Assembly: GCA_934120715.1 (NCBI GenBank)
Contig: CAKOUW010000002.1
Coordinates: forward strand, 78,564 to 142,563
Source of the DNA: an uncultured Bacilli bacterium
Lineage (GTDB): Bacteria > Bacillota_I > Bacilli_A > RF39 > UBA660
Direction: 5' to 3'
Length of the DNA: 64,000 bases
Shown here: positions 1 through 64,000 of the stretch, one piece after another
Numbering within the stretch: position 1 is the first letter of the stretch
Layout: each line of letters opens with the position of its first letter
The notes under the pieces: generated by a model
The model's database searches: none
Told to the model about the DNA's origin: nothing
What the model saw: only the letters and a program-made list of their open reading frames with translations
Program-made: the position numbers and the translations under genes

Positions 1-773
1 ATTTAAAAGATAAATATACTAGAAATAGATATAGAAAATATATACTTCCATTCTTAAAGAATGAGGATAATAATGTACATTTAAAATTTTATAAATTTAG
101 TGAGACTTTAAGTGATGCTGAAAGGTTTATAAATAGGGCTAGAAATAATGCAATTAAGCGAGTTATTAATAATGGTGTTGTTGATATTGAAAAGTTTAAA
201 TTAGAGGATCAATTTTTACAAAAAGAAATATTATATTATTTACTTGATAGTTTTTATCAAGATGACTTGATTCTTTTAAATAATAAACATATTGATCTTA
301 TTATGAATTTGATTTATAGTAAAAAAGTCAATAGTTTTGTTAATTTACCTAATGATGTTGTTGCGAAAAAAAGTTATAATGTGCTAGAATTAGTCTTGGT
401 TACTAATGCAATTACTAATTATGAAATTGAGTTTAATGGTTATGTTACTTTACCAAATAATCATGTGATTGAAAAAGTAGATAGTTGTGATAGTAACAGT
501 AATAGTATATGTAGACTTAATAGTTCTGATGTTGTTTTACCTTTGATTGTTAGAACTAGAAGGATCGGTGATAAGATAAAGCTTAAGGGCATGATTGGTT
601 CTAGAAAAGTTAAAGATGTTTTTATTGATAAAAAGATTAAATTAGATGAAAGAGATTCTTGGCCAATTGTAGTTGATTCTGTTGGTAAAGTTGTATGGAT
701 ACCTGGAATTAAGAAATCTAAATTTGATAAGAAAAAAAGTGAAGACTATGATATAATATTGAAATATAGTTAG
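1..773 (+). CDS. tilS: tRNA(Ile)-lysidine synthetase, C-terminal part (5' end lies upstream of window)
   Basis: Frame 3 is open from position 3 through 773 with no stop. The translation (LKDKYTRNRYRKYILPFL...WPIVVDSVGKVVWIPGIKKS) matches the TilS C-terminal substrate-binding domain. ftsH follows directly, as in Firmicutes. Confidence 0.7.
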   Translation, partial: LKDKYTRNRYRKYILPFLKNEDNNVHLKFYKFSETLSDAERFINRARNNAIKRVINNGVVDIEKFKLEDQFLQKEILYYLLDSFYQDDLILLNNKHIDLIMNLIYSKKVNSFVNLPNDVVAKKSYNVLELVLVTNAITNYEIEFNGYVTLPNNHVIEKVDSCDSNSNSICRLNSSDVVLPLIVRTRRIGDKIKLKGMIGSRKVKDVFIDKKIKLDERDSWPIVVDSVGKVVWIPGIKKSKFDKKKSEDYDIILKYS

Positions 774-782
774 GAGGAATTT

Positions 783-2747
783 ATGAAGAAAAAAAATGTT
801 AAGAGAGGATTGTTGCCATATTTATTTTTAGCATTAGCTATGTTAGCTATATTTTATACTTTTAATGTAATGAATAAAGTGGTTAATGATTTAACTTATA
901 ATGAATTTATTGATGTAATGAACAAAGGTGAGGTAAAAGAATTAGAGCTTGTTGCAAGAGCTAATGCTTATACTTATGAAGTTAGAGGTACTTTAAAGGA
1001 TTACAAGGATAATGAGTCATTTTTTGTTAGACTTCCATTAAGTGATGAAGTAATGAAGAAGATTGTTAAGGCAAGTGATGAACAAGGATTTAAGTTTACT
1101 ACAATTCCTGATCCTGATTCGTCAACAGTTTTACTTTTTGTAGTTAATGTATTACCAATCTTATTATTAATTGTTGGTGCATTTTGGTTTTTAACTAGAC
1201 AAATGGCTGGTAATAAGAGTTCACTTGATTTTGGAAAAAGTAGAGCAAGACTTAATAGTGATAAAAATAAAGTTACTTTTAAAGATGTTGCTGGATTAAA
1301 AGAGGAAAAAGAAGAAGTAAAAGAACTTATTGATTTCTTAAAGAATCCTAAGAAATTCCAAAAATTAGGTGCTAGAATTCCTAAAGGTGTGTTATTATTT
1401 GGTCCTCCAGGAACTGGTAAAACTTTATTAGCTAAGGCTGTAGCAGGTGAGGCTAATGTTCCATTTTACTTTATAAGTGGATCTGACTTTGTTGAGTTAT
1501 TTGTTGGTGTTGGTGCTAGTCGTGTTAGAGATATGTTCCAACAAGCTAAGCGTAATGCGCCTTGTTTAATATTTATTGATGAAATTGATGCTGTTGGTCG
1601 TCAAAGAGGTACTGGTTTAGGTGGTGGTCATGATGAACGTGAACAAACTTTAAATCAATTACTTACTGAAATGGATGGTTTTGGTGCTAATGAAGGAATA
1701 ATCATTATTGCTGCTACTAATAGACCTGATGTATTAGATCCTGCTTTACTTCGTCCAGGAAGATTTGATAGACAGGTTACTGTTAATTTACCAGATATAA
1801 AAGAAAGACAAGAAATTTTAGCAGTACATGCAAAAAATAAAGTACTTGCTGATGGGATAACACTTGCTAATTTAGCTAAGAGAACTCCTGGTTTCAGTGG
1901 TGCTGATCTTGAAAACTTATTAAATGAAGCTGCACTTTTAGCAGTTCGTCGTAATAAAGAAAGTATTACTATGAGTGAAATAGATGAGGCTACTGATAGA
2001 GTACTTATGGGTCCTGCTAAAACGTCTCGTAAATATAGTGAGAATGATAGAAAACTTGTTGCTTACCATGAAGCTGGTCATGCTGTTATTGGTTTAAAAT
2101 TAAAAAATGCTAATGATGTTCAAAAGGTTACTATAATTCCTAGAGGCTCAGCTGGTGGTTATAATATGATGGTGCCTAGTGAGGAAAAATTATGCTCTAC
2201 TAAGACTGATTTACTAGAAGAAATAGTTGGTTTACTAGGTGGTAGAACTGCTGAAGAGATTACTTTTGGAGAAATAACAACCGGTGCACATAATGACTTT
2301 GAAAAGGCTACTAAGATTGCTAGAGCTATGGTTTGTGAATATGGAATGAGTGATTTAGGCCCTCTTCAATTTGAACAACAAGAAGGTAGTGTATTCTTAG
2401 GTAGAGATTATAATAAAGCGCAACACTTTTCAAATGAGGTTGCTAATGAAATAGATATGGAAATGCGTAAGATAATCAATTCTTGTCATGATAGAGCAAC
2501 TAAAATTATTAAAGAAAATAAAGAATTGTTAAAATTAATTGCTGAAGCTTTATTAGAGTATGAGACTTTAACAAAAGAACAAATTGATTACTTAGTAGAG
2601 AATAAAAAAATGCCTGAAGATTCAGATAATAATTATGAATTAATGTCTATTACTAAGCTTAGAAAAATAGCTAAAGAGAAGAACATTAAAGACTATGATA
2701 AATTAACAAAGGCTGAAATATTAAAAGAACTAGATAATTTGAACTAA
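783..2747 (+). CDS. ftsH: ATP-dependent zinc metalloprotease FtsH, with an extra ~50 aa C-terminal tail
   Basis: N-terminal TM segment, Walker A GPPGTGKT, Walker [13 protein letters not shown] region and Zn motif HEAGHA are all present. An RBS aggagg lies at 773-778. Confidence 0.95.
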
Positions 2748-2862
2748 TTAGATAGTTCTTTTTCTTTGCAAATTTATTTAAATATATTATAATCTTTATT
2801 GAGATTTGAAGTTTGGTGGTGAGAAAATGAGTTCTAAAAACAAAAAAAATAAAAATAAGGAA

Positions 2863-3237
2863 ATGGTAACTAACTATATTTTGGAGTTTAAAAGTTTTAT
2901 TTCTAGAGGCAATGTTGTTGACATGGCTGTTGGTGTTATTGTTGGTACTGCTTTTAGTAAAATTATTGCAAGTTTGGTAAATGATATATTAATGCCTTTA
3001 ATTGGTATTATATTAGGTGGCCTTAAATTTAATTCCTTGACATTTACAGTACTTGGAGTTAAAGTAGCGTACGGAAGTTTTATTCAAACGATTGTTGACT
3101 TTCTAATTATATCTTTTTGCATATTTATGGTTATAAAATTCTTTGAAAGCTTTAAAAAGAAAGAGAAGCCTGTTGAAGCAGCAAAAAGTGCCGAAGTATT
3201 GTTATTAGAAGAAATTAGAGATTTATTAAAAAAATAA
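2863..3237 (+). CDS. mscL: large-conductance mechanosensitive channel MscL
   Basis: [31 protein letters not shown] is the canonical MscL N-terminus. An internal ATG at 2863 with RBS aagga is preferred over the ORF-track start at 2806. Confidence 0.8.
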
Positions 3238-3254
3238 TAGTTAGGAATTTTTAT

Positions 3255-4238
3255 ATGGAATGGAAAATTGGGGATTTACAAATTAAAAACCAGGTAGTGT
3301 TGGCTCCAATGGCTGGGATCTCTAATCCTGCTTATATGAAGATATTATCTGAGATGGGTTGTGGATTAGCAATTACTGAACTAATTAGTTCAGAAGCTAT
3401 AGTAAGAGGCAATAAAAAGACGTTTGAAATGCTTAATGGTATTGATACGGTTGATATGCCGGTTGGTGTTCAAATATTTGGCTCTGATCCTAGTGTGATG
3501 GCAAAAGCTGCTAAAATTATTACAGATCGTTATAATATTTCGTTAATAGATATTAATATGGGATGTCCTGTTCCTAAGGTTGCAGTTAGAGCTTCATCAG
3601 GTTCGGGATTACTTAGGTTTCCTGATCAAATATATAACATTGTTAGTTCTGTTGTTAAAGCGATTTCTATTCCTGTAACAGTAAAGATTAGAAGTGGTTG
3701 GGATAGTGAACATATTAATGCTGTTGAAGTTGCCAAAATTATAGAAAAAGCAGGGGCTAAGGCGATATTTGTTCATCCTAGAACTAGAAGCCAAGGTTAT
3801 TCTGGAAAAGCTGATTGGAGTATTATTAGTGAAGTAAAGAATGCTGTTTTAATTCCGGTTATTGGAAATGGTGATATAAAAACAGTAGAGGATGCTAAAA
3901 GAATGCTAGATGAAACTAAGTGTGATGCTATAATGATCGGTAGAGCTACAATGGGTAATCCTTGGATTATAAAAAACACTGTTAATTACTTAAATGGAGA
4001 TAGTTTAATTGTTCCTACGCCTGTTCAAAGAATAGATATGTGCTTACAGCATTTAAATTATTTATGTTCTTTTAGGGATGAACATTTGGCTTGTCTTGAG
4101 ATTAGAAATCATATAGCTTGGTATTTAAAAGGTATTAATGGTTCAAGTGATGTTAAAAAGAAAGTGTATAAAACTCATCAATTTTGTGATATAATTTCTA
4201 TATTAAATGAATTTAAGGAGGAAGTATTGAATGAATGA
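3255..4238 (+). CDS. dus: tRNA-dihydrouridine synthase (DusB-type)
   Basis: Dus family TIM-barrel signature ([10 protein letters not shown]...NMGCP...) and FMN-binding motifs. Confidence 0.9.
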
Positions 4239-4866
4239 TGGTTTTATAAAGCCCCTTTTTATACAAAGACTGGGTGCATTTATATTGGATAGTATGTTAA
4301 TTGCTTTACTTGTTTCTCTTATTGGTGGATTTTTTGTAGATCAAAAGTCTATTAATAAGATTCAAGAGGATATGGTACAAATACAAGAAAAGTATATTAA
4401 TAAAGATATTAGTACAAAAACGTATTTGGCTGAAAGTTTATCACTTTCATTTCAATCTGCTCAAAAGCAAGGGATTGTTACTTTAATTTCTATATTTTTA
4501 TCTATAATGTATTTCATTGTTTATCAATTTTATAATAAGGGACAAACTCTTGGTAAAAAGATATTTAAAATTAAGGTGGCTAAATATGGTTCTGGTGAGT
4601 TAACTATAAATAGTATGATATTTAGATCATTAATTATCAATTCTATTTTTGTTGATATGGTTATATTTGCTTTTGTTGCTATTTCTAATTTTAATATGTA
4701 TCGTTATGGTGGAATGGTATTTAGAGGTATTGATTACTTTGTGTCATTTACTAGTTTATTTATGATAATGTTTAGTAAGAGTGGAAGAGGTATTCACGAT
4801 TATATAGCTGGCACAATTGTTGTGAGAGCTGATGGAGTAAAGGAGAGAGAATTATGCGAGAGTTAA
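4231..4866 (+). CDS. RDD-family membrane protein
   Basis: Three TM segments and a C-terminal [16 protein letters not shown]-type motif. It overlaps the dus stop and the lysS start. Confidence 0.55.
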
Positions 4867-6335
4867 GTGAACAAGAATTAGTTCGTAGACAAAAAGCTTT
4901 AGATATTAGAGCTTTAGGAATTGATCCATTTGGTAGTAGGTTTGATGTTACTACTAATTCCTTAGGAATAAAGGAAAAATATTCTAATATGTCAAAAGAA
5001 GATTTAGCTGAGATGGAAATACCTGTAGTTGTTGCTGGAAGAATAATGACTAAAAGGCGTAAGGGAAAAGCTGGTTTCTTTCATATTCAAGATAGGGATG
5101 GACAATTACAGATTTATATTAGACAAGATGCTGTTGGAGAAGATGTTTATGAATTATTTAAAAAGTCTGATATTGGAGATATTGTAGGAATACATGGTAT
5201 TATTTTTAGAACAGATACTGGTGAATTAAGTGTTAGGGCTACAAAATATATTCATTTAGTTAAGGCACTAAAGCCGCTTCCTGAAAAATTTCATGGATTA
5301 ACTGATATAGAAGAAAGATACAGACGCAGGTATGTTGATTTAATAATGAATGAAGAATCAAGACGTGTTGCTTTTATGAGACCTAAGATTATCAGATGTA
5401 TTCAAAATTTTATGGATAATAGAGGTTTTGTTGAAGTAGAAACACCAATTTTATCTACACTTTTAACTGGTGCTTCTGCTAGACCTTTTGTTACTCATCA
5501 TAATGCACAAGATTTAGACATGTATTTAAGAATAGCGCTAGAATTACCATTAAAGAGATTATTAGTTGGTGGAATGGAAGCTGTTTATGAAATTGGACGT
5601 GTATTTAGAAATGAAGGTATGGATCCAAAGCATAATCCAGAATTTACTTTGATGGAAGCTTATCTTGCTTATAGTGATTTAGAAGGAATGATGGATTTAA
5701 CTGAAAAGATGTATCAAACAATAGCTAAAGAAGTATTTGGTAAGATGACATATAATTTCAGTGGTTATGAAATAAATCTTGAAGGACCTTGGAAGAGGGT
5801 ATGTATGACTGATGCTATTAAGGAAAAGACTGGCATTGACTTTAGAAGTGAAATGACTGTTGATGAAGCTTTAAAGCTTGCTGAAGAGCATCATATTGAA
5901 GTACAAGAACATGAGAAGACTGTTGGACATATAACTAATTTATTCTTTGAAAAATATGTTGAGGAAACTTTGATTCAACCAACATTCTTATATGGTCACC
6001 CAATTGAAGTTTCTCCACTTACTAAAAAGAATCCTGAAGATGGAAGGTTTGTTGATAGATTTGAATTATTTATAGCAGGAAAAGAATTTGCTAATGCATA
6101 TACTGAATTAAATGATCCTATTGATCAACTTGAAAGATTTGAAAAACAAATCGAGGAAAAAGATAAGGGTAATGAGGAAGCAACTGATATTGATATGGAC
6201 TTTATTGAAGCTCTTGAATACGGTATGCCACCAGCTGGTGGAATTGGATATGGTATTGATAGATTATGTATGTTATTCTTAGAGCAAGATTCTATTAGAG
6301 ATGTATTGTTATTCCCTACAATGAAACAAAAATAG
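4854..6335 (+). CDS. lysS: lysyl-tRNA synthetase (class II)
   Basis: N-terminal OB anticodon-binding domain and class II motifs 1-3 (FRNEG...GGIGYGIDR). Confidence 0.95.
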
Positions 6336-6345
6336 TTAAAATTAA

Positions 6346-6376
6346 CTGACCAAAGCGGTCAGTTTTGTTTTTTTTC
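6346..6376 (+). terminator. rho-independent terminator after lysS
   Basis: Hairpin ctgaccaaagcggtcag followed by a T-run. Confidence 0.7.
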
Positions 6377-6453
6377 ATTAAATTTTTCCAAAAAAACTTT
6401 AAATTCCTTGTAAAATAAGGCACTTGTAGTATAATTATAGTGGGAGGTTAAAA

Positions 6454-8400
6454 ATGAAAAAGAATAAAATAATTAAAGTCGTTCTTGTTACAGTATTAGT
6501 ACTTATGCTATTTACTTGGATATTTCCGGCTGCTTATTTTTCAGGTGAATATACTGAGCAAGGTCGCATTCAAATGGGTATTTTTGATTTATTCAATTAT
6601 CCAGTTACAGCATTGTCTTATTTTGGACATATTGCATTATTCCTTTTAATTATTGGAGGCTTTTATGGAGTTTTATATAAGATTCCTGCTTATAATAGTT
6701 TTTTAAATAAAGTTTCTGATAAATTAAAGAAAAATGGAAAATTTGTAATTTCACTTATTGCTATAATAAATGCTATTTTAGTTTCAATATGTGGTTTACA
6801 AATAGGAGCTCTTGTCTTTTTCCCAATGTTAGTTTCAATCATTATTTTAATGGGATACGATAAGATGACAGCAGCTTTAACTTTAATTGGTTCTACAGTT
6901 GTTGGTTTAGCTGGAACAACATTAGCATATTCTAATGAAAGCATTATTTTATCAGTTCTTGGAGTTGACTTTACTTATGAAATGCTTACTAGGGTAGTAG
7001 TTTTATTAATTGGTTTAGTTCTTTTAATATTTAATATTGTTATATATATTAGAAAACGTGAATTAGTTTTAATATCTAGTACTAAGGAAGTTAAAAAGTC
7101 TACTAGTAAGGCAGAAGTAGTTAAAGAAGTTAAGGATACTAAAAAGACAAGTGTTAAAACTTCTAATACTAAAGCTTCAAGTGCAAAGAAGAGTAATTCT
7201 TCAAAGGCTACTATTAAAAAGTCTTCTAAATCTAGCCGTAAGGATATAAAAGCAGCTGTTAAGGAAGATGATGTAATAGTCGTTAAGGATCAATCTGATG
7301 ATAGTTATTTAGTTCCACAAAATAGTGATAAAGTTAATCATAGTATATGGCCATTTGTAGTTTCATTTAGCATTTTATTTGTTATAATGGTTTTGGCTTT
7401 TATTTCTTGGTCAACTGGATTTAATAATACTGCATTTACAAGTGCAACATCTTCAGTTTTAGATTTTGAATTGTTTGGTTTCCCACTTTTTGGAAAACTA
7501 CTAGGAACAGTTAAAGAATTTGGTTCTTGGACAATTGTTGATCTTAGTGTTGTAATGTTCTTTGTACTATTATTCTTAACAATAGTATACAAGACAAAGT
7601 GTAGTGATATTTGTGAAGGATTTATGGATGGCTTAAAAAAGGCTCTTCCTTTAGGAGTTATTGTAATATTAGTTTATACTTGTTTAGTAATTACAACTTA
7701 TCATCCATTCCAATTAGTTATTTATAAGTCATTACTTGCTCTTTCTAATAAGCTTGATGCTTTTATTGGTATGATAGTTGGTATGATTGCTGGTGTCTTT
7801 AATGTAGATCCATTATATGCATATCAAAGTGTATTACCTTATTTAGCAAGTATTACTGATAATACTAATTTATATCCTATTATTGGAGCTTTATTCCAGG
7901 CTGCTTATGGACTTTCTATGTTAATAGCACCAACTAGTGTTGTATTAATGTGTGTATTATGTTATTTAGATGTTCCATATACTAAATGGATTAAGACTAT
8001 CTGGAAATTACTATTAGAATTATTTGTTATATTTACTGTATTATTTATAGTATCTGGTTTATCATTCTTAGTAGGTTTAGGCATTGTAGTTTCTATAATA
8101 GTAATTATTATGATGTATGTTGCTTACTGGAAGGTTTTTGAAAAAGCTGGTCAAAAAGGTTGGGCTGCTTTAGTTCCTTTCTATAATGCATATGTATTAT
8201 TTAAAATTGCTGGTTATAATGGTTGGTTATCATTACTTATGCTTATACCTATTGTTAATATAGTATTTATGATATTAGTTGATGTTAAGTTAGCTCATAA
8301 ATTTGGTAAAAGTAGTGGCTTTGTAGTTGGTCTTATTTTATTACCATTTGTATTCTATATGATATTAGCACTTGATAAATCTAAATATAATAATAAATAA
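6454..8400 (+). CDS. polytopic membrane protein with a YfcC/DcuC-like N-terminal half, a K/S-rich low-complexity insertion and a C-terminal small membrane domain (WKVFEKAG...VPFYNAYVLFKIAG)
   Basis: The N-terminus resembles the YfcC family (GYDKMTAAL..., multiple TMs). It has its own sigma-A-like promoter (TTGTAA-17-TATAAT at 6409-6437) and RBS ggaggt. Confidence 0.5.
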   Translation: MKKNKIIKVVLVTVLVLMLFTWIFPAAYFSGEYTEQGRIQMGIFDLFNYPVTALSYFGHIALFLLIIGGFYGVLYKIPAYNSFLNKVSDKLKKNGKFVISLIAIINAILVSICGLQIGALVFFPMLVSIIILMGYDKMTAALTLIGSTVVGLAGTTLAYSNESIILSVLGVDFTYEMLTRVVVLLIGLVLLIFNIVIYIRKRELVLISSTKEVKKSTSKAEVVKEVKDTKKTSVKTSNTKASSAKKSNSSKATIKKSSKSSRKDIKAAVKEDDVIVVKDQSDDSYLVPQNSDKVNHSIWPFVVSFSILFVIMVLAFISWSTGFNNTAFTSATSSVLDFELFGFPLFGKLLGTVKEFGSWTIVDLSVVMFFVLLFLTIVYKTKCSDICEGFMDGLKKALPLGVIVILVYTCLVITTYHPFQLVIYKSLLALSNKLDAFIGMIVGMIAGVFNVDPLYAYQSVLPYLASITDNTNLYPIIGALFQAAYGLSMLIAPTSVVLMCVLCYLDVPYTKWIKTIWKLLLELFVIFTVLFIVSGLSFLVGLGIVVSIIVIIMMYVAYWKVFEKAGQKGWAALVPFYNAYVLFKIAGYNGWLSLLMLIPIVNIVFMILVDVKLAHKFGKSSGFVVGLILLPFVFYMILALDKSKYNNK

Positions 8401-8404
8401 TATT

Positions 8405-8428
8405 AGAGGCTTAGGCCTCTTTTTTTTG
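8405..8428 (+). terminator. rho-independent terminator
   Basis: agaggcttaggcctct followed by T8. Confidence 0.75.
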
Positions 8429-8502
8429 GTATTTTGTCTTTTTTTTGGGTATGTCTTTTATTGATTTTGATTATGTTATGGCTCTAAAATTATATTAAGG
8501 AG

Positions 8503-10740
8503 ATGATATTGATGTTTTCAAAATTTGATGAAGATGCTCAAAAAGTTTTAGTTATGGCCAAAAAGGAAATGAGTTTGTTGAAACATCCATATGTTGGTAG
8601 TGAGCATCTTTTATTATCAATTTTGCATAATATAGATTTAGAGGTTACACAATTGTTAAATGAATACCAGATAACTTATGAAAAATATAGAGATGAAATT
8701 ATCAGGGTTATTGGGAAGGGTAAAGTTAGTAATAGTTGGTATTTGTATACTCCATTATTAAAGAGAATAATAGAGAATGCTGTTTTAGATAGTAAAGAAG
8801 ATAATAGTATTGTAACTGTGGAAAAACTATTTATTTCTTTATTAGAAGAAGGTGATGGTGTTGCGAATAGAATTTTACTTGGTATGAATGTTGATACTGA
8901 TTTATTGTATGAAAAATTTTCTAATAGAATGTCTTATCATAATGGTAAAAGAAAGAGTAGTCTATTGTTAGAAGAATATGCTACTGATTTGAATAAGAAA
9001 TATATTGATGATGGTTTTGATCCTGTTATTGGTAGAGATGATAAGGTTATAAGATTGATTGAGATCTTATTAAGAAGAACTAAAAATAATCCTTTATTAA
9101 TAGGAGATGCTGGTGTTGGTAAAACGGCTATTGTTGAGGAATTGGTTAGGCGAATAGTAAATGGTAGGGTTCCAAGAAAACTTGAAAATAATAGGGTTCT
9201 AAGTATATCTATGGCAGGTTTAATTTCTGGCACTAAGTATCGGGGTGAATTTGAGGAGCGTATAAATAAAATTATTAGTGAATTAGAAAGGGAAAAAGAT
9301 ATAATTTTATTTATAGATGAGATACATACTTTAGTAGGAGCTGGTGGTGCTGAGGGAGCAATTGATGCTTCAAATATTTTAAAACCATATTTGGCTAGGG
9401 GAAAAATTAGAATTATTGGTGCTACTACTACTGGTGAATATAAAAAGTATATGGAAAAGGATAAGGCCTTAGATAGAAGATTTCAAAAAGTTTATATAGA
9501 GGAGCCAACTGCTTATGATACTGAAAAAATACTTTTAAAACTTAGAGAAATTTATGAAAATTATCATGGAGTAAAAATAGATGATGAAATTATTAAATTA
9601 ATTGTTAATGTAGCTGAAAGATATGTTAATACGGGAAAATTTCCAGATAAGGCTATTGATATTTTAGATGAAGCTTGTTGCAAGACGGTGATTGTAGATA
9701 ATTCTTTTGAAGCTAAGCAGAAGCAATTATTAGTTAAGATAAATGATATTAAAAGTGAGAAGAATAAGGCAATTATGAATCACGATTATAGACTTGCTAG
9801 TTCGTTGAAAGAGCAACAAATGGGATTAGAGAGTAAACTTAATAAAAATTTTATTAAGAGTATGAATAACAATGTAGTCAAGGCTATTACTAGTGATATT
9901 GTTTATGATGTTGTTTATGCTAAAACAAAAATTCCTGTTAAAGATTTAATTGAGTTTGATAGAAATAGCATTTATAAGAGTTTGACGGATATTGTTAAAG
10001 GGCAAGATGTGGCTATTAATAGTTTATTAGATGTGACTTTGAGCCATAAAATTAATAAAAGAGTACCATATTCTCTATTATTAGTTGGTAAAAGTGGTGT
10101 TGGAAAAACATTTTTGGTAAAGGAGTATGCTAGATTATTATATCCTAAAGATGCATTTATTAGAATCGACATGAGTGAATTTAAGGAAAGACACACAATA
10201 AGCAAAATAATAGGGTCTCCTCCGGGGTATGTTGGTTTTAGTGAGAACAACTATGTCTTAGATAAAGTTAAAAATAATCCATATTCTGTTATTTTACTTG
10301 ATGAGATAGAAAAAGCACATCCTGATGTTTTAAAATTATTTTTACAAGTTTTTGATGATGGTCATATGACAGACTCATCAGGTGAGGTTATTAATTTTGC
10401 AAATACTACTATATTTATGACTTCTAATCTTGGAGCTAATTCTAGGTCAGTTGGATTTTTAAGTAGAAATGATGTTGTTTCAAATAAGTTTAAATCTTTT
10501 TTAGGAGTGGAATTTGTTAATAGAATTGATAGGATAATATATTTTAATTCTATTGATTCTAAAACAATCGGTAATATTATACGAGATAGGGCTTTGAATT
10601 TAGGCCTTGATAAAAAAATTATTTCCACAGAATTTGTGGATAAAGTAAAAAAAGAATGTAATTATGATGAATTTGGTGCTCGACATGTGGATAAAGTTTT
10701 ACGCAATTATTTAAATGACGAAATAAATATTAATCCTTAG
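8503..10740 (+). CDS. clpC: ATP-dependent Clp protease ATP-binding subunit ClpC-like (Clp_N repeats, D1, short M-domain, D2)
   Basis: Clp N-domain, D1 Walker A GDAGVGKTA, D2 Walker A GKSGVGKT and Walker B ILLDEIEKA, and a GYVGF segment. Confidence 0.85.
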   Translation: MILMFSKFDEDAQKVLVMAKKEMSLLKHPYVGSEHLLLSILHNIDLEVTQLLNEYQITYEKYRDEIIRVIGKGKVSNSWYLYTPLLKRIIENAVLDSKEDNSIVTVEKLFISLLEEGDGVANRILLGMNVDTDLLYEKFSNRMSYHNGKRKSSLLLEEYATDLNKKYIDDGFDPVIGRDDKVIRLIEILLRRTKNNPLLIGDAGVGKTAIVEELVRRIVNGRVPRKLENNRVLSISMAGLISGTKYRGEFEERINKIISELEREKDIILFIDEIHTLVGAGGAEGAIDASNILKPYLARGKIRIIGATTTGEYKKYMEKDKALDRRFQKVYIEEPTAYDTEKILLKLREIYENYHGVKIDDEIIKLIVNVAERYVNTGKFPDKAIDILDEACCKTVIVDNSFEAKQKQLLVKINDIKSEKNKAIMNHDYRLASSLKEQQMGLESKLNKNFIKSMNNNVVKAITSDIVYDVVYAKTKIPVKDLIEFDRNSIYKSLTDIVKGQDVAINSLLDVTLSHKINKRVPYSLLLVGKSGVGKTFLVKEYARLLYPKDAFIRIDMSEFKERHTISKIIGSPPGYVGFSENNYVLDKVKNNPYSVILLDEIEKAHPDVLKLFLQVFDDGHMTDSSGEVINFANTTIFMTSNLGANSRSVGFLSRNDVVSNKFKSFLGVEFVNRIDRIIYFNSIDSKTIGNIIRDRALNLGLDKKIISTEFVDKVKKECNYDEFGARHVDKVLRNYLNDEININP

Positions 10741-10781
10741 TTTATTTTTTATATTCATTATGATATACTATCGTCAACGAG

Positions 10782-12182
10782 GTGATAATTATGAAATTAT
10801 ATAATACGTTGTCAAAAAAAGTACAAGAGTTTATTCCAAATGAAGAGGGTAAAGTAAAGATGTATACATGTGGTCCAACAGTTTATAGTTATGCTCACAT
10901 CGGTAATTTACGTACCTATATATCTGAAGATGTTTTAGAAAAGGGATTAAAGTTTATTGGATATGATGTTTCTAGAGTTATGAATATTACGGATGTTGGT
11001 CATTTAGTTGGTGATGGTGATACTGGTGAAGATAAGATGGCTGTTGCGGCTAAAAGGGAACACAAATCTTCTTTAGAGATTGCTAAATACTATACAAAAT
11101 GTTTTTTTGATGACTGTAATAAATTAAACATAAAAAAGCCTGATGTAGTTTCAAATGCTACTGACAATATTGATATGTATATAAAGATGATTTCTAAGTT
11201 ATTAGAGTCTGGTTATGCTTATATTTCTGATGGAAATGTGTATTTTGATACTTCTAAGTTTCCTAATTACTATGAACTTTCGGGGCGAAATAGTGATGAT
11301 TTGATCGTTGCAGTTAGAGATGATATTTCTGTAGATATTGCTAAAAAGAATCCATTCGACTTTGGTTTATGGTTTACAAATTCTAAGTTTGAAAATCAAG
11401 AACTACAATGGGATTCACCATGGGGTAGAGGATATCCTGGTTGGCATATTGAATGTTCAGGTATTTCAATAAAGTATTTAGGGGAAAAACTTGATATACA
11501 TTGTGGTGCAGAGGATGCTATTTTTCCACATCATACTAATGAAATCGCTCAAAGTGAATGTTATTTAGGACATAAGTGGTGTAATTATTGGGTACATATG
11601 GGATTTTTAAATGATAAATCTGGTAAAATGAGTAAATCTAAGGGAGAATTCTTAACTGTTTCATTGTTAGAAGAGAAGGGTTATAATCCATTAAGCTATC
11701 GTTACTTATGTTTAAATTCATATTATCATAACCAATTAACATTCTCATTTGATATTTTAGATGGGGCTGAAAAGGCATACCTAAAGCTTAAAGGACGTAT
11801 TTTGAAATTAGGTGATGGAGAACTTCAACAAGATGAATATGATGATTATATAAATAAATTTAGAGAGTTTGTTGAAGATGATTTAAATACATCTAATATG
11901 ATTACATTATTATATGATGTAGTTAAGGATCCTAATTTAAATGATGGTACCAAGAGAAAAATAATTGCTAAATTTGATGAAGTACTATCGCTTGATTTAT
12001 TAAAAGATACTGATAATAGTGTTAGTATTGATGAAGAAATGATAAAGGAAAAGATTGCTCTACGAAGTGACGCTAAAAAGAGGAAAGATTTTGCTGAAGC
12101 TGATAGGATAAGAGATGAACTTTTAGCTATTGGTATTCGTTTAATTGATACTAGGGAAGGAACAACTTACGAAGTTATCTAG
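10782..12182 (+). CDS. cysS: cysteinyl-tRNA synthetase
   Basis: HIGN (HIGH) and KMSKS motifs, and Zn-binding Cys residues. Confidence 0.95.
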   Translation: MIIMKLYNTLSKKVQEFIPNEEGKVKMYTCGPTVYSYAHIGNLRTYISEDVLEKGLKFIGYDVSRVMNITDVGHLVGDGDTGEDKMAVAAKREHKSSLEIAKYYTKCFFDDCNKLNIKKPDVVSNATDNIDMYIKMISKLLESGYAYISDGNVYFDTSKFPNYYELSGRNSDDLIVAVRDDISVDIAKKNPFDFGLWFTNSKFENQELQWDSPWGRGYPGWHIECSGISIKYLGEKLDIHCGAEDAIFPHHTNEIAQSECYLGHKWCNYWVHMGFLNDKSGKMSKSKGEFLTVSLLEEKGYNPLSYRYLCLNSYYHNQLTFSFDILDGAEKAYLKLKGRILKLGDGELQQDEYDDYINKFREFVEDDLNTSNMITLLYDVVKDPNLNDGTKRKIIAKFDEVLSLDLLKDTDNSVSIDEEMIKEKIALRSDAKKRKDFAEADRIRDELLAIGIRLIDTREGTTYEVI

Positions 12183-12202
12183 TGTAAGACTGCATATTCT
12201 TT

Positions 12203-12631
12203 TTGTGCAGTCTTATAATTATGAGTAAAGGTTTTAATGGTGTTTTTATGAATACAAAGGAAATTAATGTATTAGTACTTGCATATTTAGGTGATACAAT
12301 ATATGAAAATTATGTTAGAAGATTTTTAATAAAGTCTGGTATTGCAAATGTTAATGATTTACAAAAGAAAGCTGTTTCTTTTGTTAGTGCTTCAAATCAA
12401 GCAAAATTTGTTACTAAGATGTTGGATGATAATTTTTTAAATAGTGATGAAATAGATGTTTTTAAACGAGCAAGAAATTATAAAAGTACATCTCATCCTA
12501 AGAATTGTGATATTATTACTTATAAATTGGCGACTGGTTTAGAGGCTATTATAGGATATTTAGATTTTGAAAATAAAAAAGAAAGAATAAATGAGATAAT
12601 GAAATTTATTTTAGGTGAAGATGTATGTTAG
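12203..12631 (+). CDS. mrnC: Mini-ribonuclease 3
   Basis: LAYLGDTIYE RNase III-like signature, ~140 aa, in the conserved position between cysS and rlmB. Confidence 0.8.
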   Translation: MCSLIIMSKGFNGVFMNTKEINVLVLAYLGDTIYENYVRRFLIKSGIANVNDLQKKAVSFVSASNQAKFVTKMLDDNFLNSDEIDVFKRARNYKSTSHPKNCDIITYKLATGLEAIIGYLDFENKKERINEIMKFILGEDVC

Positions 12632-13323
12632 TTTATGGAAGAAATGTTGCAAGAGAGTTACTTAATAAAAATGAAAAAGTATTAAAAATAATTTTACAAG
12701 AAGGTTTTGATGATAAAAGTATTATTTCGCTTATAGAAAATAAAAATATTAAAGTTGAATATAAGCAAAAAAGAGAAATTGATAATTTGGCAAAAGGAGT
12801 TCATCAGGGTATACTACTATCCATTCCGGATTATAAATATAAATCAATTGAGGAAATTCTGAATGATAAGACTTCATTTGTGGTTATTTTGGATCATATA
12901 GAGGATCCTCATAATTTTGGAGCTATCATTCGTACTTGTGAAGCTGCTGGTGTTGATGCCATTATTATTCCTAAGGATAGGCAAGTTCAAATTAATTCAA
13001 CAGTTATGAAAACTAGTGCTGGTACTTTAGATGATATGAATATTGTTTTGGTTTCTAATTTGGTTAATGCAATTGAGAAACTTAAGGATAATGGTTTTTG
13101 GATAGTTGGTACAGCCTTGGATAGTGAATTGGACTATCGTGATATTGACTATAGTGGAAAGCAAGCCTTGGTAATTGGCAATGAAGGAAAAGGTATGTCT
13201 CAAATTGTTACTAAGGCCTGTGATTATATTGCTAAAATTCCAATGTATGGAAAAACTAATAGCTTGAATGCTTCGGTTGCTTCAGGAATTATGATTTATG
13301 AAATGATCCGTAATAGAAAGTAG
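12625..13323 (+). CDS. rlmB: 23S rRNA 2'-O-methyltransferase, TrmH/SpoU family (RlmB/YacO)
   Basis: SpoU_methylase motifs (DPHNFGAIIRT...VIGNEGKG) and conserved context. Confidence 0.85.
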   Translation: MLVYGRNVARELLNKNEKVLKIILQEGFDDKSIISLIENKNIKVEYKQKREIDNLAKGVHQGILLSIPDYKYKSIEEILNDKTSFVVILDHIEDPHNFGAIIRTCEAAGVDAIIIPKDRQVQINSTVMKTSAGTLDDMNIVLVSNLVNAIEKLKDNGFWIVGTALDSELDYRDIDYSGKQALVIGNEGKGMSQIVTKACDYIAKIPMYGKTNSLNASVASGIMIYEMIRNRK

Positions 13324-13330
13324 AGGATTT

Positions 13331-13912
13331 ATGGATTATAAACAAGTTAATGATTATGAAGTTATGTATATGGTTAGAGAGAATGAAGATGGTGCAAAAG
13401 ACTTATTATTTAAAAAATATAGACCATTAATTGGTAAACTTGCATCTAAGTATTCTGAATTTGCTAAAAGACATGGGGTTGAATTTGATGACTTAATTCA
13501 GGAGGGGTATATTGCTTTAAATCAGGCTATTTGTAACTATGATGAAAATAATGGCATTTTATTTTATTCTTATGCTAGTTTATGTATAAATAGGCATTTG
13601 ATAACATACTGTCGAAATATGAATAGTAAAAAGAATTATGTGCTGGATAATAGTTTAAATGATGAGGTATTATATGAGAGTGCACCGGATTTTACTAACC
13701 CTGAACAAATTGTTTTTTCAGAATTGGCATATCAACAGTTTGTACATATTAAATGCTTATTTGATATTAATTATAGTAGTGTTTTTGAACTTAGGTATAA
13801 TGGTTTTTCTTATAAGGAAATAAGTGCTTTACTTGATATTCCAATTAGTACAATAGATGGAAGAATTTATAGAATTAAAAATAGAATTAAGGATGAAAAG
13901 CTTTTTTCTTAG
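13331..13912 (+). CDS. sigH: RNA polymerase sigma-H-like (sigma-70 family, regions 2 and 4)
   Basis: Sigma-70 r2 (DLIQEGYIAL) and r4 HTH, in the conserved position after rlmB and before secE-nusG. Confidence 0.7.
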   Translation: MDYKQVNDYEVMYMVRENEDGAKDLLFKKYRPLIGKLASKYSEFAKRHGVEFDDLIQEGYIALNQAICNYDENNGILFYSYASLCINRHLITYCRNMNSKKNYVLDNSLNDEVLYESAPDFTNPEQIVFSELAYQQFVHIKCLFDINYSSVFELRYNGFSYKEISALLDIPISTIDGRIYRIKNRIKDEKLFS

Positions 13913-13961
13913 TGTTGTAATTTTTTTAATTATGTTTTAAACTAATAATAGGTGATGAGTC

Positions 13962-14690
13962 GTGTTTGGTATGGTTAGATCTAATGTTGATAACGCCATT
14001 AGCTTAGATGAATGGTTACAATTTAATGGTGATACTGAGAAAAGACGAAATTTATTTATTAATATGTCTTCATCTTTAAAATATATACATAGTAGAGGAT
14101 ATTATGTCTCTTCGTTTTTGCCTACTGATATCGATGTTTTAGATGATACACATTCACAAGTGCGATTTAAGGAACTTGGTGTTATGCCAGATGATTATAG
14201 CGTTAAGACGGATATAGTTAGACAAAATATTTTTGATACGGCTTTTTTACAAATTGGTATTTATACTGATTGTCTACCTTATTTAAAAAAAGATTTTCTA
14301 ATTAATAATTTTGATGAATTTTCAACTTTTTTGCCAAGCACTGATATTTCTTATTATAAGGGTGTTGTTCAAAGAGGCGCTAATGTTTATTTAGTTGATT
14401 TCTGTAATGAATTGAGAAAAAAGGAATTGTCTACTTTGGGTGAGAGTTTGGGTGCTAATAATAACTTTTCATCAAACCCTGGAAATATTGGGCAATCCAA
14501 TAGTAAAGGTAATAAGATGTTAACTAAAAGTAATGGTAAGAGTATTTTGAGTGATGATGACTATAATTCTATATATAACTTTAATCAGAAGAAAGATGCC
14601 GCTTTTGTTAGTTTCTTATTAATACCACTTTTTGTATCCGCTTTTGGAATTATTTTTACAGTTTTAGCATGGCTGTTTCGTATTTCTTAA
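13962..14690 (+). CDS. hypothetical tail-anchored membrane protein (C-terminal TM)
   Basis: ORF with a C-terminal hydrophobic helix and no recognisable family. A LKYIHSRGYYVSS segment is faintly kinase-catalytic-loop-like. Confidence 0.4.
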   Translation: MFGMVRSNVDNAISLDEWLQFNGDTEKRRNLFINMSSSLKYIHSRGYYVSSFLPTDIDVLDDTHSQVRFKELGVMPDDYSVKTDIVRQNIFDTAFLQIGIYTDCLPYLKKDFLINNFDEFSTFLPSTDISYYKGVVQRGANVYLVDFCNELRKKELSTLGESLGANNNFSSNPGNIGQSNSKGNKMLTKSNGKSILSDDDYNSIYNFNQKKDAAFVSFLLIPLFVSAFGIIFTVLAWLFRIS

Positions 14691-14779
14691 AAATGATTGA
14701 CATTTCCTTTTATTTATGCTACTTTAGTGGTGAACACAAGGAAGTGTTTTTATTTTGATTAAAAGGAGCATGATCATTT

Positions 14780-15106
14780 ATGGCTGAAGTTAGAAAAAGG
14801 GAAAAAGTTGAGAAATATAGACTTGAAGATATTGATGTTAAAAAGAATGAAAAGGAACCTAATAAAAAGAAAGCTAGTAAAGATAAACCTAAGAAAAATA
14901 ATTCCTCAAAATCTAAGAAAAGTTTATGGGCAAAATTTAGAATATTTTGTAATGGCGTAGGTGATGAGACTAAAAAGGTTCATTGGACAAGTAAGTCTGA
15001 TATGTTTAAGTATTCTGTTGCTACAATATGTTTTATTGTCTTTTGTTCTTTATTCTTTTACTTGATTGATGTTCTTTTTGCATTAGTTCAATCATTATTT
15101 AGTTAA
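14780..15106 (+). CDS. secE: preprotein translocase subunit SecE with a lysine-rich N-terminal extension
   Basis: C-terminal TM with the VHWTSKSD...KYSVATICFIV SecE signature, and the conserved position before nusG. Confidence 0.8.
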   Translation: MAEVRKREKVEKYRLEDIDVKKNEKEPNKKKASKDKPKKNNSSKSKKSLWAKFRIFCNGVGDETKKVHWTSKSDMFKYSVATICFIVFCSLFFYLIDVLFALVQSLFS

Positions 15107-15118
15107 AGGAGTTAATTT

Positions 15119-15652
15119 ATGGAAAAGCAATGGTATGTGGTTAACACTTATTCTGGTCATGAGAACAAGGTTAAAGAAAAATTAGAAATGAGAGCTGAAT
15201 CCATGGATATGCAGGACTATATTTTTAGGGTTGTTATTCCAGAGGAAAAAGTAGTAGAAGTAAAAGATGGAGTTACTAAGGAAAGAGTTAAAAAAATGTT
15301 TCCTGGTTACATTTTAGTTGAAATGGTTATGACAGATGAAGCTTGGTATATAGTTCGTAATACTCCTGGTGTTACAGGATTTATAGGTTCTAGTGGTAAG
15401 GGAGCTAAACCAACACCTTTACAACCATATGAAGTAGATAAAATTCTTGGTAATATGGGAATTAGTAGAATTAATGTAGAGACTGAGCTTGAGCCTGGAT
15501 CAAAGGTTAAAATTATCAGTGGACCATTTAATGGAATGTTTGGTAAAGTTGAATCAGTTGATTTACCTAATCAAAAAGTTATGCTTAATGTTGATTTATT
15601 TGGACAAGAAACTTCAGTTGAAGTTGAACTAAATCAAATAGAAAATGCATAA
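15119..15652 (+). CDS. nusG: transcription termination/antitermination factor NusG
   Basis: NGN and KOW domains (KVKIISGPFNGMFGKVESV). Confidence 0.95.
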   Translation: MEKQWYVVNTYSGHENKVKEKLEMRAESMDMQDYIFRVVIPEEKVVEVKDGVTKERVKKMFPGYILVEMVMTDEAWYIVRNTPGVTGFIGSSGKGAKPTPLQPYEVDKILGNMGISRINVETELEPGSKVKIISGPFNGMFGKVESVDLPNQKVMLNVDLFGQETSVEVELNQIENA

Positions 15653-15807
15653 TATTCTTGCAAAAGCTATAACTTTATGTTATTATTTAATGGCTATATT
15701 TAATTAATATAGATTTAGTGGGAAGCATGGTTTGCATTTATTAAAAGCGGGAATCAAGCTATTTGGACCACTCGCGAAAACTAAAATTTATATAGGAGGT
15801 GTTTTTC

Positions 15808-16239
15808 GTGGCAAAGGAAGCAATTAAGAAAATTAAACTACAAATTCAAGCAGGAAAGGCTACACCAGCTCCACCAGTAGGAACTGTGTTAGGACCAGCT
15901 GGTATTAATCTTCAAGATTTCTGTACTAAGTATAATGATGCTACTAGAGACAGAATGGGAGATGTTTTACCTGTTGAAATTTCAATATATGATGATAGGA
16001 GCTTTGATTTTGTTATTAAAACTCCACCAACAAGTTTCTTATTAAAGAAGTATGCTAAAATTACTAAGGGTTCTGTTAAGGGATCTAAAGAAGTTATTGC
16101 TACTATTACTAAGGAACAATTAAAAGAAATTGCTAGCATTAAGTTACCTGATTTAAATGCTTATACAGTAGATGAAGCAATGAATATTGTTGCTGGAACA
16201 GCTAAGAATATGGGAATTGCTATTGAAGGTAATGAATAA
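15808..16239 (+). CDS. rplK: 50S ribosomal protein L11
   Basis: VAKEAIKKIKLQIQAGKATPAPPVGTVLGP. A GTG start at 15808 sits 8 nt after aggagg, so the ORF-track ATG at 15799 is probably too early. Confidence 0.93.
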   Translation: MAKEAIKKIKLQIQAGKATPAPPVGTVLGPAGINLQDFCTKYNDATRDRMGDVLPVEISIYDDRSFDFVIKTPPTSFLLKKYAKITKGSVKGSKEVIATITKEQLKEIASIKLPDLNAYTVDEAMNIVAGTAKNMGIAIEGNE

Positions 16240-16319
16240 ATAAATTTATAATCATATAGGTTTTACCTACGTGGAAGGAATTTAATTAATCCGCTTTTAC
16301 CACATAAGGAGGAATAGAA

Positions 16320-17015
16320 ATGAAAAAAAGAGGAAAAAAGTATACAGAAGCTGTTTCTAAATTAGAGAAGAATAAAGTATACTCAAAAGAAGAAGCTATT
16401 AAGTTAGTTAAAGAAACTTCTATTAGTTCATTTGATGCATCTGTTGAAGTTGCTATGAGATTAAACTTAGATACTAAGAAAGCTGATCAACAATTAAGAG
16501 GTGCTATAGTTTTACCTAAGGGTACTGGAAAGACTAATAGAGTTTTAGTAATCGCTAAAGGTGATAAGGCTAATCAAGCTAGAGAGGCTGGAGCTGATTA
16601 TGTTGGCGATGTTGATATGTTAGAAAAAATTGAGAAAGACAATTGGTTTGATTTTGATACAATGATAGCAACTCCTGATATGATGCCATTACTTGGTAAA
16701 TTAGGAAAGATTTTAGGACCTAAAGGTTTAATGCCAAATCCTAAAACAGGAACTGTTACAGTTGATGTTGCAAAGGCTGTTAACGAAGTTAAAGCTGGAC
16801 GTGTTGAATATAGAACTGATAGTTATGGAAATATTCATGGTGTTATTGGAAAGACTTCATTTAGTGATGAAGATTTGCTTCTAAACCTAAATGCATTTGT
16901 TTCTCACATAATTAAACTTAGACCTGCAAGCGTTAAGGGTGATTATGTTAAGAATATTTCAATCTCATCTACTATGGGTCCTGGAATAAAAGTTGAAAAT
17001 AGTTTTGACAAATAG
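16320..17015 (+). CDS. rplA: 50S ribosomal protein L1
   Basis: L1 family sequence, with RBS aaggagg. Confidence 0.95.
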
Positions 17016-17169
17016 GATTTTGTAGATTATAATAAATTCGATTGCAGTGCCATAGACAGTAGGTATACAAGTAAATCCTACCGAGGACTTAGTTAGTATG
17101 TTAAAGTTCCAGGCACAGATGTTTGGAACTTTTTATATGGCATGTATAAATATATAGGGAGGTGAATTT
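17016..17169 (+). promoter_or_regulatory. putative ribosomal protein L10 leader (autoregulatory 5' UTR of rplJL)
   Basis: A 154-nt structured gap between rplA and rplJ, in the position occupied by the L10 leader in Firmicutes. A TATAAT lies at 17030-17035. No covariance-model check was possible. Confidence 0.35.
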
Positions 17170-17664
17170 ATGGCAAGTAAAGCAAACTTAAAACAAAAGC
17201 AAACAGTTATTGATGAAATAACAGATCGTATTAAGTCTGCTAATTCAATAGTTTTATTTGACTACCGTGGTATAACAGATGCTGAAGCTAAAGAATTACG
17301 TTGCAAATTAAGAGAGACTAACTCAGATTATAAGGTTTATAAAAATACTTTGATGGCTAGAGCTTTCAATGATTTGGGAATCGATCTTAATGAATACTTA
17401 AATGGTCCTAGTGCTTTTGCATTTGGTGAGGATCAGGTAGCACCTGTTAAGGTTATATCTGAGTTTGCTAGTAGTCACCCAGCATTAGTTTTAAAGGTTG
17501 GTATCATTGATGGTGAAACTGCAGATAAGGCTAAATTAGCTGAATATGCAACTATTCCTTCAAGAGAAGGCTTACTTACTATGTTGGCTGGCGGTATGAT
17601 TGGAATTGCTAGAGATTTATCAATTTGCTTAGACTTATATAGTCAGCAAAAAGAAGAAAATTAA
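17170..17664 (+). CDS. rplJ: 50S ribosomal protein L10
   Basis: L10 family sequence. Confidence 0.95.
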   Translation: MASKANLKQKQTVIDEITDRIKSANSIVLFDYRGITDAEAKELRCKLRETNSDYKVYKNTLMARAFNDLGIDLNEYLNGPSAFAFGEDQVAPVKVISEFASSHPALVLKVGIIDGETADKAKLAEYATIPSREGLLTMLAGGMIGIARDLSICLDLYSQQKEEN

Positions 17665-17685
17665 TTTAAATAGGAGGAAAGAAAA

Positions 17686-18054
17686 ATGGCTAAATTAACA
17701 AGAGATGAATTTATCAGTAGTTTAAAAGAAATGACTTTATTAGAAATTAAGGAATTAGTAGATGCAATGAAAGAAGAGTTTGGTGTTGATCCATCTGCTG
17801 TTGCAGTTGCTGCACCTGCTGCTGGAGCTGCTGCTGATGAAGGTCCAAGTACAGTTACTGTTTCAATAGCTGATGCTGGAGCTGCTAAAGTTGCTGTTAT
17901 TAAAGTTGTTAAAGAAATTACTGGTTTAGGATTAAAAGAATCTAAAGATATCGTTGATTCAAACGGTGTTGTTAAGGAAAACATTGCTAAGGCTGAAGCT
18001 GATGAAATTAAAGCTAAGTTAGAAGAAGCTGGAGCTACTGTTGAAGTAAAATAG
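17686..18054 (+). CDS. rplL: 50S ribosomal protein L7/L12
   Basis: Ala-rich hinge and C-terminal domain (EAGATVEVK). Confidence 0.95.
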
Positions 18055-18070
18055 TTTTATAAGATTCTTA

Positions 18071-18098
18071 CTGGAAATAATTAATTTCCAGTTTTTTT
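18071..18098 (+). terminator. rho-independent terminator after rplL
   Basis: ctggaaataattaatttccag followed by T7. Confidence 0.8.
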
Positions 18099-18160
18099 AT
18101 TATTGCTGTTAAAAACATATTAGAAAATGTGTAAAAAAATGTAAAAAAATATAAAAATGT

Positions 18161-18189
18161 TTGACATAAAATTCTTTTTGTTGTAATAT
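18161..18189 (+). promoter_or_regulatory. sigma-A-type promoter (TTGACA-17-TAATAT) preceded by phased A-tracts
   Basis: The -35 is at 18161-18166 and the -10 at 18184-18189. Upstream, (aaaatgtgtaaaaaaatgtaaaaaaatataaaaatg) is UP-element-like. Confidence 0.6.
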
Positions 18190-18263
18190 ATGTTTCGAAA
18201 GGGAGAAAACTAAGTATTTTATATATGGTTTTCTCCTTCTTTTTTTGTCAAAAGGTGAGTATC

Positions 18264-18848
18264 ATGGGACAGTATTTTTCAAACGATAAATTACCTAGTA
18301 ATATTAAGAAGACAGAATGCTTTGTTTTAGGACAAAAATTTGTGTTCTTAACTGATAATGGTGTATTTTCTAAGAACGGTTTGGATTTTGGCAGTAGACT
18401 TCTTCTTGAATCAATCCCGGCAGAAGAGGTTGGAGGCAAAATTCTTGATATGGGATGTGGATATGGAGTATTTGGCATTGTTATTGGAAAAGTTACTGGG
18501 GCATTGGTGGATATGGCTGATGTTAATTACAGGGCTTTGCATTTAACTGAAATGAATGCAAGAGAAAATCATGTTCCTAATGTTAATGTTTTTTATAGTA
18601 ACTGTTATGAAAATGTTAATGGCAAATATAGTTCCATTATTACTAACCCTCCAATTAGGGCTGGTAAAAAAGTCGTTTATGATATAGTGATGAATGCAAA
18701 AAATTACTTGGAAAGTAATGGACATCTTTTTTTGGTAGTTAGAAAAGAACAAGGTGCAAAATCGCTAATTGTCGACTTAAAAAAATTATATACTGTTGAT
18801 ATATTGGCAAAAAGTAAAGGTTATTTTATAATTAAGTGTACTATTTAG
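18264..18848 (+). CDS. class I SAM-dependent methyltransferase (YbxB/RsmC-like small-domain MTase)
   Basis: Motif I LDMGCGYGVFG and NPPI. In B. subtilis ybxB occupies this position between rplL and rpoB. ATG 18264 has RBS aaaggtgag. Confidence 0.8.
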   Translation: MGQYFSNDKLPSNIKKTECFVLGQKFVFLTDNGVFSKNGLDFGSRLLLESIPAEEVGGKILDMGCGYGVFGIVIGKVTGALVDMADVNYRALHLTEMNARENHVPNVNVFYSNCYENVNGKYSSIITNPPIRAGKKVVYDIVMNAKNYLESNGHLFLVVRKEQGAKSLIVDLKKLYTVDILAKSKGYFIIKCTI

Positions 18849-18880
18849 ATTAGACTTTTTTATAGTTTCCTTTAAAAATT

Positions 18881-21800
18881 ATGATAGGTGGGGTGAATTT
18901 AGTGTCATTTAAATTAGTTAATTGTGGTGATCATCGACAAAGAAGAAATTTCTCAAGAATTAGAAATTCATATGAGCTTAAAGGTTTATTAGAAATTCAA
19001 AAGAAATCATATAATTGGTTTATTGAAACTGGAATTAAAGAAGTTCTACAGGATTTTTCGCCTGTTGAAAATTTTTCTGGTACTTTAAGAGTTGAATTTG
19101 GTGATTATCATTTTGATGAGCCAAGATATTCTATTAGGGAAAGTAAGAATAGAGAAACTACTTATTCTGCTCCTTTAAGAGTTGAAGTTCGTCTATTTAA
19201 TCAGGAAACTGGTGAAGTTAAAGAACAAGAAATATTTATGGGTGATATGCCTATAATGACTGAAAGTGGTACTTTTGTTATTAATGGTGCTGAACGTGTA
19301 ATTGTTTCTCAACTTGTACGTTCTCCGAGTGTTTATTTTAATAGAGAAATAGATAAAAATGGACGTGAATTAATTACTTCACAAATTATACCTACTCGTG
19401 GTACTTGGTTAGAATTTGAATCAGATGCAAGAGATGTTTTATATGTTCGTATAGATAGAACTAGAAAAGTTACTTTAACTACTTTACTTAGGGCTTTTGG
19501 TTTATCTAGTGATGAAGATATTTTAGGTATGTTTGGTGATAACTTCTATTTAAAAAATACTATAGCAAAGGATTCTACTAAGAATACAGATGAGGCTTTA
19601 ATTGAAATTTATGAAAAATTAAGACCTGGTGAACCTGCTACTTTGGATTCATCAAAGAACCAAATTATTACTCGTTTCTTTGATGAGTTTAGATATGATT
19701 TAGCTAAAGTTGGTAGATATAAATTTAATCGTAAATTAAATGTTGTTGATAGATTATTAGATCAAACTCTAGCTGAGAACATCGTAGTTGATGGAAATGT
19801 TGTTTTCTCTAAGGGCGATGTTATAACTAAGGCAAACTTACCTGAATTGAAGGAAGTTCTTTCTAAAGGTTTTGGTGTTTGTGAAGTTAAGGTTAATGAA
19901 GAATTAGATCAATATAATAAAGTACAAATAGTTAAAATATATGATCCTGCTGATAAAAAGAAGATTATTTCTGTTATTGGTAATGATCAATCGATTGATG
20001 TTAAGAGATTAACTATTTCTGATGTTTATGCTTCTGTTTCTTATTATTTAAATTTATTAGGTGGAGTAGGAAACTTTGATGAAATAGATCATTTGGGTAA
20101 TAGACGTATTCGTCAAGTTGGAGAACTTTTACAAAATCAATTTAGAATTGGTGTTTCTAGAATGGAGAGAGTTATTAGAGAGAGAATGACTACTCAGGAA
20201 ATGGAAGAAGTTACTCCTAAGACTCTTATCAATATTAGACCAGTTACTGCTGCTATGAAGGAATTCTTTGGAAGCAGTCAACTTTCACAATTCATGGATC
20301 AAACAAATCCAATTGCAGAACTTACTAATAAACGTCGTTTATCTGCATTAGGACCTGGTGGTCTTTCTCGTGATAGAGCTGGTGTTGAAGTTCGTGACGT
20401 TAACGCTTCACACTATGGTCGTATTTGTCCAATTGAGTCTCCAGAAGGACCTAATATCGGACTTATTACATCATTAGCAAGTTATGCTAAAATTGATGAT
20501 TATGGATTTATAATGACTCCTTATAGAAAAGTCAATGATTGTCATATTACAGATGAAGTATGTTATTTAACAGCTGATGAAGAATTAGATTATATTATTT
20601 CACAATCAACAGTTGGAACTGATGAGAATAATACTATTACAGATGAATTTGTAAATGCACGTTTCCGTGGAGAAAATATTTTAGCTAAACCTTCACAGGT
20701 TGATTATATTGACGTATCTCCTCAACAGGTTGTTTCTGTTACTACTAGTTGTATCCCATTCCTAGAGCATGATGATGCTACTCGTGCTTCAATGGGAGCA
20801 AACATGCAACGTCAGGCTATGCCTTTAATTAAAACAGAGGCTCCATATGTTGGTACAGGTGTTGAGTTTATAGCAGCAAAGGACTCTGGTGTTGAGATAA
20901 TCGCTAAGAGTGATGGTATTGTTGAATATGCAGATGCTAAGAAAATTATTGTTAAGACAAAAGAGGGAAAAGATACATATACTTTAGCTAACTTTGAACT
21001 TGCCAACTCTAGTATTTGTTCTCATCAAAGACCTATTGTTCATCCTGGTGATAAAGTTGTTGCTGGTAAAACTATTTTAGCGGATGGTAATTCTACTGAT
21101 ATGGGTGAGTTAGCATTAGGTAAAAATATGACAGTTGCTTTCATGACATTTAATGGTTATAACTATGAGGATGCTGTTATCTTAAATGAAAATTTAGTTA
21201 AAGATGATAAGTATACATCACTACATCTTGAAGACTATGAAATGCAATGTCGTGAGACTAAACTTGGACCTGAAGAAATAACTAGAGATATTCCAAATGT
21301 AAGTGAAGAAGCTCGTCGTAATTTGGATGAAAATGGTATCGTAGCTATTGGTACAGAAGTTAAAGAAGGAGATATCCTTGTTGGTAAAGTTACACCTAAG
21401 GGTATGGCAGAACTTACTTCTGAAGAAAAGTTGCTACATGCAATCTTTGGTGAAAAAACTCGTGAAGTTCGTGATACATCATTACGTGTTCCTCATGGTG
21501 GTGATGGAATCGTTCATGATATTAAGATTTATTCTAGAAAAGATAATGATGAATTGCCTGCTGGTGTTTCAAAAGTTATCCGTGTATATATAATTCAAAA
21601 ACGTAAAATACAAGTAGGAGATAAGATGTCTGGACGTCATGGTAATAAGGGTGTTATTTCTCTTATTCTTCCTCAAGAAGATATGCCATACTTACCAGAT
21701 GGTACTCCTGTTGATATAATGCTTAACCCTCAAGGTGTTCCTTCTCGTATGAACTTTGGACAGATTCTTGAAATTCATATGGGTATGGCTTGTAAGAAAT

Positions 21801-22552
21801 TAGGTGTTCATATTGCTACTCCAGTTTTTGATGGAGCACATATAGATGATATAAGGGCAATGATGAAGGAAGCTGGAATGGATGAAGATGGTAAAACAGT
21901 TCTTTATGATGGACGTACTGGTGAACCATTTGATCATAGAATTGCTGTTGGTGTAATGTACATGATAAAACTTCATCACATGGTTGATGATAAATTACAT
22001 GCTCGTTCTACTGGACCTTACTCATTAGTTACTCAACAACCTCTTGGAGGAAAAGCTCAGTTCGGTGGACAGAGATTTGGAGAAATGGAAGTTTGGGCAT
22101 TGTATGCATATGGTGCTGCACATACATTACAAGAAATTTTAACTGTTAAATCTGATGATGTTGTAGGACGTGTTAAAGTTTATGAGTCTATTATTAAGGG
22201 ACAAGAAATAAATAGAGCTGGTGTTCCTGAATCATTCAGAGTATTGTTGAAAGAATTCCAAGCATTGGGTCTTGATATATCTATCATTAATGATGAAGGT
22301 GAAACATTACAATTAAAAGAAATAGAAGATGCTGAAGATAGAGAAGATTTAAATTTATCTATCGATGAATTGGAAAAGTCACCAACTAGAGAGTTAACAA
22401 AAGATTTGAATGTTGTTACTGCTGATGAAGATGAACTTGTTGATGGTGATCTTGATGAGGATGAAGACGAAGATATGGACGACTTAGATGAAGAATTTAT
22501 GGATGATATGGAAGATATAGAAGATAGTTTTGAGGAAGGAGCTGATATTTAA
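18881..22552 (+). CDS. rpoB: DNA-directed RNA polymerase beta subunit, with an acidic C-terminal tail
   Basis: Full-length RpoB homology. The start is ambiguous between ATG 18881 and GTG 18902 (RBS ggtggggtg). Confidence 0.97.
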
Positions 22553-25500
22553 TGATAGAAGTTAATAAATTTGATGCTTTAAAAATAGGTATAGCTTCTC
22601 CAGAAAAAATCCGTGAATGGTCTTATGGTGAAGTAAAGAAACCTGAAACTATTAATTATCGTACTCTTAGACCAGAACGCGATGGTTTGTTCTGTGAAAA
22701 GATTTTCGGACCTTCTAAAGATTTTGAATGTGCTTGTGGTAAATATAAGCGAGTTCGTTATAAAAATATAGTATGTGATAGATGTGGAGTTGAAGTTACA
22801 AGATCAAAGGTTCGTCGTGAACGTATGGGTCATATTGAACTTGCGACTCCTGTATCTCACATTTGGTTCTTTAAAGGTGTTCCTTCTCGTATGGGATTAG
22901 TTCTTGATATGAGTCCTAGAGATTTGGAAGAAGTTTTATACTTTGTTAGTTATGTTGTTGTTGATAAAGGAAATGCTCCTTTAGAGAATAAGCAAACACT
23001 TTCTGAAAAAGAATATCGTGCATATTATGAAAAATATGGTACTGGCTTTAAAGTTGGTATGGGAGCTGAAGCAATTAAGGAATTGCTAAAGAAAGTTGAT
23101 TTAAAGGCTGATATAGATAAAATAACTAGTGAATTAGAGACTGCTCAAGGTCAAAAGAGGACTAGATTATTAAAACGTTTAGATGTCTTAGATGCTTTTT
23201 ATAAATCTGGAAATAAGCCAGAGTGGATGATACTTGATTGTATCCCTGTAATTCCACCTGATCTTAGACCGATGATTCAGTTAGACGGTGGAAGATTTGC
23301 TACTAGTGATTTAAATGATTTATATAGAAGAGTAATAAATCGTAATAATCGTTTAAAGAAACTTATAGATTTAGGAGCTCCTGGTATCATTATTCAAAAT
23401 GAAAAACGTATGTTGCAAGAGGCAGTTGATGCTTTATTTGATAATGGACGTCGTGGTAGAAGTATAACTGGTGCTGGAAATAGACCTTTAAAATCTTTAT
23501 CTAGTATGTTAAAAGGTAAACAAGGACGTTTCCGTCAGAACTTATTAGGTAAACGTGTTGATTATTCTGGACGTTCTGTTATAGTTGTTGGACCAAACTT
23601 GAAGATGTATCAATGTGGTATACCTAAAGAAATGGCTCTTGAATTATTTAAACCTCATGTTATTAACGGTTTAGTAAAGAAAGATATCGCTCATAATATT
23701 AAAGCTGCGAAGAGACTAATAGATAATCAAGATCCTGTTGTTTGGGATATAGTAGAAGAAGTTATTAAAGAACATCCTGTTATGTTAAACAGAGCTCCTA
23801 CACTACATAGACTTGGTATTCAAGCATTTGAACCGGTTTTAGTTGGTGGTAAAGCTATTCGTTTACACCCATTAGTTTGTCCAGCATTTAACGCTGACTT
23901 TGATGGTGACCAGATGGCCGTTCACGTTCCACTATCAGAAGAGGCTCAAGCAGAAGCTAGGTTATTAATGTTAGGTGCTAACAATATCTTAAAACCTTCA
24001 AGTGGTGATCCTATTGTTACTCCAAGTCAGGACATGGTTTTAGGTAATTACTATATAACTATGGAAAAGGCTGGAGAAGATGGCGAAGGTAGAGTATTTA
24101 AAGATACTAATGAAGCTTTAATGGCTTATGAAAGACGTGAAATAACTCTACATACTCGTATTGTTATTCCAGTTGATTCATTTAAACATAAATTATTTAC
24201 AGAGAGTCAAAAGGGTAAATATTTAGTTACTACTGTAGGAAAGATTAAGTTTAATGAGATTTTACCAGATTCATTTGCTTATATTAATGAACCTACTGAT
24301 ACTAATATTTCTAGTATTACTCCTAATAAGTATTTCTTGGATAGAGGAGTTAATATACCTGAGGCTATTAAAGAGATGCCTCTAGTTAATCCTTTTGTTA
24401 AAGGAACTCTTGAAAAGATTATTGCACAAATATTTAAACGTTATAAAACTACTGAAACATCTATCATGCTTGATAGTTTAAAAGATTTAGGATTTAAATA
24501 TTCTACTATTTCAGGAATTACTGTTAGTATGGCTGATGTTGAAATTAGTAAGAAGAAACCTGAAATAGTTGCTGAAGCTCAAAAGACTGTTGATAAGATT
24601 AATAAACAGTATAAGAGAGGTTTAATAACTGATGAAGAACGTTATAACAACGTTATTAGTACTTGGAATAATGCTACTGACCAGGTAAAAGCAGAACTTG
24701 AAGCTGTTTCACATACTGATATTGATAATCCAATATTCATAATGATGAACTCTAAAGCTCGTGGTAATATTTCGAACTTTACACAAGTTGCTGGTATGCG
24801 TGGTATTATGGCTAAGCCAGATGGTACATCAGTAGAAATTCCAATTCTTTCAAACTTTATCGAAGGTTTGTCAGTTGCTGAATTCTTCTTATCTACCCAT
24901 GGTACTCGTAAAGGTTTAGCAGATACAGCTTTAAAAACTGCAGATTCTGGATATTTGACTCGTCGTTTAGTTGATGTCAGTCAAGATATGATTGTTAGAG
25001 AAGAAGATTGTGGTACTGATCAAGGTGTTGTTGTTCATGCATTTATTAATGAAAAAACAGGTTCTGTAATTGAAAGTCTACATGATCGTATTGTTGGTAG
25101 ATTTGCTAACAAGAAGATTATTAATCCAGAAACTAAAGAAGTCATTGTTGATAAATTACAAATGATTACTGAGTCTTTAGCTGATAAAATTGTGGCAGCT
25201 GGTATAAATGAAGTTGAGATACGTACTATTTTAACTTGTGCTACTCCTAATGGTGTATGTCAAAAGTGTTATGGTCGTAACTTAGCTACTGGTAACTTAG
25301 TAGAAGTTGGTGAAGCTATTGGTGTTATGGCTGCTCAATCAATTGGTGAACCTGGTACTCAGCTTACAATGCGTACATTCCACTCTGGTGGAGTTGCTCA
25401 CGGTGGTGATGCTGATATTACTCAAGGTCTTCCTCGTGTTCAAGAATTATTTGAAGCGCGTAATCCAAAAGCAAAAGCAACTATTGCTGAGATTGATGGT

Positions 25501-26190
25501 ACAGTTTCAAAGATTAAAGAAGATCATGGTAAATATAAGATTAGTATTACTAATAAATTAGAGACTAAAGAACATGTTACTAATTATGGTTCTAAGCTTT
25601 GTGTTGCAAAGGGTGATACAGTTAGTTGTGGAGATAGACTTACTGAAGGAGCTATTAGTCCTAAAGAATTACTTGCTGTTACTGATCCAATTACTACTCA
25701 AGAATACATATTAAAAGAAGTTCAAAATACATATAGATCTCAGGGTGTTGATATTTCTGATAAGCACGTTGAAGTAATAGCTAGAAGAATGATTTCTAAG
25801 ATCAGAATTGTTGAAAGTGGAGATACTAAATTCTTACCTGGTTCTTTAGTTAACTTTAGAGAATTTACTGATGGTAATAAAGATGCAATTATTAAAGGTA
25901 AAAAGCCTGCTTTAGGAAAACCAATATTATTAGGTATTACTAAGGCTGCTCTTGAAACTGATTCATTCTTATCTGCTGCATCATTCCAAGAGACTACTAG
26001 AATCTTAACGGATGCTGCTATAAAGGGTAAAGTTGATCCATTATCTGGATTAAAAGAGAATGTAATAATTGGTAAATTGATTCCTGCAGGTACTGGTAGT
26101 AAAGCTTATAGAGATGTTGAATTTGAGCTTAAATCAGAATTTATGGATGAAGAACCATTAGAAAAATTAGAAGATCAATTTATGGAGTAG
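22552..26190 (+). CDS. rpoC: DNA-directed RNA polymerase beta' subunit
   Basis: Zn-finger CX2C...CX2C and NADFDGD catalytic motif. The start overlaps the rpoB stop (ATGA). Confidence 0.97.
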
Positions 26191-26207
26191 ATTTCTACTC
26201 CTTTTTT
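26184..26207 (+). terminator. rho-independent terminator after rpoC
   Basis: ggagtagatttctactcc followed by T6. Confidence 0.75.
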
Positions 26208-26249
26208 GTTATAAAAATTATTTATTTGAATAAGTTTTTAATATGAGTA

Positions 26250-26278
26250 TTGACATTGTTTTTATAAGGTGCTATATT
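26250..26278 (+). promoter_or_regulatory. sigma-A promoter of the rpsL-rpsG-fusA-tuf (str) operon
   Basis: TTGACA-17-TATATT. Confidence 0.6.
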
Positions 26279-26375
26279 ATTCTTGCTGGTTAAATAGCTT
26301 TGCTTTTTATGCAAAGTTTTATTTAAAGGGTAAAATGACACACCTGGATATGTGTAAAGAAAGGAGATATATTTT

Positions 26376-26795
26376 ATGCCTACAATTAACCAATTAGTTC
26401 ATAAAAATCGTAAGGACAAGGTAAGAAAGAGTAAAGCCCCTGTTTTAGGAATCGGTTTAAATACTATTCAAAAGAAAGCAACTGATGTTAATTCACCTCA
26501 AAAACGTGGTGTATGTACTCGTGTTGGTACTAAGACACCTAAAAAGCCAAACTCTGCATTACGTAAGTATGCTCGTGTACGTTTATCTAATGGTAAGGAA
26601 GTAGATACTTATATTCCTGGAATTGGTCATAACTTACAAGAACATAGTGTTGTATTGATTCGTGGTGGACGTGTTAAGGACTTAATCGGAGTTCGTTATC
26701 ACATAGTTCGTGGTACTTTAGATACTGCTGGTGTTAAAGACCGTAAACAAGGTCGTAGTAAGTATGGTGCAAAAAAACCAAAAGACAGTAAATAA
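26376..26795 (+). CDS. rpsL: 30S ribosomal protein S12
   Basis: PTINQLV...[10 protein letters not shown]. Confidence 0.97.
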
Positions 26796-26824
26796 GATTG
26801 TATTTTTGAAGGGAGGAAGTAAAA

Positions 26825-27292
26825 ATGCGTAAGAGACGTGCTGCTAAAAGAGATATTTTACCAGATCCAATATATAAGTCAAAAGTAGTTGCTAAACTAA
26901 TTAATACTATTATGTTAGATGGTAAAAAAGGAATTGCACAATCTATAGTTTATGAAGCTTTTGATAAAGTAAAGAACAAGACTGGTAGAGATGCCCTTGA
27001 AGTTTTTGATGAAGCTATGAAAAATATTATACCGCAACTTGAAGTTAAGAGTCGTCGTGTTGGTGGTGCTAACTATCAAGTACCTATAGAGGTAAGTTCA
27101 GCAAGAGGTCTTGCTTTGGGTCTTAGATGGCTTACAAAGTATTCTCGTGAACGTGGTGGTAAAGGTATGGCTGATAATTTAGCCAATGAAATAATTGATG
27201 CATCTAATGGTACAGGTGCAGCTGTTAAGAAACGTGAAGATACTCATAGAATGGCTGAAGCTAATAAAGCTTATGCTCATTATAGATGGTAG
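26825..27292 (+). CDS. rpsG: 30S ribosomal protein S7
   Basis: S7 family sequence. Confidence 0.97.
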
Positions 27293-27304
27293 AAGGGAGC
27301 TATT

Positions 27305-29374
27305 ATGACAAGAGATACGTCTTTAGAAAAAACTAGAAATTTTGGTATTATGGCTCATATCGATGCAGGTAAAACTACTACTACTGAGCGTATTCTATTT
27401 CATGGCGGTAATATCCATAAAATAGGAGAAACTCATGATGGTGCTGCACAAATGGACTGGATGGAACAAGAAAAAGAGCGTGGTATTACTATCACATCTG
27501 CTGCTACAACTGTTCATTGGAAAGGATATCGTTATAATATCATTGATACTCCAGGACACGTAGACTTCACTATTGAAGTTAGTCGTAGTTTGAGAGTATT
27601 AGATGGATCAGTAGCATTACTTGATGCACAAGCTGGTGTTGAATCTCAAATGGAAACAGTATGGCGTCAAGCTGATGAATTTATGGTACCTAGAATTATT
27701 TTTGCAAATAAAATGGGTAAAATGGGTGCTGATTTTGCATATAGTTTAAAATCAATTAAAGATCGTTTAGGAGTTAATGCTAAAGCAATTGAATGGCCTA
27801 TTGGTGCTGAAGATGACTTCCATGGAGTTATTGATTTGGTTACTATGAAAGCTATTGAATTTGATGGTAAGCCTGAAGAGGATGCTAAAGCGATTGAAAT
27901 TCCTGAAGATTTAAAATCTTTAGTTGAGGAGAAACATGCTGAATTAATTGACTCAGTTGCTGAGTTTGATGATGAAATGATGGAAACTTACCTTGATGGT
28001 GGAGAAGTTACTGTTGAAATGATTAAACGTGCTATACGTAAAGGTTGTCTTTCTACTAAATTTTTCCCTGTTATGTGTGGAGATGCTTTAGGAAATAAAG
28101 GTATTAAACCTTTAATGGATGCCGTTATTGATTATTTACCAAGTCCATTAGATGTTGAATCTATAAAGGGTCACAATTTAAAAGGTGAAGAAGAAGTACG
28201 TCATCCTAGTGATAGTGAACCTTTTGCTGCATTAGCATTTAAGGTTATGACTGATCCATTTGTTGGACGTTTAACATTCTTTAGAGTTTATTCTGGTCAC
28301 TTATCAAGTGGTTCATATGTTTTAAATTCTACTAAGGATTGTAAAGAGAGAGTTGGTCGTATTCTTCAGATGCATGCTAATAACCGTAAGGAAATCTCAG
28401 ATGTATATACTGGAGATATAGCTGCTGCAGTTGGATTAAAGAATACTACAACTGGTGATACTTTATGTGATGAGAAAAAGCCAATTATTTTGGAAAGTTT
28501 AATTGTTCCAGAACCAGTTATCCAATTAGCTGTAGAGCCTAAATCTAAAGCTGATCAAGATAAAATGGCATTAGCATTACAAAAATTAGCTGAAGAGGAT
28601 CCTACATTTAAAGTTCATACTGATCATGAAACTGGTCAAACAGTTATAGCTGGTATGGGTGAGTTACACTTAGATGTATTAGTTGATCGTATGAGACGTG
28701 AATTTAACGTTGAAGCTAATGTAGGTGCACCACAAGTTGCTTATCGTGAGACTATTAAGCAAGCTGGTGAGTGTGAAGGTAAATATATTAAACAATCTGG
28801 TGGACGTGGTCAATATGGTCATGTTTGGGTTAGATTTGAGCCAAATCCAGATAAAGGTTATGAATTTGTTGATGAAATAGTTGGTGGTGTAGTTCCTCGT
28901 GAATATATCCCAGTTGTTGACAAAGGATTACAAGAAGCTTTACAAACAGGTGTTCTTGCAGGATATCCTATGATAGATGTTAAAGCAACATTATTTGATG
29001 GTTCTTACCATGATGTTGACTCTAACGAAATGGCATTTAAGATTGCAGCTAGCTTTGCACTAAAAGAAGCTAAAAATAAGTGTAAACCTGTATTACTTGA
29101 GCCAATAATGAAAGTTGAAGTTACTACACCAGAAGAATATTTTGGTAATGTTATGGGTGACTTAACTGCTCGTCGTGGTAAACCACTTGGCCAAGAAGCA
29201 CTAGGAAATGTTGTTAAATTAAGTGCTATGGTTCCATTATCAGAAATGTTTGGGTATGCTACTACTTTACGTTCTAATACACAGGGTAGAGCACAATTCT
29301 CAATGTTCCCAGATCATTATGAAGAAGTACCTAAAAATATTTCTGAAGAAATAATTAAAAAAAGTGGAAATTAA
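27305..29374 (+). CDS. fusA: elongation factor G
   Basis: G1 [17 protein letters not shown] and domains II-V. Confidence 0.97.
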
Positions 29375-29456
29375 TTAAAATTTGATATCAAATAGTTGAA
29401 AAATCTTCAATTATTAGATAAAATAAATATTGTATATAAGAGGAGGAATTTATAAT

Positions 29457-30641
29457 ATGGCAAAAGAAAAATTTGATCGTTCAAAACCACATGTTAACAT
29501 TGGTACAATTGGACACGTAGATCATGGTAAAACTACTTTAACTGCTGCTATTACAAAATGCTTAGCTGGTAAAAATGGTAACCAAGCTGTTGACTTTGCT
29601 AACATCGATAAAGCACCAGAAGAAAGAGAACGTGGTATTACTATTAATACTGCACACGTTGAATATAGTACAGATAAGAGACATTATGCACATGTTGACT
29701 GTCCAGGACATGCAGACTATGTAAAGAACATGATTACTGGTGCTGCTCAAATGGATGGAGCAATCTTAGTTATTGCTGCTACTGATGGTCCAATGGCACA
29801 AACTCGTGAACATATCTTACTTGCTCGTCAAGTTGGAGTACCTAAAATGGTTGTTTTCATGAATAAATGTGATATGGTTGACGATCCAGAATTATTAGAT
29901 TTAGTAGAAATGGAAATTCGTGACTTATTAAATGAATATGGTTACGAAGGAGATGATACTCCAATTATCCGTGGTTCAGCTTTAAAAGCTCTTGAAGGAG
30001 ATCCTGAATGGGTTGGTAAGATTGATGAATTAATGGATGCTGTTGATACTTGGATCCCAACTCCAGATAGAGATACTGACAAGCCATTCTTAATGAGTAT
30101 TGAAGATGTATTCACTATTACTGGACGTGGTACAGTTGTTACTGGACGTGTTGAACGTGGACAACTTAAACTTAACGACGAGGTTGAAATCGTTGGTATC
30201 AAGCCAACTAAGAAGACTGTTGTTACTGGAATTGAAATGTTCCGTAAACAATTAGACTATGCTGAAGCTGGAGACAATGCTGGTGTATTATTACGTGGTA
30301 TTGCTCGTGAAGAAGTTGAACGTGGACAAGTCCTTGCTAAACCAGGAAGTGTTACACCTCATCATAAATTTAAGGCTACAGTTTATGTATTAAGTAAAGA
30401 AGAAGGCGGACGTCATACTCCATTCTTTACAAACTATCGTCCTCAATTCTATTTCAGAACTACAGATGTTACTGGTGTTATTGAATTACCAGAAGGAACT
30501 GAAATGGTTATGCCAGGTGATAACGTTAACATTACTGTTGAATTAATTCACCCAATCGCACTTGAACAAGGTACTAAATTCTCTATTCGTGAAGGTGGAC
30601 GTACTGTTGGTGCTGGTAATGTTACTGAAATCGTTGAGTAA
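29457..30641 (+). CDS. tuf: elongation factor Tu
   Basis: [31 protein letters not shown] 29457 follows aggagg, and the ORF-track start at 29430 is too early. Confidence 0.97.
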
Positions 30642-30657
30642 TATATAAATTAATAAA

Positions 30658-30690
30658 GAAAACCCGTTTCACATTGAAACGAGTTTTTTG
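30658..30690. terminator. bidirectional rho-independent terminator between tuf (+) and femX (-)
   Basis: aaaacccgtttcacattgaaacgagtttttt flanked by A- and T-runs. Confidence 0.7.
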
Positions 30691-30726
30691 ACTAAAAAAA
30701 GTATATAATTTTTATGATTATATACT

Positions 30727-31962
30727 TTATTTGTTAAAATTTTTATATAAGCTATATGTAAAATTGTTTAGTACTATATCAAATTCTCCAACATATTCTG
30801 TTATTATAGTATGATATCCTAGCTTCATTTCATTTAATCCTCTATATTTATTTTCTTTTTCAAATTCACCAACTATAGCATTTAAATTTAAATATTTATA
30901 TCCTCTTGTAATATATTCTTTGATAAGTTCCCATTTTATTAGATAGTTTGGATTAAGATGTGCGTATTTTTGATTAAAGCCTTCTGTATATATATAGGCA
31001 GCATGATCATATATAATAGTGATGCATCCACCAATTGTTATTCCTTCTGGATATTCTTTTAGTAATCTTGTTGATAGTAGTAGATTATTTTTGTAGGCAG
31101 ATATTAGTTTATCTGACTCCATTTTTTTATTTAAATAGTTTGTACGATCTTTAGGATTTAAATTAAAGTTTTGTACTTGCTCTGCTAGTTGTTCATTATT
31201 TTGAAGTTCTTGTTCATAGATTCTCCTACTATTTACTACAAAAGCTTCGGTATCTATTTTGGCATAATATATTTCGAGATTGTCTTCAAAGGAATTTTTT
31301 AATTCTTCATAAAATTTTATAGATTTTCTTTCTCCATTTTTGATGAGTTCATATAATGGCTTTATATCCTTTTTTCCATCTTGTTCTACAATTATTCCGG
31401 CATTAATTGCTTTTCTTATTTTATTTCTTGTTCTTTTGTCAAAACTATCAAATAATTCATTTTCTGATTTGTTAAGTAATACTAATGCTTCCCATCTAGA
31501 ATGCTCATTTTCAAAATATAAATTCTTTCCTTTATAATCGAATCCAGCTTGTTTTAAGTTGTTTATAATCATGTCTTCTTGGTGATTTATATTTAGTATA
31601 TCTCCATTATTACTTCTAACACTTATTGGTATATATGGGTCCATTCTTAGGAGCATAAATCCTTGTTTTCCTAGTAAATTTTTAAGTTTTGTTCCTAAGT
31701 CTTTAACAGCCTTTGTATTTTCATAGTCAAAGAGTATTCCTCGTGGAGCATAGGCTATTTTGTTTTTCATAAAAACTTCTTTATACATAATCATTGTGGC
31801 ACCAATTAACGAATTTAGGTCGTTAACTATTCCTAGGTAATGGACTTTGTATCCAAACTTTGTCATTGTGTTTCCATATGCAGTTGTTTGAAAATAATTT
31901 CTGTAGCGATGAGTTGATGCAAACTTATCGAATTGTTCTGGTCTTAATGTTACTATTTTCAT
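30727..31962 (-). CDS. FemAB/FemX-family peptidoglycan interpeptide-bridge aminoacyltransferase
   Basis: FemAB family architecture (~410 aa) with a central coiled-coil insertion. Confidence 0.75.
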   Translation of the reverse strand: MKIVTLRPEQFDKFASTHRYRNYFQTTAYGNTMTKFGYKVHYLGIVNDLNSLIGATMIMYKEVFMKNKIAYAPRGILFDYENTKAVKDLGTKLKNLLGKQGFMLLRMDPYIPISVRSNNGDILNINHQEDMIINNLKQAGFDYKGKNLYFENEHSRWEALVLLNKSENELFDSFDKRTRNKIRKAINAGIIVEQDGKKDIKPLYELIKNGERKSIKFYEELKNSFEDNLEIYYAKIDTEAFVVNSRRIYEQELQNNEQLAEQVQNFNLNPKDRTNYLNKKMESDKLISAYKNNLLLSTRLLKEYPEGITIGGCITIIYDHAAYIYTEGFNQKYAHLNPNYLIKWELIKEYITRGYKYLNLNAIVGEFEKENKYRGLNEMKLGYHTIITEYVGEFDIVLNNFTYSLYKNFNK

Positions 31963-32072
31963 ACACAGGCCACCTTTCTTTTGTTATTATACCATATTTT
32001 AATGAATTCTTTCAATAAATTTATAGTGGTTAAATGGCCTTATTAGTAGTATAATGGTATTGGTGATATAAG

Positions 32073-33437
32073 ATGTTTGAAAATAATAAAGTGTTGATTC
32101 TAGGGTTAGCTAGAAGCGGTTATGCTGCAGCTAAAGTACTAGTTGAAAGAGGAAACAAAGTTATACTTAATGATGGTAAAGCTGAAGAAAAATTAGATAA
32201 GGAACAAATAAGAGAGTTGAGGGAATTAGGAGTTGAACTTATATTTGGTTCTCATCCTGATGATTTGTTAGATAATACTTTTGATTATTTAATTAAAAAT
32301 CCTGGTGTTCCAATTGATCATAAATATGTTTTGCAGGCTAGAAAACTTGGTATAGAAGTTATTAATGAGGCTGAAATGGCTTATAGATTGCTTCCTGATG
32401 GTGTTAAGTTAGTAGCAATAACGGGGACTAATGGAAAAACTACAACTACGACTCTTACTTATCAAATCCTAAAAAAAGCCTTTGGTGATAGAGTGTTTTT
32501 AGCCGGTAATATAGGTTACCCTTTATGTAATATTTTAAATAAAGTCAAAGACGATAGTATTATAGTTATGGAAGTTTCTTGCCAACAACTAGAAAATATG
32601 AGTAAATTTAAACCTGATATAGCAGTTATGACTAACTTAAGTCCGGCACATATTGACTTTTTAAAGAGTTATGATAATTATAAGCGTGTTAAAACTAAAT
32701 TGTTTCAAAATCAAACAATTGATGATATAGCTATTTTAAATATAGAAAATGATGATGTTATTGATTCTACTAAGAACATTAAATCAACAGTTAAGTATTT
32801 TTCTAGTCAAAAGGAAATAAGTGGTGCTTATTATAGTAATGGTGATATTTTCTATTATGGAGAAAAGGTTATTTCTGATGATGAAATCTTTATTAAAGGG
32901 GTACACAATATAGAGAATTGTATGTGTGCTATAATGATAGCGAAAGAATTGAATGTTTCAAATGAGGTAATTAAAGAGGTTATTAGTAATTTTAGGGGTG
33001 TTGAACATAGACTTGAGTATGTTGATACTGTAGAGGGAAGAAAATTTTATAATGATACAGAGGCTACTAATACTAAATGTACGCAGATTGCTTTGTCTTC
33101 CTTTAATGAACCTATTATTTTGATTTTAGGTGGACTTGATCGGGGACAAGATTTTGATGATCTTATTCCATATTTAGGAAATGTTAAATGTATTGTTGGA
33201 ATAGGTCAATGCCGAAACAGGGTTTTAGATTTTGGTATAAAAGAAAATATTCCTACATATATCTATGAATTCTTAACTGATGGATTTGATAAATGCTTTG
33301 AAGAATCATCTGAAGGTGATGTAATATTACTTAGTCCAGCTTCAGCTTCATGGGATCAATATAAGGAGTGTGAAGTTAGAGGAGCAGAATTTAAGAAAAA
33401 AGTAGAGGCTTTAAAAGATGAAAGTAGAAAAAAATAG
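32073..33437 (+). CDS. murD: UDP-N-acetylmuramoylalanine--D-glutamate ligase
   Basis: Mur ligase motifs (GTNGKTTTT). Confidence 0.9.
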
Positions 33438-33660
33438 AATTTACAGACATTTTAAAGGTGATTATTATTTAGTACTTGATGTTGCGATACATAGTGAGAC
33501 AGGGGAGAGACTTGTTATATATAGAGCATTGTATGGGGATAATTTACTATATGCTAGGCCATTTGAAATGTTTGTATCTAAAGTTGATAGAGAAAAGTAT
33601 CCTGATGTAGAACAAGAATATAGATTTGAATTACAAAATATTGATAGTGTTAATAAATAG
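33418..33660 (+). CDS. DUF1653-family small protein
   Basis: [11 protein letters not shown] core motif. It overlaps the murD 3' end by 20 nt. Confidence 0.55.
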
Positions 33661-33669
33661 GAGGAATTT

Positions 33670-34896
33670 ATGAAAATTATTGATGTAAAGGGAAGAGAAA
33701 TTTTAGATTCTAGAGGTAATCCAACTGTTGAAGTTGATGTTTTTCTAGAAAATGGTATTACTGGAAGGGCTGCTGTTCCATCTGGAGCTTCAACTGGTGA
33801 AAGAGAAGCTTTGGAAATGAGAGATGGAGACAAGATGAGATTTGGTGGTAAAGGTGTTTTAAAGGCTGTTAATAATGTAAATACTGTTATTCGTGATAGA
33901 ATTGTTGGCATGGACGTTTATGATCAAAAGGCAATAGATGAGGCTATGTTAGAACTTGATGGTACTAAAACTAAGAGTAATCTAGGTGCTAATGCAATAC
34001 TTGGTGTATCTATGGCTTGTTTAAAGGCTGCTGCTAATGACAGTGGAAAGCCACTATATGCATATGTTGGTGAGGGAAGGACATTACCTGTTCCAATGAT
34101 GAATATTATTAATGGTGGGGCTCATGCAGATAATTCGCTTGATTTTCAAGAATATATGATTATTCCACAACGTGATACTATTCATGAGAGAGTAAGAGTT
34201 GGTGCTGAAGTATTTCATGCATTAAAGGCTGTTTTAAAAGAAAAAGGTTATGCTACATCAGTAGGTGATGAGGGAGGTTTTGCACCAAACTTAAAGAGTA
34301 ATAAAGAAGGATTTGAATTAATTACTGAGGCTGTAATAAGAGCAGGATATAAACCATATGATGATGTATGTTACGCTATAGATGTAGCGGCTAGTGAATT
34401 TTATCGTGATGGAAAGTATCATTTGGATGGTGAAGGCAAAGTATTAAGTACTGATGAGTTAATAGAATATTACAAAGATTTAGTAAACACTTATCCAATT
34501 ATTTCTATTGAGGATCCGGTTGACGAAAATGACTGGGAAGGATTTAGTAAAGTTACTACAGAGTTAGGAGATAAAATTCAATTAGTTGGTGATGATTTAT
34601 TTGTTACTAATAAGGAATGTCTTCAAAAAGGTATTGATAATCATGCAGGAAATGCTATTTTACTTAAAGTAAATCAAATTGGTACTATTACTGAAACTTT
34701 AGAAACTATAAAGTTAGCTAAAGAAAATGGTTATAAAACTATTATTTCTCATCGTTCTGGAGAAACTGAAGATACTACTATTGCTGATTTAGCAGTAGGA
34801 CTTGACTTAGGACAAATAAAGACTGGTTCTATGTCTAGAACAGATAGAATTTGTAAATATAATCAATTGATGAGAATTGAGGAGGAACTTAACTAG
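33670..34896 (+). CDS. eno: enolase
   Basis: Full enolase homology (SGETED, DDLxVTN). Confidence 0.97.
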
Positions 34897-34902
34897 TTCT
34901 TA

Positions 34903-35150
34903 TTGACAAAACAGTTAATTAATAATAGAATATTATCAGTTTTAAATTCATTGGAAAGACCATAATTATACTGGCTCTTATACGTAGTGAGTTAAGGATA
35001 GTGTGAACTTAATTATAATCTGGTATAATTCCTACCTTTCCTGAAGAAGTTTTACTTCCGGTGCTAAGCATCGTTAAAAAGCAGAGTTAAAGTAAGGATG
35101 GTACCGTGCATTTTGCACTCCTTTGGTATCATTCTTTTTATTTTTGGGAG
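34903..35150 (+). promoter_or_regulatory. promoter (TTGACA-17-TAGAAT) and T-box riboswitch leader of proS
   Basis: The conserved T-box sequence aaggatggtaccgtg lies at 35094-35108, followed by a hairpin/U-run before the proS RBS. A candidate CCU (Pro) specifier sits in attCCTa near 35030. Confidence 0.6.
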
Positions 35151-35158
35151 GAATTTTT

Positions 35159-36832
35159 ATGAAATTAAGTAAAAGCTATTTTTTTACATTACGTGAAGAT
35201 GTAAAAGATGAAGACAGTAAATCAGGTAATTTGTTGGTACGTAGTGGAATGATTAAGAAGACTAGTTCTGGTATTTATATGTTTTTACCTTTAGGACTTA
35301 GAGTTCTTGATAAGATTCGTTACATTGTAAAAGATGAAATGGATAAGGCTGGGGCTCAAGAGTTATTAATGCCTTCTTTAATACCTAGAGAAGTTTATGA
35401 TACATGTGGTAGAACAGAAGCTTTTGGTAAGGATATGTTTAATTTAAATGATCGTTATGAAAAGCCTTACGTACTTGGTCCAACTCATGAAGAATTATTT
35501 ACTATTGCGGCTAAAAGTATGGTTCAAAGTTATAAGGATTTACATTTCACTTTATATCAACAAGCAGATAAGTTTAGGGATGAAACTAGACCTAGATATG
35601 GTCTTATTAGAGTCAGAGAATTCATAATGAAAGATGCTTATTCTTTTGATAAAGATGAGGCTGGTCTTGATGATAGCTACAATATTATGAAGCAGGCTTA
35701 TAATAATATTTATGATAGGATAGGTATTGATTATAGAATAGTTAAAGCTGATACTGGTGCTATGGGTGGTACTTTATCTGAGGAGTATCAAGCACTTACT
35801 GATATTGGAGAAGATGCCTTGGTTTTATGTGATAATTGTGATTATGCAGTTAATATGGAAGTTGCTGAACATAAGTATATAGAAGATGATGAAGAACTAA
35901 GAGATTTAGAAATGGTTGAAACACCAAATCAAGAGAGTATTGAAGATGTTTGTAATTATTTAAATATTTCAGCTAAAAAGTCTGTTAAGGCTTTACTTAT
36001 GAATGTTGATGGTAAATTGGTCATTTTCTTTGTTAGAGGAGATAGAGAGTTTAGCGAAAGTAAAGCTTGTAAGTTATTTGGAGTAAAAGAAATTGGCTTT
36101 GCTGATGATGAGTTAATTAGTACTAGTAATGCTGTGCCAGGATTTACTGGACCAATCAACTTAAATTGTAAAGTAGTAGTTGATAAGGAAGTTTTAGGTA
36201 TGAAAAACTTCTGTTGTGGGGCTAATAAAGAAGGATACCACTATATAAATGCTAATGTTAGAGATATTAAATATGATATGGTGGCAGATATTAGTAATGT
36301 TTTAGAAGGAGATATTTGCCCTCATTGTGGTGGTAACTTATATTTAAAGAAAGGCATTGAAGTTGGTAATTTATTTAAACTTGGTACTAAGTATGCTGAA
36401 AAGTTAGGTTTAACCTATTTGGATGAAAATAATAAGGAACAAGTTGTTACTATGGGTAGTTATGGTATAGGTGTTGGCAGAATAATGGCTGCTGTTGTTG
36501 AACAAAATAATGATGAACATGGTATAATTTTCCCTGAGGCCATTGCTCCATATAAAGTTGATATAGTTGTTGTTAATATGAAAGATGAGACTCAGGTTGA
36601 TCTTGCTAATAAATTATATGATGATTTGACCAAAGCTGGCGTTGAAGTGATGCTTGATGATAGAGATTTAAGAGCCGGTGTTAAATTTAAGGATGCTGAT
36701 TTGATTGGTATACCATATCGTGTTGTTGTCGGTAGGGGGGCTAGTCAAGGAGTTGTTGAGTTTAAGGAAAGAACTAAAGATGAACATATTGATATTAATA
36801 TAGATGAATTAATGGATAAATTGACTCATTAA
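35159..36832 (+). CDS. proS: prolyl-tRNA synthetase (bacterial type with editing insertion)
   Basis: Class II motifs. The MKLSKSYFFTLRED start at 35159 follows RBS gggagg. Confidence 0.95.
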   Translation: MKLSKSYFFTLREDVKDEDSKSGNLLVRSGMIKKTSSGIYMFLPLGLRVLDKIRYIVKDEMDKAGAQELLMPSLIPREVYDTCGRTEAFGKDMFNLNDRYEKPYVLGPTHEELFTIAAKSMVQSYKDLHFTLYQQADKFRDETRPRYGLIRVREFIMKDAYSFDKDEAGLDDSYNIMKQAYNNIYDRIGIDYRIVKADTGAMGGTLSEEYQALTDIGEDALVLCDNCDYAVNMEVAEHKYIEDDEELRDLEMVETPNQESIEDVCNYLNISAKKSVKALLMNVDGKLVIFFVRGDREFSESKACKLFGVKEIGFADDELISTSNAVPGFTGPINLNCKVVVDKEVLGMKNFCCGANKEGYHYINANVRDIKYDMVADISNVLEGDICPHCGGNLYLKKGIEVGNLFKLGTKYAEKLGLTYLDENNKEQVVTMGSYGIGVGRIMAAVVEQNNDEHGIIFPEAIAPYKVDIVVVNMKDETQVDLANKLYDDLTKAGVEVMLDDRDLRAGVKFKDADLIGIPYRVVVGRGASQGVVEFKERTKDEHIDINIDELMDKLTH

Positions 36833-37021
36833 TCATATATTATGATATGTAAAAATGTATTATTATTTCATTAAAGTTAATTTAAGTGCTTTTCACTGCT
36901 TTTAATTATTATATGATTATAAATTTATTTATTAAAATGTCGATAAAGCGTATATTTAGTTAAATTTGTTGAAATACTTAATTATTTATGGTATTATATA
37001 CTTATTGTTATGGAGGTGCTT

Positions 37022-37237
37022 ATGGAAACAGTATTATTGATTATTTCAATTTTATTGATTATTATTGTACTTTTACAAAGTAGTAAAGCTGAGGGAGCTG
37101 CTCAGATTATTTCTGGTGGTAACTCTGATTTGTTTACAAAAAGAAAAGAACGTGGTTCTGAATTGTTTGTTAGTCGTGTTACATTTTTACTAGGTATTAG
37201 TTTCTTTATAATTTGCCTTGTATCTATGTTTATTTAA
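37022..37237 (+). CDS. secG: preprotein translocase subunit SecG
   Basis: LLQSSKAEGA...GG signature and two TMs. ATG 37022 follows ggaggtg. Confidence 0.8.
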   Translation: METVLLIISILLIIIVLLQSSKAEGAAQIISGGNSDLFTKRKERGSELFVSRVTFLLGISFFIICLVSMFI

Positions 37238-37258
37238 GAACTTTAGTTCTTTTTTTTT
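37237..37258 (+). terminator. rho-independent terminator after secG
   Basis: gaactttagttc followed by T9. Confidence 0.7.
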
Positions 37259-37326
37259 GAGAAAATACTGGTGATTAGTAGGAAAATAAAGTATAATGGT
37301 TTTAAAGATAATAAAGGGATGATTTT

Positions 37327-39435
37327 ATGAGAGATGATATTTTAAATGTATTAAAAAATGCTGATAAAGCTCTTAGTATTTATGAAATTTGTGATTTATT
37401 AGGTATTACTAGTACTGATGATACTAAATTATTATTAGATGAATTGAAGAAGTTGGAGCAAGATGTAATAATTTATCATTCGAATAAAGATAAATATATG
37501 ATGCTTGAGAAAAGCCATTTAAGAAAAGGTGTTATGCGAGTTAACAAAAAGGGTTATGGCTTTGTTGAAGTTGATGATTTACAAGATGATGTTTATGTTG
37601 AACAGGCTAATATGAATGGGGCAATTCATGATGATGTTGTTTTAGTTGAGATTACTAGTAAAATGAATATTGATAGACTTGAAGGTAGAATTTTAAGAGT
37701 TTTAAAGAGGCAAACTGAGCGTTATATTGGTGAAATTAATTTTGATAAAAAGGGTATGGGACATATTACTCTAGATGATAAGAAGATTAAACTAAATATT
37801 GAGGTTCCTAAAGATAAGTCTCTTAACGCTGTTGATGGTCATAAAGTAGTTGTCGCTCTTGTTAAAAAGCTTAATAATAATACAAAATATCAAGGTAAAG
37901 TTGTGGAAATAATTGGTCATAAAAATGATCCGGGTGTTGATATTTTATCTATTACTTGTAAGTATAATATAGAAACTGATTTTCCAGATGATGTGGTAGA
38001 AGAAGTTAAAACTATTCCTATGGAAGTAAGAGAGGAAGACTTAGTTGGTCGAAGGGATTTGAGAGCTCAAGAAATATTTACAATTGATGGAGATGATACT
38101 AGAGATATAGACGATGCTATATCAATTGAAAAACTACCAAATGGTCATTATAAATTGGGTGTTCATATTGCTGATGTTAGTTATTATGTTAAAGAAGGGA
38201 GCCCTCTAGATAATGATGCTATGGAAAGAGGTACTAGTGTTTATTTGGTTGATAGGGTTATTCCTATGTTGCCACATGAGTTATCTAACGGAATTTGTTC
38301 TTTGAATCCTAATGTTGATAGATTAGCGGTTTCTTGTGTAATGGAATTTGATGGTGCTGGAAAGCGATTAGATTATGAAATATTCCCTAGTGTTATTAAG
38401 TCACGTATTCAAATGACATATAATAAGGTTAATAGTATTTTGGAAAAGAATGTTGTACCTGAAGGTTATGAGCCATACGAACAATCTTTGAGATTAATGG
38501 CTGAACTTTCTTCTATACTTCGAAAAGATAAGATTAAAAGAGGATATCTTGATTTTGATGTAGATGAGGCTAAAATATTAGTAGATAGTGAATGTAAGCC
38601 AACAGAGATAAAACTTAGATACAGAGGTGTTGGGGAAAACTTAATAGAAGATTTTATGATTGCAGCTAATGAATGTGTAGCAACTCATATCTATTTTATG
38701 AATTTACCATTTATTTATCGTGTACATGAGATTCCAAAAGAAGAAAAGATTAGAGATTTTTTAGGCTTTATAGGTAGCCTCGGTTATCAAGTTAATGCTG
38801 ATTTGAGTGATACTAGACCTACAACTGTTCAAAAGATACTTAACGCTATAAGGGATAAAAAAGAGTATAAAATATTGTCAAGTCTCTTATTACGTTGTAT
38901 GCAAAAGGCTGTTTATAAACCTGAAAATTTAGGACACTATGGTCTTGCTAGCACATGTTATACACATTTTACTTCACCTATTAGAAGATACCCTGATACA
39001 ACAGTTCATAGATTACTTAGGACATATTTATTTGATAGTAAATTAGATATGGGAACAATTAGAAAATGGGAAGAAAAACTTATATATATTAGTGAACATT
39101 CATCTTCTAGAGAAAGGGCTGCTGCTGATTGTGAGAGAGAAGTTGAAGATATGAAAATGGCTGAATATATGGAAGGTCATATTGGTGAAGAATTTGAAGG
39201 TATGATTTCATCAATTACTAATTTTGGTATGTTTATTACTTTAGATAATTTAGTAGAAGGACTTGTTCCTTTTAGAAACATGAATGACTTTTTCCATTTT
39301 GATGAAAAACTTATGACTTTAACTGGTGAGAGAACACATATAAAATATTCTATCGGTGAAAGAGTAATAGTTAAAGTAGTAAGAGCTTCAAAAGAAGAAA
39401 AAATTATAGATTTTGAGGTCGTTAAGAAGGTGTAG
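37327..39435 (+). CDS. rnr: ribonuclease R
   Basis: RNB catalytic domain plus a C-terminal S1 domain. The secG-rnr-smpB-ssrA context is conserved. Confidence 0.93.
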   Translation: MRDDILNVLKNADKALSIYEICDLLGITSTDDTKLLLDELKKLEQDVIIYHSNKDKYMMLEKSHLRKGVMRVNKKGYGFVEVDDLQDDVYVEQANMNGAIHDDVVLVEITSKMNIDRLEGRILRVLKRQTERYIGEINFDKKGMGHITLDDKKIKLNIEVPKDKSLNAVDGHKVVVALVKKLNNNTKYQGKVVEIIGHKNDPGVDILSITCKYNIETDFPDDVVEEVKTIPMEVREEDLVGRRDLRAQEIFTIDGDDTRDIDDAISIEKLPNGHYKLGVHIADVSYYVKEGSPLDNDAMERGTSVYLVDRVIPMLPHELSNGICSLNPNVDRLAVSCVMEFDGAGKRLDYEIFPSVIKSRIQMTYNKVNSILEKNVVPEGYEPYEQSLRLMAELSSILRKDKIKRGYLDFDVDEAKILVDSECKPTEIKLRYRGVGENLIEDFMIAANECVATHIYFMNLPFIYRVHEIPKEEKIRDFLGFIGSLGYQVNADLSDTRPTTVQKILNAIRDKKEYKILSSLLLRCMQKAVYKPENLGHYGLASTCYTHFTSPIRRYPDTTVHRLLRTYLFDSKLDMGTIRKWEEKLIYISEHSSSRERAAADCEREVEDMKMAEYMEGHIGEEFEGMISSITNFGMFITLDNLVEGLVPFRNMNDFFHFDEKLMTLTGERTHIKYSIGERVIVKVVRASKEEKIIDFEVVKKV

Positions 39436-39437
39436 TT

Positions 39438-40622
39438 ATGAGAAGAAGGAGAATATTGAAAGTAAAAAGAAAAGTATGGGTAGTTCTCTTTTTTCTTTTG
39501 CTTGTAGTGATTATTCTTCTTTGTATTAAGAAATTTAATAAGAAATCTAGTAGTAAAAAAGAAAATAATTCTACACCTATTGTGACTACAAAAAAGCCAA
39601 GAGAATATGAGGCCAGTCTTTTTATGGTTGGTGATGCCTTAATTCATTCTGGTATTTATTTTGATGCTAAAAGTAGTGATGGTACTTATGATTTTAAACC
39701 TATGCTAGAATTGATTAAACCTATAGCCAAAAACTATGATTTGCGGTATTATAATCAGGAAACAATTTTAGGTGGAGCAGAGTTTGGATATTCTAGTTAT
39801 CCTAGATTTAATTCACCTCAGGCTGTTGGCGATGCTTTTTTAGATGCTGGATTTAATTTGGTTTCACTCGCTAATAACCATACTATGGATAAAGGAGAGG
39901 CCGGTGTTATTAATTCAGTTAATTATTGGAAAAGCAAAAAGGATGTAGTATTTACTGGGCAATGGACTTCACAAGAAGAGAGAGATGAGGCTAAAATATA
40001 CAAAATTAATGGTATTTCATATGCTTTCTTTTCTTATACAACTTGGACTAATGGATTAGAAACACCAACTGGAAAGGAATATTTAAATAATGTTTATTCT
40101 TATGAGAAGGCTAGTAATGATATTAACAAGGTTAGAAAACTTGTTGATGTTATAATAGTAGCAATGCATTGGGGTATTGAATATTCTCTTAATGTTTCTC
40201 AGAGTCAATTAAATATAGCTAATGAATTATCTTCTTTAGGCGTTAATTTAATTATTGGTGCCCATCCACATGTTGTTGAACCTGTTGAGTATATTAATGA
40301 TGGTAAAACGTTTGTTATATATTCACTTGGTAATTTTATTTCTGATCAGGTAGGTATAGAAAGACTCACTGGTTTGATGATGGAAGTAAAGATAAAAAAG
40401 AGGGTTGAGGTTGATGATACTGTTAATGTTAGTATAGTGGAACCTAAAGCACAACTTATATATACAAAGTCTGCTTTAAGTGGTAAGAAAAATTTCAAGG
40501 TATATCCTTATCCTAAACTTAATAATGATTTACTGCCTAATTATAATTCATATTACGAAAAATATAAATCTGTGGTTAGTTCAAAGTACCCAGATTTAAT
40601 ATGGGGACTTACGGGAGAGTGA
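39438..40622 (+). CDS. CapA/PgsA-family metallophosphatase-like membrane-anchored protein
   Basis: N-terminal TM and CapA-type motifs (GDALIH...NNH...GAHPH). Confidence 0.7.
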
Positions 40623-40626
40623 AATT

Positions 40627-41064
40627 ATGGAAATATTAAATAAAAAGGCTTATCATGACTATTTTATTGAAAATATTTATGAAGCAGGAATAGTTTTGAT
40701 GGGCACAGAAATTAAATCAATTAGAAAAGGTAATTGCAATATTAAAGATTGCTATGGAATAATTAAAAATCATGAAGTATATTTACTTAATATGTATATT
40801 GGTCAATATAAAGAAGGAAATATATTTAATCATGATGAGACTAGAAATAGAAAACTGCTTTTACATAAAAAAGAGATAAAGAAGTTAGAACAAGAAATAG
40901 AGTTGAAAGGAAATACGTTGATACCTATAAGACTTTATTTAAAGAATAATCGTGTTAAAGTTTCTTTAGCTGTTTGCAAGGGAAAAAAGAATTATGATAA
41001 GAGGGAATCTATAAAAGAAAGAGACATCAGGAGAGACGTTTTAAAGAATTTAAAAAAGTACTAG
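40627..41064 (+). CDS. smpB: SsrA-binding protein
   Basis: SmpB family sequence ([13 protein letters not shown]). Confidence 0.93.
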
Positions 41065-41786
41065 TTTTGGCTAGTACTTTTATATTTTTGTTCAAATAAT
41101 TCATATAATTTATCACATTTGTCTTTGTCCATATCATTTTTATCTTCATATGGATATGGTATATTTAGGGCTATGTATTTTTCTCTGCCTAATCTGTGAA
41201 ATGGTAGAAAGTCTACTCTTTTTACATTTTTAATTTTGTTTAAATAATTGACTAGACTATCTATATATTCTTCAGTATCTGTTATTCCAGGTATTATTAC
41301 CTGTCTTATCCATACATCTTTATTTTCTTTGTTGATAGCCTTTATAAAGTTATCGATTTCTTTCATTTCAAGTCCAGTAATTTCTTGATATTCTTTTGGT
41401 CTTGTATGTTTGATATCTAATATTACTAAATTAATATATTTAAGAAGTTCTTCATAATTACCATTGCCAACTCCAGCAGTATCTATTGCTATATGGATAT
41501 TTTCTTTTTTTAATAGTTTCGATGTTTCTACTATGAATTTATCATGAAGAAGTGGTTCTCCTCCAGAAAAAGTAACACCACCATTTTTATTAAAATATGG
41601 TTTAGATCTAATTACTTTTTTAACTACTTCTTCTGGGGTATAATTTCTTTCTTTTATAGTCCACATTTCTGGATTATGACAGTACTTACATCTTAATTTA
41701 CATCCGTTAAAAAATACAACAGTTCTTATACCGGGGCCATCTACCAAACCAAATGTTTCTATTGAATCAATACTTGCTTTAACCAT
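41061..41786 (-). CDS. pflA: pyruvate formate-lyase activating enzyme (radical SAM)
   Basis: [12 protein letters not shown] radical-SAM cluster motif. Confidence 0.93.
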
Positions 41787-41787
41787 A

Positions 41788-44031
41788 TTATATTGTCTCG
41801 TGGAATGTTCTGGAAATTACTTCTTCTTGTTGTTTTCTAGTAAGTCTATTGAAATGCACTGAATATCCAGATACTCTTATTGTTAATAATGGGTATTTAT
41901 CAGGATTTTTCATAGCATCTATCAAAGTTTCTCTATTTAGTACGTTTACATTTAAGTGGTGTGCACCTTGTAAGAAATAGCCATCCATTAGGCTTACTAG
42001 ATTTTCTTTTTGTTCTTCCTTTGTTTTCCCTAGAGCATTTGGTACTATTGAGAATGTATTTGAGATACCATCCTTACAGCAGTTTTTGTATGGTAGTTTT
42101 GCGACAGAGTTTAGGGAAGCAATGGCTCCACTATGATCTCTTCCATGCATTGGATTAGCGCCTGGAGCAAATGGAACACCTTTTTTTCTGCCATCTGGTG
42201 TTGCTCCTGTTTTAGAACCATATACTACATTTGATGTAATTGTTAAAACAGACATAGTCGGTTCAGCTTTTCTATATGGTTCATGTTTTTTAAGTTCTTT
42301 AAACATCTTTTCAAGAATTTCTATTGCTATATTATCAGCTCTATCATCATCATTTCCATATTGTGGATAATCGCCTTCAATTTCAAAATCAACAGTTATT
42401 CCTTCTTCATCTCTAATTGGTTTAACTTTGGCATATTTTATTGCGGATAGAGAGTCAACTGCTACTGATAATCCGGCAACACCATATGCCATATAACGAT
42501 GTACTAAAGTGTCATGTAATGCCATTTGCCCAGCTTCATAAGCATATTTATCATGCATGTAGTGAATTATATTCATGGCATTAGCGTATATGTCAGCTAC
42601 TTTTTCTAGGGCTTTCCAATATGCTTTTTTAACTTTTTGATAATTTAGAACTTCATCATTCATAATATCAAAGCCATCTAATACTTTTTCTCTTTTTATT
42701 TCGTCAATACCACCATTAATTGAGTATAGTAATGTTTTTGCTAAGTTACAGCGAGCACCGAAGAATTGCATGTCTTTACCAAGTCTCATGGCTGATACGC
42801 AGCAAGCAATAGCATAATCATCACCATATATTGGTCTCATTAAATCATCATTTTCATATTGTATAGCATCTGTTTGAATTGACATTTTAGCACAATATTT
42901 TTTGAAATTATCAGTTAAATTTCTGCTCCATAACACTGTCATGTTTGGTTCTGGGGCTGGGTCAAGATTTGTTAATGTATGTAAGATACGGTAAGAACTT
43001 TTAGTGACCATATGTCTTTTATCTTTACTAACACCTGCAATACTACAAGTTACCCAAGTTGGATCTCCAGAGAATAACTCATCATATTCTGGAGTACGTA
43101 GTTGTCTTGCTAAACGTAGTTTTATGATAAATTGATCTATTAATTCTTGAGCTTCTTTTTCAGTGATTGTTTCTTCCTCTAAATCACGATTTATGTATAT
43201 ATCGAAGAAAGCATCTACACGTCCAAGACTCATAGCAGCACCATTATTTTCTTTTATTGCAGCAAGGTAACCAAAGTATGTCCATTGAATGGCTTCTTTA
43301 GCATTATTTGCTGGTGTTGATATATCGATACCATACGTCATTGCCATATCTTTTATACTGTCTAGGGCCCTTATTTGCATTGATACTTCTTCTCTTAGCT
43401 GAATTAATTCATTTGTCATTGGACCGATCAATTTGTTTAAGTCATTTATTTTTTGTTCTTTTAGATAATCAATTCCATATAGAGCAATTCGTCTATAATC
43501 TCCAATTATTCTACCTCTTCCATATGCATCTGGTAACCCTGTAAGTAACCCTACATGTCTAGCTTTTCTGATTTCTGATGTATAGGCATCAAAAACACCT
43601 TGATTATGAGTTTTTCTAAACTCATTAAAATATTTATCTACAGTTGGATTTAGCTTATATCCATATGCATCTAGTTCTTGATAAACCATTCTGATACCGC
43701 CATATGGATTTACAATCCTTTTAAGCGGTTTATCTGTTTGAAGTCCTACTATTACATTGTCTTCTTTACAAATATATCCTTTATCGAATGCGTTGATTCC
43801 TGACATGTGATCTATATCAATATCTAGTACATGTTTTTTTAATTCTTCCTTTAGTAAATCTTTGCATTTTGACCAAATACTAATTGTTTTTTTGGTAGGC
43901 TTTTCTAGGAAGGCTTCATCTCCGTCATATTGTGAATAATTCTTATTAATAAAATCTTGTACATTAACAGAACTTATCCACTTTCCTTGTTTAAATTTTC
44001 TCCATTGTTTCATTATCTTCACCATCCTCAT
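41788..44031 (-). CDS. pflB: formate C-acetyltransferase (pyruvate formate-lyase)
   Basis: Glycyl-radical motif RVSGYSVHF and catalytic CC. The true start is probably the Met at 44013 (RBS ggatggtga). Confidence 0.95.
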
Positions 44032-44152
44032 TATGTATTATAACACAGTCATTTTTTTTTTATTTATTCTTTTCTTTATTGTTAATAAATTTTTTATTTA
44101 CTTTACATTTTACTAGTAAAATAATAAAAAGTATGATATAATCTAGCTACAT

Positions 44153-44531
44153 GGGGCTGATTAGGTTTCGACGGGAATATTAGAGCGCAGATGGCAAGTC
44201 GATTGCTCACGTAATGAGCACAAAAAAATAAACGCAAATAAAGTTAAAAACGCAGTAGCTAATTTGTTTGGTGGAAACCAAGCAGTTGCTTTTGCCTAAT
44301 AATATAAGGCCTGCACTTTTTTCAATTTTTATCTAGGAAATTGGAAGAGGTTCATTTTTACTAGATTATAGTTATCTTTTGTCTTGAAGATAAACTGAAC
44401 TTAATAGACTAGTATATTGTTTTGGTCGTTAACTACTTGAATGATATATGAAATTAATTAGTTAACTAAACTTGTAGAGGTTTGCGTAGCTGTATTTTCG
44501 GACAGGAGTTCGATTCTCCTCAGCTCCACCA
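44153..44531 (+). ncRNA. ssrA: tmRNA (ssrA)
   Basis: The 5' end ggggctgattaggtttcgacggg and 3' end ggacaggagttcgattctcctcagctccacca (T-arm plus CCA) are present. An internal tag ORF gca aat aaa gtt ... gct ttt gcc taa taa encodes ANKVKNAVANLFGGNQAVAFA*. An extended -10 tgatataat lies at 44134-44142. Confidence 0.85.
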
Positions 44532-44621
44532 TTGACGAATCTGTTCGAACTATTCGAACTTAATTATATACTTCAATCTGAAATATGATTGATTTTTATT
44601 TTACAAAAAATCCCCATCGGT

Positions 44622-44669
44622 AATTTTGATATTTTGTCAAAATACCTAGGGGGTTAAAGATTTTTACAT
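44622..44669 (+). repeat. copy A of a ~45-bp repeated palindrome-containing element (TTTTGA-N7-TCAAAATACCTAGG...)
   Basis: Directly visible, and repeated at 45615-45659 at ~85% identity. It lies ~50 nt upstream of the NDT-like gene. Confidence 0.6.
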
Positions 44670-44713
44670 AAACAAAATTTTGTAGTACAATAGAGACAAT
44701 TAACAAAGGGGGA

Positions 44714-45265
44714 ATAATTATAAGAACATATAATGGTGATAACTATAAAAATGTTGCAATACTAGGTTCATTTGGTAAACATTATGATTTAATTGTTGAT
44801 GTATCAAAAAAGTTTATAGAAAGTGGATTTAATGTGTTAGTCCCCAAAATATCAGGAATTAAAGATAAAAATAGTAGTTTTTTAATTTTAATTGGCGATA
44901 ACTCTAATAATCCTAATCAATTAGAATTAGATTATCTTAATAAATGTTTAGAAGCTGATTTGGTATATGTTTGTGACAAGGATGGTTATATTGGTACAAC
45001 GGTAGCATTTGAACTTGGCGTGTTAACTAGCTATGGTCAAGAAATCTATTTTTTAGAAAAGCCCAATGATGATTTATTTACCAGCATGATTCATCTTCAA
45101 GAAAGCACAATATGTAAACCAGAAGATTTAATTAATAAAATTAATTTACATAACGAGATTTGGAGTAGTAGAGAATGGTTTGATAAAGATGAGCGAGATG
45201 ATGAAGTGCCTTTTGCACTTACCAAAAAAAGAAATACTACTATTTATCCAAAAGTAATAAATTAA
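44714..45265 (+). CDS. nucleoside 2-deoxyribosyltransferase-like (NDT/SLOG-fold) protein; start codon unresolved
   Basis: DKDGYIGTTVAFELGVL matches the NDT-family D-x-GT-x-FE-x-G active-site motif, and VAILGSFGKHYD is Rossmann-like. The frame is open from 44672, but the first canonical start is GTG 44834. Only ATA/ATT codons follow the RBS aaaggggga. Confidence 0.45.
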   Translation: MIIRTYNGDNYKNVAILGSFGKHYDLIVDVSKKFIESGFNVLVPKISGIKDKNSSFLILIGDNSNNPNQLELDYLNKCLEADLVYVCDKDGYIGTTVAFELGVLTSYGQEIYFLEKPNDDLFTSMIHLQESTICKPEDLINKINLHNEIWSSREWFDKDERDDEVPFALTKKRNTTIYPKVIN

Positions 45266-45614
45266 TAAGTATAGTTGTAGATTACTACGACACTCGCACC
45301 AGATTGATTGATACTCGAACTTTTAATTTGAGGATAATAAATATTAACTATAAATACCGTCTAGTTTTTTAATTATTTAAGAAAGTAAAGTAATTAATTA
45401 TACGATGATTTTGATTTACAAAATATAGAAAATAGTGTATCGAAAGAAGAAAAGTAAAATAAAAAAACGGTAGCGACTATCGGAATTTAAGCCTATGGAG
45501 AATGATACTCTATCTATGAAGTAGGAATGTTGATCGGCGACGACCAATGCGAATAAAAATTTAAAATTATTTTAATTTTTATTCTTTTGTTATGCAATAA
45601 AAAGCCTCAATGAT

Positions 45615-45659
45615 AATTTTGATGATTATGTCAAAATACCTAGGAGAGTTAAATGTTAT
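45615..45659 (+). repeat. copy B of the repeated element
   Basis: aattttgatgattatgtcaaaatacctaggagagttaaatg, ~80 nt upstream of the HD-gene ATG. Confidence 0.6.
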
Positions 45660-45740
45660 AGCAAAAAGAGAACAAAGAAAAAATAGTATAATTATTTTGG
45701 TGATTGTATGTATTTATATGATAAATTATTAGGCAATAAA

Positions 45741-46374
45741 ATGTTTTTAGACACTGTAAAAAAAAATAGAAAATATTAAGTTTATAACAGACGGTAAATG
45801 GGATTGGGATCATGGACTAGGGCATTACAAACGTGTAGCTGAATATGTAAAAACAATTTTATTACAATTAGGAGCTAACGAAAGAACAGTTGATTTAGGA
45901 ATGACCGCTACGCTTTTGCATGATATTGGTTTATCAAAAGGAGATAAAATCGATCATGCTGTAGAAAGTAGTAAAATATTTATTAATTTTATTGATAAAA
46001 GTGATATTACACATTATGAAGAAGATACTTTAAGGCAGGCTATTCTTGATCACTCTAAAGGAAATAATATTCAATCTTTAATAGGATTGAGTTTGGTCCT
46101 AGCCGACAAATTAGATGTAACCTATCATAGAACCAAAAATTCTAGTATTCAAGATAAAATGAATAAGGAAATTCAAAAGATTCAAAGCGTTGATATAAGT
46201 ATTACTGATAAAAATCTTATAGTACAATATACTACTGATGATAATTTTGATATTAATATTTTAAAAGATTGGCCAAAAGCAATTACTGTTCCATATAGAG
46301 CGTCAAAATATTTAAAGAAAAATTATAGATTTATAGTTAATAATATGCAAATTGATATTTTAAACTATTTGTAA
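45741..46374 (+). pseudogene. HD-domain phosphohydrolase interrupted by a frameshift at an A9 homopolymer (45758-45766)
   Basis: ATG 45741 reads MFLDTVKKN and then hits a stop. The +1 frame continues open as ...KWDWDHGLGHYKRVAEY...TATLLHDIG (H...HD motif) to 46374. With 8 As it would be a single ~210-aa HD protein. Confidence 0.55.
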
Positions 46375-46396
46375 TATAAAGTAGGATGATGATAAT

Positions 46397-47167
46397 TTGA
46401 AAAAAAGAATAGCATTACTAGCCGATATTCATGGTAATTTAGAAGCGTTAGAGTCAATATTGGAAAATATAAAAAAACAGGATATAGATGAAATAATATG
46501 TTTAGGAGATTCAATTGGTATTGGCCCTAATTCAAAGGAATGTATAGATTTATTAATCGATAATAATGTTAAATCCGTTTTAGGTAATTATGAAATATAT
46601 TTATTAAAAGGGACAAATTTCGACTCTTCTATTGTGGGAGAGGAAAAAGAACATTATAAATGGGTTAAAGATTCATTAACTGATAGAGAAATTACTTATA
46701 TAGAAAAGTGCCCGTTTTATTATCAAATAAATATAGAATATGAACATTTAAAATTTAGTAAAAAATATATTTTCTGTCACTATTTGATTAATAGTGAAAA
46801 TAGTATTTATCCCTTTGAAAAGAATCATCTAAAAAGAGACATTAATTTGTGGAAGAAGTATAATAATGATAATATTACTTATTTTATAGGTCATCTTCAT
46901 GAATCTTTTAATGTTAATGAGGTAGATGGTATATCTGGTGATTTTATAGAAGATGATGGAGCCCTAACTAATATTGAAGTTGTTGATAGTGCTGGATGTA
47001 CAAAAGACGAATACACTTCTTACATGATTTTAGAGATTTCAAAGAATATAAGTTATTATAGGAAAAAAATTAAATATGATAGAGGAAAGTTTGTTAATAA
47101 AGTATTGAATATTGAATTTCTGGATAAGCAAAATATACTTAAATATTTTTATGGCATAGAAAAATAA
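46397..47167 (+). CDS. calcineurin-like metallophosphoesterase
   Basis: LADIHGN...CLGDSIG...GNYE...GHLHE motifs. A TTG start follows RBS aagtagga. Confidence 0.75.
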   Translation: MKKRIALLADIHGNLEALESILENIKKQDIDEIICLGDSIGIGPNSKECIDLLIDNNVKSVLGNYEIYLLKGTNFDSSIVGEEKEHYKWVKDSLTDREITYIEKCPFYYQINIEYEHLKFSKKYIFCHYLINSENSIYPFEKNHLKRDINLWKKYNNDNITYFIGHLHESFNVNEVDGISGDFIEDDGALTNIEVVDSAGCTKDEYTSYMILEISKNISYYRKKIKYDRGKFVNKVLNIEFLDKQNILKYFYGIEK

Positions 47168-47330
47168 AAGAATTAAGAAGATAATAAAGCAATGATATTA
47201 ATTTATGTATAATTGCAAAGCTATATAATTCATTTTCTATTGATTGAAATATTATTGTTATCATGGTATAATTTCCGTATAAAGTATGATATGTTAATAG
47301 AATCTATTACAGTAGGGAGAAATTATATTT

Positions 47331-49199
47331 ATGATTGAAAGTTTGGGTTTTCCTATAATTGGTTTGCTTTTTTTAATTTTAGTATCAATCATTTTCTTGA
47401 AGAGAAAGAGGTATAAAACATTTGAAAATGATATTTTTACTGTTTTACTGTTTTTTACTTTGATTATGTCAGTACTTGGAATAGTATGTACTTTAACGAT
47501 GGCTAATCGAGAAAATATTCCAATTTTTAATGAGGTGTTATGTAGAATATATGTGTTTGGGATTATTGCGTGGATGTCATTGATATTAGCGTATTCGTGG
47601 AGTTTAGGGCGTAATTTGAAGTATGAAAAGCTTTCTCAAATATTTAAGGAACGTTATATAAGAGCGTTAGTTATTTTTACTATAGTTACTTATATTGTAT
47701 CTTTATTCTATGATTTAACTTTTACATCAGCATATAATGATTCGGTATATATTATTGGAGGAGAGGGCCAATTTGCTATATATAGCTTTGTTGTAATAAT
47801 GGTTGTTAGTACTTTGTATATATTATTGGTAAAGAAGAAAAATCTTCCTTTAACAAGACGATTACCATTATTTTTCTTTGTATTCTATTTATTATTAGTT
47901 TCTATTCTTCAAATAACTGTTTATAATTTTAATGATGTAACTTATCTTTATTGTTTGTGTGTTATTGCTATATACTTTTCTATAGAAAATCCTGATGTTC
48001 AATTAATAGAACGACTTAAAGAAACAAATAAAAATACGGAGTTAGCTCTTAAGAATAGGACTGATTTTTTATTAGAAATGTCTAATGAAATAAGGACACC
48101 TCTTAATTCAATTGTTGGATTCAGTCAATCAATTATAAATGAGAAAAATATTTCTGAAGAATCTTTTAAAAATGATATTGAATATATTAATGATTCTTCA
48201 AAAGGACTATTAAATACTATAAATAATATTCGAGAATTTTCAACTATGGATGCTATAGATAATGTTGTCAATGTGGAACCATTTTCAATTAGTGATATTG
48301 TTACTGATATAGAACAATATGTAAAATCAAAATTGTATAAAGATGTTCAATTTAATGTTGATATTGATAAAGGACTTCCTAAAGTTTTGATTGGTGATAG
48401 GGGAAAAATTTTAAAGATTTTAATAGGATTAATAGGTAATAGTATAAGGTTTACGCAATCAGGTGAAATTGAATTAAAAATTGCTGGTATTAGTAAACAA
48501 GATCATATTGATATGCATTTTACGGTTAATGATACTGGTGTTGGAATGAGAAAAAATGAGCTTGAATCATTGACTAATTATCTTGGTAAGCATGATGTTG
48601 AGAATGAAATATCTAATAATAGTGTTGGTATTGGACTACTTGTTATAAAGAACTTGGTTAAACTTTTAGATGGTGAGATAACTTTTACTAGTAACTATGG
48701 AATTGGTTCTACTTTTGATGTAATAATAAAATGTAGGATTTGTGAAGATAACAAGATTATAGAAGAAGTTTTAACTAAGAAGGATAATGTTAATTATATT
48801 GATTGCTCAAAATATAGTGTTTTACTAATAGATAATGGCGATATATCTTCACGAGCAAATTATAATCTACTTAAAAAATTTAAATTTAATATTGATACTT
48901 GTAAAAGTGGATTAGAAAGTATTGAGAAAATTAAATCAGGTTCTCATTATGATTTATTAATAATAGGTAATAATAGTTTTGAACTATCTGCTGTTGAAAC
49001 AATTGAAAAGATTAAGAAGTTAAACAATTATAAAATACCTAAAGTTTTAGTTGAAATATCAAATGATATTAAATATCAAAATAAATATTTAGATGATGGA
49101 TTTACTGATTTTTTATTAAATCCAATAGATGAATTAGAACTTATAAAGTTAATAAATAAATATTTTGATGATATTGTGGGTGGTGACAATAATGTTTAA
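47331..49199 (+). CDS. membrane sensor histidine-kinase-like / pseudo-receiver hybrid with H-box His replaced by Asn
   Basis: 6-7 N-terminal TMs. The HisKA-like box LLEMSNEIRTPLNSIVGF has Asn (codon 48084-48086) where the consensus S-H-E-L-RTPL has His. HATPase_c N/G1/G2 boxes are intact. The C-terminal REC-like domain lacks the phospho-Asp (IIGNN). Confidence 0.7.
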   Translation: MIESLGFPIIGLLFLILVSIIFLKRKRYKTFENDIFTVLLFFTLIMSVLGIVCTLTMANRENIPIFNEVLCRIYVFGIIAWMSLILAYSWSLGRNLKYEKLSQIFKERYIRALVIFTIVTYIVSLFYDLTFTSAYNDSVYIIGGEGQFAIYSFVVIMVVSTLYILLVKKKNLPLTRRLPLFFFVFYLLLVSILQITVYNFNDVTYLYCLCVIAIYFSIENPDVQLIERLKETNKNTELALKNRTDFLLEMSNEIRTPLNSIVGFSQSIINEKNISEESFKNDIEYINDSSKGLLNTINNIREFSTMDAIDNVVNVEPFSISDIVTDIEQYVKSKLYKDVQFNVDIDKGLPKVLIGDRGKILKILIGLIGNSIRFTQSGEIELKIAGISKQDHIDMHFTVNDTGVGMRKNELESLTNYLGKHDVENEISNNSVGIGLLVIKNLVKLLDGEITFTSNYGIGSTFDVIIKCRICEDNKIIEEVLTKKDNVNYIDCSKYSVLLIDNGDISSRANYNLLKKFKFNIDTCKSGLESIEKIKSGSHYDLLIIGNNSFELSAVETIEKIKKLNNYKIPKVLVEISNDIKYQNKYLDDGFTDFLLNPIDELELIKLINKYFDDIVGGDNNV

Positions 49200-51012
49200 T
49201 ACAATTATATTTTCAATAAGTAATTTATTGCTGGCAATATTGTTGTTAATCGTTTATATTTTTAAAGTAAAAGAAAAAAATATTAATAATATATTATATA
49301 ATTCATTATTAATTTGCTTGATTGTAATTTTGGTAACTGAAATTGTGTCAGTATATACAATTTATAATAATCAATTATTTCCATTATTGAATGAAGTGAT
49401 ATGTAGAATACGTGGTGTAGGTATAATTATATGGGCTATGTTAATATCCTTATATTTAATATCTTTAAGTACTAATCATAATTATGAAGAATTTAAAAAA
49501 GTGTTACATAAAAATTATTATATATTACCTATATATTTGTTAATTATAGTCTGTTTTTTCTTTTTTAAATATGACTATGTTATATTGAATGATACTGCAT
49601 ATTTAAAGGGATCTGCTAGTATATATATATTTATGTGTATTATTTTAATATCACTGTTCTGTATAATATTTATTCCAGATAGTATTTTTAGTAAGTACAG
49701 TAAAAAAATGATAGCTTTGTTTTTATTATTAGAATTAATAGTAATTTTAATGTTATCTTATACTCTTCCATATGTATATTTTGCTACAACTGTTTTAACA
49801 TTAAATACTTATATCTTGTATTTTGTAACTGAAAATCCTGATTTATATGCAATAAAACAGCTAGAAAAAGCAAATGATATTATAGAAAATCTTAATACTA
49901 GTAAGATGGACTTTTTTAATAACATTACTAATGAAATAAGATCTTCAGTTCAATCAATAGTAAATTTAAGTGATATTTTGTTAGAGAGTCCTTATGATAG
50001 AGAAAAGATTTTACCAGATGTAAATAGTATATTTTATACAGGAAATAATTTAAATGCAATTATTACGAATGTTTTAGATATATCGAAAATTGATTATGAT
50101 TTGGATTGTTTAAATGAAGAAGAATATGATTTAAAAAGTTTAATTTTAGATTTGATGGTTATGTTCGAAGAAATGAATAATAAAAATATTAATTTGAATA
50201 TTATTTGTGATGAAAATGTACCTAGAAGATATATTGGTGATAGAAATAAAATTTATAAAATTTTATTAAATTTATTGGATAATTCAATTAAATATACTTA
50301 TACTGGGAGAGTTTCATTAAAGATAGAATGCTTAGTAAAAGATAAGAATTGTTTATTAAAATTTTGTGTATCTGATACTGGTGTTGGTTTAAAAGAAAAT
50401 GAATATAATAAAGTTTTAAATGAATTGTCTGATTTAGATAAACATACGTATAATGGTAAAGAATATGTTGGACCTGGTCTTATTATTGTAAAAAAGTTTG
50501 TTGATATTATGAATGGAAAAATTACTTTTACAAGTGACTATGGTGCTGGGACAAAATTTTATGTGGAATTGCCACAAAAAATTGTTGATAATACTGTTAT
50601 TGGAACTATAAATATGGAAAATGTGATAGATTATAAAAATTATTCTTCTTTGAAAGTATTAATAGTTGATAATGGCAATTTGGATTTAAAGTTAATGAAA
50701 ACATTTTTAAATCCTTATAAGTTTAGCGTTGATACTTCGTTAAGTGTTAAAGATTTCATTTATAAGATAAAACAAGGTAATAGATATGCTCTTATATTTA
50801 TTGATCAAATGATGTTAAAAGAGGATGATATAGAATTAATAGAAGTATTGGAAAAATTGTCTGATATTTTTGTAATTCCTCCAATAATAGTTTTAACATC
50901 TGATTATTTTATGTTGCAGCATGATAAGAAAAAATTTATATGTGATTCTTTGATGAAGCCAATTAATAATATTAAATTGGATGAAATTATAACTAAGTAT
51001 CTTGATAAATAA
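49192..51012 (+). CDS. paralogous membrane histidine-kinase-like / receiver hybrid, also with H-box His replaced by Asn
   Basis: Same architecture. Its H-box NNITNEIRSSVQSI has Asn at 49930-49932. HATPase_c is intact, and the C-terminal REC retains the conserved D (LIFIDQMM), T/S and KP. ATG 49192 follows ggtggtga and overlaps the upstream stop. Confidence 0.7.
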   Translation: MFNTIIFSISNLLLAILLLIVYIFKVKEKNINNILYNSLLICLIVILVTEIVSVYTIYNNQLFPLLNEVICRIRGVGIIIWAMLISLYLISLSTNHNYEEFKKVLHKNYYILPIYLLIIVCFFFFKYDYVILNDTAYLKGSASIYIFMCIILISLFCIIFIPDSIFSKYSKKMIALFLLLELIVILMLSYTLPYVYFATTVLTLNTYILYFVTENPDLYAIKQLEKANDIIENLNTSKMDFFNNITNEIRSSVQSIVNLSDILLESPYDREKILPDVNSIFYTGNNLNAIITNVLDISKIDYDLDCLNEEEYDLKSLILDLMVMFEEMNNKNINLNIICDENVPRRYIGDRNKIYKILLNLLDNSIKYTYTGRVSLKIECLVKDKNCLLKFCVSDTGVGLKENEYNKVLNELSDLDKHTYNGKEYVGPGLIIVKKFVDIMNGKITFTSDYGAGTKFYVELPQKIVDNTVIGTINMENVIDYKNYSSLKVLIVDNGNLDLKLMKTFLNPYKFSVDTSLSVKDFIYKIKQGNRYALIFIDQMMLKEDDIELIEVLEKLSDIFVIPPIIVLTSDYFMLQHDKKKFICDSLMKPINNIKLDEIITKYLDK

Positions 51013-51106
51013 TGAAATTTTAGAGGGTTATGAGTAATAACCTTTTTAATTTGGATTACTAGTATTTATATAGGCTTTTTTGCATAATATTATCATGGAG
51101 GTATTT

Positions 51107-51712
51107 ATGTATCAGTTGTCTATATTACCATATTCTTTTCAAGAATTAGAACCTTTTATTGATACGCATACTATGGGGCTACATTATCATAAACATGAAA
51201 TGGCATATTTAAATAATTTAAATAATTTGTTAAAGAAGTATAACTATAATTATCGTTATAGTCTTAATGATCTTGTTTATCATATTAATGAATTTAATGA
51301 CGATGATAAGCCTAATATTTTATTTAATCTTGGTGGTGTATTAAATCATGAACTGTATTGGAAGAGTATGAATAAAAATAGTAATTTACCTAAGGGGAAA
51401 TTAAAAAATAAGATAGATAGCCAATATGGTGATTTTAATAATTTTTGGAATGAGTTTAAGAAAATGGCTTTATCTTTAAAGGGCTCCGGTTATACATTTT
51501 TAGTATTAAGAAAAGATGGTAATTTGGAGATAGTTAATTTTTATAATCAGGATATTCCTTTATTGTATGGGTATATTCCATTATTTAATATTGATTTGTG
51601 GGAACATGCATATTATTTAAATTATGAAAATGACAGATCTAAATATATTGATAATTTTAGAGATATTGTTGATTTTACTAATGCTAGTTTTTTATATGAT
51701 AATATGATTTAA
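51107..51712 (+). CDS. sodA: Fe/Mn-family superoxide dismutase (divergent)
   Basis: The four metal ligands are conserved (H in LHYHKH, H in NHELYW, D and H in DLWEHAYY). ATG 51107 follows ggaggt. Confidence 0.8.
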   Translation: MYQLSILPYSFQELEPFIDTHTMGLHYHKHEMAYLNNLNNLLKKYNYNYRYSLNDLVYHINEFNDDDKPNILFNLGGVLNHELYWKSMNKNSNLPKGKLKNKIDSQYGDFNNFWNEFKKMALSLKGSGYTFLVLRKDGNLEIVNFYNQDIPLLYGYIPLFNIDLWEHAYYLNYENDRSKYIDNFRDIVDFTNASFLYDNMI

Positions 51713-51803
51713 TTATATATTTTAATTATTTTATTTGTACTTCACATTTTTGTGGGGTTTTTTAAATGTAAATTATGTTATAATTATATGGAGGTGATTT
51801 TAG

Positions 51804-53036
51804 GTGGATAAAATTTTGATGAATGCATTAAAAAAAGAGAGTAAGAGACAAGAAGAGAATATTGAACTTATTGCTTCAGAAAATTATGTTTCTAAAGATA
51901 TTTTAAAGTTACAGGGAAGTATTCTTACTAATAAATATGCTGAGGGGTATCCTGATAATAGATATTATGGTGGATGCCAATATATAGATATTTTTGAAAA
52001 GAAAGCAATAGAATATGTAACCAAGTTATTTAATTGTAAATTTGCTAATGTTCAACCACATTCTGGTAGTAGTGCTAATATGGCTGTTTATAGAGCTTTA
52101 ATTAATCATGGTGATAAAGTTATGGGAATGAATTTATCACATGGAGGACATTTAACTCATGGACATCCTATTAATTTTAGTGGTCTTGACTATGAGGTTG
52201 TTTCCTACAGTGTTAATGAGAAAACTGGATTAATTGATTACGATGAACTAGAAAAATTGGCTTTGTCTGAAAAGCCTAAAATGATTATAGCTGGATGTAG
52301 TGCTTATTCTAGAATAATAGACTTTAAAAAATTTAGAGAAATAGCTGATAAATGTGGAGCTTATTTAATGGTTGATATGGCCCATATTGCTGGCTTAGTG
52401 GCAGCTGGATTACATCCTAGTCCTTTTCCATATGCTGATGTTGTTACTTCTACTACGCACAAGACTTTGAGAGGCCCTCGTGGTGGAATTATTTTAACTA
52501 ATAGTCCAGAATTAATTAAAAAGATAAATAAGGTGGTTTTTCCTGGTATTCAGGGTGGCCCTTTAATGCATGTTATAGCTGCTAAAGCACAATGTTTTTA
52601 TGAGGCTTTACAGGATGATTTTATTGTTTATCAAAAACAGATTATTAAAAATATGAAAGCTTTATCTGATTGTTTAATGAAAAAAGGTGTGAAAGTAGTA
52701 TCAGATGGTACTGATAATCATTTAATTTTAGTTGATGTTAAGACTTCTTTTGGATTAACTGGTAAGGTTGCTGAAAAAGTATTAGATGATATTAATATTA
52801 CTTGTAATAAAAACACGATTCCATATGATAGTGAATCACCATTTATAACTAGTGGTATTAGAATTGGAAGTGCAGCTATGACGACTAGGGGATTAAAAGA
52901 AGATGAATTTAATTTGATCGGAGAAATTATTTATAAAAGTTTAACTAATATTGATAACTTAAAAATACAAAAAGAATGTAGGGAAGAAGTTCTTGCTTTA
53001 ACTAAAAAATTCCCAATATATAAAAGAGTAAAATAA
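51804..53036 (+). CDS. glyA: serine hydroxymethyltransferase
   Basis: IELIASEN and the PLP-Lys region [17 protein letters not shown] 51804 follows ggaggtga; an alternative ATG lies at 51819. Confidence 0.93.
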
Positions 53037-53140
53037 TAATTTTATGTTATTTAAATTATAATAAATGTATCTATAATACTTTTTATAAAACAATAGATGT
53101 TTAATTTTGTATTGAATTTGTTGATAATGAGGTGAACTAT

Positions 53141-53521
53141 ATGAAAGCTTTGACAATTAAACAACCGTGGGCATCATTAATAGTCGATGGCTATAAAAGT
53201 TATGAATTCAGAAGTTGGAAAACAAATTATAGAGGCAAAATATTAATACATGCTGGCAAAAGTTTAGAAAAAGAAGTACTAGAACGCTTTTCGTGTTATA
53301 ACATGGAATATGAATTGGGAGCTATTATAGGTGAAGCTGATTTAGTTGATTGTATATTAGTTGATGAGCAATTTAATAATAAATTAAGAGAAATTAATAG
53401 TGTTGTTTATGCTAGAAGTAATCATGTTGAAACTTATGCTTGGAAATTGGATAATATAAAAAAATATGATAAGCCTATATATGTAAGTGGTAAGTTGGGA
53501 TTATGGAATTATAATTTTTAA
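53141..53521 (+). CDS. ASCH-domain (PUA-like) protein
   Basis: MKALTIKQPWASLIVDGYKSYEFRSW ASCH signature. Confidence 0.65.
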   Translation: MKALTIKQPWASLIVDGYKSYEFRSWKTNYRGKILIHAGKSLEKEVLERFSCYNMEYELGAIIGEADLVDCILVDEQFNNKLREINSVVYARSNHVETYAWKLDNIKKYDKPIYVSGKLGLWNYNF

Positions 53522-53611
53522 TTCAACCTCTAGTTGAGATTATTCAACGTATAATTTATTGATTTTAACTATTACTTTATTGTATTATTTTATTGCTGGA
53601 GGTATTTATAT

Positions 53612-54241
53612 ATGAATAAGAAAAAAATTATGATTATTTTGCTTATAGTTGTTTTTATTTTAATAAGGGTAGTAATTTATATGCATAATAATTCTAGTAA
53701 AAAAGATGATAATTTAAAAAGTGATAGTTATAAATTTGCTGAGGAATATAAGATGACTGATGCGAGTGGCGATAATATTGAAAATGTTTTTACTTATCGT
53801 AGTATGAATCAAATTATTAAAATTTTAGAAAATGGTACTGGAATAATCTATTTGGGATTTCCTGAATGTCCTTGGTGTCAACAATATGTTTATTATCTTA
53901 ATGATGTTGCTAAAAGCAAAGGTTTGAAAAAAATTTATTATAAAAATATTTTAAATGATAGAAAGAATAATACTTCTGAATATCAGAAAGTAGTTTCACT
54001 TTTAAATGACTATTTGCAATATGATGATGAAGGTAATAAAAGGCTTTATGTTCCAGCAGTAATTGCTGTTAAAGATGGTAAGATTGTTGGTTTTGATGAT
54101 GAAACTGCTTGGGATACAAAGGGATATAAAACGCCTGCTGAGTATTGGAAAAATGAAGATTTAGATGCTTTAAAACAAAAATTAGGTAATATGATTGAAG
54201 CTACTAACAAAAATGTATGTACTTCTAATTGTAATAAGTAG
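53612..54241 (+). CDS. membrane-anchored thioredoxin-fold protein (CPWC active site), bacteriocin-transport-accessory-like
   Basis: N-terminal TM, CPWC motif and a C-terminal CTSNC. Confidence 0.55.
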   Translation: MNKKKIMIILLIVVFILIRVVIYMHNNSSKKDDNLKSDSYKFAEEYKMTDASGDNIENVFTYRSMNQIIKILENGTGIIYLGFPECPWCQQYVYYLNDVAKSKGLKKIYYKNILNDRKNNTSEYQKVVSLLNDYLQYDDEGNKRLYVPAVIAVKDGKIVGFDDETAWDTKGYKTPAEYWKNEDLDALKQKLGNMIEATNKNVCTSNCNK

Positions 54242-54309
54242 GTTAATTAAGACGTTCATTTGAATGTCTTTTTTTTTGTTTAAAAATTTTTTTTCTGTTC
54301 AAAATATTT

Positions 54310-54561
54310 ATGGGAGGAAAAGTTATGCAAGAAAAATTTACAAGAGTTCCTGAAGATTTAATTTCGGGGAAAGATTTAGATTATTTATGTGATATGTTTC
54401 AATGGAATTATGGATGTTTAAAGAGTACAAATGTAGCCATGTCTGAGGTTAATGATATGGAAATAAAAAGTATTTTGGAGGAAGCATATAATTTGTTTAA
54501 TCAAAATATGAAGGTAATATTGGATATATTATCTAATAGAGGAGAGAAAGTTGATGAATAA
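54310..54561 (+). CDS. small CotF-like protein
   Basis: Small helical protein overlapping the next Coat-F-like gene. The assignment is weak. Confidence 0.35.
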   Translation: MGGKVMQEKFTRVPEDLISGKDLDYLCDMFQWNYGCLKSTNVAMSEVNDMEIKSILEEAYNLFNQNMKVILDILSNRGEKVDE

Positions 54562-54871
54562 TAATGAAGTATGTAATCCTAAGGTTGAAGTTAGTGGAGG
54601 ATTACCTTTAAATGACAAAGATTATCTTAATTGTTTACTTTCTAGTTTGAAGGAATTGGAAAAGAATTACGCTGTAGTTTTAACAGAAGCTAGTAATGAA
54701 CATTTATATAAAGTTTATAAAAATATTTTTGATAATATTTCTAGGCTTCAAAGAGATGTTTTTGAGTTGGCATTTACTAAGGGTTGGTATAAATTAGAAA
54801 AAGCTGATGCTATGGCCTTAGAAAAAGAATATCAGTGTTTGAATAATGAGTATATGGATTTAGGAATATAG
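54551..54871 (+). CDS. spore coat protein F-like (Coat_F domain)
   Basis: NDKDYLNCLLSSLKELEKNYAVVLTEASNEHLYKVYKNIFDNISRLQRDVFELAFTKGWY resembles Coat_F. Confidence 0.5.
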   Translation: MMNNNEVCNPKVEVSGGLPLNDKDYLNCLLSSLKELEKNYAVVLTEASNEHLYKVYKNIFDNISRLQRDVFELAFTKGWYKLEKADAMALEKEYQCLNNEYMDLGI

Positions 54872-54940
54872 TTTTTTCAGTATAATTTTGACAAATATTG
54901 GCTAATAATGTATAATATATCCTTGTCCTGGGGAGAGGTT

Positions 54941-55909
54941 ATGAAAATATTGTTGAAATTTAAAATATATATATTAACTATAGTTGTTTCAATTATTTCT
55001 GGAATATTTATTTACTATAGATTTAGTTATTTGGAAAAATATAAAAGTATTTCTGTTGAAACAGTTAGTTCTAGTACTATTGAATTTGGTACTGCTAATT
55101 ATGATATAAGTAATATTGTTAGCAGTGTTAGTGGAAGAATTGTTTCTATAAAGAAAGATATTGATACTAATAAAATAGGTTCTCAAAAATTAGTTTTGCA
55201 AGTAGTTAGGGATAATGTTTATAAGGATGTGGCTATCGATGTGGAAATTGTTGATAGTGTAGCTCCTATTATTAATATTGATCAAAAAGAGATTAAGATT
55301 AATCAAGGTGATGATTTAGATCTTTTTAGTAATATTAAATATGTTTATGATTTTGCTGATGGAGAAATTCCTTATTTAGAGTACGGACTTGTAACTGATG
55401 AGGCTTGTGGATATTATACTGTTACCACTGATTTTAATAAAAATGTTTGTGGATTATATAAAGTTGTAGTTATTGCTGTGGATAAACACGGTAATAAAAG
55501 TAGTGAGGAATTTGAAATTGTAGTAGAAAATGCTAAACTTTCTGCACAGGTAGTGGATATTGCACTTTCATTAGTTGGTAGTCCATATGTATATGGTGGT
55601 ACTGGTCCATCTGGTTTTGATTGCAGTGGATTTATACAATATGTTTATGCTCAAAAAGGAATATTTGTTAGTAGAAGTGCTAGTACACAAATTTTTGATG
55701 GTTATGGTGTTAGTTACGATGATATTTTACCAGGTGATATTATAAGTTGGGGTTATTCAAATGGTGTTGTTACACACTCAGCTCTTTATATTGGTGATGG
55801 TAAAATGGTTCATGCTGCTAATCCAGCTCAAGGAGTTCTAATTAGTAGTGTTGAAAATTGGACAAATACTTCAGGTGTTCAAATTCTTGGAATAAGAAGA
55901 ATAAATTAG
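54941..55909 (+). CDS. NlpC/P60-family cell-wall hydrolase with N-terminal TM anchor
   Basis: The C-terminal DCSGFIQYVY...H...H catalytic triad region. ATG 54941 follows RBS ggggagaggt. Confidence 0.8.
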   Translation: MKILLKFKIYILTIVVSIISGIFIYYRFSYLEKYKSISVETVSSSTIEFGTANYDISNIVSSVSGRIVSIKKDIDTNKIGSQKLVLQVVRDNVYKDVAIDVEIVDSVAPIINIDQKEIKINQGDDLDLFSNIKYVYDFADGEIPYLEYGLVTDEACGYYTVTTDFNKNVCGLYKVVVIAVDKHGNKSSEEFEIVVENAKLSAQVVDIALSLVGSPYVYGGTGPSGFDCSGFIQYVYAQKGIFVSRSASTQIFDGYGVSYDDILPGDIISWGYSNGVVTHSALYIGDGKMVHAANPAQGVLISSVENWTNTSGVQILGIRRIN

Positions 55910-55947
55910 TTATAATTGGTAATACTATTTGTAGGAGGGATTAATAC

Positions 55948-56148
55948 ATGGAAACACTACAAAAAGTTTTACTAGTTATAACAATTATTGGAGCTGTAAA
56001 TTGGGGACTTATTGGTCTTTTAGATTATAATTTAGTTGCTGCAATATTTGGAGAGGCGAGTCTTTTTAGTAGAATAATTTATACCTTAGTTGGTATATCT
56101 GGACTAGTGAATATAGGAATTTTATTTAATCATATTGAATCAAAATAA
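55948..56148 (+). CDS. DUF378 small membrane protein
   Basis: GAVNWGLIGL signature with two TMs. Confidence 0.6.
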   Translation: METLQKVLLVITIIGAVNWGLIGLLDYNLVAAIFGEASLFSRIIYTLVGISGLVNIGILFNHIESK

Positions 56149-56154
56149 AATTTT

Positions 56155-56176
56155 AGGACTTCGTCCTTTTTTTTTG
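56155..56176 (+). terminator. rho-independent terminator
   Basis: aggacttcgtcct followed by T9. Confidence 0.75.
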
Positions 56177-56348
56177 TTATTTTATGCGCTTTTTGTAATG
56201 TGTAACTTATCTTTATTATAGTTGTCCTTGATTTTAAATTGTGTCATATGTTATCATATATGTAGAGTGGGATGGTTTTTTAGTGTGTATTTATATTATT
56301 TAATGATTCCATTTTGTTATTTATTTTATACTTGAAGGAGACGATGTA

Positions 56349-57182
56349 ATGACAATTACTGGAACAGATCTTTTATCATTTTTGAGAAAATTAGTGGATA
56401 TTTCACTTGTTTGGTTTATATTTTATTATATTTTAAAAAACATTAAAAATAATGTTAAGCTTTCATTACTGTTTAAAGGAGTTGCTTTTGTAATTATCCT
56501 TAAATTGGTTAGTGACTGGCTAGGATTTACTACTATTGGTGTATTATTGGAATATATTATTCAATGGGGACCTATAGCGCTTATTGTTATTTTCCAACCT
56601 GAGATTAGAAATATTTTGGAACAGTTAGGTAGAAGTCAACTATTAGGACGACATAAGGTTTTGACTGTTGATGAAAGAGAACGAATGGTCTATGAAATTA
56701 TTAATGCAGTTGATTATTTGAGAAAAGAAAGAATAGGGGCATTAATAGTATTAGAACGTGATATTAGTCTTGGAAATTATATTGATAAGGCAAAGAAATT
56801 ATATGCTGATTTATCTAGTGATTTATTGATTGCTATATTTTATGAAGGTAATCCGCTTCATGATGGTGGAGTTATAATACAGGGTGATAGAATTACCTGT
56901 GCTGGAGCTGTTTTTCCAACTAGTAATAGTTCAAAGATCAATAGACGTTTGGGAACAAGACATAGGGCTGCTCTTGGATTGGCTGAAGAGACAGATGCTA
57001 TTTGTATTGTTGTTTCTGAAGAAACCGGTCGTATTTCAGTTGCTCTAAAGGGGGAGTTATTATATAACTTAACATTAGATGATACTAGAATGTTATTGAT
57101 TGATGAATTGAGACCTAAACAAGATATAGATTTAGATGATGAGGTGGATGAGGAAGAAATATATGAAGAAAGTGTTAAGTAA
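56349..57182 (+). CDS. cdaA: diadenylate cyclase CdaA (DisA_N/DAC domain)
   Basis: Three N-terminal TMs, DAC motifs DGA...RHRAA and GTRHRAALG. Confidence 0.93.
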   Translation: MTITGTDLLSFLRKLVDISLVWFIFYYILKNIKNNVKLSLLFKGVAFVIILKLVSDWLGFTTIGVLLEYIIQWGPIALIVIFQPEIRNILEQLGRSQLLGRHKVLTVDERERMVYEIINAVDYLRKERIGALIVLERDISLGNYIDKAKKLYADLSSDLLIAIFYEGNPLHDGGVIIQGDRITCAGAVFPTSNSSKINRRLGTRHRAALGLAEETDAICIVVSEETGRISVALKGELLYNLTLDDTRMLLIDELRPKQDIDLDDEVDEEEIYEESVK

Positions 57183-58518
57183 GATAGGAAAGTTTTTCCG
57201 TAAGATTGGATTGTTCTTTGATAAATTGCTAATTGCTCCAATTACTAGATTGATGTTAAAAATTACTGATTTTTTTAAGAGCAATGCAAAAAATTTTGAT
57301 AGAATAGCTGGTAAAAAATCCACGTTATTAATAGTTAGTTTAATATTAGCTTTTGCTGTTTTTGTACTTATTGATAGAGAATCAAATGTTATGATTGATC
57401 AATATGCTGAAATTTTATATAATCAACCAGTTACTGCTGTTTATAATGAAGAATTATATGTAGTTGAAGGCTTGCCTGATAAGGTTGATATTACTTTAGT
57501 TGGTCAAAAGAGACATATTTTCTTGGCTAAACAAGCGCCATCTAAAGGTGTATCAGTTGATCTTACTGGTTTGAAACCAGGTAATCATAAAGTAACATTA
57601 AAGTATACTCAACGTCTTGAATCGTTGGATTATAAACTTGATCCATCTCAAGTAACGGTTACTATTTATGAGAAGGTAAGTGAAACGCGAAGCTTAACAT
57701 ATGATTTATTACATCAGGATTCATTAGATAGCAAGTTAAGTATTAGTAATGTTGAACTTGATCGTAACGAGGTTACTATTAAAGGTGCGGCTTATAAATT
57801 GAAAAAGGTTGCTACTGTTAAAGCTCTTGTTGATGCTAAAAAAATCCCTAATAAAGCTGGAGATATTAATTTAAAAGATGTTCAGTTAGTGGCTTATGAT
57901 ACAGATGGTAAAATTGTTGATGTTGAAATTGTTCCAAAGACTGTTACAGCTAAAGTTACTGTTACTTCTCCTAGCAAGGAAGTTCCTATAAAGGTTGTTC
58001 CTGATGGTGAGTTGGCTTTTGGTAGATCAATAAAATCTATTGAGCCTAGTGTTTCATCTGTTACTTTATATGGTAGTTCAGATGTACTTGACAAGATCAA
58101 TCAATTAGAAGTAAAAATTAATGTTGATGGTTTGGAAAATGATAAAGAATTTAATGTAACACTTGATAAACCAAGTGGTGTTAATGAACTTAGTACTAAG
58201 ACTGTAAAAATTAAAGTTACTATTGATAAAACAATTAAGAAAGAATTTAAAAATATTTCGGTAACTGTTGAAAATCTTGATTCTAAGTATAAGGCACAGG
58301 CATTATCTGAAGATGATAGACAGGTAACTGTAATTGTAAGTGGTAGTGAGTCTATTATAAACGATATTGATACATCTTCTATAAAAGCATATGTTGATTT
58401 GAAAGACTACGGTGTTGGTGAATTTGATGTTCCGGTTAAAGTTACTGGTAATGATTTAAAATTAACTTATGAATCTAAGGTTAGTAAAGTTAAGATTAGA
58501 ATAACTGAAGCGAAATAG
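57136..58518 (+). CDS. cdaR: CdaA regulatory protein CdaR (YbbR-domain repeats)
   Basis: N-terminal TM plus YbbR-like repeats. It overlaps the cdaA 3' end. Confidence 0.85.
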   Translation: MMRWMRKKYMKKVLSKIGKFFRKIGLFFDKLLIAPITRLMLKITDFFKSNAKNFDRIAGKKSTLLIVSLILAFAVFVLIDRESNVMIDQYAEILYNQPVTAVYNEELYVVEGLPDKVDITLVGQKRHIFLAKQAPSKGVSVDLTGLKPGNHKVTLKYTQRLESLDYKLDPSQVTVTIYEKVSETRSLTYDLLHQDSLDSKLSISNVELDRNEVTIKGAAYKLKKVATVKALVDAKKIPNKAGDINLKDVQLVAYDTDGKIVDVEIVPKTVTAKVTVTSPSKEVPIKVVPDGELAFGRSIKSIEPSVSSVTLYGSSDVLDKINQLEVKINVDGLENDKEFNVTLDKPSGVNELSTKTVKIKVTIDKTIKKEFKNISVTVENLDSKYKAQALSEDDRQVTVIVSGSESIINDIDTSSIKAYVDLKDYGVGEFDVPVKVTGNDLKLTYESKVSKVKIRITEAK

Positions 58519-58543
58519 TCATTTAGTGGCTATTTCTTTTTTT
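58513..58543 (+). terminator. rho-independent terminator after cdaR
   Basis: gaaatagtcatttagtggctatttc followed by T8. Confidence 0.65.
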
Positions 58544-58600
58544 GTAATAAATTCATCTTTATCTAATATAATTAATTAGAATTAGATTATGGGGTGAACT

Positions 58601-59608
58601 ATGAAAAAGAAAATTTTAATTCTTCTTCTCTTGATAACAGGTATTTTTATTTCTGCTGGATGCGGCAAATATGGTGAAAAAGATGTTGTCAAAGATTTAG
58701 GCAATAAGATAAATAAGGCTAATGCTTATAAATTAGATGGTAATCTTGAAATTGTTAATAATGATGAGGTCTATAATTATAAGATTGAAGTTAGCTACAA
58801 AAAAGATAATTATTATAAGGTTAGTTTGACTAATGTTAATAATAATCATACACAGGTAATTTTAAAAAATAATGATGGAGTGTATGTGTTAACACCTTCT
58901 CTTAATAAGAGTTTTAAATTTCAAAGTGATTGGCCTTACAGTAATTCACAGATTTATTTATTGAGTGCTTTACTAAGTGATATAACAGATGATAATAATA
59001 GGACTTTTAAAGAAACAGATAATAGTTATATATTTTCTACTAAGGTTAATTATCCTAATAATAAAGATTTAGTTAGACAAGAGATAGAATTATCTAAAAA
59101 GTTGAAATTTAAGACAGTTAAGGTTTATAATTCTAAAGATGTATTATGCATGACTATGAAGTTTAACGATATTGATTATTCACCAACATTTAAGAAAAAT
59201 TATTTTGAATTGGACACTATCATGAGTACTTATATCATAGATTCTGATGAGGTATTGGAAACAAGTAACTTAGATTCTTCTATATATCCTCTTGTTGTAC
59301 CTACTGGTACTAAACTTACTAGTGAGGAAAAACTAAAGAAGGATACAGGTGAACGAATAATTCTAACATTTGATGGGGAAAAACCATTCCTATTAGTAGA
59401 AGAGACAGCAAATGTTGAAGAGGAGTTTACTATTATTCCTACATATGGGGAACCATATCAGTTGATGGATACGCTAGGAGTTATGACTGATAATTCATTG
59501 ACATGGACTAGTAATGGAATTGAATACTATATTGTAAGTGATGTCTTAAGTCAGAATGAACTGATTGAAGTTGCTCAATCAATTAATGTGTTACCAACTA
59601 TGAAGTAG
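58601..59608 (+). CDS. putative lipoprotein (lipobox ...ISAGC)
   Basis: Signal peptide plus a lipobox Cys, and no clear family. Confidence 0.55.
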   Translation: MKKKILILLLLITGIFISAGCGKYGEKDVVKDLGNKINKANAYKLDGNLEIVNNDEVYNYKIEVSYKKDNYYKVSLTNVNNNHTQVILKNNDGVYVLTPSLNKSFKFQSDWPYSNSQIYLLSALLSDITDDNNRTFKETDNSYIFSTKVNYPNNKDLVRQEIELSKKLKFKTVKVYNSKDVLCMTMKFNDIDYSPTFKKNYFELDTIMSTYIIDSDEVLETSNLDSSIYPLVVPTGTKLTSEEKLKKDTGERIILTFDGEKPFLLVEETANVEEEFTIIPTYGEPYQLMDTLGVMTDNSLTWTSNGIEYYIVSDVLSQNELIEVAQSINVLPTMK

Positions 59609-59688
59609 AGTTTTGCTCTACTTTTTACTTGTAAATATTTATTGTTATTCTATTTTTACTATGATATAATACCCTTAGGTGGTTTGTT

Positions 59689-60201
59689 ATGGCAAAAAAA
59701 AATAAAAGTTTAAATTATGGTAATACAGAATTTAGTTTACAATTTAAGAATATTATTATAGTTAGTATAATTGTTTTGGTTTCTTTAGGATTGTTTTATT
59801 TATTAACAATTGCTCTTTTGGGTAAGAAGCCTACGGTTGATACATCTGGTGGTAGTAGTGATACAACTATTCAAAATCAAGAGATTTTATTAGGTTCTAG
59901 TTTTAATATTAGTTCTGATAGATATATTGTTTTATATTATGCTTCAGATGATCAAGATAGTTCTTCTGATATTAAGTCTTTAGCTACTTCTTACAGGGCT
60001 AAGGATGATGCTTTAAGTCTTTATACTGTTGATTTAAGCGATGCTTTAAATAAAGCTTTTGTAACTACTGATGAGTCTAATCCTGATGCTAGTAATGCTA
60101 GTGAAATGAGAGTTAAGAATCCAACACTTATTGTATTTGAAGATGGAAAAATTAACGAGTATATAGAGGGATTTGATTCTATTAAAGATTATTTAAGTTA
60201 A
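59689..60201 (+). CDS. hypothetical membrane-anchored protein
   Basis: ORF with one TM and an S/D-rich region. Confidence 0.4.
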   Translation: MAKKNKSLNYGNTEFSLQFKNIIIVSIIVLVSLGLFYLLTIALLGKKPTVDTSGGSSDTTIQNQEILLGSSFNISSDRYIVLYYASDDQDSSSDIKSLATSYRAKDDALSLYTVDLSDALNKAFVTTDESNPDASNASEMRVKNPTLIVFEDGKINEYIEGFDSIKDYLS

Positions 60202-60220
60202 CCACATAATGTGGTTTTAT

Positions 60221-60297
60221 GCCTCAATAGCTCAGCTGGTTAGAGCACTTGACTGTTAATCAAGGGGTCCTAGGTTCAAGTCCTAGTTGGGGCGCCA
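60221..60297 (+). tRNA. tRNA-Asn (anticodon GUU)
   Basis: Cloverleaf folded by hand: acceptor GCCTCAA/TTGGGGC, D-arm gctcagctggttagagc, anticodon loop ctGTTaa, T-loop ttcaagt, discriminator G and encoded CCA. Confidence 0.9.
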
Positions 60298-60463
60298 TTT
60301 ATTTTAGAATATGTTACATTTAAGATATCATAAGATATCTTTATTTATTGAAAAAATTTAATAATGTTATTTTAAAGAATTAGCTACCTATATAATTGGG
60401 TAGTTTTTATTGTAAAAGTTTGCATTTTATGTTATTATATCATGCATTAGGGGAGGTTTATGC

Positions 60464-62032
60464 ATGTTAAATTTTGATGTAGGGACTTTATTATCAAATA
60501 TGACTGACAATATGTTACATAATACAAATGAGATTTTTAAATTATTTGGTAGTTTACTTTATACTGATGAAGAAGGTCAATCTATATTGCATATTTTGGT
60601 TGCTGATAATTTTGATGAGGAAAAATCTTTTCTTGCTATTAAGTCGTTGTTGCAATCTGGACTAAGTCCCAATGCTGTATCGAGTTACAATTATAATTAT
60701 AATTTTATTCAAACTGCTTTGTGTGCTGGTCATAGTGAGAAATTTATTTTAGATATTATTACTGAATCATTAAAATATGGTTTGGATGTTAATCATGTTG
60801 ATGCCAATAAAGATACTATTATGCATGCTGCAATATATAGTAATAATTATTCAGGTAGTCTTGAAAAGATTTACGATTTGTTGTGCGAGAACGGTTTTGA
60901 TTCATCTTTAAGGAATGATGAAGGAAGAACTTTACTTGAAGCTTTGAGTTGTCAAGGAAACTATTCTAGTGAACAAATAGAAGGATTTAAGCAAAAGTTT
61001 GAAGAAAGATATCCTGCATCTAATAATTGTGCTCAAACAAAGGAAGATGAGGTTGACATACCAGTAGGACAAGAAAGCTCTATTTATCAAACATTGTCTA
61101 ATGATGATATTTTAGAACTTGAAAAATATGGTCGAGTGTTAAATCAAAAAGATTATATAGTTGAACCTGCTATCGGAAGAGATAAAGAATTGAAAAATCT
61201 TATGATAGTTTTAGCACAGGATAAAAAGAATCCATTGATTGTTGGAGAATCAGGTGTAGGAAAAACCACAATAGTGGATGAACTTGCTTATAGAATTATA
61301 AATGAAAATGTTCCTGGATTTTTACGCGATAAAATAATTTTGGAAGTTAATCCAAGTGATATTGTTGCTGGTTCTCAATACGTTGGAATGTTTGAAGATA
61401 AGATGACTAAATTATTGAGGTTGTGTGAAGAACTTGATGTAATAATTTTCATCGATGAAATTCACGAAATATATGGTATGGGTTCATCAGCTAATAAAGA
61501 TAGTGATATGGCATCTATGTTGAAACGTTATATTGATAGATCCGATTTAAAAGTAATTGGTATAACAAGTGAGGATGAATACGAAAAGTATTTTGCTCAT
61601 GATGCTCTTAAAAGAAGATTTGAAAAAGTCACTGTTAAAGAACCTGTAGATGAAGATCTACACCAAATAGTAGATAAAGTAATTGGAGATTATTATGTAA
61701 AAAATAGTGTTTTTTTTGAAGATGAAAGTGTGAGAGAGCAAGTGGTGGCTATTATATTAGCTGCTACAGGAAAAAGTTCTAGGGTTTATAATGATGTAGT
61801 TAATAATCCAGATTTATCAATATCTATTGTTGATAGAGCATTTGCATTGGCAAAATTTTATGATAGTGAATTTGTTACACTAGAACACTTTGTGGAAAGT
61901 TTTAAATCCTGTGATAGAATTTATGAATTTTCAAAAGAACAAGCGATAGCTAATTTAAGAAGTTTAGATACTAGTATATCTAAACCAACTCAGAAGATTT
62001 TTAAAATGGACTGTAATCGTTTTAAAAAATAG
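60464..62032 (+). CDS. ankyrin-repeat protein fused to a single ClpA/ClpC-type D1 AAA+ ATPase module
   Basis: The N-terminal ~180 aa carry ANK-like repeats (ILHILVA..., TALCAGH..., MHAAIYS...). The C-terminal part aligns with ClpC D1: GRDKELKNLM..., Walker A GESGVGKTT, Walker B IIFIDEIHE and the RRF sensor. There is no N-domain, M-domain or D2. Confidence 0.7.
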   Translation: MLNFDVGTLLSNMTDNMLHNTNEIFKLFGSLLYTDEEGQSILHILVADNFDEEKSFLAIKSLLQSGLSPNAVSSYNYNYNFIQTALCAGHSEKFILDIITESLKYGLDVNHVDANKDTIMHAAIYSNNYSGSLEKIYDLLCENGFDSSLRNDEGRTLLEALSCQGNYSSEQIEGFKQKFEERYPASNNCAQTKEDEVDIPVGQESSIYQTLSNDDILELEKYGRVLNQKDYIVEPAIGRDKELKNLMIVLAQDKKNPLIVGESGVGKTTIVDELAYRIINENVPGFLRDKIILEVNPSDIVAGSQYVGMFEDKMTKLLRLCEELDVIIFIDEIHEIYGMGSSANKDSDMASMLKRYIDRSDLKVIGITSEDEYEKYFAHDALKRRFEKVTVKEPVDEDLHQIVDKVIGDYYVKNSVFFEDESVREQVVAIILAATGKSSRVYNDVVNNPDLSISIVDRAFALAKFYDSEFVTLEHFVESFKSCDRIYEFSKEQAIANLRSLDTSISKPTQKIFKMDCNRFKK

Positions 62033-62074
62033 AGAAAATATGATATTGGTGGATTAACACCTTTTTAGAATAAC

Positions 62075-62103
62075 AAAAACTAATCTCATATTGGATTAGT
62101 TTT
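62075..62103. terminator. bidirectional terminator between convergent genes
   Basis: aaaaactaatctcatattggattagttttt. Confidence 0.65.
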
Positions 62104-62116
62104 AGGGCAGTTTTTA

Positions 62117-62635
62117 TTAAAAAATGTGCTCTTTTATTATACAACTAACAATTAATTGCTTTTCTTTATTAGTGGGACTACATGTTGTTAAAACTAGTTG
62201 ATTGTCATATTCTTCTTTGAAATTTATAGTTCCATTTTTTTCTTCTTCCCAAATATTTTTTACTATATATTTATTTTTATTATTATCTAGATTTATGATT
62301 ATTTCATCATTGATATTTAATTGGTTTAAATTTTTAAAATATGCTGCTTTTCCAGTTCCTGAATGAGCTGCTAAAACAATGATATGATTATTTTTGTATA
62401 AGAGCGCGACATTTTTATCAACATCATTGTTAGGACTTTTAATATCATATAAGTCATTGTTTACTTTTATTTTTGGTATTATGATATTTCCAATGGGCTT
62501 TTCTTTTTTTTCTATGTAGTTATATCCTATTTTTGCTCTAGAAATTCTTTTTTTGATTTTATTAGATGGTATATTGTAGTTCATTAGTCCTGAAAACAGT
62601 ATAATGATTATGGCTATTGTAAGCTTCTTGTCCAT
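62117..62635 (-). CDS. sortase (class B-like)
   Basis: N-terminal TM anchor, His in VLAAHSG, catalytic Cys in LVLTTCSP, ~170 aa. Confidence 0.75.
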   Translation of the reverse strand: MDKKLTIAIIIILFSGLMNYNIPSNKIKKRISRAKIGYNYIEKKEKPIGNIIIPKIKVNNDLYDIKSPNNDVDKNVALLYKNNHIIVLAAHSGTGKAAYFKNLNQLNINDEIIINLDNNKNKYIVKNIWEEEKNGTINFKEEYDNQLVLTTCSPTNKEKQLIVSCIIKEHIF

Positions 62636-64000
62636 AAAATTACTAATATTCCTCTAATTAAATCAATTATATTAATTTCATTTGTACCTGTATTTGGTAC
62701 TTTTATTTTATAATCAGTTAATTTGAAGACTTGCTCTTTATTAGAATCTATTATTATTTTGAATGGTTCAATAATTTCATAACCAGTAATAGTTGTTGTT
62801 TGCTTTATCGTATATTCCCCATATGGAAGTTCAATTTCTATTTCACCGTTTTCATCTGTTATAATTGTTTTAATTAATTTACCATCTTTATTGTATATTT
62901 CGAATGAGGCATTTGGTTCATTATATGATCCAGTTTCATTTTGATATACTTTATTTATGATTACTTTGGCTTTTATTACTTTATTGGTTAGATTTAATTC
63001 TATTGATGGATTTTCTTTACTTAATTCAAATTCATAAATGTTGTTGTCTAGTTCATAACCAGTACCTGCTTTTTTTTCTTTTATATAATATTTTTGATAT
63101 GTTAAATTTGATATTTCAGCGGTAGAGTTTTCATCTATTTTTATTTCTTGTACTAGTTCTTTATTAGCATTAAAAATTTCATATATAGCTCCTTGGAGAT
63201 TTGCATCTCCGCTACTTTCAGTAGTGTTGTTATCATAATCTAATTTTTTAATTATGATGTTTGTTTCATCTATATTTACATTTACATTTACTGTTAATGG
63301 ATTTAAGTCACCTGTTTCCATTAGGTTTTGACTATTTGGAGAGTTATAAAAAATTATTGGTTTATTGTAGTATGTGTCTTTTCTTTCTAATATAAAATTA
63401 TATGTTCCTTTTTTGGAACTATCTATTATTAATTTATTATTATCTATTTTAGCAATATTGTTATTGATTGAATAATTGTTTAGAATGTTGTTATAATCTG
63501 TTATAGTTGTAGTTTCACCGACAACATAATTAAATGTTTTATCACTAAAACTTGGTATTATTTCATAATTATTTATTAAATTATTTATTTCGTTTATTTC
63601 ATCTTGATATATATTTATTCTATTTCCATTAAGTCTATCTGTAAAATAGAAATCTCCATCTGGCATAACTGTTTTCCAGATCATTAATTGCGTTATAGCA
63701 TACCATTTTATATCATAGTGATTTTTGTAATTATAGCCAAAGTGTGCAATTAATGATACCTTTTTTAGTTGCTCTTCTGACAGGTTTTCTGGCCTTGTAG
63801 ATGATGTATATGCTTCACTTTCTTTTATAGGTGTAAATGGTTCTAGGCAGTAGGCAAAATTGTTTGTGCCTTGTTGTCTTTGAACTCTGAATTGTTGATA
63901 ATATGTTATTCTATTTGGAGCAACTCTATTTACCCATATTCCCTGTATGAATTCTCCTTCATAAAATTTTTCATCACTTGCTTTGACGTTGATGTGTGTT
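62614..64000 (-). CDS. sortase-anchored surface adhesin, 5'-truncated by window end; thioester-domain-like N-terminal region plus Cna-B/SpaA-like repeats and a VPNTG sorting signal
   Basis: The minus-strand frame stays open upstream of the ORF-track Met to position 64000. It reads ...FAYCLEPF...AITQLMIW (a TED-like Cys motif and TQxxIW Gln motif), then GEYTIKQTTTITGYE Cna-B-like repeats. The C-terminus is KVPNTG followed by a hydrophobic segment and basic residues. Confidence 0.6.
   Translation of the reverse strand, partial: THINVKASDEKFYEGEFIQGIWVNRVAPNRITYYQQFRVQRQQGTNNFAYCLEPFTPIKESEAYTSSTRPENLSEEQLKKVSLIAHFGYNYKNHYDIKWYAITQLMIWKTVMPDGDFYFTDRLNGNRINIYQDEINEINNLINNYEIIPSFSDKTFNYVVGETTTITDYNNILNNYSINNNIAKIDNNKLIIDSSKKGTYNFILERKDTYYNKPIIFYNSPNSQNLMETGDLNPLTVNVNVNIDETNIIIKKLDYDNNTTESSGDANLQGAIYEIFNANKELVQEIKIDENSTAEISNLTYQKYYIKEKKAGTGYELDNNIYEFELSKENPSIELNLTNKVIKAKVIINKVYQNETGSYNEPNASFEIYNKDGKLIKTIITDENGEIEIELPYGEYTIKQTTTITGYEIIEPFKIIIDSNKEQVFKLTDYKIKVPNTGTNEINIIDLIRGILVILWTRSLQ

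Follow-up and report, generated by a model that had tools for sequence, protein, structure and literature searches.

Phase-variable contingency loci with homopolymeric tracts are known from Campylobacter, Haemophilus, Neisseria, and Mycoplasma. In such loci, the length of the tract sets the ON or OFF state of the gene and is polymorphic between strains, and the locus described here resembles them in both respects. However, its tract does not exceed the length expected from codon usage, no single background combines the two states, the gene does not belong to the surface or restriction-modification genes, and the other null alleles recorded for it are irreversible.

Closer counterparts are the poly(A) frameshift pseudogenes of Buchnera and Blochmannia, in which a one-base indel in a run of 8-10 A splits a conserved gene, as in the present case (PMC3017870, PMC5574713, PMC1088944). 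These pseudogenes are due to replication slippage, a small share of their transcripts possibly being corrected by the polymerase. In contrast to the Buchnera and Blochmannia alleles, which are fixed in endosymbionts, the allele studied here is polymorphic in a gut commensal species; furthermore, its lesion of one additional A requires a rare −1 or +2 transcriptional correction, unlike the endosymbiont cases. Nine A at the junction of two frames, as in this locus, are also found in dnaX of Thermus thermophilus and in IS transposase fusions (PMC1088944). In the dnaX and IS systems, the run and the layout are conserved and both products are used, whereas the homologues of the present gene are single ORFs with a run ranging from fewer than five to eight A. 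It has been reported that A9 allows some RNA-polymerase slippage and that genes with frameshift mutations can be restored in this way (Baranov et al. 2005, PMC1088944), and that, genome-wide, slippage at A/T runs is mostly a one-base insertion, deletions being rare (Traverse & Ochman 2017, PMC5574713).

The split HD gene and its predicted product

The locus was identified in a 64-kb stretch of DNA (referred to as the window) with a G+C content of 29.5%, representing a Firmicute-like genome that uses genetic code 11. The window holds ORFs of rpoB/rpoC size, a tuf-sized ORF, and smpB together with the tmRNA gene. Across the whole window, the 38 ORFs of at least 200 codons end in TAG (19), TAA (17), or TGA (2), which is an odd stop-codon usage for a genome of 29.5% G+C.

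The lesion consists of an A9 homopolymer on the forward strand (45758..45766), bordered by T on either side and exceeding by one A the A8 tract found in the intact alleles of conspecific strains. Frame 0, read from the ATG at 45741, yields MFLDTVKKNRKY and ends at the TAA at 45777-45779. The +1 frame, closed by a TAA at 45757-45759, is open from 45760 to the TAA at 46372-46374 and gives the product KKIENIKFITDGKWDWDHGLGHYKRV...LLHDIG..., and deletion of one A from A9 fuses both frames. The tract at the frame junction and the HD domain in the +1 frame had been described in an initial annotation and were borne out, the former by the sequence and the latter by a PF01966 match above the cut-off in the repaired protein; the termination of frame 0 was also correctly recognized, but it occurs four codons past the KK of MFLDTVKK instead of directly after it. 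In the intact form, the tract corresponds to the codons Val(GTA)-Lys(AAA)-Lys(AAA)-Ile(ATA), giving A8, and AAA accounts for 68% of the Lys codons in the window. The length of the tract is no greater than codon usage gives, and its non-trivial part is the one extra A. The A8 run is the longest homopolymer in the HD gene. Seven other A/T runs of 8-9 nt are present in the window, all of them inside intact ORFs, and a second split gene was not found within the 64 kb. A suspected split at 56349/57136 was rejected, as it represents the normal cdaA-cdaR overlap.

Another A9 run (59694-59702) covers codons 2-5 of an intact 170-aa ORF (59689-60201) without a Pfam match, and represents a second slippage-prone site, which is in frame at present.

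More than 100 homologues with a length of 221-222 aa begin with MYLYDKLLGNKMFLDTVKK, and the real start of the gene is therefore the ATG at 45708, located 11 codons upstream of, and in the same frame as, the ATG at 45741 from which the gene had initially been read. The sequence GGTGA at 45698-45702, 5 nt upstream of ATG 45708, is a plausible Shine-Dalgarno sequence. One A fewer indeed results in an intact gene, as proposed at the outset, but its product comprises 221 aa, not approximately 210 aa. Accordingly positioned, the 5' remnant in frame 0 (45708..45779, forward strand) encodes 23 codons, MYLYDKLLGNKMFLDTVKKNRKY, up to the premature TAA at 45777-45779, and the gene body in the +1 frame (45760..46374, forward strand) covers residues 18-221 of the intact protein, with TAA 46372-46374 as its stop. 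A residual ORF of 157 aa starting from Met65 (45901..46374, forward strand) is annotated by gene callers both in the A9 strains and in strains carrying a nonsense codon at Trp33 (W33*, described below). The suggestion that this Met might be the genuine start in relatives does not hold, since these begin 64 residues upstream and the segment K30-H39, with the pattern KWDW.HGLGH, is invariant. The ATG at 45901 is preceded by AGGA at a distance of only ~1 nt, and the invariant H35/H39 segment is missing from the residual ORF. Alignments of 13 and 33 homologues showed K30-W31-D32-W33, H35-G36-L37-G38-H39, R42-V43, and other residues upstream of Met65 to be invariant, and the Met65 product would miss these core residues.

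The intact gene encodes a predicted HD-domain phosphohydrolase. Residues 27-125 of the repaired 210-aa protein matched the Pfam profile HD (PF01966) with 30.7 bits against a cut-off of 22 (E = 4e-7), and the homologues carry a precomputed PF01966 assignment. In 33 homologues, H35, H39, H71-D72, H83, D114-H115, D133, and D136 were invariant. The profile match, the conserved H...HD...D metal-ligand residues, and the helical HD fold place the protein in the PF01966 superfamily. The AF2 model of a 99%-identical intact protein (mean pLDDT 90, pTM 0.89) features a helical HD domain at the N-terminus, which includes a small beta hairpin, and an alpha/beta domain at the C-terminus. Foldseek comparison with the PDB resulted in HD and HD-like matches (E = 3e-5 to 1e-2, TM ~0.4-0.55). 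Structural likeness was found to the C-terminal HD-like half of PPX/GppA (3rf0, 6pbz, 1u6z) and to the small uncharacterised HD hydrolases 2pq7, 3b57, 2pjq, and YpgQ (5dqw). The helical HD fold and the H...HD...H...D residues are common to these structures and the protein studied here, but the similarity is moderate (TM ~0.5, identity 10-21%), and the latter possesses an extra C-terminal alpha/beta domain compared with the solved HD hydrolases. The family profile gave no match to PDB sequences at E ≤ 0.01. The sole match among PHROGs was an uncharacterised family, and relatives of the HD protein were not found in viral contigs. PADLOC gave only a sub-threshold similarity to Cas3-HD (E = 0.0065) and thus no indication that the gene belongs to a defence system.

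Alleles within the species and across related species

As the initial annotation had advised, the tract length was compared across strains, and both A8 and A9 were found within the species. The truncated 157-aa ORF was detected in exact form on at least five contigs from other assemblies, and A9 was present in four out of the four contigs read. In addition to the window, A9 is carried by L004/L093, L005/L095, and L094; A8 with identical flanks is carried by L001-L003 and L006-L011. Among the A9 contigs, ERZ28615073 scaffold_15 and ERR7738247 are 100% identical to the window across 20.5 kb and 6.1 kb, respectively, and SRR29134237, originating from a different project, features four SNPs in 6.8 kb, all of them located ~5 kb downstream. 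Intact A8 contigs with identical flanks were obtained from ERZ15609724, ERZ28614336, ERR7738604, SRR24884193, and SRR29134123, and the intact A8 alleles of the contigs compared showed 99% protein identity and 99.55-99.78% DNA identity to the window. Without exception, A9 occurs together with a SNP haplotype of its own (45788C, 45859T, 46015T, 46714G, and 47664G). Furthermore, the accession series that gave A9 also gave A8 on other haplotypes (ERZ28614336, ERR7738604, and SRR29134123), the A8 and A9 haplotypes being identical within 22 nt of the tract. A repaired (A8) version of the A9 haplotype was absent from a collection of ~15 billion proteins, and a scan of JGI metagenomes with a gapped DNA pattern for other tract lengths resulted in zero matches. 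All alleles represent the consensus of metagenome assemblies, which may mask mixtures of A8 and A9 inside a sample, and some of the A9 contigs may be ENA and Logan assemblies of one sample; the number of independent samples is at least two, its exact value being uncertain.

The four SNPs of SRR29134237 (L094) lie within 820 bp (window positions 51142-51959), in the gene for superoxide dismutase and the one that follows it, and this cluster may be a small recombination tract.

A second null allele of independent origin, in which TGG is changed to TGA at Trp33 (window positions 45805-45807) and A8 is kept, was found in conspecific strains of a sister lineage (L006-L009). It is represented by four assemblies (ERZ15609848, ERZ15610569, ERR10754024, and ERZ27286971) and resides on a haplotype distinct from that of A9; this second haplotype also exists with an intact gene. 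Two of the contigs with the in-frame TGA (L008 and L009) are nevertheless recorded with a full-length product of 221 aa. Since the locus does not translate to the query under table 11, these records presumably originate from code-4 gene calling. Code 4 (TGA = Trp) was rejected for the organism, as 96 of the 96 Trp codons in its long ORFs are TGG. TGA, which terminates two out of the 38 long ORFs with the next gene following directly after each, is a genuine but rare stop in the source organism.

For the comparison across species, 80 MAGs of related, uncultured Bacilli from the gut ('Tenericutes' or Clostridium sp. CAG:524-like) were used, each serving as a species representative. The HD gene is a single ORF in ~70 of these representatives and disrupted in ~10 of them. 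Copies with TAA or TAG nonsense codons (L074, L075, L078/L080, and L090) were found alongside copies with frameshifts at other sites of the gene (L070, L081, and L084) and heavily decayed ones (L086 and L091), L086 being a complete-chromosome MAG in which assembly indel errors are possible. In L043 (2990-3030), an A7 at the same tract causes a frameshift; its sisters L026 and L029 (~3040) possess A8 with identical flanks. The term 'recurrent loss' is a descriptive label for these MAGs and implies no excess over a baseline pseudogene rate.

The contigs L078 and L080, which stem from two different species-representative MAGs, are of equal length (9527 bp), show the same match coordinates, and carry the same TAA allele, and probably represent one organism deposited twice.

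Purifying selection acts on intact copies, as indicated by dN/dS values between 0.08 and 0.28 in 10 out of the 11 pairs with an estimate, the remaining near-identical pair having a value of 0.47. The low dN/dS and the invariant K30-H39 segment indicate that the gene is functional when intact. Within the species, four missense SNPs, one nonsense SNP, and one synonymous SNP were counted in the HD gene (5:1), compared to 7:7 in the two downstream genes; this nonsynonymous excess is suggestive of relaxed constraint but is not significant (p = 0.32). According to these data, the accessory gene is functional yet dispensable and undergoes sporadic inactivation, the A8 run being its most mutable site.

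Genomic surroundings of the HD gene

The gene following the HD gene encodes a calcineurin-like metallophosphoesterase (46397..47167, forward strand; Pfam Metallophos 1.6e-11). It is intact, begins 22 nt past the HD stop, and is probably co-transcribed with the HD gene in the source species. The metallophosphoesterase adjoins the HD gene only in the source species and in L014. A conserved operon was rejected, because none of the three neighbours (the 143-aa ORF, the metallophosphoesterase, and the histidine kinase) keeps its place beside the HD gene in other species, L014 with its phosphoesterase being the one exception. Two hybrid histidine kinases (47331-49199 and 49165-51012), each featuring HisKA, HATPase_c, and a receiver domain, are tandem paralogues located directly downstream of the HD and metallophosphoesterase genes, and internal DNA repeats reflect their duplication.

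Upstream of the HD gene, a motif of the form TGTCAAAATACCTAGG(N2-3)GTTAAA(T) was found on the forward strand (45629..45653); in L021, L027, L028, L034, and L042, it likewise precedes the HD start by 70-95 nt. A second copy, TGTCAAAATACCTAGG(N2-3)GTTAAA, precedes the 143-aa ORF (44635-44660, forward strand), and the motif is probably a shared promoter or operator. The tmRNA gene (ssrA; 44153-44531, forward strand), encoding the tag peptide ANKVKNAVANLFGGNQAVAFA, is located 1.2 kb upstream of the HD gene, smpB being found at 40627-41064. The tmRNA was the sole Rfam match between 40 and 50 kb of the window, and a direct repeat of the tmRNA 3' end marking an island boundary was not found.

A noncoding element on the forward strand (45273-45383), situated ~330 nt upstream of the HD start, shows 84-88% identity to segments in the loci of ~12 other species, with which synteny is not shared. 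Its 5' part resembles, in degenerate form, the 3' end of a tRNA-Leu(TAG), and a hairpin of the type CTCGAAC...GTTCGAG comes next. Its tRNA-Leu(TAG) counterpart is intact upstream of the HD gene in L045 and L049, and in L021, L028, L031, L034, and L044 the element begins 20-35 nt past the HD stop. The element may represent a scar left at the att site of an integrative element, or else a terminator module that is shared. In L013, an 85%-identical homologue lies between a Mob_Pre relaxase gene and a gene encoding a WDGH domain (506-1747 and 4054-4455), and the HD family therefore also rides mobilisable elements. The neighbourhoods of the HD gene vary between species, and this variation, the tRNA-Leu remnant, the nearby tmRNA, and the relaxase of L013 point to a location of the gene on accessory or mobile DNA. 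Gene loss is common in such DNA.

Origin of the A9 allele and its meaning for the HD family

We consider it very likely that the A9 tract represents a genuine mutation, in which replication slippage added one A and made the gene of one clonal lineage a pseudogene of recent date, or an allele that leaks weakly at best. Slipped-strand mispairing at A8 during DNA replication would have produced a heritable A9. Translation from ATG 45708 now halts after 23 codons, leaving the remaining 204 codons, including those for the metal-binding His and Asp residues of the HD domain, out of frame. The predicted outcome is a recent null or strongly reduced-function allele of an accessory HD-domain phosphohydrolase, with A9 presumably fixed in one clonal lineage and intact A8 kept by other lineages of this uncultured low-GC gut Bacilli species. 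The event would thus be one case of the sporadic, repeated loss of the HD gene across the clade. Pseudogenisation, assembly error, and phase variation had been listed unranked in the initial annotation; the first of them gained support, the second is disfavoured, and the third is disfavoured less firmly.

If the tract were a sequencing or assembly error, the organism would really possess A8 and an intact gene. Homopolymers are classic sites of indel errors, all data are metagenome-assembled consensus sequences, and some A9 contigs may share read sets; even so, such an error is very improbable, because A9 recurs in assemblies from different pipelines and projects, including the strain with four SNPs, and is confined to a private haplotype, because A8 appears on other haplotypes of the same accession series despite the 22 nt of identical flanks, and because none of the other 8-9-nt A/T runs of the window disturbs a reading frame and no other gene is split. 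An A8/A9 difference within the species and an independent A8>A7 change in L043, as a phase-variable site would show, could also be expected of a reversible contingency switch, by which the HD gene is turned on (A8) or off (A9/A7) under fluctuating selection. Runs of 8-9 A are hypermutable (PMC1088944), and the repeated loss of the gene could reflect selection for the off state. Phase variation is unlikely, however, given that the A9 haplotype has not been recorded with A8 and that A9 was kept while the lineage diverged. Moreover, the tract is not conserved, being shorter than A5 in 31 of the 80 species, and its A8 form is just GTA-AAA-AAA-ATA; most of the other inactivations are irreversible, being nonsense codons or frameshifts elsewhere; and a cytoplasmic HD hydrolase is atypical as a contingency gene. 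Of the two features characterizing contingency loci, a frame-changing tract polymorphism between strains was observed (A8/A9, as well as A8/A7 in L026/L029 versus L043), but not the occurrence of both states on one background, since four out of four A9 contigs, which represent few samples and consensus assemblies, share one haplotype.

Tolerated or programmed recoding, by contrast, would keep the A9 gene functional, either through RNA-polymerase slippage giving mRNA with A8 or A11, or through +1 ribosomal slippage on AAA-AAA-A. In many bacteria, transcriptional slippage reaches an appreciable level once a run comprises nine A, such runs can rescue frameshift mutations (PMC1088944), and tRNA-Lys can presumably re-pair in the +1 frame on A9. 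Nevertheless, we regard recoding as very improbable, because the orthologues are single ORFs and the two-ORF layout is not conserved; the longest A run at the tract position comprises fewer than five A in 31 of the 80 species, five in 12, six in 16, seven in 10, and eight in 11. The allele requires −1 or +2, unlike the one-base insertion prevailing in A/T-run slippage (PMC5574713), and any rescue is therefore expected to be small. Furthermore, in frame 0 the run is followed by AAU, a common codon used 926 times in the ORFs of the window, the stop follows four codons downstream, an upstream Shine-Dalgarno-like stimulator is absent, and RNA folding around the tract showed no structure above the background of shuffled sequences (z = +0.2 to +1.5). 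Of the hallmarks of prfB-type +1 frameshifting, neither a conserved two-frame layout nor a slow or stop A-site codon with a stimulator was found; of those of dnaX/IS-type slippage, a run of at least 8-9 A/T is present (A9), but the run and the split layout are not conserved. Since a tract of nine A permits a certain amount of polymerase slippage (PMC1088944), the allele may retain some leakiness instead of being null, and a small residual expression through slippage of RNA polymerase or ribosome would be conceivable. A further reading assumes that selection on the HD gene in the gut fluctuates or is negative and that leaky knock-down alleles instead of deletions are gained repeatedly (A8>A9, TGG>TGA, and, in another species, A8>A7), the A8 tract serving as a reversible switch of dosage for an uncharacterised phosphohydrolase on mobile or accessory DNA. 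In this reading, slippage of the polymerase would partly correct A9, and tRNA-Trp can read UGA, but we judge the reading as a whole to be very unlikely.

A replication-slippage pseudogene, as favoured here, is a commonplace event, although the gene family affected had not been characterised before. The proper annotation of the locus is that of a frameshifted pseudogene of a 221-aa HD-domain protein starting from 45708, and not of a 157-aa 'hypothetical protein' at Met 45901. As the two TGA contigs recorded with a full-length product illustrate, the HD family is handled poorly by gene callers. For the gut Bacilli, the results indicate that a well-conserved, uncharacterised family of HD phosphohydrolases is dispensable and has repeatedly been lost, and this repeated loss represents a modest clue to a conditional function of the family.

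Follow-up and report, generated by a model that had tools for sequence, protein, structure and literature searches.

A tandem pair of hybrid histidine kinase-like proteins without the phospho-accepting histidine in an uncultured Bacilli bacterium

Introduction

Kinases lacking the phospho-accepting histidine form a class that has already been recognised. PsmA is a hybrid-kinase pseudokinase which lacks the phospho-accepting His, can dispense with its receiver Asp and has no autokinase activity (PMC12963549), and the classic case of kinase repurposing is DivL (PMC4211667). RocA, a six-TM pseudokinase, does not depend on its His for its action on CovS (PMC7028121). RetS signals without autophosphorylation in three ways: as a phosphate sink, as a transmitter phosphatase and by DHp-DHp contact with another kinase (PMC5992135). 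CqsS carrying H194Q, as well as its catalytic mutant, still dephosphorylates LuxU~P, while the D618N form does not (PMC3310172). Pseudo-receivers are receiver-fold domains in which one of the five active-site residues is missing; they control the kinase core to which they are attached, either by contact or by binding a ligand (PMC12632262).

The locus described here is part of the window, a 64-kb stretch of DNA from an uncultured Bacilli bacterium. It includes two adjacent genes, ORF1 and ORF2 (Table 1), both with Asn at the position of the phospho-accepting His.

Comparison with described systems

The Vibrio CqsS/LuxN/LuxQ-LuxU-LuxO system is similar in combining several multi-TM hybrid kinases (HisKA, HATPase_c, REC) with one small HPt. 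LuxQ is the best NCBIfam match to ORF1 and is nearly tied with TorS for ORF2, but both matches are far sub-threshold, with scores far below every cut-off (e.g., 176 vs. 1200), so these proteins are not orthologues. The HPt found in relatives of the window lineage weakly resembles LuxU, and the draining activity of His-minus CqsS is the one predicted for the Asn-bearing kinase HK2(Asn) of their intact operons. In contrast to the Vibrio relay, the loss of His is here natural and stable, the seven-helix sensor belongs to an unrelated narrow family, the window contains neither HPt nor regulator, and the output protein of the relatives is REC + HD-GYP-like rather than a sigma-54 activator.

The cores of RetS, which restrains GacS in Pseudomonas aeruginosa, and of GacS itself are among the top sequence and fold matches. 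However, the lesion is the opposite one: RetS has His, HExxT and a degenerate ATP domain, whereas ORF1 and ORF2 lack His and retain N, G1 and G2 boxes. A periplasmic sensor and two receivers further set RetS apart. RocA of group A Streptococcus can be likened to the pair by architecture: a multi-TM N-terminus precedes DHp and CA-like domains, contact with the true kinase occurs in the membrane, and the membrane domain is the best conserved part, as in ORF1. RocA has kept its His while missing CA residues, and has no receiver.

Streptomyces PsmA shares the hybrid-kinase architecture and the replaced H-box His, and the core of Caulobacter DivL is a fold match of the ORF2 model. Both are cytoplasmic and tied to cell polarity. 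PsmA has E, D, Q, V or Y at the replaced position and no E-x-x-T; the ORF2 clade, in contrast, always has Asn, the E and the ATP boxes are retained, and the genes for two such proteins lie in tandem. CikA and ShkA are hybrid kinases with pseudo-receivers, ShkA ranking first among the fold matches of the ORF2 model, but their pseudo-receiver gates an active kinase core, while the core of ORF1 and ORF2 has no acceptor His.

Gene organisation and domain architecture

ORF2 starts at ATG 49192 in all orthologues and public gene calls (the ORF list had TTG 49165). The resulting overlap with the ORF1 stop codon is kept in lineages A to D and implies translational coupling. The promoter-like site in front of ORF1 is the top match of the consensus scan (11/12 with TG), a kind of site that is not enriched relative to shuffles in this AT-rich DNA. 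The hairpin directly following ORF2 was found by RNA folding (-11 kcal/mol, z = -2.98) and is absent from the output of the consensus scan. GC content is low (21-25%). The longest stop-free run over 200 shuffles of this AT-rich DNA averaged 61 codons and never exceeded 152, so the two ORFs are not a product of chance. ORF1 product is identical to the public protein P0001, carried on a 314-kb metagenome scaffold. The neighbouring SOD, originally described as divergent, turned out to be an ordinary Fe/Mn enzyme (Pfam 1.5e-31 and 1.9e-19; 90% identity to the sister-lineage SOD, dN/dS 0.10).

Table 1. Features of the ORF1-ORF2 locus (positions in the window).
Feature	Position	Strand	Remarks
Promoter-like site	47244-47272	+	TTGAAA, 17-nt spacer, TG-extended TATAAT; upstream of ORF1; consensus match only
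Shine-Dalgarno AGGGAG	~47314-47319	+	3' of the promoter-like site
ORF1	47331-49199	+	622 aa; 7-TM pseudokinase resembling hybrid histidine kinases; orthologous to HKa/HK1 of related operons
ORF1 seven-helix membrane sensor domain	47331-47984	+	aa 1-218; includes a short extracytoplasmic beta-hairpin
ORF1 DHp (HisKA) domain	47985-48260	+	aa 219-310; no His; Pfam HisKA 3.9e-10
ORF1 Asn252 codon AAT	48084-48086	+	position of the phospho-accepting His in alignments to GacS and HK853
ORF1 HATPase_c (CA) domain	48261-48740	+	aa 311-470; N-box Asn, G1 DTGVG, G2 SVGIGL present
ORF1 pseudo-receiver domain	48813-49166	+	aa 495-612; DD reads DN; Gly546 at phospho-Asp; Asn597 at Lys
ORF2	49192-51012	+	606 aa, MFNTIIF...; 7-TM pseudokinase resembling hybrid histidine kinases; orthologous to HKb/HK2 of related operons
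Start/stop overlap ATGTTTAA	49192-49199	+	ORF2 start over ORF1 stop, 8 nt
ORF2 Asn247 codon AAT	49930-49932	+	position of the phospho-accepting His, I-T-N-E-I-R-S; alignments to solved kinases
ORF2 HATPase_c (CA) domain	50107-50586	+	aa 306-465; near family consensus
ORF2 receiver-like domain	50653-51003	+	aa 488-604; D538, T569, K589-P590 retained; DD pair is D493-N494
Hairpin with U-rich tail	51022-51046	+	terminator-like; end of the two-gene operon

The hybrid-kinase architecture proposed in the initial annotation is confirmed by Pfam, which finds all three domains in both proteins: besides HisKA of ORF1, these are HATPase_c (6.4e-13) and Response_reg (8.8e-8) in ORF1 and HisKA (4.4e-4), HATPase_c (6.6e-18) and Response_reg (4.2e-7) in ORF2. 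The AlphaFold2 model of ORF2 (pLDDT 78.8) matches ShkA, GacS, RetS, HK853 and DivL. No Pfam family was found for the seven-helix sensor domain of ORF1 in the Pfam search. This domain ends with a family-invariant ENPD motif (aa 219-222), and its AlphaFold2 model (pLDDT 86, pTM 0.84) has weak fold matches of the 7-TM GPCR-like kind only. No other part of ORF1 is as constrained: identity is 82% and dN/dS 0.18 against lineage B, and 74% and 0.17 against lineage C. The sensor family is narrow, comprising 206 clusters among 1.84 billion. The same domain occurs without the His in 23 of 65 full-length cluster representatives, reflecting at least five independent changes.

Loss of the phospho-accepting histidine

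In phmmer alignments with GacS (7z8n) and HK853, Asn252 of ORF1 (MSNEIRTPL) and Asn247 of ORF2 (ITNEIRSSV) both align exactly onto the His of SHEIRTPL, as had been proposed. A true H-box His is not present elsewhere in the helix, as the His residues of ORF1 (392, 396, 421, 539) and of ORF2 (96, 106, 418, 577) are all located outside the DHp domains. Independent assemblies and all population variants have the AAT codon, so the Asn is not an assembly error. In ORF1 the residues after the Asn are E-I-R-T, which preserves the E-x-x-T motif.

Orthologues were compared using neighbour-joining trees only. In the ORF2 clade, Asn occurs in every orthologue of lineages A to D, down to 41% identity (TNEIRSSV, TNEVRSSV, TNEMKSPI, TNEFRLPI, TNEIKIPI), and the next outgroup has SHEIRSPM. 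In the ORF1 clade, Asn is present in lineages A and B, the latter being 77% identical to ORF1 of the window. The 59% identical lineage C orthologue retains His (SHQIRNPL) but has E->Q and T->N changes in the H-box and a destroyed G2 box, and lineage D and beyond have SHEIRTPL. Judging from this distribution, the change in ORF2 is old and predates the divergence of lineages A to D, while the one in ORF1 is recent and limited to A and B. The latter is a one-step CAT-to-AAT change. Receiver Asp and Lys of ORF1 were lost in the common ancestor of A, B and C, with a later H-box decay that proceeded independently in A/B and C. As orthologues also have Asn, the pair does not represent strain-specific pseudogenes. 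The idea that Asn was selected for in both paralogues holds for ORF2, where it is invariant in all four lineages, but not for ORF1, where the pattern of substitutions suggests that the H-box lost its constraint.

Relation to phosphorelay operons

The pair was initially assigned to an accessory patch. Instead, it adjoins pflB/pflA and is orthologous, by position and by phylogeny, to the last two kinases in a multi-kinase HPt/REC-HD phosphorelay operon of its relatives. The intact relay, with several 7-TM hybrid kinases, was seen in three related uncultured gut Bacilli. Two of them (L004 and L028) have the order HK-HK0-HK1(H)-HK2(N)-HPt-REC/HD, preceded in L028 by pflB-pflA as in the window, and L029 has HK1(H)-HK2(N)-HPt-REC/HD. 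The HPt of these operons (120 aa) has a canonical H-x-x-K-S/G-N motif and weak matches to Pfam Hpt and LuxU. The REC + HD-GYP-like regulator weakly matches an HD-GYP-type c-di-GMP phosphodiesterase regulator. HK2(Asn) of the intact operons still conforms to the consensus in its ATP site as well as in its receiver.

The absence of an adjacent response regulator, noted initially, extends to HPt: local HMMs found no REC or HPt in any other ORF of the 64-kb window, and the regions flanking the pair in lineages B and C have none either. The window lineage has trimmed the relay operon, with HPt and the regulator gone from the locus, although an HPt, a regulator or a true kinase may be encoded in other parts of the genome.

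Selection acting on the pair

Loss of these partners would fit decaying relics of a lost phosphorelay bound for deletion, as would the low GC content, the lineage-specific mosaic of decaying catalytic residues and the fact that His -> Asn takes just one C-to-A substitution, in a genome biased towards AT. Amino acid change is also about twice that of the D-type orthologues, i.e., of the intact relay genes: the relative-rate test gave ~2x unique changes (chi-square 20-27 for ORF2), with the excess concentrated in the ORF2 receiver (42-44 vs. 5-8 in the D-type orthologue) and CA domains, and no excess in the ORF2 TM or DHp regions. We read this distribution rather as a shift in function.

Decay of the pair is strongly disfavoured and we consider it very improbable. 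Both reading frames remain open in three lineages, and none of the 40 distinct full-length population variants is broken or lacks the Asn (14 variants of ORF1 from lineage A and 15 from B; 8 + 3 of ORF2). Under neutrality, ~52-57 nonsense hits would be expected since the A/B split at d = 0.5, the chance of staying open being ~1e-23, and the histidine-less state is older than this split. Between lineages A and B, dN/dS obtained with a simple Nei-Gojobori script for these very AT-rich genes is 0.26 for both ORFs (0.16-0.35 across all domains). The flanking genes have 0.06-0.21, and the intact D-type relay genes, at similar dS, 0.16-0.31. Even the dead receiver of ORF1 is constrained (0.28 against lineage B). 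By these measures both genes are under purifying selection and are not dead genes, in agreement with the earlier view that they were selected rather than decaying.

Receivers and phosphate acceptance

ORF1 receiver (D501, N502, G546, S577, N597) was correctly reported to lack the phospho-Asp, and the Lys is replaced as well. In ORF2, the predicted retention of D, T and KP was borne out, but the second acid of the DD pair is missing, and by the five-residue definition this domain is a pseudo-receiver too. With Asp, Thr and Lys still in place, some phospho-acceptance by ORF2 is possible, which counts against reading the pair as phosphotransfer-dead. On the window-lineage branch the ORF2 receiver accumulated changes at five to eight times the rate of the D-type orthologue and was constrained afterwards (dN/dS 0.23).

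The pair could act as a phosphate sink and phosphatase partner of a relay encoded elsewhere, a signal-gated brake in which Asp538, Thr569 and Lys589 of ORF2 take phosphoryl back from HPt or another kinase, like the reverse transfer of CqsS/LuxN or mechanism 1 of RetS, and ORF1 with its N-E-x-x-T serves as the transmitter phosphatase. CqsS deprived of His or catalysis still drains LuxU~P via the receiver Asp (PMC3310172), RetS acts in both capacities (PMC5992135), the phosphatase activity of HisKA proteins does not need the conserved His (PMC12632262), and in D-type relatives HK2(Asn), with its consensus receiver, directly precedes HPt. However, besides the lack of HPt and of any other REC within 64 kb, the acceptor site is not conserved in the clade: lineages A, B and C have N, S or E in place of the second Mg-binding acid of ORF2, M or V replaces the Thr in B and C, and of the 35 receiver positions conserved in the family only 18 are left after the burst of change. 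The last position of the transmitter-phosphatase motif E-x-x-T/N is S in ORF2 orthologues of lineages A to C and L or I in D-type HK2, so this motif is not conserved and a DHp phosphatase is improbable as the conserved role of ORF2. The sink would also leave unexplained why the ATP site is the most constrained part of ORF2, and we rate it as rather unlikely. The earlier suggestion of an ATP-binding pseudokinase, scaffold or phosphatase-like role was the right class of idea.

ATP-binding domains

Of 28 positions conserved in the family, the CA domain of ORF2 retains 26, with N, D-x-G-x-G and G-x-G among them (N-box Asn, G1 DTGVG, G2 YVGPGL), and that of ORF1 16. The ORF2 CA domain also has the lowest dN/dS among ORF2 domains (0.16 against lineage B). 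This could point to a non-canonical kinase, with the ORF2 CA domain phosphorylating a His on another kinase within a heterodimer or a different residue, and the pair being catalytically active. The conserved start/stop overlap is in line with this, and so are the complementary lesions of tandem partners in the relatives: HKa with His but with G1 Asp -> Asn and a degenerate G2 stands beside a complete HKb, and HK1 with His beside HK2(Asn) with consensus CA. On the other hand, the DHp His is absent from both window proteins, there is no third kinase within the 64-kb window, and the F-box is degenerate in both proteins. Moreover, the ATP sites of lineage C are degenerate in both proteins (G2 of ORF1 is S-I-S; ORF2 has N-box Asn -> Lys and G433 -> Glu), so ATP binding is not universally needed in the clade. 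In the literature consulted, no HisKA-type CA domain is described as phosphorylating a residue other than His. A catalytically active pair therefore appears quite unlikely.

Proposed mode of action

In the intact operons, HK2(Asn) is most likely a kinase-dead partner of HK1. It may drain the shared HPt through its receiver, similarly to His-minus CqsS, or supply its catalytic domain to the His of HK1 in a heterodimer. ORF1 and ORF2 presumably form a translationally coupled two-gene operon for seven-helix proteins which would no longer start or relay His-Asp phosphotransfer. We expect the pair to act most likely as a ligand-sensing membrane heteromer, where ORF2 would still bind ATP, both pseudo-receivers would be interaction modules, and the output would be produced by conformation and protein-protein contact. 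Such contact-based signalling is the mode of RocA, DivL and PsmA.

Overall, with about even confidence, we propose that ORF1 and ORF2 are selected, phosphotransfer-dead pseudokinases that descend from a LuxQ/CqsS-like multi-kinase phosphorelay and may signal as a ligand-sensing membrane heteromer.

Catalytic residues of ORF1 and ORF2

ORF1 and ORF2, the two tandem hybrid-histidine-kinase-like genes, carry Asn252 (MSNEIRTPL) and Asn247 (ITNEIRSSV), respectively, at the position which phmmer aligns with the phospho-accepting His (SHEIRTPL) of the solved GacS and HK853 proteins. The initial annotation, which read Asn in place of the invariant His in both tandem paralogues, is thereby confirmed. 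It had also named a true H-box His elsewhere in the helix as the finding that would overturn its reading; the HisKA (DHp) domains of both proteins contain no other His, and such an alternative acceptor is ruled out.

HisKA, HATPase_c and Response_reg domains were found by Pfam in both proteins. With HisKA (PF00512, gathering cut-off 26.9 bits) ORF1 scores 40.1 bits, above the cut-off, and ORF2 20.7 bits, below it; in the precomputed Pfam listing PF00512 is missing for the ORF2 orthologues of lineages A-C (orthologue groups at falling identity, A being that of the window). Both HATPase_c (CA) domains score above the cut-off of 26.4 bits (49.6 and 65.6 bits) and have N370, D401, G403, G405, G433 and G435, or the corresponding residues. 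As described earlier, both proteins retain the N-box Asn, G1 (DTGVG) and most of G2. The F-box is degenerate in both, and of 28 family-conserved CA positions ORF1 keeps 16 and ORF2 26.

The receiver of ORF1 reads D-N / Gly546 / Ser / Asn597, its phospho-Asp and Lys being gone. ORF2 retains Asp538, Thr569 and Lys589-Pro, again in accordance with the initial reading, but its acidic pair is D-N. As the DD, D, T/S, K quintet is incomplete in both, both are pseudo-receivers by the definition of PMC12632262. The E/D-x-x-T/N motif, whose role after the His position has been described (PMC5992135, PMC12963549), is present in ORF1 (N-E-I-R-T); ORF2 has N-E-I-R-S. Long NCBIfam matches to LuxQ, TorS, ArcB and BarA are all far below threshold, the best being LuxQ (176 bits, cut-off 1200) and TorS (170 bits, cut-off 676.5). 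The AlphaFold2 model of ORF2 (pLDDT 78.8) matches ShkA, GacS, RetS, HK853 and DivL in fold. Judged from these residues, both proteins are incapable of autophosphorylation on a DHp His, and the ORF1 receiver cannot accept phosphate.

Organisation of the locus

ORF2 was initially listed with a TTG start at 49165; all orthologues and public gene calls agree on the ATG at 49192, which overlaps the ORF1 stop within the octamer ATGTTTAA. This start-to-stop overlap and the adjacency of the two genes are found in every lineage, A to D. Together with the promoter-like site, the ribosome-binding site and the hairpin after ORF2, the overlap indicates a compact two-gene operon. It is followed by an ordinary Fe/Mn superoxide dismutase gene, which the initial annotation had mistakenly called divergent, and by glyA. 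An Rfam search over 43.5-52.5 kb found nothing besides tmRNA.

Coordinates of features in the window and on public metagenome contigs carrying relatives (L0xx)
Feature	Sequence	Coordinates	Strand	Remarks
tmRNA gene	window	44153-44531		about 2.8 kb upstream of the kinase pair
Interval from tmRNA to the pair	window	44834-47167		143-aa ORF, HD fragment, metallophosphoesterase
Stretch ahead of the HD-fragment ORF	window	45266 onward		about 635 nt without any ORF >54 aa
HD-fragment ORF	window	45901-46374		157 aa
Promoter-like site	window	47244-47272		TG-extended, 11/12; upstream of ORF1
Ribosome-binding site	window			AGGGAG; precedes ORF1
ORF1	window	47331-49199	+	622 aa
ORF1 sensor domain	window	47331-47996		aa 1-222
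ORF2	window	49192-51012	+	606 aa, MFNTIIF...
Hairpin with U-rich tail	window	51022-51046		3' of ORF2; -11 kcal/mol, z -2.98
Interval from tmRNA to the pair, lineage B	L006	2035-9644		serine recombinase, Mob_Pre relaxase, acetyltransferase, NT5C, DUF218, ABC transporter
REC + HD-GYP-like regulator	L004	6277-7872		lineage D
Terminal protein of the operon	L004	10125-10895		lineage D
Terminal protein of the operon	L028	15924-16658		lineage D
Terminal protein of the operon	L029	8738-9496		lineage D
Outgroup first kinase	L010	3479-5359
Outgroup first kinase	L011	8103-9986
Outgroup first kinase	L013	3192-5066
Outgroup first kinase	L016	8109-9986
Outgroup first kinase	L017	8136-9974
Outgroup first kinase	L020	2337-4217
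Outgroup first kinase	L025	6692-8569
Orphan 7-TM member	L021	9935-11803		His-less
Orphan 7-TM member	L022	9770-11572		His-less
Orphan 7-TM member	L023	3466-5313		His-less

GC content falls to 22-25% over 46001-52000 (ORF1 24.9%, ORF2 21.2%) against 28-34% in the bulk of the window. The interval between tmRNA and the pair is wholly different between lineages and looks like an integration hot spot next to tmRNA; the genes beyond it, from the kinase pair to SOD and glyA, are conserved. The HD-fragment ORF within it covers just positions 29-114 of the 116-position Pfam HD model and is probably a 5'-truncated gene remnant. It was considered as a relic of a lost REC/HD-GYP regulator and rejected (hhalign probability 0.1%, no BLAST match).

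Orthologues and timing of the histidine losses

All sequences used are metagenome assemblies of uncultured Bacilli. Lineage A is that of the window, whose sequence recurs identically in a 314-kb metagenome scaffold and in two further assemblies. Lineage B, which includes a GTDB 'uncultured Bacilli' MAG, is syntenic and has 77% (ORF1) and 75% (ORF2) identity; identity is 59% and 57% in lineage C and 41-45% in lineage D (three contigs, L004, L028 and L029).

The initial annotation made its case depend on orthologues carrying Asn as well, and the two genes differ in this respect. Asn is found in ORF2 throughout lineages A-D (TNEIRSSV, TNEVRSSV, TNEMKSPI and TNEFRLPI/TNEIRLPI/TNEIKIPI, respectively); SHEIRSPM stands at this position in the next outgroup, formed by the second kinases of operons L010-L017 and L025. 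In ORF1 Asn is common to A and B only; lineage C has SHQIRNPL together with a destroyed G2, and D and everything beyond it SHEIRTPL. In a neighbour-joining tree ORF1 groups with the first kinase of related operons (HKa/HK1) and ORF2 with the second (HKb/HK2), and the two losses are separate events. All His codons in the relatives are CAT or CAC and all Asn codons AAT, one C-to-A step away. The receiver lesions of ORF1 (Asp to Gly/Ser, Lys to Asn/Ser) are common to A, B and C, while its H-box lesions in A/B are unlike that in C.

Phosphorelay operons of the relatives

Lineage D operons comprise, in this order, two to four 7-TM hybrid kinases ending in HK1 (His) and HK2 (Asn), an HPt protein, a regulator and three unknown genes, with the HPt and regulator genes immediately beside the orthologues in L004, L028 and L029. 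The 120-aa HPt protein has the canonical VHALKS/GN motif; its matches to Pfam Hpt and LuxU are weak, as is that of the regulator (about 530 aa, REC + HD) to a c-di-GMP phosphodiesterase regulator of the HD-GYP type. As the kinase array of L028 directly adjoins pflB-pflA, like the pair in the window and in lineage B, the window pair is the positional orthologue of the end of this array.

The regulator has Tyr-Tyr-Asp at the catalytic 'HD' dyad, invariant in 11 sequences; its GYP-type motif is kept as HENYDGTGYP in the L010 type and reads HHDKYDGSGIHK in the D type. Going by these motifs, the output enzyme of the relay may itself be catalytically altered. The D-type operon ends with a 244-256-aa protein. 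In the L004 copy GATFAYFTA comes after an N-terminal membrane anchor, an arrangement resembling the signal region of TasA/camelysin-type secreted proteins. The L004 protein has no Pfam or NCBIfam match, and such terminal genes are absent from the window.

The initial annotation saw no cognate response regulator adjacent to the pair, and this extends to the whole 64-kb window, where local HMMs for HPt and REC gave only the two kinases. No HPt, regulator or further kinase was found in the available flanks of lineages A, B and C, those of A covering the whole window. Among the best 120 of 1226 matches of an HPt profile search against 5.8 billion proteins, none sits on a contig with a length fitting the window lineage. 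P0382 (8182 bp), an apparent HPt of the window lineage, proved to be a coincidence by tblastn.

D-type HK2(Asn), the His-less orthologue of ORF2, conforms to the family consensus in its CA domain (27-28 of 28 conserved positions) and its receiver (32-33 of 35); it combines an intact receiver with an accessible phosphodonor. In these intact relatives it would be a kinase-dead partner, which may drain the shared HPt via its receiver as CqsS H194Q does, and may provide HK1 with a catalytic domain as well. In CqsS, dephosphorylation of LuxU~P survives the H194Q change and a catalytic mutation, but not D618N (PMC3310172). Since D-type HK2 reads N-E-F/I-R/K-L/I from the His position on, with Leu/Ile in place of the T/N of the E/D-x-x-T/N motif, a DHp transmitter phosphatase is unlikely as the conserved role.

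The first of the two kinases in the outgroup operons, which are made up of HPt, REC/HD, HKa and HKb, has His, E-x-x-T and a full receiver, but G1 is N-x-G-x-A/V (Asp to Asn) and G2 a degenerate S-T/M/S-G, so that its ATP site looks dead by sequence; the adjoining second kinase is fully canonical. The lesions of this first kinase and of HK2(Asn) are complementary, a hint that tandem partners may divide the labour. Differently crippled partners are the rule in these tandem arrays.

Selection and relative rates

The genes are very AT-rich, and dN/dS was estimated from them by a simple Nei-Gojobori script; between lineages A and B (dS about 0.5) it is 0.26 for both ORF1 and ORF2, 0.16-0.35 for single domains (0.28 for the Asp-less receiver of ORF1) and 0.06-0.21 for flanking genes. 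The four genes of the intact D-type relays give 0.16-0.31 at similar dS; the present-day constraint on the His-less pair is therefore ordinary for the family. Relaxed constraint, first read from values of 0.05-0.15 in the distant His-bearing relatives, was rejected, as that comparison is unreliable at saturated dS (>1.1).

Public data contain 14 and 15 distinct full-length variants of ORF1 (lineages A and B) and 8 and 3 of ORF2; all of these approximately 40 variants are unbroken and have Asn. With independent assemblies they exclude a sequencing or assembly artefact and a strain-specific pseudogene. Stops are created by 5.6-6.2% of single-base changes, so roughly 52-57 nonsense mutations would be expected in each gene at a neutral divergence of 0.5. 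Without selection a reading frame would have a probability of about 1e-23 of remaining uninterrupted, and the ORFs are intact in three lineages. dN/dS, the unbroken variants and the nonsense expectation together show that the genes are not pseudogenes, and decaying relics are highly improbable. The His-less state has been maintained since before the A/B split.

Changes unique to each side, counted from the split with lineage D (Tajima-type relative-rate test)
Region	Window lineage	D-type
ORF1, whole	96-114	51-68
ORF2, whole (chi-square 20-27)	116-120	52-57
ORF2, receiver	42-44	5-8
ORF2, CA	31	12-15
ORF2, TM	23-26	20
ORF2, DHp	13-15	13-14

The excess of unique changes in ORF2 is located in its receiver and CA domain, with none in TM and DHp. 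The best-kept part of ORF1 is the membrane domain (dN/dS 0.17-0.18), and that of ORF2 is the ATP domain (26/28 positions, 0.16). On the simplest reading, phosphorelay function would have been lost in the A/B/C ancestor, residues no longer useful would have decayed independently, and the proteins would then have settled under renewed constraint.

The seven-helix sensor and its family

The N-terminal region of about 220 residues is modelled as seven membrane helices (AlphaFold2, pLDDT 86, pTM 0.84), in ORF1 with an outside beta-hairpin at aa 129-144 and an invariant ENPD joining the DHp helix. No Pfam family was found for this domain. Foldseek gave weak matches, the best being class C GPCR TM domains (GPR156, E 1e-4, TM 0.58-0.65), a likeness of the model that is probably generic helical-bundle similarity. 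A search of 1.84 billion cluster representatives with the ORF1 domain gave only 206 clusters; the domain is N-terminal in every match listed, and full-length proteins have about 600 aa. We found no paper describing this 7-TM kinase family.

Among 65 full-length representatives 42 have the His and 23 do not, a share that may carry sampling bias, as the query was the sensor of a His-less protein; His-less HisKA domains make up 0.9%, or roughly 1%, in general (PMC12632262). In the His-less representatives the site of the His is occupied by Gln (10), Asn (3), Glu (3), Thr (3), Tyr (2), Asp (1) or Lys (1), and the neighbour-joining tree requires at least five independent changes.

Orphan His-less members on three contigs (L021, L022 and L023) carry Glu in place of the His, their G2 is degenerate and their receiver reads DDD-L-K; they sit among leuS, uvrB and uvrA in other uncultured Bacilli/'Tenericutes' MAGs. 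This large orphan clade is under strong constraint (dN/dS 0.13, L021 vs L023).

Possible mode of action and significance

By sequence, the pair does not qualify as working HisKA kinases, lacking the His, or as working hybrid kinases, with an incomplete quintet and no HPt or regulator found in the window. In fold, missing catalytic residue and retention by selection both fit the pseudo-histidine kinases. There is no phosphodonor or acceptor nearby, and both proteins are selected.

The pair resembles the LuxQ/CqsS-LuxU multistep relay in architecture and ancestry, and pseudo-histidine kinases in behaviour. RetS has the opposite lesion, with His kept and the ATP site dead; RocA lacks the receiver of the pair and has retained its His; PsmA and DivL, unlike the membrane-bound pair, are polarity proteins of the cytoplasm. 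RocA (PMC7028121), DivL (PMC4211667) and PsmA (PMC12963549) signal by conformation and contact. The window pair could likewise be a membrane heteromer, with ORF2 as the ATP-binding component and the pseudo-receivers as interaction modules. We consider it very probable that the pair is a selected, phosphotransfer-dead derivative of a phosphorelay; signalling specifically by conformation and contact is a tentative proposal, and for the explanation as a whole, such a derivative acting as a contact-signalling heteromer, the balance is even.

The pair could instead serve as sink or phosphatase to a relay whose genes lie elsewhere in the genome, as D538, T569 and K589 of ORF2 would allow; with the second Mg-binding Asp missing from this receiver and no phosphodonor in the window, we regard this as rather unlikely. 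The intact ATP site of ORF2 could also belong to a non-canonical kinase, which is less likely still.

More broadly, the 7-TM family may be a breeding ground for phosphotransfer-independent receptors, with tandem partners as obligate heteromers of divided labour, a doubtful proposition with which the 23 His-less members out of 65, the complementary tandem lesions and the constrained orphans by leuS/uvrB are nevertheless consistent. One subunit would give the acceptor His and the other a working ATP site, which would explain both HK1(His) with HK2(Asn) and HKa(His, dead G1/G2) with HKb. Window-type lineages would have gone one step further, the 7-TM sensor signalling through an ATP-binding pseudokinase and pseudo-receivers without phosphoryl transfer.

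To our knowledge, only a handful of His-less kinases have a known mode of action (DivL, RocA, PsmA and, in part, RetS). The interest of the locus lies less in the bare absence of His than in a stepwise natural history and the family-wide giving up of this residue. Few signalling systems have been characterised in these uncultured gut Bacilli, so that the practical impact stays modest until a ligand or output is known. The locus is a natural series recording the order in which a multi-kinase phosphorelay was dismantled with its receptors kept: the HK2 His went first; then HPt and the regulator left the locus and the ORF1 receiver lost its Asp and Lys, in either order, with the ORF2 receiver remodelled on the same branch; the HK1 H-box went last. 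In ORF2 the best-preserved part is an ATP site without an acceptor His, which poses the question of the role of nucleotide binding in a pseudo-histidine kinase. A small 7-TM sensor family with about one third of its lineages His-less is a useful comparative system for the repurposing of two-component proteins.

Follow-up and report, generated by a model that had tools for sequence, protein, structure and literature searches.

The locus studied here raises the question of what a bacterial protein that joins ankyrin repeats to a lone Clp-type AAA+ module could be, i.e., a machine in its own right, an accessory of ClpC, a component of a mobile element or the remains of a longer gene. Hsp100/Clp proteins are either double-ring proteins (ClpA, ClpB, ClpC, ClpE, ClpL and ClpV) or single-ring proteins built from a D2-like module (ClpX and HslU). 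In the 64,000-nucleotide stretch of DNA from an uncultured Bacilli bacterium that we analyzed (the window), a complete reading frame with an ATG start encodes a protein of 522 amino acids (aa), which a first-pass annotation had described as ankyrin repeats fused to a lone D1-type AAA+ module. Pfam, PDB and AF2 results agree on this architecture, and the AF2 model of the whole protein (mean pLDDT 80), which answers the AlphaFold check that had been suggested, shows both the ankyrin fold and the AAA+ D1 fold. Coordinates of the gene, of its domains and motifs and of the flanking signals are collected in the table.

Table. Features of the ankyrin-D1 ATPase gene and its flanks (window coordinates; aa, amino acids of the ATPase).
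Feature	Position	Strand	Evidence or remark
tRNA-Asn(GTT)	60221-60297		Upstream of ATPase gene
Terminator-like hairpin and T-run, between tRNA-Asn and ATPase gene	60382..60405	+	Consensus scan: 9-bp stem, then TTTATTGT
Promoter-like site TTGTAA, 17 nt, TATTAT with TG extension	60410..60438	+	About 25 nt before start codon; consensus match only
Ribosome-binding site AGGGGAGG	60450..60457	+	Read from sequence; 7 nt upstream of ATG
Ankyrin-D1 single-ring Clp-like ATPase, complete CDS	60464..62032	+	ORF, Pfam, NCBIfam, PDB, homologue, AF2 and Foldseek evidence
N-terminal ankyrin-repeat domain, aa 1-183: N-cap helix pair and four repeats of ~38-40 aa	60464..61012	+	Pfam, DARPin matches, AF2
Disordered linker, aa 184-210, length-variable	61013..61093	+	pLDDT <50; gappy and variable in family alignment
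AAA+ large α/β subdomain, Hsp100 D1 type, aa 211-392	61094..61639	+	
Walker A GESGVGKT, aa 261-268	61244..61267	+	Invariant in family alignment
Pore-loop-1 equivalent Q-Y-V-G, aa 305-308	61376..61387	+	Aligned with K-Y-R-G of ClpC D1
Walker B IIFIDE, aa 327-332	61442..61459	+	Family alignment
Arg-finger pair R384-R385 of K-R-R-F motif	61613..61618	+	Invariant; aligned with ERRF of ClpC D1
AAA+ small (lid) subdomain, aa 393-465, with family signature NNPDLSISI(V/I)D	61640..61858	+	
C-terminal extension particular to the family, aa 466-522, with two short helices and a basic tail that is flexible and conserved (K-I-F-K-M-D-C-N-R-F-K-K)	61859..62029	+	
AT-rich hairpin AAAAACTAATC / GATTAGTTTT, between convergent ATPase and sortase genes	62075..62103	.	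Read from sequence

In the N-terminal domain, the Pfam model Ank_4 matched aa 97-130 above its cut-off (28.8 vs. 22.7 bits), Ank_2 and Ank_5 stayed under their cut-offs, and designed ankyrin proteins (DARPins) in the PDB matched aa 56-167 with E values down to 9e-15. The AF2 model contains helix pairs at residues 41-47/52-64, 81-88/92-103, 119-125/133-142 and 157-163/169-182 in addition to an N-terminal cap pair; these ankyrin helix pairs have pLDDT values of 82-95 and recur with a period of 38-40 aa as compared to ~33 aa in the canonical repeat, i.e., the repeats are longer. With its tandem helix-turn-helix repeats and its match to a Pfam ANK model, the domain classifies as an ankyrin-repeat domain, as had been predicted, although the predicted number of about three repeats has to be raised to four in the AF2 model.

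The C-terminal part of the protein shows the features that define the AAA+ superfamily, i.e., Walker A, Walker B, the arginines R384/R385 and an α/β subdomain followed by a lid (Pfam, AF2 and Foldseek), and the Pfam AAA model (PF00004) matched aa 258-389 with an E value of 9e-13 (49 bits vs. a cut-off of 21). Residue conservation in the motifs was assessed in a 20-sequence family alignment. In Walker B, F329, I330 and D331 were invariant, I327 and E332 were conserved in at least 90% of sequences, and position 328 was I, V or L; in the pore loop, G308 was invariant and V307 nearly so, with Tyr, Phe or His at position 306; K383 and F386, which flank the arginine pair, were invariant as well. The first-pass statement that the Walker motifs, the large and small subdomains and the RRF arginine are intact therefore holds at the level of the sequence, the alignment and the AF2 model.

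The closest structures were ClpC D1 modules (residues 154-401; E 2e-39), and the AAA+ part superposes on the D1 modules of ClpC, ClpA and ClpB over ~268 columns at ~3 Å. Identity to these D1 modules is 32-38% over ~250 residues, with the same fold and with the GRxxE...GExGVGKT lead-in, Walker B, the aromatic pore loop and the RRF Arg fingers in common. The NCBIfam profiles for ClpA, ClpB, ClpV, ClpK and ClpG matched through their D1 portion only; the ClpA match (TIGR02639) covered profile positions 137-413 of 734 with 171.5 bits vs. a cut-off of 993, and the matches to ClpB (TIGR03346; 163.7 vs. 1232 bits) and ClpV (141.8 vs. 885 bits) likewise fell below the class I equivalog cut-offs. Unlike ClpC, ClpA and ClpB, the protein has an ankyrin N-domain and its own C-terminal extension. 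Pfam returned no match to Clp_N (PF02861), AAA_2 (PF07724), AAA_lid_9 or ClpB_D2-small in the ATPase, the D1 lid is followed by 57 aa and no second AAA+ module (D2), and the ClpP-loop motif [ILV]G[FL] was not seen on reading the sequence; the absence of Clp_N, D2 and the ClpP loop had been recognized in the first reading. An M-domain was not detectable either, as the C-terminal 74 aa alone gave no PDB match and the BLAST alignment with the ClpC of the window stops at the lid; two long HMMER alignments (6em8 and 4hse) do extend to query residues 508-514, and a vestigial helical hairpin is possible. The C-terminal region is thus colinear with ClpC/ClpA D1, although not as a D1 of ~340 aa as first proposed but as a D1 of ~255-280 aa plus the linker and the 57-aa extension.

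As judged from sequence matches, the ATPase belongs to a large D1-only Clp-like family in metagenome-assembled genomes of low-GC gut 'Bacilli' and 'Mollicutes'. We found 541 close homologues, mostly 505-545 aa long and 55-67% identical over the full length, as well as more than 100 clusters (at 50% identity) that matched the D1 module and the C-terminal extension (query residues 218-515). Scores for these family matches (190-570 bits) exceed those for ClpC D1 in the PDB (~135 bits). The N-termini vary across the family and consist of no domain at all, of one to three ankyrin modules or of other helical domains. Some members carry two D1 modules, an FtsH-like HExxH motif lies in the C-terminal region of one member (P0308) and another (P0417) matches Peptidase_M41, all of which fit an unfoldase role. 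The family was confined to uncultured gut Bacilli/Mollicutes-like lineages; in scans of metagenome and genome collections with VGESGVGKT and other degenerate patterns, ordinary Clp genes predominated and only three members (L001, L013 and L093) were recovered. A full-text literature search returned no description of a bacterial protein that combines ankyrin repeats with a Clp D1 module, nor of the D1-only family.

The neighborhood survey called for in the first-pass annotation was carried out on related loci and revealed a conserved two-gene operon, while the tRNA/sortase context of the window was not conserved. In seven relative lineages, the ATPase gene is immediately followed by a partner gene, which in the five loci that were measured (L005, L007, L010, L011 and L093) starts 13-23 nt after the ATPase stop codon with its own ribosome-binding site (the other two loci are L174 and L180). 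The partner protein has 890-970 aa and is predicted to consist of an α-solenoid and a GNAT-fold C-terminal domain, an assignment taken from an AF2 model (pLDDT 76) with a shallow input alignment. No match was obtained in Pfam (E up to 5), PHROGs, PADLOC (E up to 1) or a PDB profile search, and the acetyl-CoA motif Q/RxxGxG/A was not seen by eye in the β4-α3 loop. ATPase and partner have diverged in parallel (65-84% vs. 60-81% identity), and many of the matches to the two proteins lie on contigs of equal size. Among three family members with non-ankyrin N-domains (L175, L176 and L177), none had a solenoid-GNAT neighbor.

The two-gene module as defined here, i.e., an ankyrin-D1 ATPase gene followed by a solenoid-GNAT gene, is not present in the window, where a convergent sortase gene sits downstream instead. 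A tblastn search with two partner proteins found no partner gene in the 64-kb window, in L003 or in the 8 kb downstream. On these searches, the window copy is an orphan whose downstream partner was either lost or separated from it. A second lineage (P0099) also lacks a downstream partner. The ankyrin domains of these two orphans showed the largest numbers of replaced conserved residues among 119 proteins (13 in the window protein and 9 in P0099, ranks 1 and 2; median 0, 90th percentile 4), and neither protein was extreme outside of the ankyrin domain. Substitutions specific to the window protein include D47A, Y50F, C55S, Y87C, Y90H, D115N, T122A, D127N and M161L. Within the window protein itself, conserved-site changes were not significantly enriched in the ankyrin domain as compared to the rest of the protein (P = 0.18; Fisher's exact test). 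The comparison across the family was made post hoc and covers only two orphan lineages; its ranking is suggestive of a contact between ankyrin domain and partner in those lineages that retain both.

The function most likely to fit these features is that of a hexameric, ClpP-independent unfoldase or remodeller that would recognize a client or partner through its ankyrin domain. In such a mechanism, the ATPase would assemble into a ring in which Walker A, Walker B and the trans-acting Arg fingers drive ATP hydrolysis, the Tyr pore loop would grip the client, and hydrolysis would pull on or remodel it. As neither a D2 module nor a docking loop is present, the protein would be expected to work without ClpP. 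In most of the ankyrin subfamily, the product of the gene directly downstream probably serves as client or co-worker; the orphan copy in the window has been kept intact and is thus presumed to act by itself or together with a partner encoded elsewhere. The D1 modules of several Hsp100 proteins (ClpB/Hsp104) oligomerize poorly without D2, which counts against the proposed ring. Taken as a whole, the reading of the gene as an intact ankyrin-headed D1 ATPase that forms rings, remodels proteins without ClpP and is an orphan of a solenoid-GNAT partner is the one that we favor, with confidence just above an even balance.

Several other explanations have to be weighed against this reading. The possibility that the reading frame represents what is left of a longer clp gene, either through decay or through a false frameshift or an error of assembly, is suggested by nothing but the unusual single-ring architecture, and we give it practically no weight. 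All 15 alleles of the gene within this species, from independent assemblies, encode 522 aa; contigs that carry the identical gene reach 314 kb, and those with other 522-aa alleles reach 514 kb (allele P0489); full-length homologues number in the hundreds; dN/dS is below 1 (0.37 for the window gene vs. a 95% identical allele, a comparison with 41 differences only); and the gene has a good ribosome-binding site and a hairpin after its stop codon. Overall, these data refute a frameshifted fragment, and the gene is intact and selectively maintained, with a cytoplasmic product. According to an idea put forward in the first-pass annotation, the protein could instead be an accessory partner of ClpC/ClpP, i.e., an adaptor-like protein or a dominant-negative or modulatory subunit that mixes into ClpC rings. 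The genuine clpC that had been noted in the window (8503-10740) does carry the full domain set (Clp_N, AAA, AAA_lid_9 and AAA_2 in Pfam), and its product is 38% identical to the ATPase, in D1 only. The family has conserved signatures of its own, however (the NNPDL lid motif, the C-terminal extension and the basic tail), its members are far closer to each other than to ClpC, and it is the solenoid-GNAT gene, not clpC, clpP or mecA, that is conserved beside the ATPase gene in relatives. Moreover, the catalytic and pore-loop residues are intact, which favors an autonomous motor over a poison subunit, and a role as ClpC/ClpP partner appears improbable. More improbable still is that an island inserted at tRNA-Asn brought the gene in as cargo and that it has a functional link to the sortase/pilin cluster beside it; the first-pass annotation had pointed to both neighbors. 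The gene does lie between tRNA-Asn and a convergent sortase gene plus SpaA/TED pilin gene, but its GC content (~0.30) is indistinguishable from that of the flanking core genes, with a flat composition profile, and no integrase is present at the locus. A search with the 3' end of the tRNA (up to 3 mismatches allowed) matched only the tRNA itself and found no second copy up to 8 kb downstream, and we rejected a tRNA-linked island on this search and on the flat composition. None of the seven related loci scanned for tRNAs had a tRNA-Asn beside the ATPase gene, and the sortase/pilin genes, which are convergent, adjoin the ATPase gene in this species only, so that the context recurs in no relative outside of it.

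A further explanation, which we regard as unlikely but considerably less so than the preceding ones, is a mobile conflict module of two genes (anti-phage or toxin-type), made up of ATPase and solenoid-GNAT protein, in which the ATPase would sense or activate and the GNAT-fold protein would be the effector, with the window copy a remnant left after effector loss. The tight two-gene operon occurs in a different genomic context in every lineage examined; on one contig from IMG/VR (L093), the pair is flanked on one side by a large serine recombinase, TnpV and a DNA methylase and on the other by a Mob_Pre relaxase together with a second recombinase, and in L180 it lies near RhuM and Fic genes. Against PADLOC-DB v2, the ATPase gave a weak match to mad8 (1.5e-5) and PtuA P-loop matches, which do not identify a defense system. 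The mad8 match reflects a generic P-loop, however, and the partner protein matched nothing in PADLOC, PHROGs or Pfam. In addition, most contexts consist of housekeeping genes and lack markers of mobile elements; identity between the proteins is only 55-85%, and the differences in context may represent ordinary loss of synteny between genera; and intactness in 15 alleles is not what one would expect of a useless remnant. A broader and tentative proposal, which we consider possible though doubtful, is that the ankyrin-D1 ATPase and the solenoid-GNAT protein represent an undescribed two-component machine in which the ankyrin domain would link an Hsp100-type unfoldase to a giant enzyme resembling acyltransferases, either as a modification or quality-control pathway or as a mobile conflict/defense system; orphans would then have been re-tasked as stand-alone ankyrin-guided remodellers, a D1-based bacterial counterpart of mitochondrial Skd3.

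The best functional analogy for a ClpP-independent remodeller is provided by Skd3 (human CLPB, ANKCLP), a mitochondrial disaggregase in which an ankyrin domain is joined to one AAA+ module of Hsp100 type and which remodels proteins on its own, without a ClpP partner (PMC7343390, PMC9934407). Both proteins carry an N-terminal ankyrin domain and a single Hsp100 AAA+ module. The Skd3 ATPase is of D2 type (NBD2 plus C-terminal domain), whereas the window protein is of D1 type, with no AAA_2 or ClpB_D2-small, and no Skd3 chain was found among its 60 best PDB matches; moreover, Skd3 is eukaryotic and mitochondrial and the window protein is bacterial. Given these differences in module and in host, the shared architecture appears to be convergent rather than orthologous. 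The ankyrin domain of Skd3/CLPB is essential for disaggregation, and loss of Skd3/CLPB causes disease. ClpX and HslU resemble the window protein in having a single AAA+ ring with a dedicated N-terminal or inserted recognition domain, but their AAA+ module is of D2/ClpX type and docks ClpP or HslV; the window protein shares neither property. EccA, which acts on partners of a dedicated system (type VII secretion), similarly combines a helical-repeat N-domain (TPR) with a single AAA+ module. Its AAA module is CbxX/CfqX-type, however, the NCBIfam EccA profile matched the ATPase with 26 bits vs. a cut-off of 467, and no type VII secretion genes were found near the ATPase gene. For the partner protein of the relatives, comparison with NatA, NatB, NatC and other GNAT enzymes gave 5-17% identity, i.e., no sequence similarity, and no obvious acetyl-CoA motif; unlike NatA/NatB/NatC, the partner has both parts in a single polypeptide, encoded beside a predicted unfoldase.

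A large family built on a lone D1 module with swappable N-domains falls outside of the settled Hsp100/Clp scheme. As its ankyrin version mirrors human Skd3/CLPB with the other nucleotide-binding domain, it offers a natural test of what a single D1 ring is capable of. The operon with a giant GNAT-fold protein, as modeled, hints that unfolding could be coupled to protein acylation, for which there is no described precedent. Much of the proteome is unannotated in the gut Bacilli/Mollicutes-like lineages that carry the family.

With regard to the flanks of the gene, the upstream terminator-like hairpin would separate it from the upstream transcription unit; the promoter-like site is weak evidence, as such sites were equally frequent in shuffled sequence. 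The AT-rich hairpin downstream of the gene, which was not flagged by the G+C-dependent terminator scan, is a plausible bidirectional terminator. Within the species, allele variation of the ATPase gene was densest in the linker (8 of 32 positions over aa 184-215).

The first-pass annotation had proposed that one gene in the window encodes a fusion of ankyrin repeats to a lone ClpC-type D1 module (here called the ANK-D1 ATPase), and Pfam, NCBIfam, PDB, AlphaFold2 and Foldseek comparisons bore this out. Pfam detected an AAA domain at aa 258-389 (E = 9e-13) and an Ank_4 match exceeding the gathering score at aa 97-130, and the NCBIfam equivalogs for ClpA, ClpB, ClpV, ClpK and ClpG matched via the D1 portion only, far under cut-off (e.g., 171 bits for ClpA, with a cut-off of 993). 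The top PDB matches were the D1 residues of ClpC, ClpC1, ClpA and ClpB (E = 2e-39 for B. subtilis ClpC residues 154-401), and aa 56-167 matched designed ankyrin proteins. An AlphaFold2 model based on an alignment of 20 family members (mean pLDDT 80) predicted an N-terminal cap helix pair plus four helix-turn-helix repeats with a period of 38-40 aa (aa 1-183), i.e., four repeats instead of the initially reported "about three", followed by a disordered linker (aa 184-210), the α/β and lid subdomains of the AAA+ module (aa 211-465) and, at the chain end, two more short helices and a flexible tail. The AAA+ part superposed on the D1 of ClpC, ClpA and ClpB over approx. 268 columns at approx. 3 Å, with 32-36% identity (Foldseek). 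The D1 region is thus present but smaller than the ~340 aa originally assigned to it, with about 255-280 aa plus a family-specific 57-aa extension; the C-terminal 74 residues searched alone gave no PDB match.

The Walker A (GESGVGKT), Walker B (IIFIDE) and K-R-R-F motifs are intact, and in the family alignment Walker A and K-R-R-F are invariant and Walker B is mostly invariant; the pore-loop aromatic lies in QYVG, which aligns with KYRG of ClpC. No Clp_N, D2 or ClpP-docking tripeptide was found in the protein, in agreement with the initial reading. By class, the protein is both an AAA+ and an ankyrin-repeat protein and does not qualify as a member of ClpA/B/C or Skd3. The nearest described architecture is that of eukaryotic Skd3/CLPB, where ankyrin repeats are also joined to a single AAA+ module; however, that module is D2-type (PMC7343390, PMC9934407), while the module of the ANK-D1 ATPase is D1-type.

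A search of 5.8 billion proteins yielded 541 relatives, the best 120 of which were mostly full length (505-545 aa) with 55-67% identity; any name they carry is either "AAA family ATPase" or "ATP-dependent Clp protease ATP-binding subunit", and their sources are "Bacilli bacterium" MAGs, many of them from human gut samples. When 1.84 billion cluster representatives were searched with HMMER, > 100 clusters matched query residues 218-515, which span D1 and the C-terminal extension, with 190-570 bits, scoring higher than genuine ClpC D1. These sequence comparisons show that the ANK-D1 ATPases form one branch, with ankyrin repeats, of a far larger D1-only family, whose N-termini comprise one to three tandem ankyrin modules, unrelated helical domains or no domain (305-330 aa proteins from "Mollicutes" or "Tenericutes" MAGs). 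No description of bacterial ANK + Clp-D1 proteins was found in full-text literature searches; the family is undescribed, and the ANK-D1 architecture and its operon are new and testable. The window protein is best filed as a member of the ankyrin branch of this family, within the Hsp100/Clp group, and as an orphan that is without the usual GNAT-fold operon partner.

Some family members depart from the common layout. The whole ankyrin module is doubled or tripled in tandem ahead of a single D1 in P0002 (752 aa), P0242 (731 aa) and P0241 (903 aa); in P0002, whose two copies are nearly identical, the doubling may be recent or may stem from an assembly error. A few members carry two D1 modules, among them P0308 (923 aa), in which an FtsH-like HExxH motif (HETGHY) was read from the sequence of the C-terminal region and no obvious membrane anchor was seen, and P0417 (924 aa), which has a precomputed Peptidase_M41 match; these two look like soluble proteins in which a metalloprotease is fused to two D1 modules. 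A PF01996 (F420_ligase-like) gene, located immediately upstream of the D1-only ATPase gene at one locus (L177) and 3 kb downstream at another (L175), may represent conserved synteny of the ankyrin-less branch.

In seven lineages (L005, L007, L010, L011, L093, L174 and L180), an ORF of 887-970 aa, the partner, comes directly after the ATPase gene, with a gap of 13-23 nt containing an RBS in the five loci measured. Divergence of the partner tracks that of the ATPase (60-81% and 65-84% identity, respectively), and many matches to both come from contigs of identical size. The partner family is small (179 matches; the best 120 all at least ~60% identical), and the few matches bearing a name are "hypothetical protein". 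Sequence searches with the partner against Pfam, PHROGs, PADLOC and the PDB found nothing, and the partner was absent beside three non-ankyrin D1-only relatives. It has a predicted α-solenoid at its N-terminus and, at its C-terminus, a domain with a predicted GNAT fold; invariant residues include T684-D685-C686-C687-F688, H721, W723, W725, D734 and E737.

The window copy is without this most intriguing component, as tblastn with the partner gave no match across the 64-kb window and the next 8 kb; P0099 likewise has no partner within the 271 nt available downstream on its contig (L179). The adjacent partner was probably lost or moved in the window lineage, since the neighbors of the window protein in a neighbor-joining tree either have the partner downstream (P0071) or lie on contigs of the same size as those of partner matches (P0058 and P0077). 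The two orphan lineages take the top two places of 119 family members for replaced ankyrin residues that are otherwise at least 95% conserved (13 and 9; median 0, 90th percentile 4), a post hoc pattern in two lineages that contact between ankyrin domain and partner would be expected to produce. Outside this domain, their numbers (4 and 7) were unremarkable as compared to a 90th percentile of 6. Changes listed for the window ankyrin domain are D47A, Y50F, C55S, Y87C, Y90H, D115N, T122A, D127N and M161L; their enrichment in that domain within the window protein was not significant (P = 0.18).

By analogy with the established Hsp100 mechanism, the ANK-D1 ATPase would form a ring, hydrolyze ATP with trans-acting Arg fingers and grip polypeptides through the conserved pore-loop aromatic. 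ClpP would not be needed, as the docking loop belongs to the D2 ring, which the protein lacks, and choice of client or partner may fall to the ankyrin domain, as it does in Skd3. Under the most economical model, the ATPase of paired species would remodel, assemble or feed substrates to the solenoid-GNAT protein; in the window genome it would act alone or with an unlinked partner. We place moderate confidence in this overall picture of a ClpP-free, ankyrin-guided remodeler. The earlier proposal of a modulator of ClpC/ClpP seems improbable. The main rival, a mobile conflict or defense module of which the window copy is a retained remnant, appears rather unlikely. One pair (L093; IMG/VR UViG_3300029743_000253, labeled viral by IMG/VR) seems to be carried by an integrative mobilizable element, with genes for a large serine recombinase, TnpV and a DNA methylase on one side (L093:554-5286) and for a further recombinase and a Mob_Pre relaxase on the other (L093:10365-13535), and another (L180) is close to RhuM and Fic genes; the remaining contexts of the pair are housekeeping.

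The suggestion of an island at tRNA-Asn, or of a sortase-linked gene, is very doubtful. The tRNA-Asn and sortase/pilin genes do adjoin the ATPase gene in the window species (L003, L004 and L173), but only there: relatives' genes sit in unrelated genomic places, tRNA-Asn was beside the gene in 0/7 related loci scanned for tRNAs, and neither a second copy of the tRNA 3' end (within 8 kb downstream) nor an integrase was found at the window locus. An assembly or frameshift artefact, or a fragment, can practically be dismissed. All 15 alleles retrievable from the 90%-identity cluster are exactly 522 aa (contigs up to 514 kb), the exact protein occurs in independent assemblies on contigs up to 314 kb, and dN/dS was 0.37 (41 differences between the window gene and a 95%-identical allele). 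Allele differences were densest in the linker (8/32 positions), and the AAA+ module had the fewest for its length (14/250).

The window, from a bacterium of approx. 29% GC, is unexceptional core chromosome; nearly all long ORFs lie on one strand, and genes include clpC, the tmRNA gene, SHMT and cdaA/cdaR. The ATPase gene has a GC content of 0.30, like its surroundings, and looks monocistronic, given the hairpin and promoter-like site upstream and the hairpin before the convergent sortase gene downstream.

Features of the window and partner genes of relatives (window positions unless a locus is named)
Feature	Position	Strand	Remarks
clpC	8503-10740	+	
tmRNA gene	44153-44531	+	tag peptide ANKVKNAVANLFGGNQAVAFA
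Predicted lipoprotein, 335 aa	58601-59608	+	downstream of cdaA-cdaR; N-terminus LLLITGIFISAGC lipobox-like
170-aa protein	59689-60201	+	downstream of cdaA-cdaR; single predicted membrane helix
tRNA-Asn(GTT)	60221-60297		upstream of ANK-D1 ATPase gene
Terminator-like hairpin	60382-60405		between tRNA-Asn and ANK-D1 ATPase gene
Promoter-like site	60410-60438		between tRNA-Asn and ANK-D1 ATPase gene
Shine-Dalgarno AGGGGAGG	upstream of ANK-D1 ATPase start		strong; read from sequence
ANK-D1 ATPase ORF	60464-62032	+	ATG start, 522 aa
AT-rich hairpin	62075-62103		between ANK-D1 ATPase gene and convergent sortase gene
Sortase gene (172 aa) and pilin-/adhesin-like gene with SpaA and TED (thioester) domains	62117-63684, running past window end (L003:9654-11581)	-	
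Partner	L005:9544-12417		directly after ATPase gene
Partner	L007:9608-12499		directly after ATPase gene
Partner	L010:6169-9033		directly after ATPase gene
Partner	L011:9611-12523		directly after ATPase gene
Partner	L093:7585-10248		directly after ATPase gene
Partner	L180:2118-4997		directly after ATPase gene

The separate full-length clpC reported in the first pass was recovered with four Clp domains (Clp_N, AAA, AAA_lid_9 and AAA_2; Pfam). Its product shares 38% identity with the ANK-D1 ATPase, across D1 only, and is short (745 aa), with one Clp_N repeat detected (aa 19-71; Pfam), and the exact sequence was absent from a collection of 15 billion proteins, possibly because gene callers picked a different start codon. 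The two ORFs downstream of cdaA-cdaR had no Pfam match and stand at the position that glmM often takes in cdaA operons of Bacillota. GC is lowest at 46000-52000 (0.22-0.25, vs. approx. 0.29-0.34 elsewhere), a stretch that does not include the ATPase gene. The sortase gene overlaps the 3' end of the pilin- or adhesin-like gene, whose 356-aa window ORF begins downstream of the 476-aa gene call on longer contigs.

Follow-up and report, generated by a model that had tools for sequence, protein, structure and literature searches.

The minus strand at the right-hand end of the window (the whole stretch of 64,000 nucleotides analysed here, from an uncultured Bacilli bacterium) carries two overlapping genes, one for a surface adhesin and the other for a small dedicated sortase. 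The adhesin coding sequence (62614..64000, minus strand) runs off the edge, with 461 of its 476 codons and the stop inside the window and the start codon 45 nt beyond. The frame is open up to the edge, as an earlier note on this DNA had stated; translation of 62614..63999 gives 461 aa without a stop. A metagenome contig, L001, identical to window positions 52117..64000 (100% identity, 11,884 nt), contains the full gene at 8592..10022. The upstream stop or frameshift that the note had named as a refutation is absent there, the frame continuing for 45 nt to an ATG and encoding a protein of 476 aa. The 15 residues encoded outside the window (MKKIILILIIALTAI) belong to what is, by its sequence, a Sec-type signal peptide, whose C-terminal end (..THINVKA, 63979..63999, minus strand) lies within it. 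The full N-terminus reads MKKIILILIIALTAITHINVKA followed by SDE, the predicted cleavage, deduced from the motif, falling after VKA; 118 homologues show conservation of V20 and A22.

The sortase gene (62117..62635, minus strand; 172 aa), recognised by its Pfam match, AF2 model, Foldseek matches and conservation, overlaps the 3' end of the adhesin gene by 22 nt. Just past its stop, an AU-rich hairpin with a U-run (62076..62103, minus strand; RNA folding dG -8.4 kcal/mol, z=-3.7 against shuffles) probably terminates transcription of both genes. Scans for consensus promoters and terminators gave nothing above shuffled expectation in this AT-rich DNA; the terminator scan needs at least three G-C pairs and missed this hairpin, which was found by folding alone. 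Among 80 species-representative genomes of RF39-like gut Bacilli, 76 encode a sortase of the same family 3' of the adhesin and in the same orientation, and in all but four of those 76 the two genes overlap, typically by 4-47 nt. A conserved membrane protein of 245 aa encoded upstream was considered as a third component and rejected because it is separated from the adhesin: in one related locus (L008) an opposite-strand gene that reads, from its sequence, as formate-tetrahydrofolate ligase-like stands between them, and most related loci have a similar gap of ~1.9 kb.

Thioester-domain head and stalk of the adhesin

Behind the signal peptide, full-length residues about 23-260 (63265..63978, minus strand) make up a head lobe with an inserted beta-sandwich. 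Pfam assigns this region to TED (PF08341; 39.9 bits, cut-off 22, E=6e-10) and, as with the SpaA and Sortase matches at this locus, the match is far above chance; one relative bears the NCBI name 'Cys-Gln thioester bond-forming surface protein'. Residues 45-241 align with SaTIE-TED (6fx6; phmmer E=2e-9) over both the cysteine and its bonded glutamine. The AF2 model (pLDDT 92.6) has as its best Foldseek match BaTIE (6fwv; E=1.9e-27, 488 columns) and reaches TM 0.71 against SaTIE-TED 6fx6. The earlier note's proposal of a thioester-domain adhesin is borne out by these matches. In the model, three helices lead to a beta-sandwich insert of ~65 residues and then to a hairpin with Q239, the order by which Class II domains are recognised (a head lobe with a ~75-residue beta-sandwich inserted between alpha3 and the Gln hairpin). 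Judged by sequence and model, the adhesin is a standard Class II TED/TIE protein, of a kind already known.

The predicted thioester cysteine, Cys66 (63847..63849, minus strand), lies in the motif YC[IL]EPF, is present in 118/118 homologues and aligns with SaTIE Cys296. The earlier note had correctly read this segment as FAYCLEPF and the later one as AITQLMIW, with its Gln codon at 63688-63690, and had paired the two residues, taking a spacing of 53 residues as a possible sign of a minimal variant or of a different Cys. That pairing does not stand. TQLMIW (63676..63693, minus strand) is an instance of TQxxPhiW, the third conserved TED motif, whose Gln and Trp are dispensable for bond formation, while the bond-forming Gln sits far downstream in a weak PhiQzetaPhiPhi motif (PMC6194298). 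Gln467 of SaTIE-TED (chain position 218), bonded in the crystal structure, aligns with adhesin Q239 in SPNSQNLM. This Gln239 (S-Q-N-L; 63328..63330, minus strand) is likewise kept in 118/118 homologues, and Cys66 and Gln239 are predicted to form the internal thioester. With Gln239 identified by that alignment, the spacing is 173 residues, next to 171 in SaTIE, 195 in BaTIE, 204 in EfmTIE86 and 188 in TIEpLS20, all solved or modelled relatives; the short spacing came from assigning the wrong Gln. A minimal or novel domain, with Cys66 bonded to the TQLMIW Gln 53 residues on or with another Cys in use, could appeal to the invariance of Cys66 and of that Gln. However, the TQxxPhiW Gln is common to all TEDs and unnecessary for the bond, the domain is full-size (~240 residues matched to Class II TED structures) and the residue bonded in the SaTIE crystal has its counterpart elsewhere, and we give this version almost no credence.

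Two CnaB/SpaA-type domains follow the TED, as the earlier note had read (two Pfam SpaA domains, E=6.9e-26, above cut-off). The first (62971..63264, minus strand; Pfam SpaA and alignment to BaTIE IPD1) has a complete isopeptide triad of K267 (63244-63246), E323 (63076-63078) and N354 (62983-62985), the last present in 117/118 homologues. The second (62704..62970, minus strand), delimited by alignment to the BaTIE repeats, has K365 (62950-62952) and D444 (62713-62715), and a glutamine, Gln415 (62800-62802), where the catalytic Glu would be expected, the aligned segments being KQ-tttitGY here and KE-tiapnGY in BaTIE. Because of this Gln the second stalk domain may lack an isopeptide bond; Q415, K365 and E376 are invariant among the 118 homologues. 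The residues invariant in this set across the head and stalk include C66, Q119, W123, Q239, K267, E323 and K365.

The adhesin shares with SaTIE-TED (6FX6) and BaTIE (6FWV), both Class II TIE adhesins (PMC6194298), the YCxE Cys and TQxxIW motifs, a downstream bond-forming Gln (predicted here, 173 residues away; 171 and 195 there), the inserted beta-sandwich, CnaB stalks with a Lys/Glu/Asn triad, complete here in the first stalk domain, a signal peptide and a C-terminal sortase signal. By contrast, it has only 18-21% identity to them, is shorter (476 aa, two stalk domains), carries Gln for the catalytic Glu in its second stalk domain and VPNT-x in place of LPATG, overlaps the gene of a dedicated sortase, and belongs to the core chromosomal gene set of gut commensals that are uncultured, not to that of pathogens. 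A further relative is TIEpLS20 (p34) of Bacillus subtilis pLS20, an adhesin required for conjugation. Its Class II TED is likewise followed by CnaB domains and a Cys68-Gln256 bond is predicted, but TIEpLS20 is plasmid-borne, without a sorting signal and sortase-independent (PMC8092201). The adhesin described here, by contrast, is encoded on the chromosome amid housekeeping genes, and it comes with a PxT signal and its own sortase. The flanks are core chromosomal genes (rpoBC, ribosomal proteins, tmRNA, cdaA/cdaR) and a tblastn search with the sortase found no match in 72,556 plasmids, which together disfavour a plasmid or conjugation origin of the TIEpLS20 type. Taken alone, the adhesin is one further member of the very large TIE family, its apparent spacing anomaly having gone.

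The sortase and its sorting signal

The small sortase that the earlier note had placed directly downstream, on the same strand and overlapping the adhesin stop, is confirmed by a match to Pfam Sortase (PF04203; 47 bits, cut-off 26.6, E=2.7e-12) and, just above the cut-off of 39.35, to the generic NCBIfam sortase model TIGR01076 (40.2 bits). Its AF2 model (pLDDT 85.8) is a beta-barrel preceded by an N-terminal membrane helix at residues 4-15, and Foldseek matches it to class C and class A sortases with E about 3e-9, class C sortases giving the best PDB matches in both sequence and fold. The NCBIfam class models nevertheless score below their cut-offs (class C 52.7/160, class D 38.1/165, SrtD 39.8/140, class E 17.9/160), and classes A, B and F have no class-model match at E<=1.

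His91 (62363-62365, minus strand) in AAHSG and Thr150-Thr151-Cys152 (L-T-T-C; Cys152 at 62180-62182) are invariant in the family, as is Lys133 (62237-62239). The position of the catalytic Arg is occupied by a glutamine, Gln160 (62156-62158, minus strand), where KQLIV aligns with HRLLV of CdSrtA; in the AF2 model it is the second residue of beta8. This alignment comes from a profile built on the C-terminal half, the hhalign comparison of the family with S. aureus SrtA having ended right after the TC motif, short of the Arg region, and a phmmer search of the PDB with the last 59 residues having returned chance matches only. The column holds Q in 112/113 sequences of one alignment and Q in 138, Y in 4 and R in 0 of another. 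Arg at this position was found in none of about 330 sequences examined, and no column of the family exceeds 18% Arg. The clade comprises about 330 clusters at 50% identity (E<=1e-30).

All sortases have been stated to possess a His-Cys-Arg triad (PMC13257024), and the literature treats the Arg as universal and usually essential: its replacement by Ala in SpySrtA and F. alocis SrtA (R216A and R200A) removes most or all activity. Structures of SpySrtA with substrate show the Arg making hydrogen bonds to the carbonyls of P4 and P3, while the oxyanion hole comes from the Thr before the Cys, and an evolved SaSrtA in which Ser replaces the Arg remains active as an efficient transpeptidase (PMC9520033). 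Our literature search for sortases without the catalytic Arg found nothing relevant, which is weak evidence since its coverage was incomplete, and we found no earlier description of this combination of sortase and signal variant. With class C and D sortases (C. diphtheriae SrtA 5K9A, S. agalactiae SrtC1 4D7W, B. anthracis SrtC 2LN7) the enzyme shares the beta-barrel fold, a His after beta4, a Cys at the end of beta7 in T-x-T-C-x-P, a distance of 8-9 residues from Cys to beta8, an N-terminal membrane anchor and a gene adjoining that of the substrate. It differs from them in Gln160 for the catalytic Arg, in the absence of a lid, in scores far under every NCBIfam class cut-off and in having only ~125 residues past its membrane anchor.

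The adhesin ends in ...KIKVPNTG-TNEINIIDLIRGILVILWTRSLQ and the stop, with the motif VPNTG at 62686..62700 and the hydrophobic helix of the sorting signal at 62617..62685 (both minus strand), the latter seen in the AF2 model (fragment residues 444-460) and in homologue tails. The earlier note's description of VPNTG as non-canonical was right but understated. Across the family the signal reads [VI]P[ND]T-x, directly before the hydrophobic tail; P and T occur in 118/118 homologues and P4 is Val or Ile, while Gly at P1' is incidental, being found in 2/72 pairs and 13/118 homologues (about 3-11%). The note's motif and hydrophobic stretch stand, but its basic residues dwindle to one Arg near the end of a short, weakly basic tail with charged residues within the helix, and many homologue tails end without basic residues. 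The PxT core and a hydrophobic segment at the extreme C-terminus are present, whereas Leu at P4, a fixed Gly at P1' and a basic tail are absent; the NCBIfam LPXTG-anchor models have no match in the adhesin at E<=1.

The Streptococcus pyogenes FCT pilus tip adhesin Cpa has a TED, a VPPTG signal and a dedicated sortase, and S. pneumoniae RrgC carries VPDTG. Systems of the Cpa type resemble the pair in combining a TED adhesin, a V-P-x-T-G signal and a specialised sortase in the same locus. They differ in that their TEDs belong to Class I and the adhesin sits at the tip of a pilus, linked to a major pilin, in that the Cpa and RrgC sortases retain the Arg, and in that the Gly of their signals is conserved.

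A proposed display route and its alternatives

We are fairly confident that the two genes of this low-GC gut bacterium form a chromosomal operon in which a Class II TED adhesin with a VPNT signal would be anchored to the wall by its own Gln160 sortase. What we observe is homology, fold, conserved residues and gene pairing; that the bonds form, where the sortase cuts, and what serves as acceptor and as adhesion target are inferred. If it behaves like those of characterised TEDs, the Cys66-Gln239 thioester would be attacked by an amine of the target, giving a covalent isopeptide link. Two CnaB-type stalk domains follow the TED, and the C-terminus is made of the sorting signal VPNT|G and the short hydrophobic helix. 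Translation of the sortase is probably coupled to that of the adhesin through the 22-nt overlap. The membrane-anchored minimal sortase is predicted to cut after Thr452 by means of Cys152, with His91 and Thr151, and then to move the adhesin onto a peptidoglycan precursor, probably at a stem peptide of the m-DAP type. Both m-DAP peptidoglycan and the retention of sortases have been predicted for RF39 genomes (PMC10868615). Gln160 would stand in for the substrate-positioning Arg, alongside a changed signal in which P4 is Val, P2 is Asn/Asp and P1' is not fixed.

Alternatively, the enzyme might be a degenerate or repurposed sortase without an anchoring role, the adhesin being tethered by its helix or the enzyme serving as a processing or release protease. 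We regard this as unlikely, although the Gln in place of Arg, the loss of most or all activity when the Arg of SpySrtA or of F. alocis SrtA is changed to Ala, the atypical adhesin tail unmatched by LPXTG-anchor models and the variable residue after Thr all speak for it. Against it, SaSrtA with Ser for the Arg transpeptidates efficiently (PMC9520033). Moreover, the His, the Thr-Thr-Cys and the Gln are invariant in more than 250 sequences spanning the roughly 330 clusters (E<=1e-30), a pattern of purifying selection on the active site rather than of decay. The PxT core is also strictly conserved beside the helix and the pair is kept in 76/80 species.

Less likely still is a minimal pilus, in which a class C-like sortase would polymerise the adhesin or attach it as the tip of a pilus whose pilin is encoded at another site. 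Its attractions are that the best PDB matches are class C sortases, the VPxTG-type signals carried by Cpa, RrgC and similar tip adhesins of pili, and the pilin-like placement of the PxT motif directly after the last stalk strand. However, a second pilin gene adjoining the pair is absent from the window and from 80 related loci, a YPKN-type pilin motif was not seen on reading the adhesin sequence, the sortase is too short for a class C lid (its barrel starts at ~residue 48), and the class C model score is 52.7 against a cut-off of 160. The pilus reading was rejected on these grounds.

Wall anchoring by the Gln160 sortase is the reading that we retain, and the less ordinary part of this locus is the anchoring system, not the adhesin. 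More tentatively, with a confidence just short of an even balance, we propose that the paired small sortases are a large clade (about 330 clusters) for which no description was found, with a His-Cys-Gln active site and a [VI]-P-[ND]-T signal without a fixed residue after the scissile Thr. Through them, a widespread gut lineage, uncultured and with reduced genomes, would have a conserved means of displaying a covalent adhesin on its surface. Deep and strongly conserved, the clade bears directly on the open dispute over whether the role of the sortase Arg lies in the oxyanion hole or in substrate positioning (PMC9520033). If Gln-sortases are active, they would constitute a natural test of the role of the Arg, in substrate positioning rather than catalysis, and might yield transpeptidases of new specificity, offering a new recognition motif for protein ligation. 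The pair is also a concrete candidate for the covalent attachment of reduced-genome RF39-like Bacilli to the surface of a host or partner.

The adhesin-sortase pair occurs as a conserved core unit in RF39-like gut Bacilli of humans, ruminants, rabbits and chickens.

The thioester-domain adhesin and its parts

The adhesin gene is a single open frame on the minus strand (62614..63999 (-), 461 codons) that reaches the window edge, and its translation has the Cys of FAYCLEPF at codon 63847-63849 (-) and the Gln of AITQLMIW at 63688-63690 (-), all as an earlier note had read. On the same strand, a 172-aa ORF (62117..62635 (-)) starts 22 nt ahead of the adhesin stop, confirming the overlap claimed for a downstream sortase gene. 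An exact-sequence look-up with the sortase in metagenome contigs yielded L001, a contig identical to window positions 52117..64000 (100% across 11,884 nt) that extends past the window edge. Because the adhesin ORF runs intact in this contig to an ATG just 45 nt further on, the upstream stop or frameshift that the note had named as a possible refutation is absent. The full protein has 476 aa (fragment numbering plus 15); its N-terminus, MKKIILILIIALTAITHINVKA followed by SDE, is a typical Sec signal peptide, and its C-terminus consists of KIKVPNTG, then TNEINIIDLIRGILVILWTRSLQ. The adhesin-sortase observation is real and no chance pattern.

Pfam searches detected a thioester domain (TED; 39.9 bits, cut-off 22, E=6e-10) and two SpaA/CnaB-type domains (E=6.9e-26) in the adhesin. 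Against PDB sequences (phmmer), residues 45-241 of the in-window fragment align with the TED of SaTIE, an S. aureus thioester/isopeptide-type adhesin (6FX6, E=2e-9), and the stalk with the B. anthracis protein BaTIE (6FWV, E=6e-25). An AlphaFold2 model with 84 homologues as input (mean pLDDT 92.6) has BaTIE as its top PDB match (Foldseek, E=1.9e-27, 488 aligned columns), the SaTIE thioester domain also being among the best (target TM 0.71). Its succession of a Cys-bearing strand, three helices, a ~65-residue all-beta insert and a hairpin agrees with the secondary-structure order of Class II TEDs (Miller et al. 2018, PMC6194298). The core call of the note, a TED adhesin with CnaB/SpaA repeats and a dedicated sortase, was right, and the adhesin is a new member of an already known kind of protein.

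The note had nevertheless regarded it as odd, possibly a minimal variant, from a Cys-Gln gap of ~53 residues. This gap involves the wrong Gln, that of TQxxPhiW, the third conserved TED motif, whose Gln and Trp are dispensable for bond formation (Miller et al., PMC6194298). The crystallographically bonded pair of SaTIE is Cys296-Gln467 (PMC6194298), chain positions 47 and 218 in the phmmer alignment, and the counterpart of position 218 is fragment residue 224, that is, full-length Gln239 in SPNSQNLM (63328-63330 (-)), the predicted thioester Gln. The Cys66-Gln239 spacing of 173 residues falls among known values (SaTIE 171, BaTIE 195, EfmTIE86 204, TIEpLS20 188), and C66, Q119, W123 and Q239 are all invariant in the alignment of 118 homologues. 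The minimal variant is therefore rejected, the ground for calling the adhesin odd was wrong, and its TED is an ordinary, full-size Class II domain.

Stalk domain 1 has a complete isopeptide triad, K267/E323/N354, which aligns with BaTIE IPD1; K267 and E323 are invariant and N354 occurs in 117/118 homologues. Stalk domain 2 keeps K365 and D444 (position 444 is Asp in 92 sequences and Asn in 26), and a family-specific, invariant Glu376 (62917-62919 (-)) lies near this pair. The invariant Gln415 (62800-62802 (-)) stands at the catalytic-Glu position, the adhesin reading ...IKQ-TTTITGY where BaTIE reads ...YKE-TIAPNGY. This position corresponds to Glu77 of SpyCatcher, whose E77Q variant is inactive. 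Either the isopeptide bond is absent from stalk domain 2 or the acid is supplied by another strand. The catalytic residue of BaTIE IPD2 is given as Glu443 (PMC6194298), whereas the 91-residue repeat offset of BaTIE (Lys384/475, Asp464/Asn555, Glu?/524) and the phmmer alignment lead to residue 433; the published number is probably a typographical slip that leaves the conclusions unaffected.

The sortase and its sorting signal

The 172-aa protein matches Pfam Sortase (47 bits, cut-off 26.6), and its model (pLDDT 85.8), a beta-barrel preceded by an N-terminal membrane helix, resembles class C and class A sortases (Foldseek, E about 3e-9). Its family (333 clusters at E<=1e-30) reaches none of the NCBIfam class-specific sortase cut-offs and barely passes the generic model. 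His91 (AAHSG) and Cys152 (L-T-T-C-S-P) are invariant in 113 homologues. The catalytic Arg is absent and Gln160 takes its place, as established by model, spacing, profile alignment and column counts. In the model, beta7 ends at Cys152 and beta8 begins at residue 159, so that Gln160 is the second beta8 residue, the place of the Arg in solved sortases (e.g. Y328-R329 in SrtE1). The Cys152-Gln160 spacing is 8, against 8-9 residues from Cys to Arg reported in a review for SpySrtA, Spy0129, SrtC-1, SrtC-3 and C. diphtheriae SrtA (CdSrtA). In a profile alignment of the C-terminal half, ...LTTCSPtkkn-KQLII pairs with ...LITCTPYAVNsHRLLV of CdSrtA, which puts the CdSrtA Arg (Arg231 in the review) and the Gln in one column. 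This column is Q in 112/113 close homologues and, among another 144 sequences, each representing a 50%-identity cluster, Q in 138, Y in 4 and R in 0; searching the whole family for an Arg column, free of alignment choice, revealed none with Arg in >18% of sequences. The sole invariant basic residue is Lys133 (62237-62239 (-)), located where the long beta6 strand ends, entering the beta6/beta7 loop, which in SrtA binds the sorting signal.

The His-Cys-Arg triad is said to occur in all sortases (2026 paper, PMC13257024), and a literature search for an exception found no description of one. Activity without the Arg remains plausible. What the Arg contributes in SpySrtA-substrate structures is hydrogen bonds to the P4 and P3 carbonyls, the oxyanion hole being formed by the Thr before the Cys (PMC9520033). 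The equivalent Thr151 is invariant in the family, and an evolved SaSrtA that carries Arg->Ser works efficiently, with altered specificity (PMC9520033). The 623-aa database representative P0257 carries a sortase domain at residues 460-622; this protein either joins adhesin and sortase in a true fusion or is an artefact of a frameshift or of gene calling across the overlapping genes.

Across the 118 adhesin homologues the sorting motif is [VI]-P-[ND]-T, followed by K, H, Y, R, G, S, N, T, A or V, with Gly in just 13/118. Among 72 pairs of adhesin and sortase in species-representative genomes, the P1' residue is K in 20, H in 19, R in 10, S in 9, Y in 6, N in 4, G in 2, Q in 1 and E in 1; P2 is N in 52, D in 16, Y in 3 and E in 1; and P4 is V in 69 and I in 3. 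Given this motif and the rarity of Gly at P1', the VPNTG of the window looks near-canonical only by accident. LPXTG-anchor models did not match the adhesin, whose family signal keeps the PxT core needed by all characterised sortases. Homologue tails are hydrophobic stretches of 17-25 residues with embedded charge, often missing the basic end. The unusual feature of the pair is the combination of an Arg-less sortase clade with a PxT-only signal.

By homology to solved proteins, the adhesin would be secreted via Sec, and the Cys66-Gln239 thioester and at least one isopeptide bond would form autocatalytically. The C-terminal helix would then retain the protein until the sortase, using Cys152, His91 and Thr151, cuts after Thr452, while the V-P-N/D segment is kept in position by Gln160, perhaps assisted by Lys133; Lys133 might compensate for the absent Arg or read the conserved P2 Asn/Asp. 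The adhesin would be passed to an amine of a peptidoglycan precursor, and its exposed thioester may react with an amine on some host or microbial target. RF39 genomes are predicted to have m-DAP-type peptidoglycan and retained sortases (PMC10868615).

Distribution and genomic setting

The species-representative genome collection contains 250 stretches with relatives of the adhesin. The best 80 of these are gut MAGs titled Bacilli, Tenericutes/Mollicutes, 'Mycoplasma sp. CAG:877', Candidatus Faecimonas or Erysipelotrichaceae, from goat, sheep, water deer and rabbit among other hosts and from human-cohort samples; their record titles, rather than a phylogeny, suggest an RF39-like radiation. A same-family sortase directly follows the adhesin in 76 of these 80 loci, overlapping it in all but four of the 76. 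Upstream of the adhesin, beyond the window (L001 7557-8294), a gene encodes a 245-aa protein that has a membrane helix at its N-terminus and a pair of internal repeats but matches no Pfam family. It is conserved on the same strand in 63 of the best 80 loci. Although syntenic, it is probably not part of the unit: in one related locus, L008, an oppositely oriented formate-tetrahydrofolate ligase-like gene lies between it and the adhesin, and a gap of comparable size is present in most of the loci.

The adhesin-sortase unit is core chromosomal and not on a mobile element, because the window also holds rpoB/rpoC-sized ORFs (18881-26190), ribosomal protein genes with an L10 leader (17032-17144 (+)), a tmRNA (44153-44531 (+)) and cdaA/cdaR; both RNA features, like one tRNA (60221-60294 (+)), pass the Rfam gathering score. 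A tblastn search with the sortase against 72,556 plasmids gave no match. GC skew, about +0.3 across the window, drops to 0.02 within 62001-64000 and AT skew to -0.26, coinciding exactly with the two minus-strand genes. GC content there is 25%; the rest of the window ranges over 22-35%. The skew change is better explained by strand-specific coding composition than by a foreign insert. The sortase stop is followed at 62076-62103 (-) by a hairpin that is rich in AU and carries a U-run (z=-3.7). Convergent with the sortase gene is that of a 522-aa AAA+ ATPase (60464-62032 (+)), whose N-terminal ankyrin-like region gives just faint Pfam matches; at its position L008 has an oppositely oriented 423-aa protein that reads as an S41-type peptidase.
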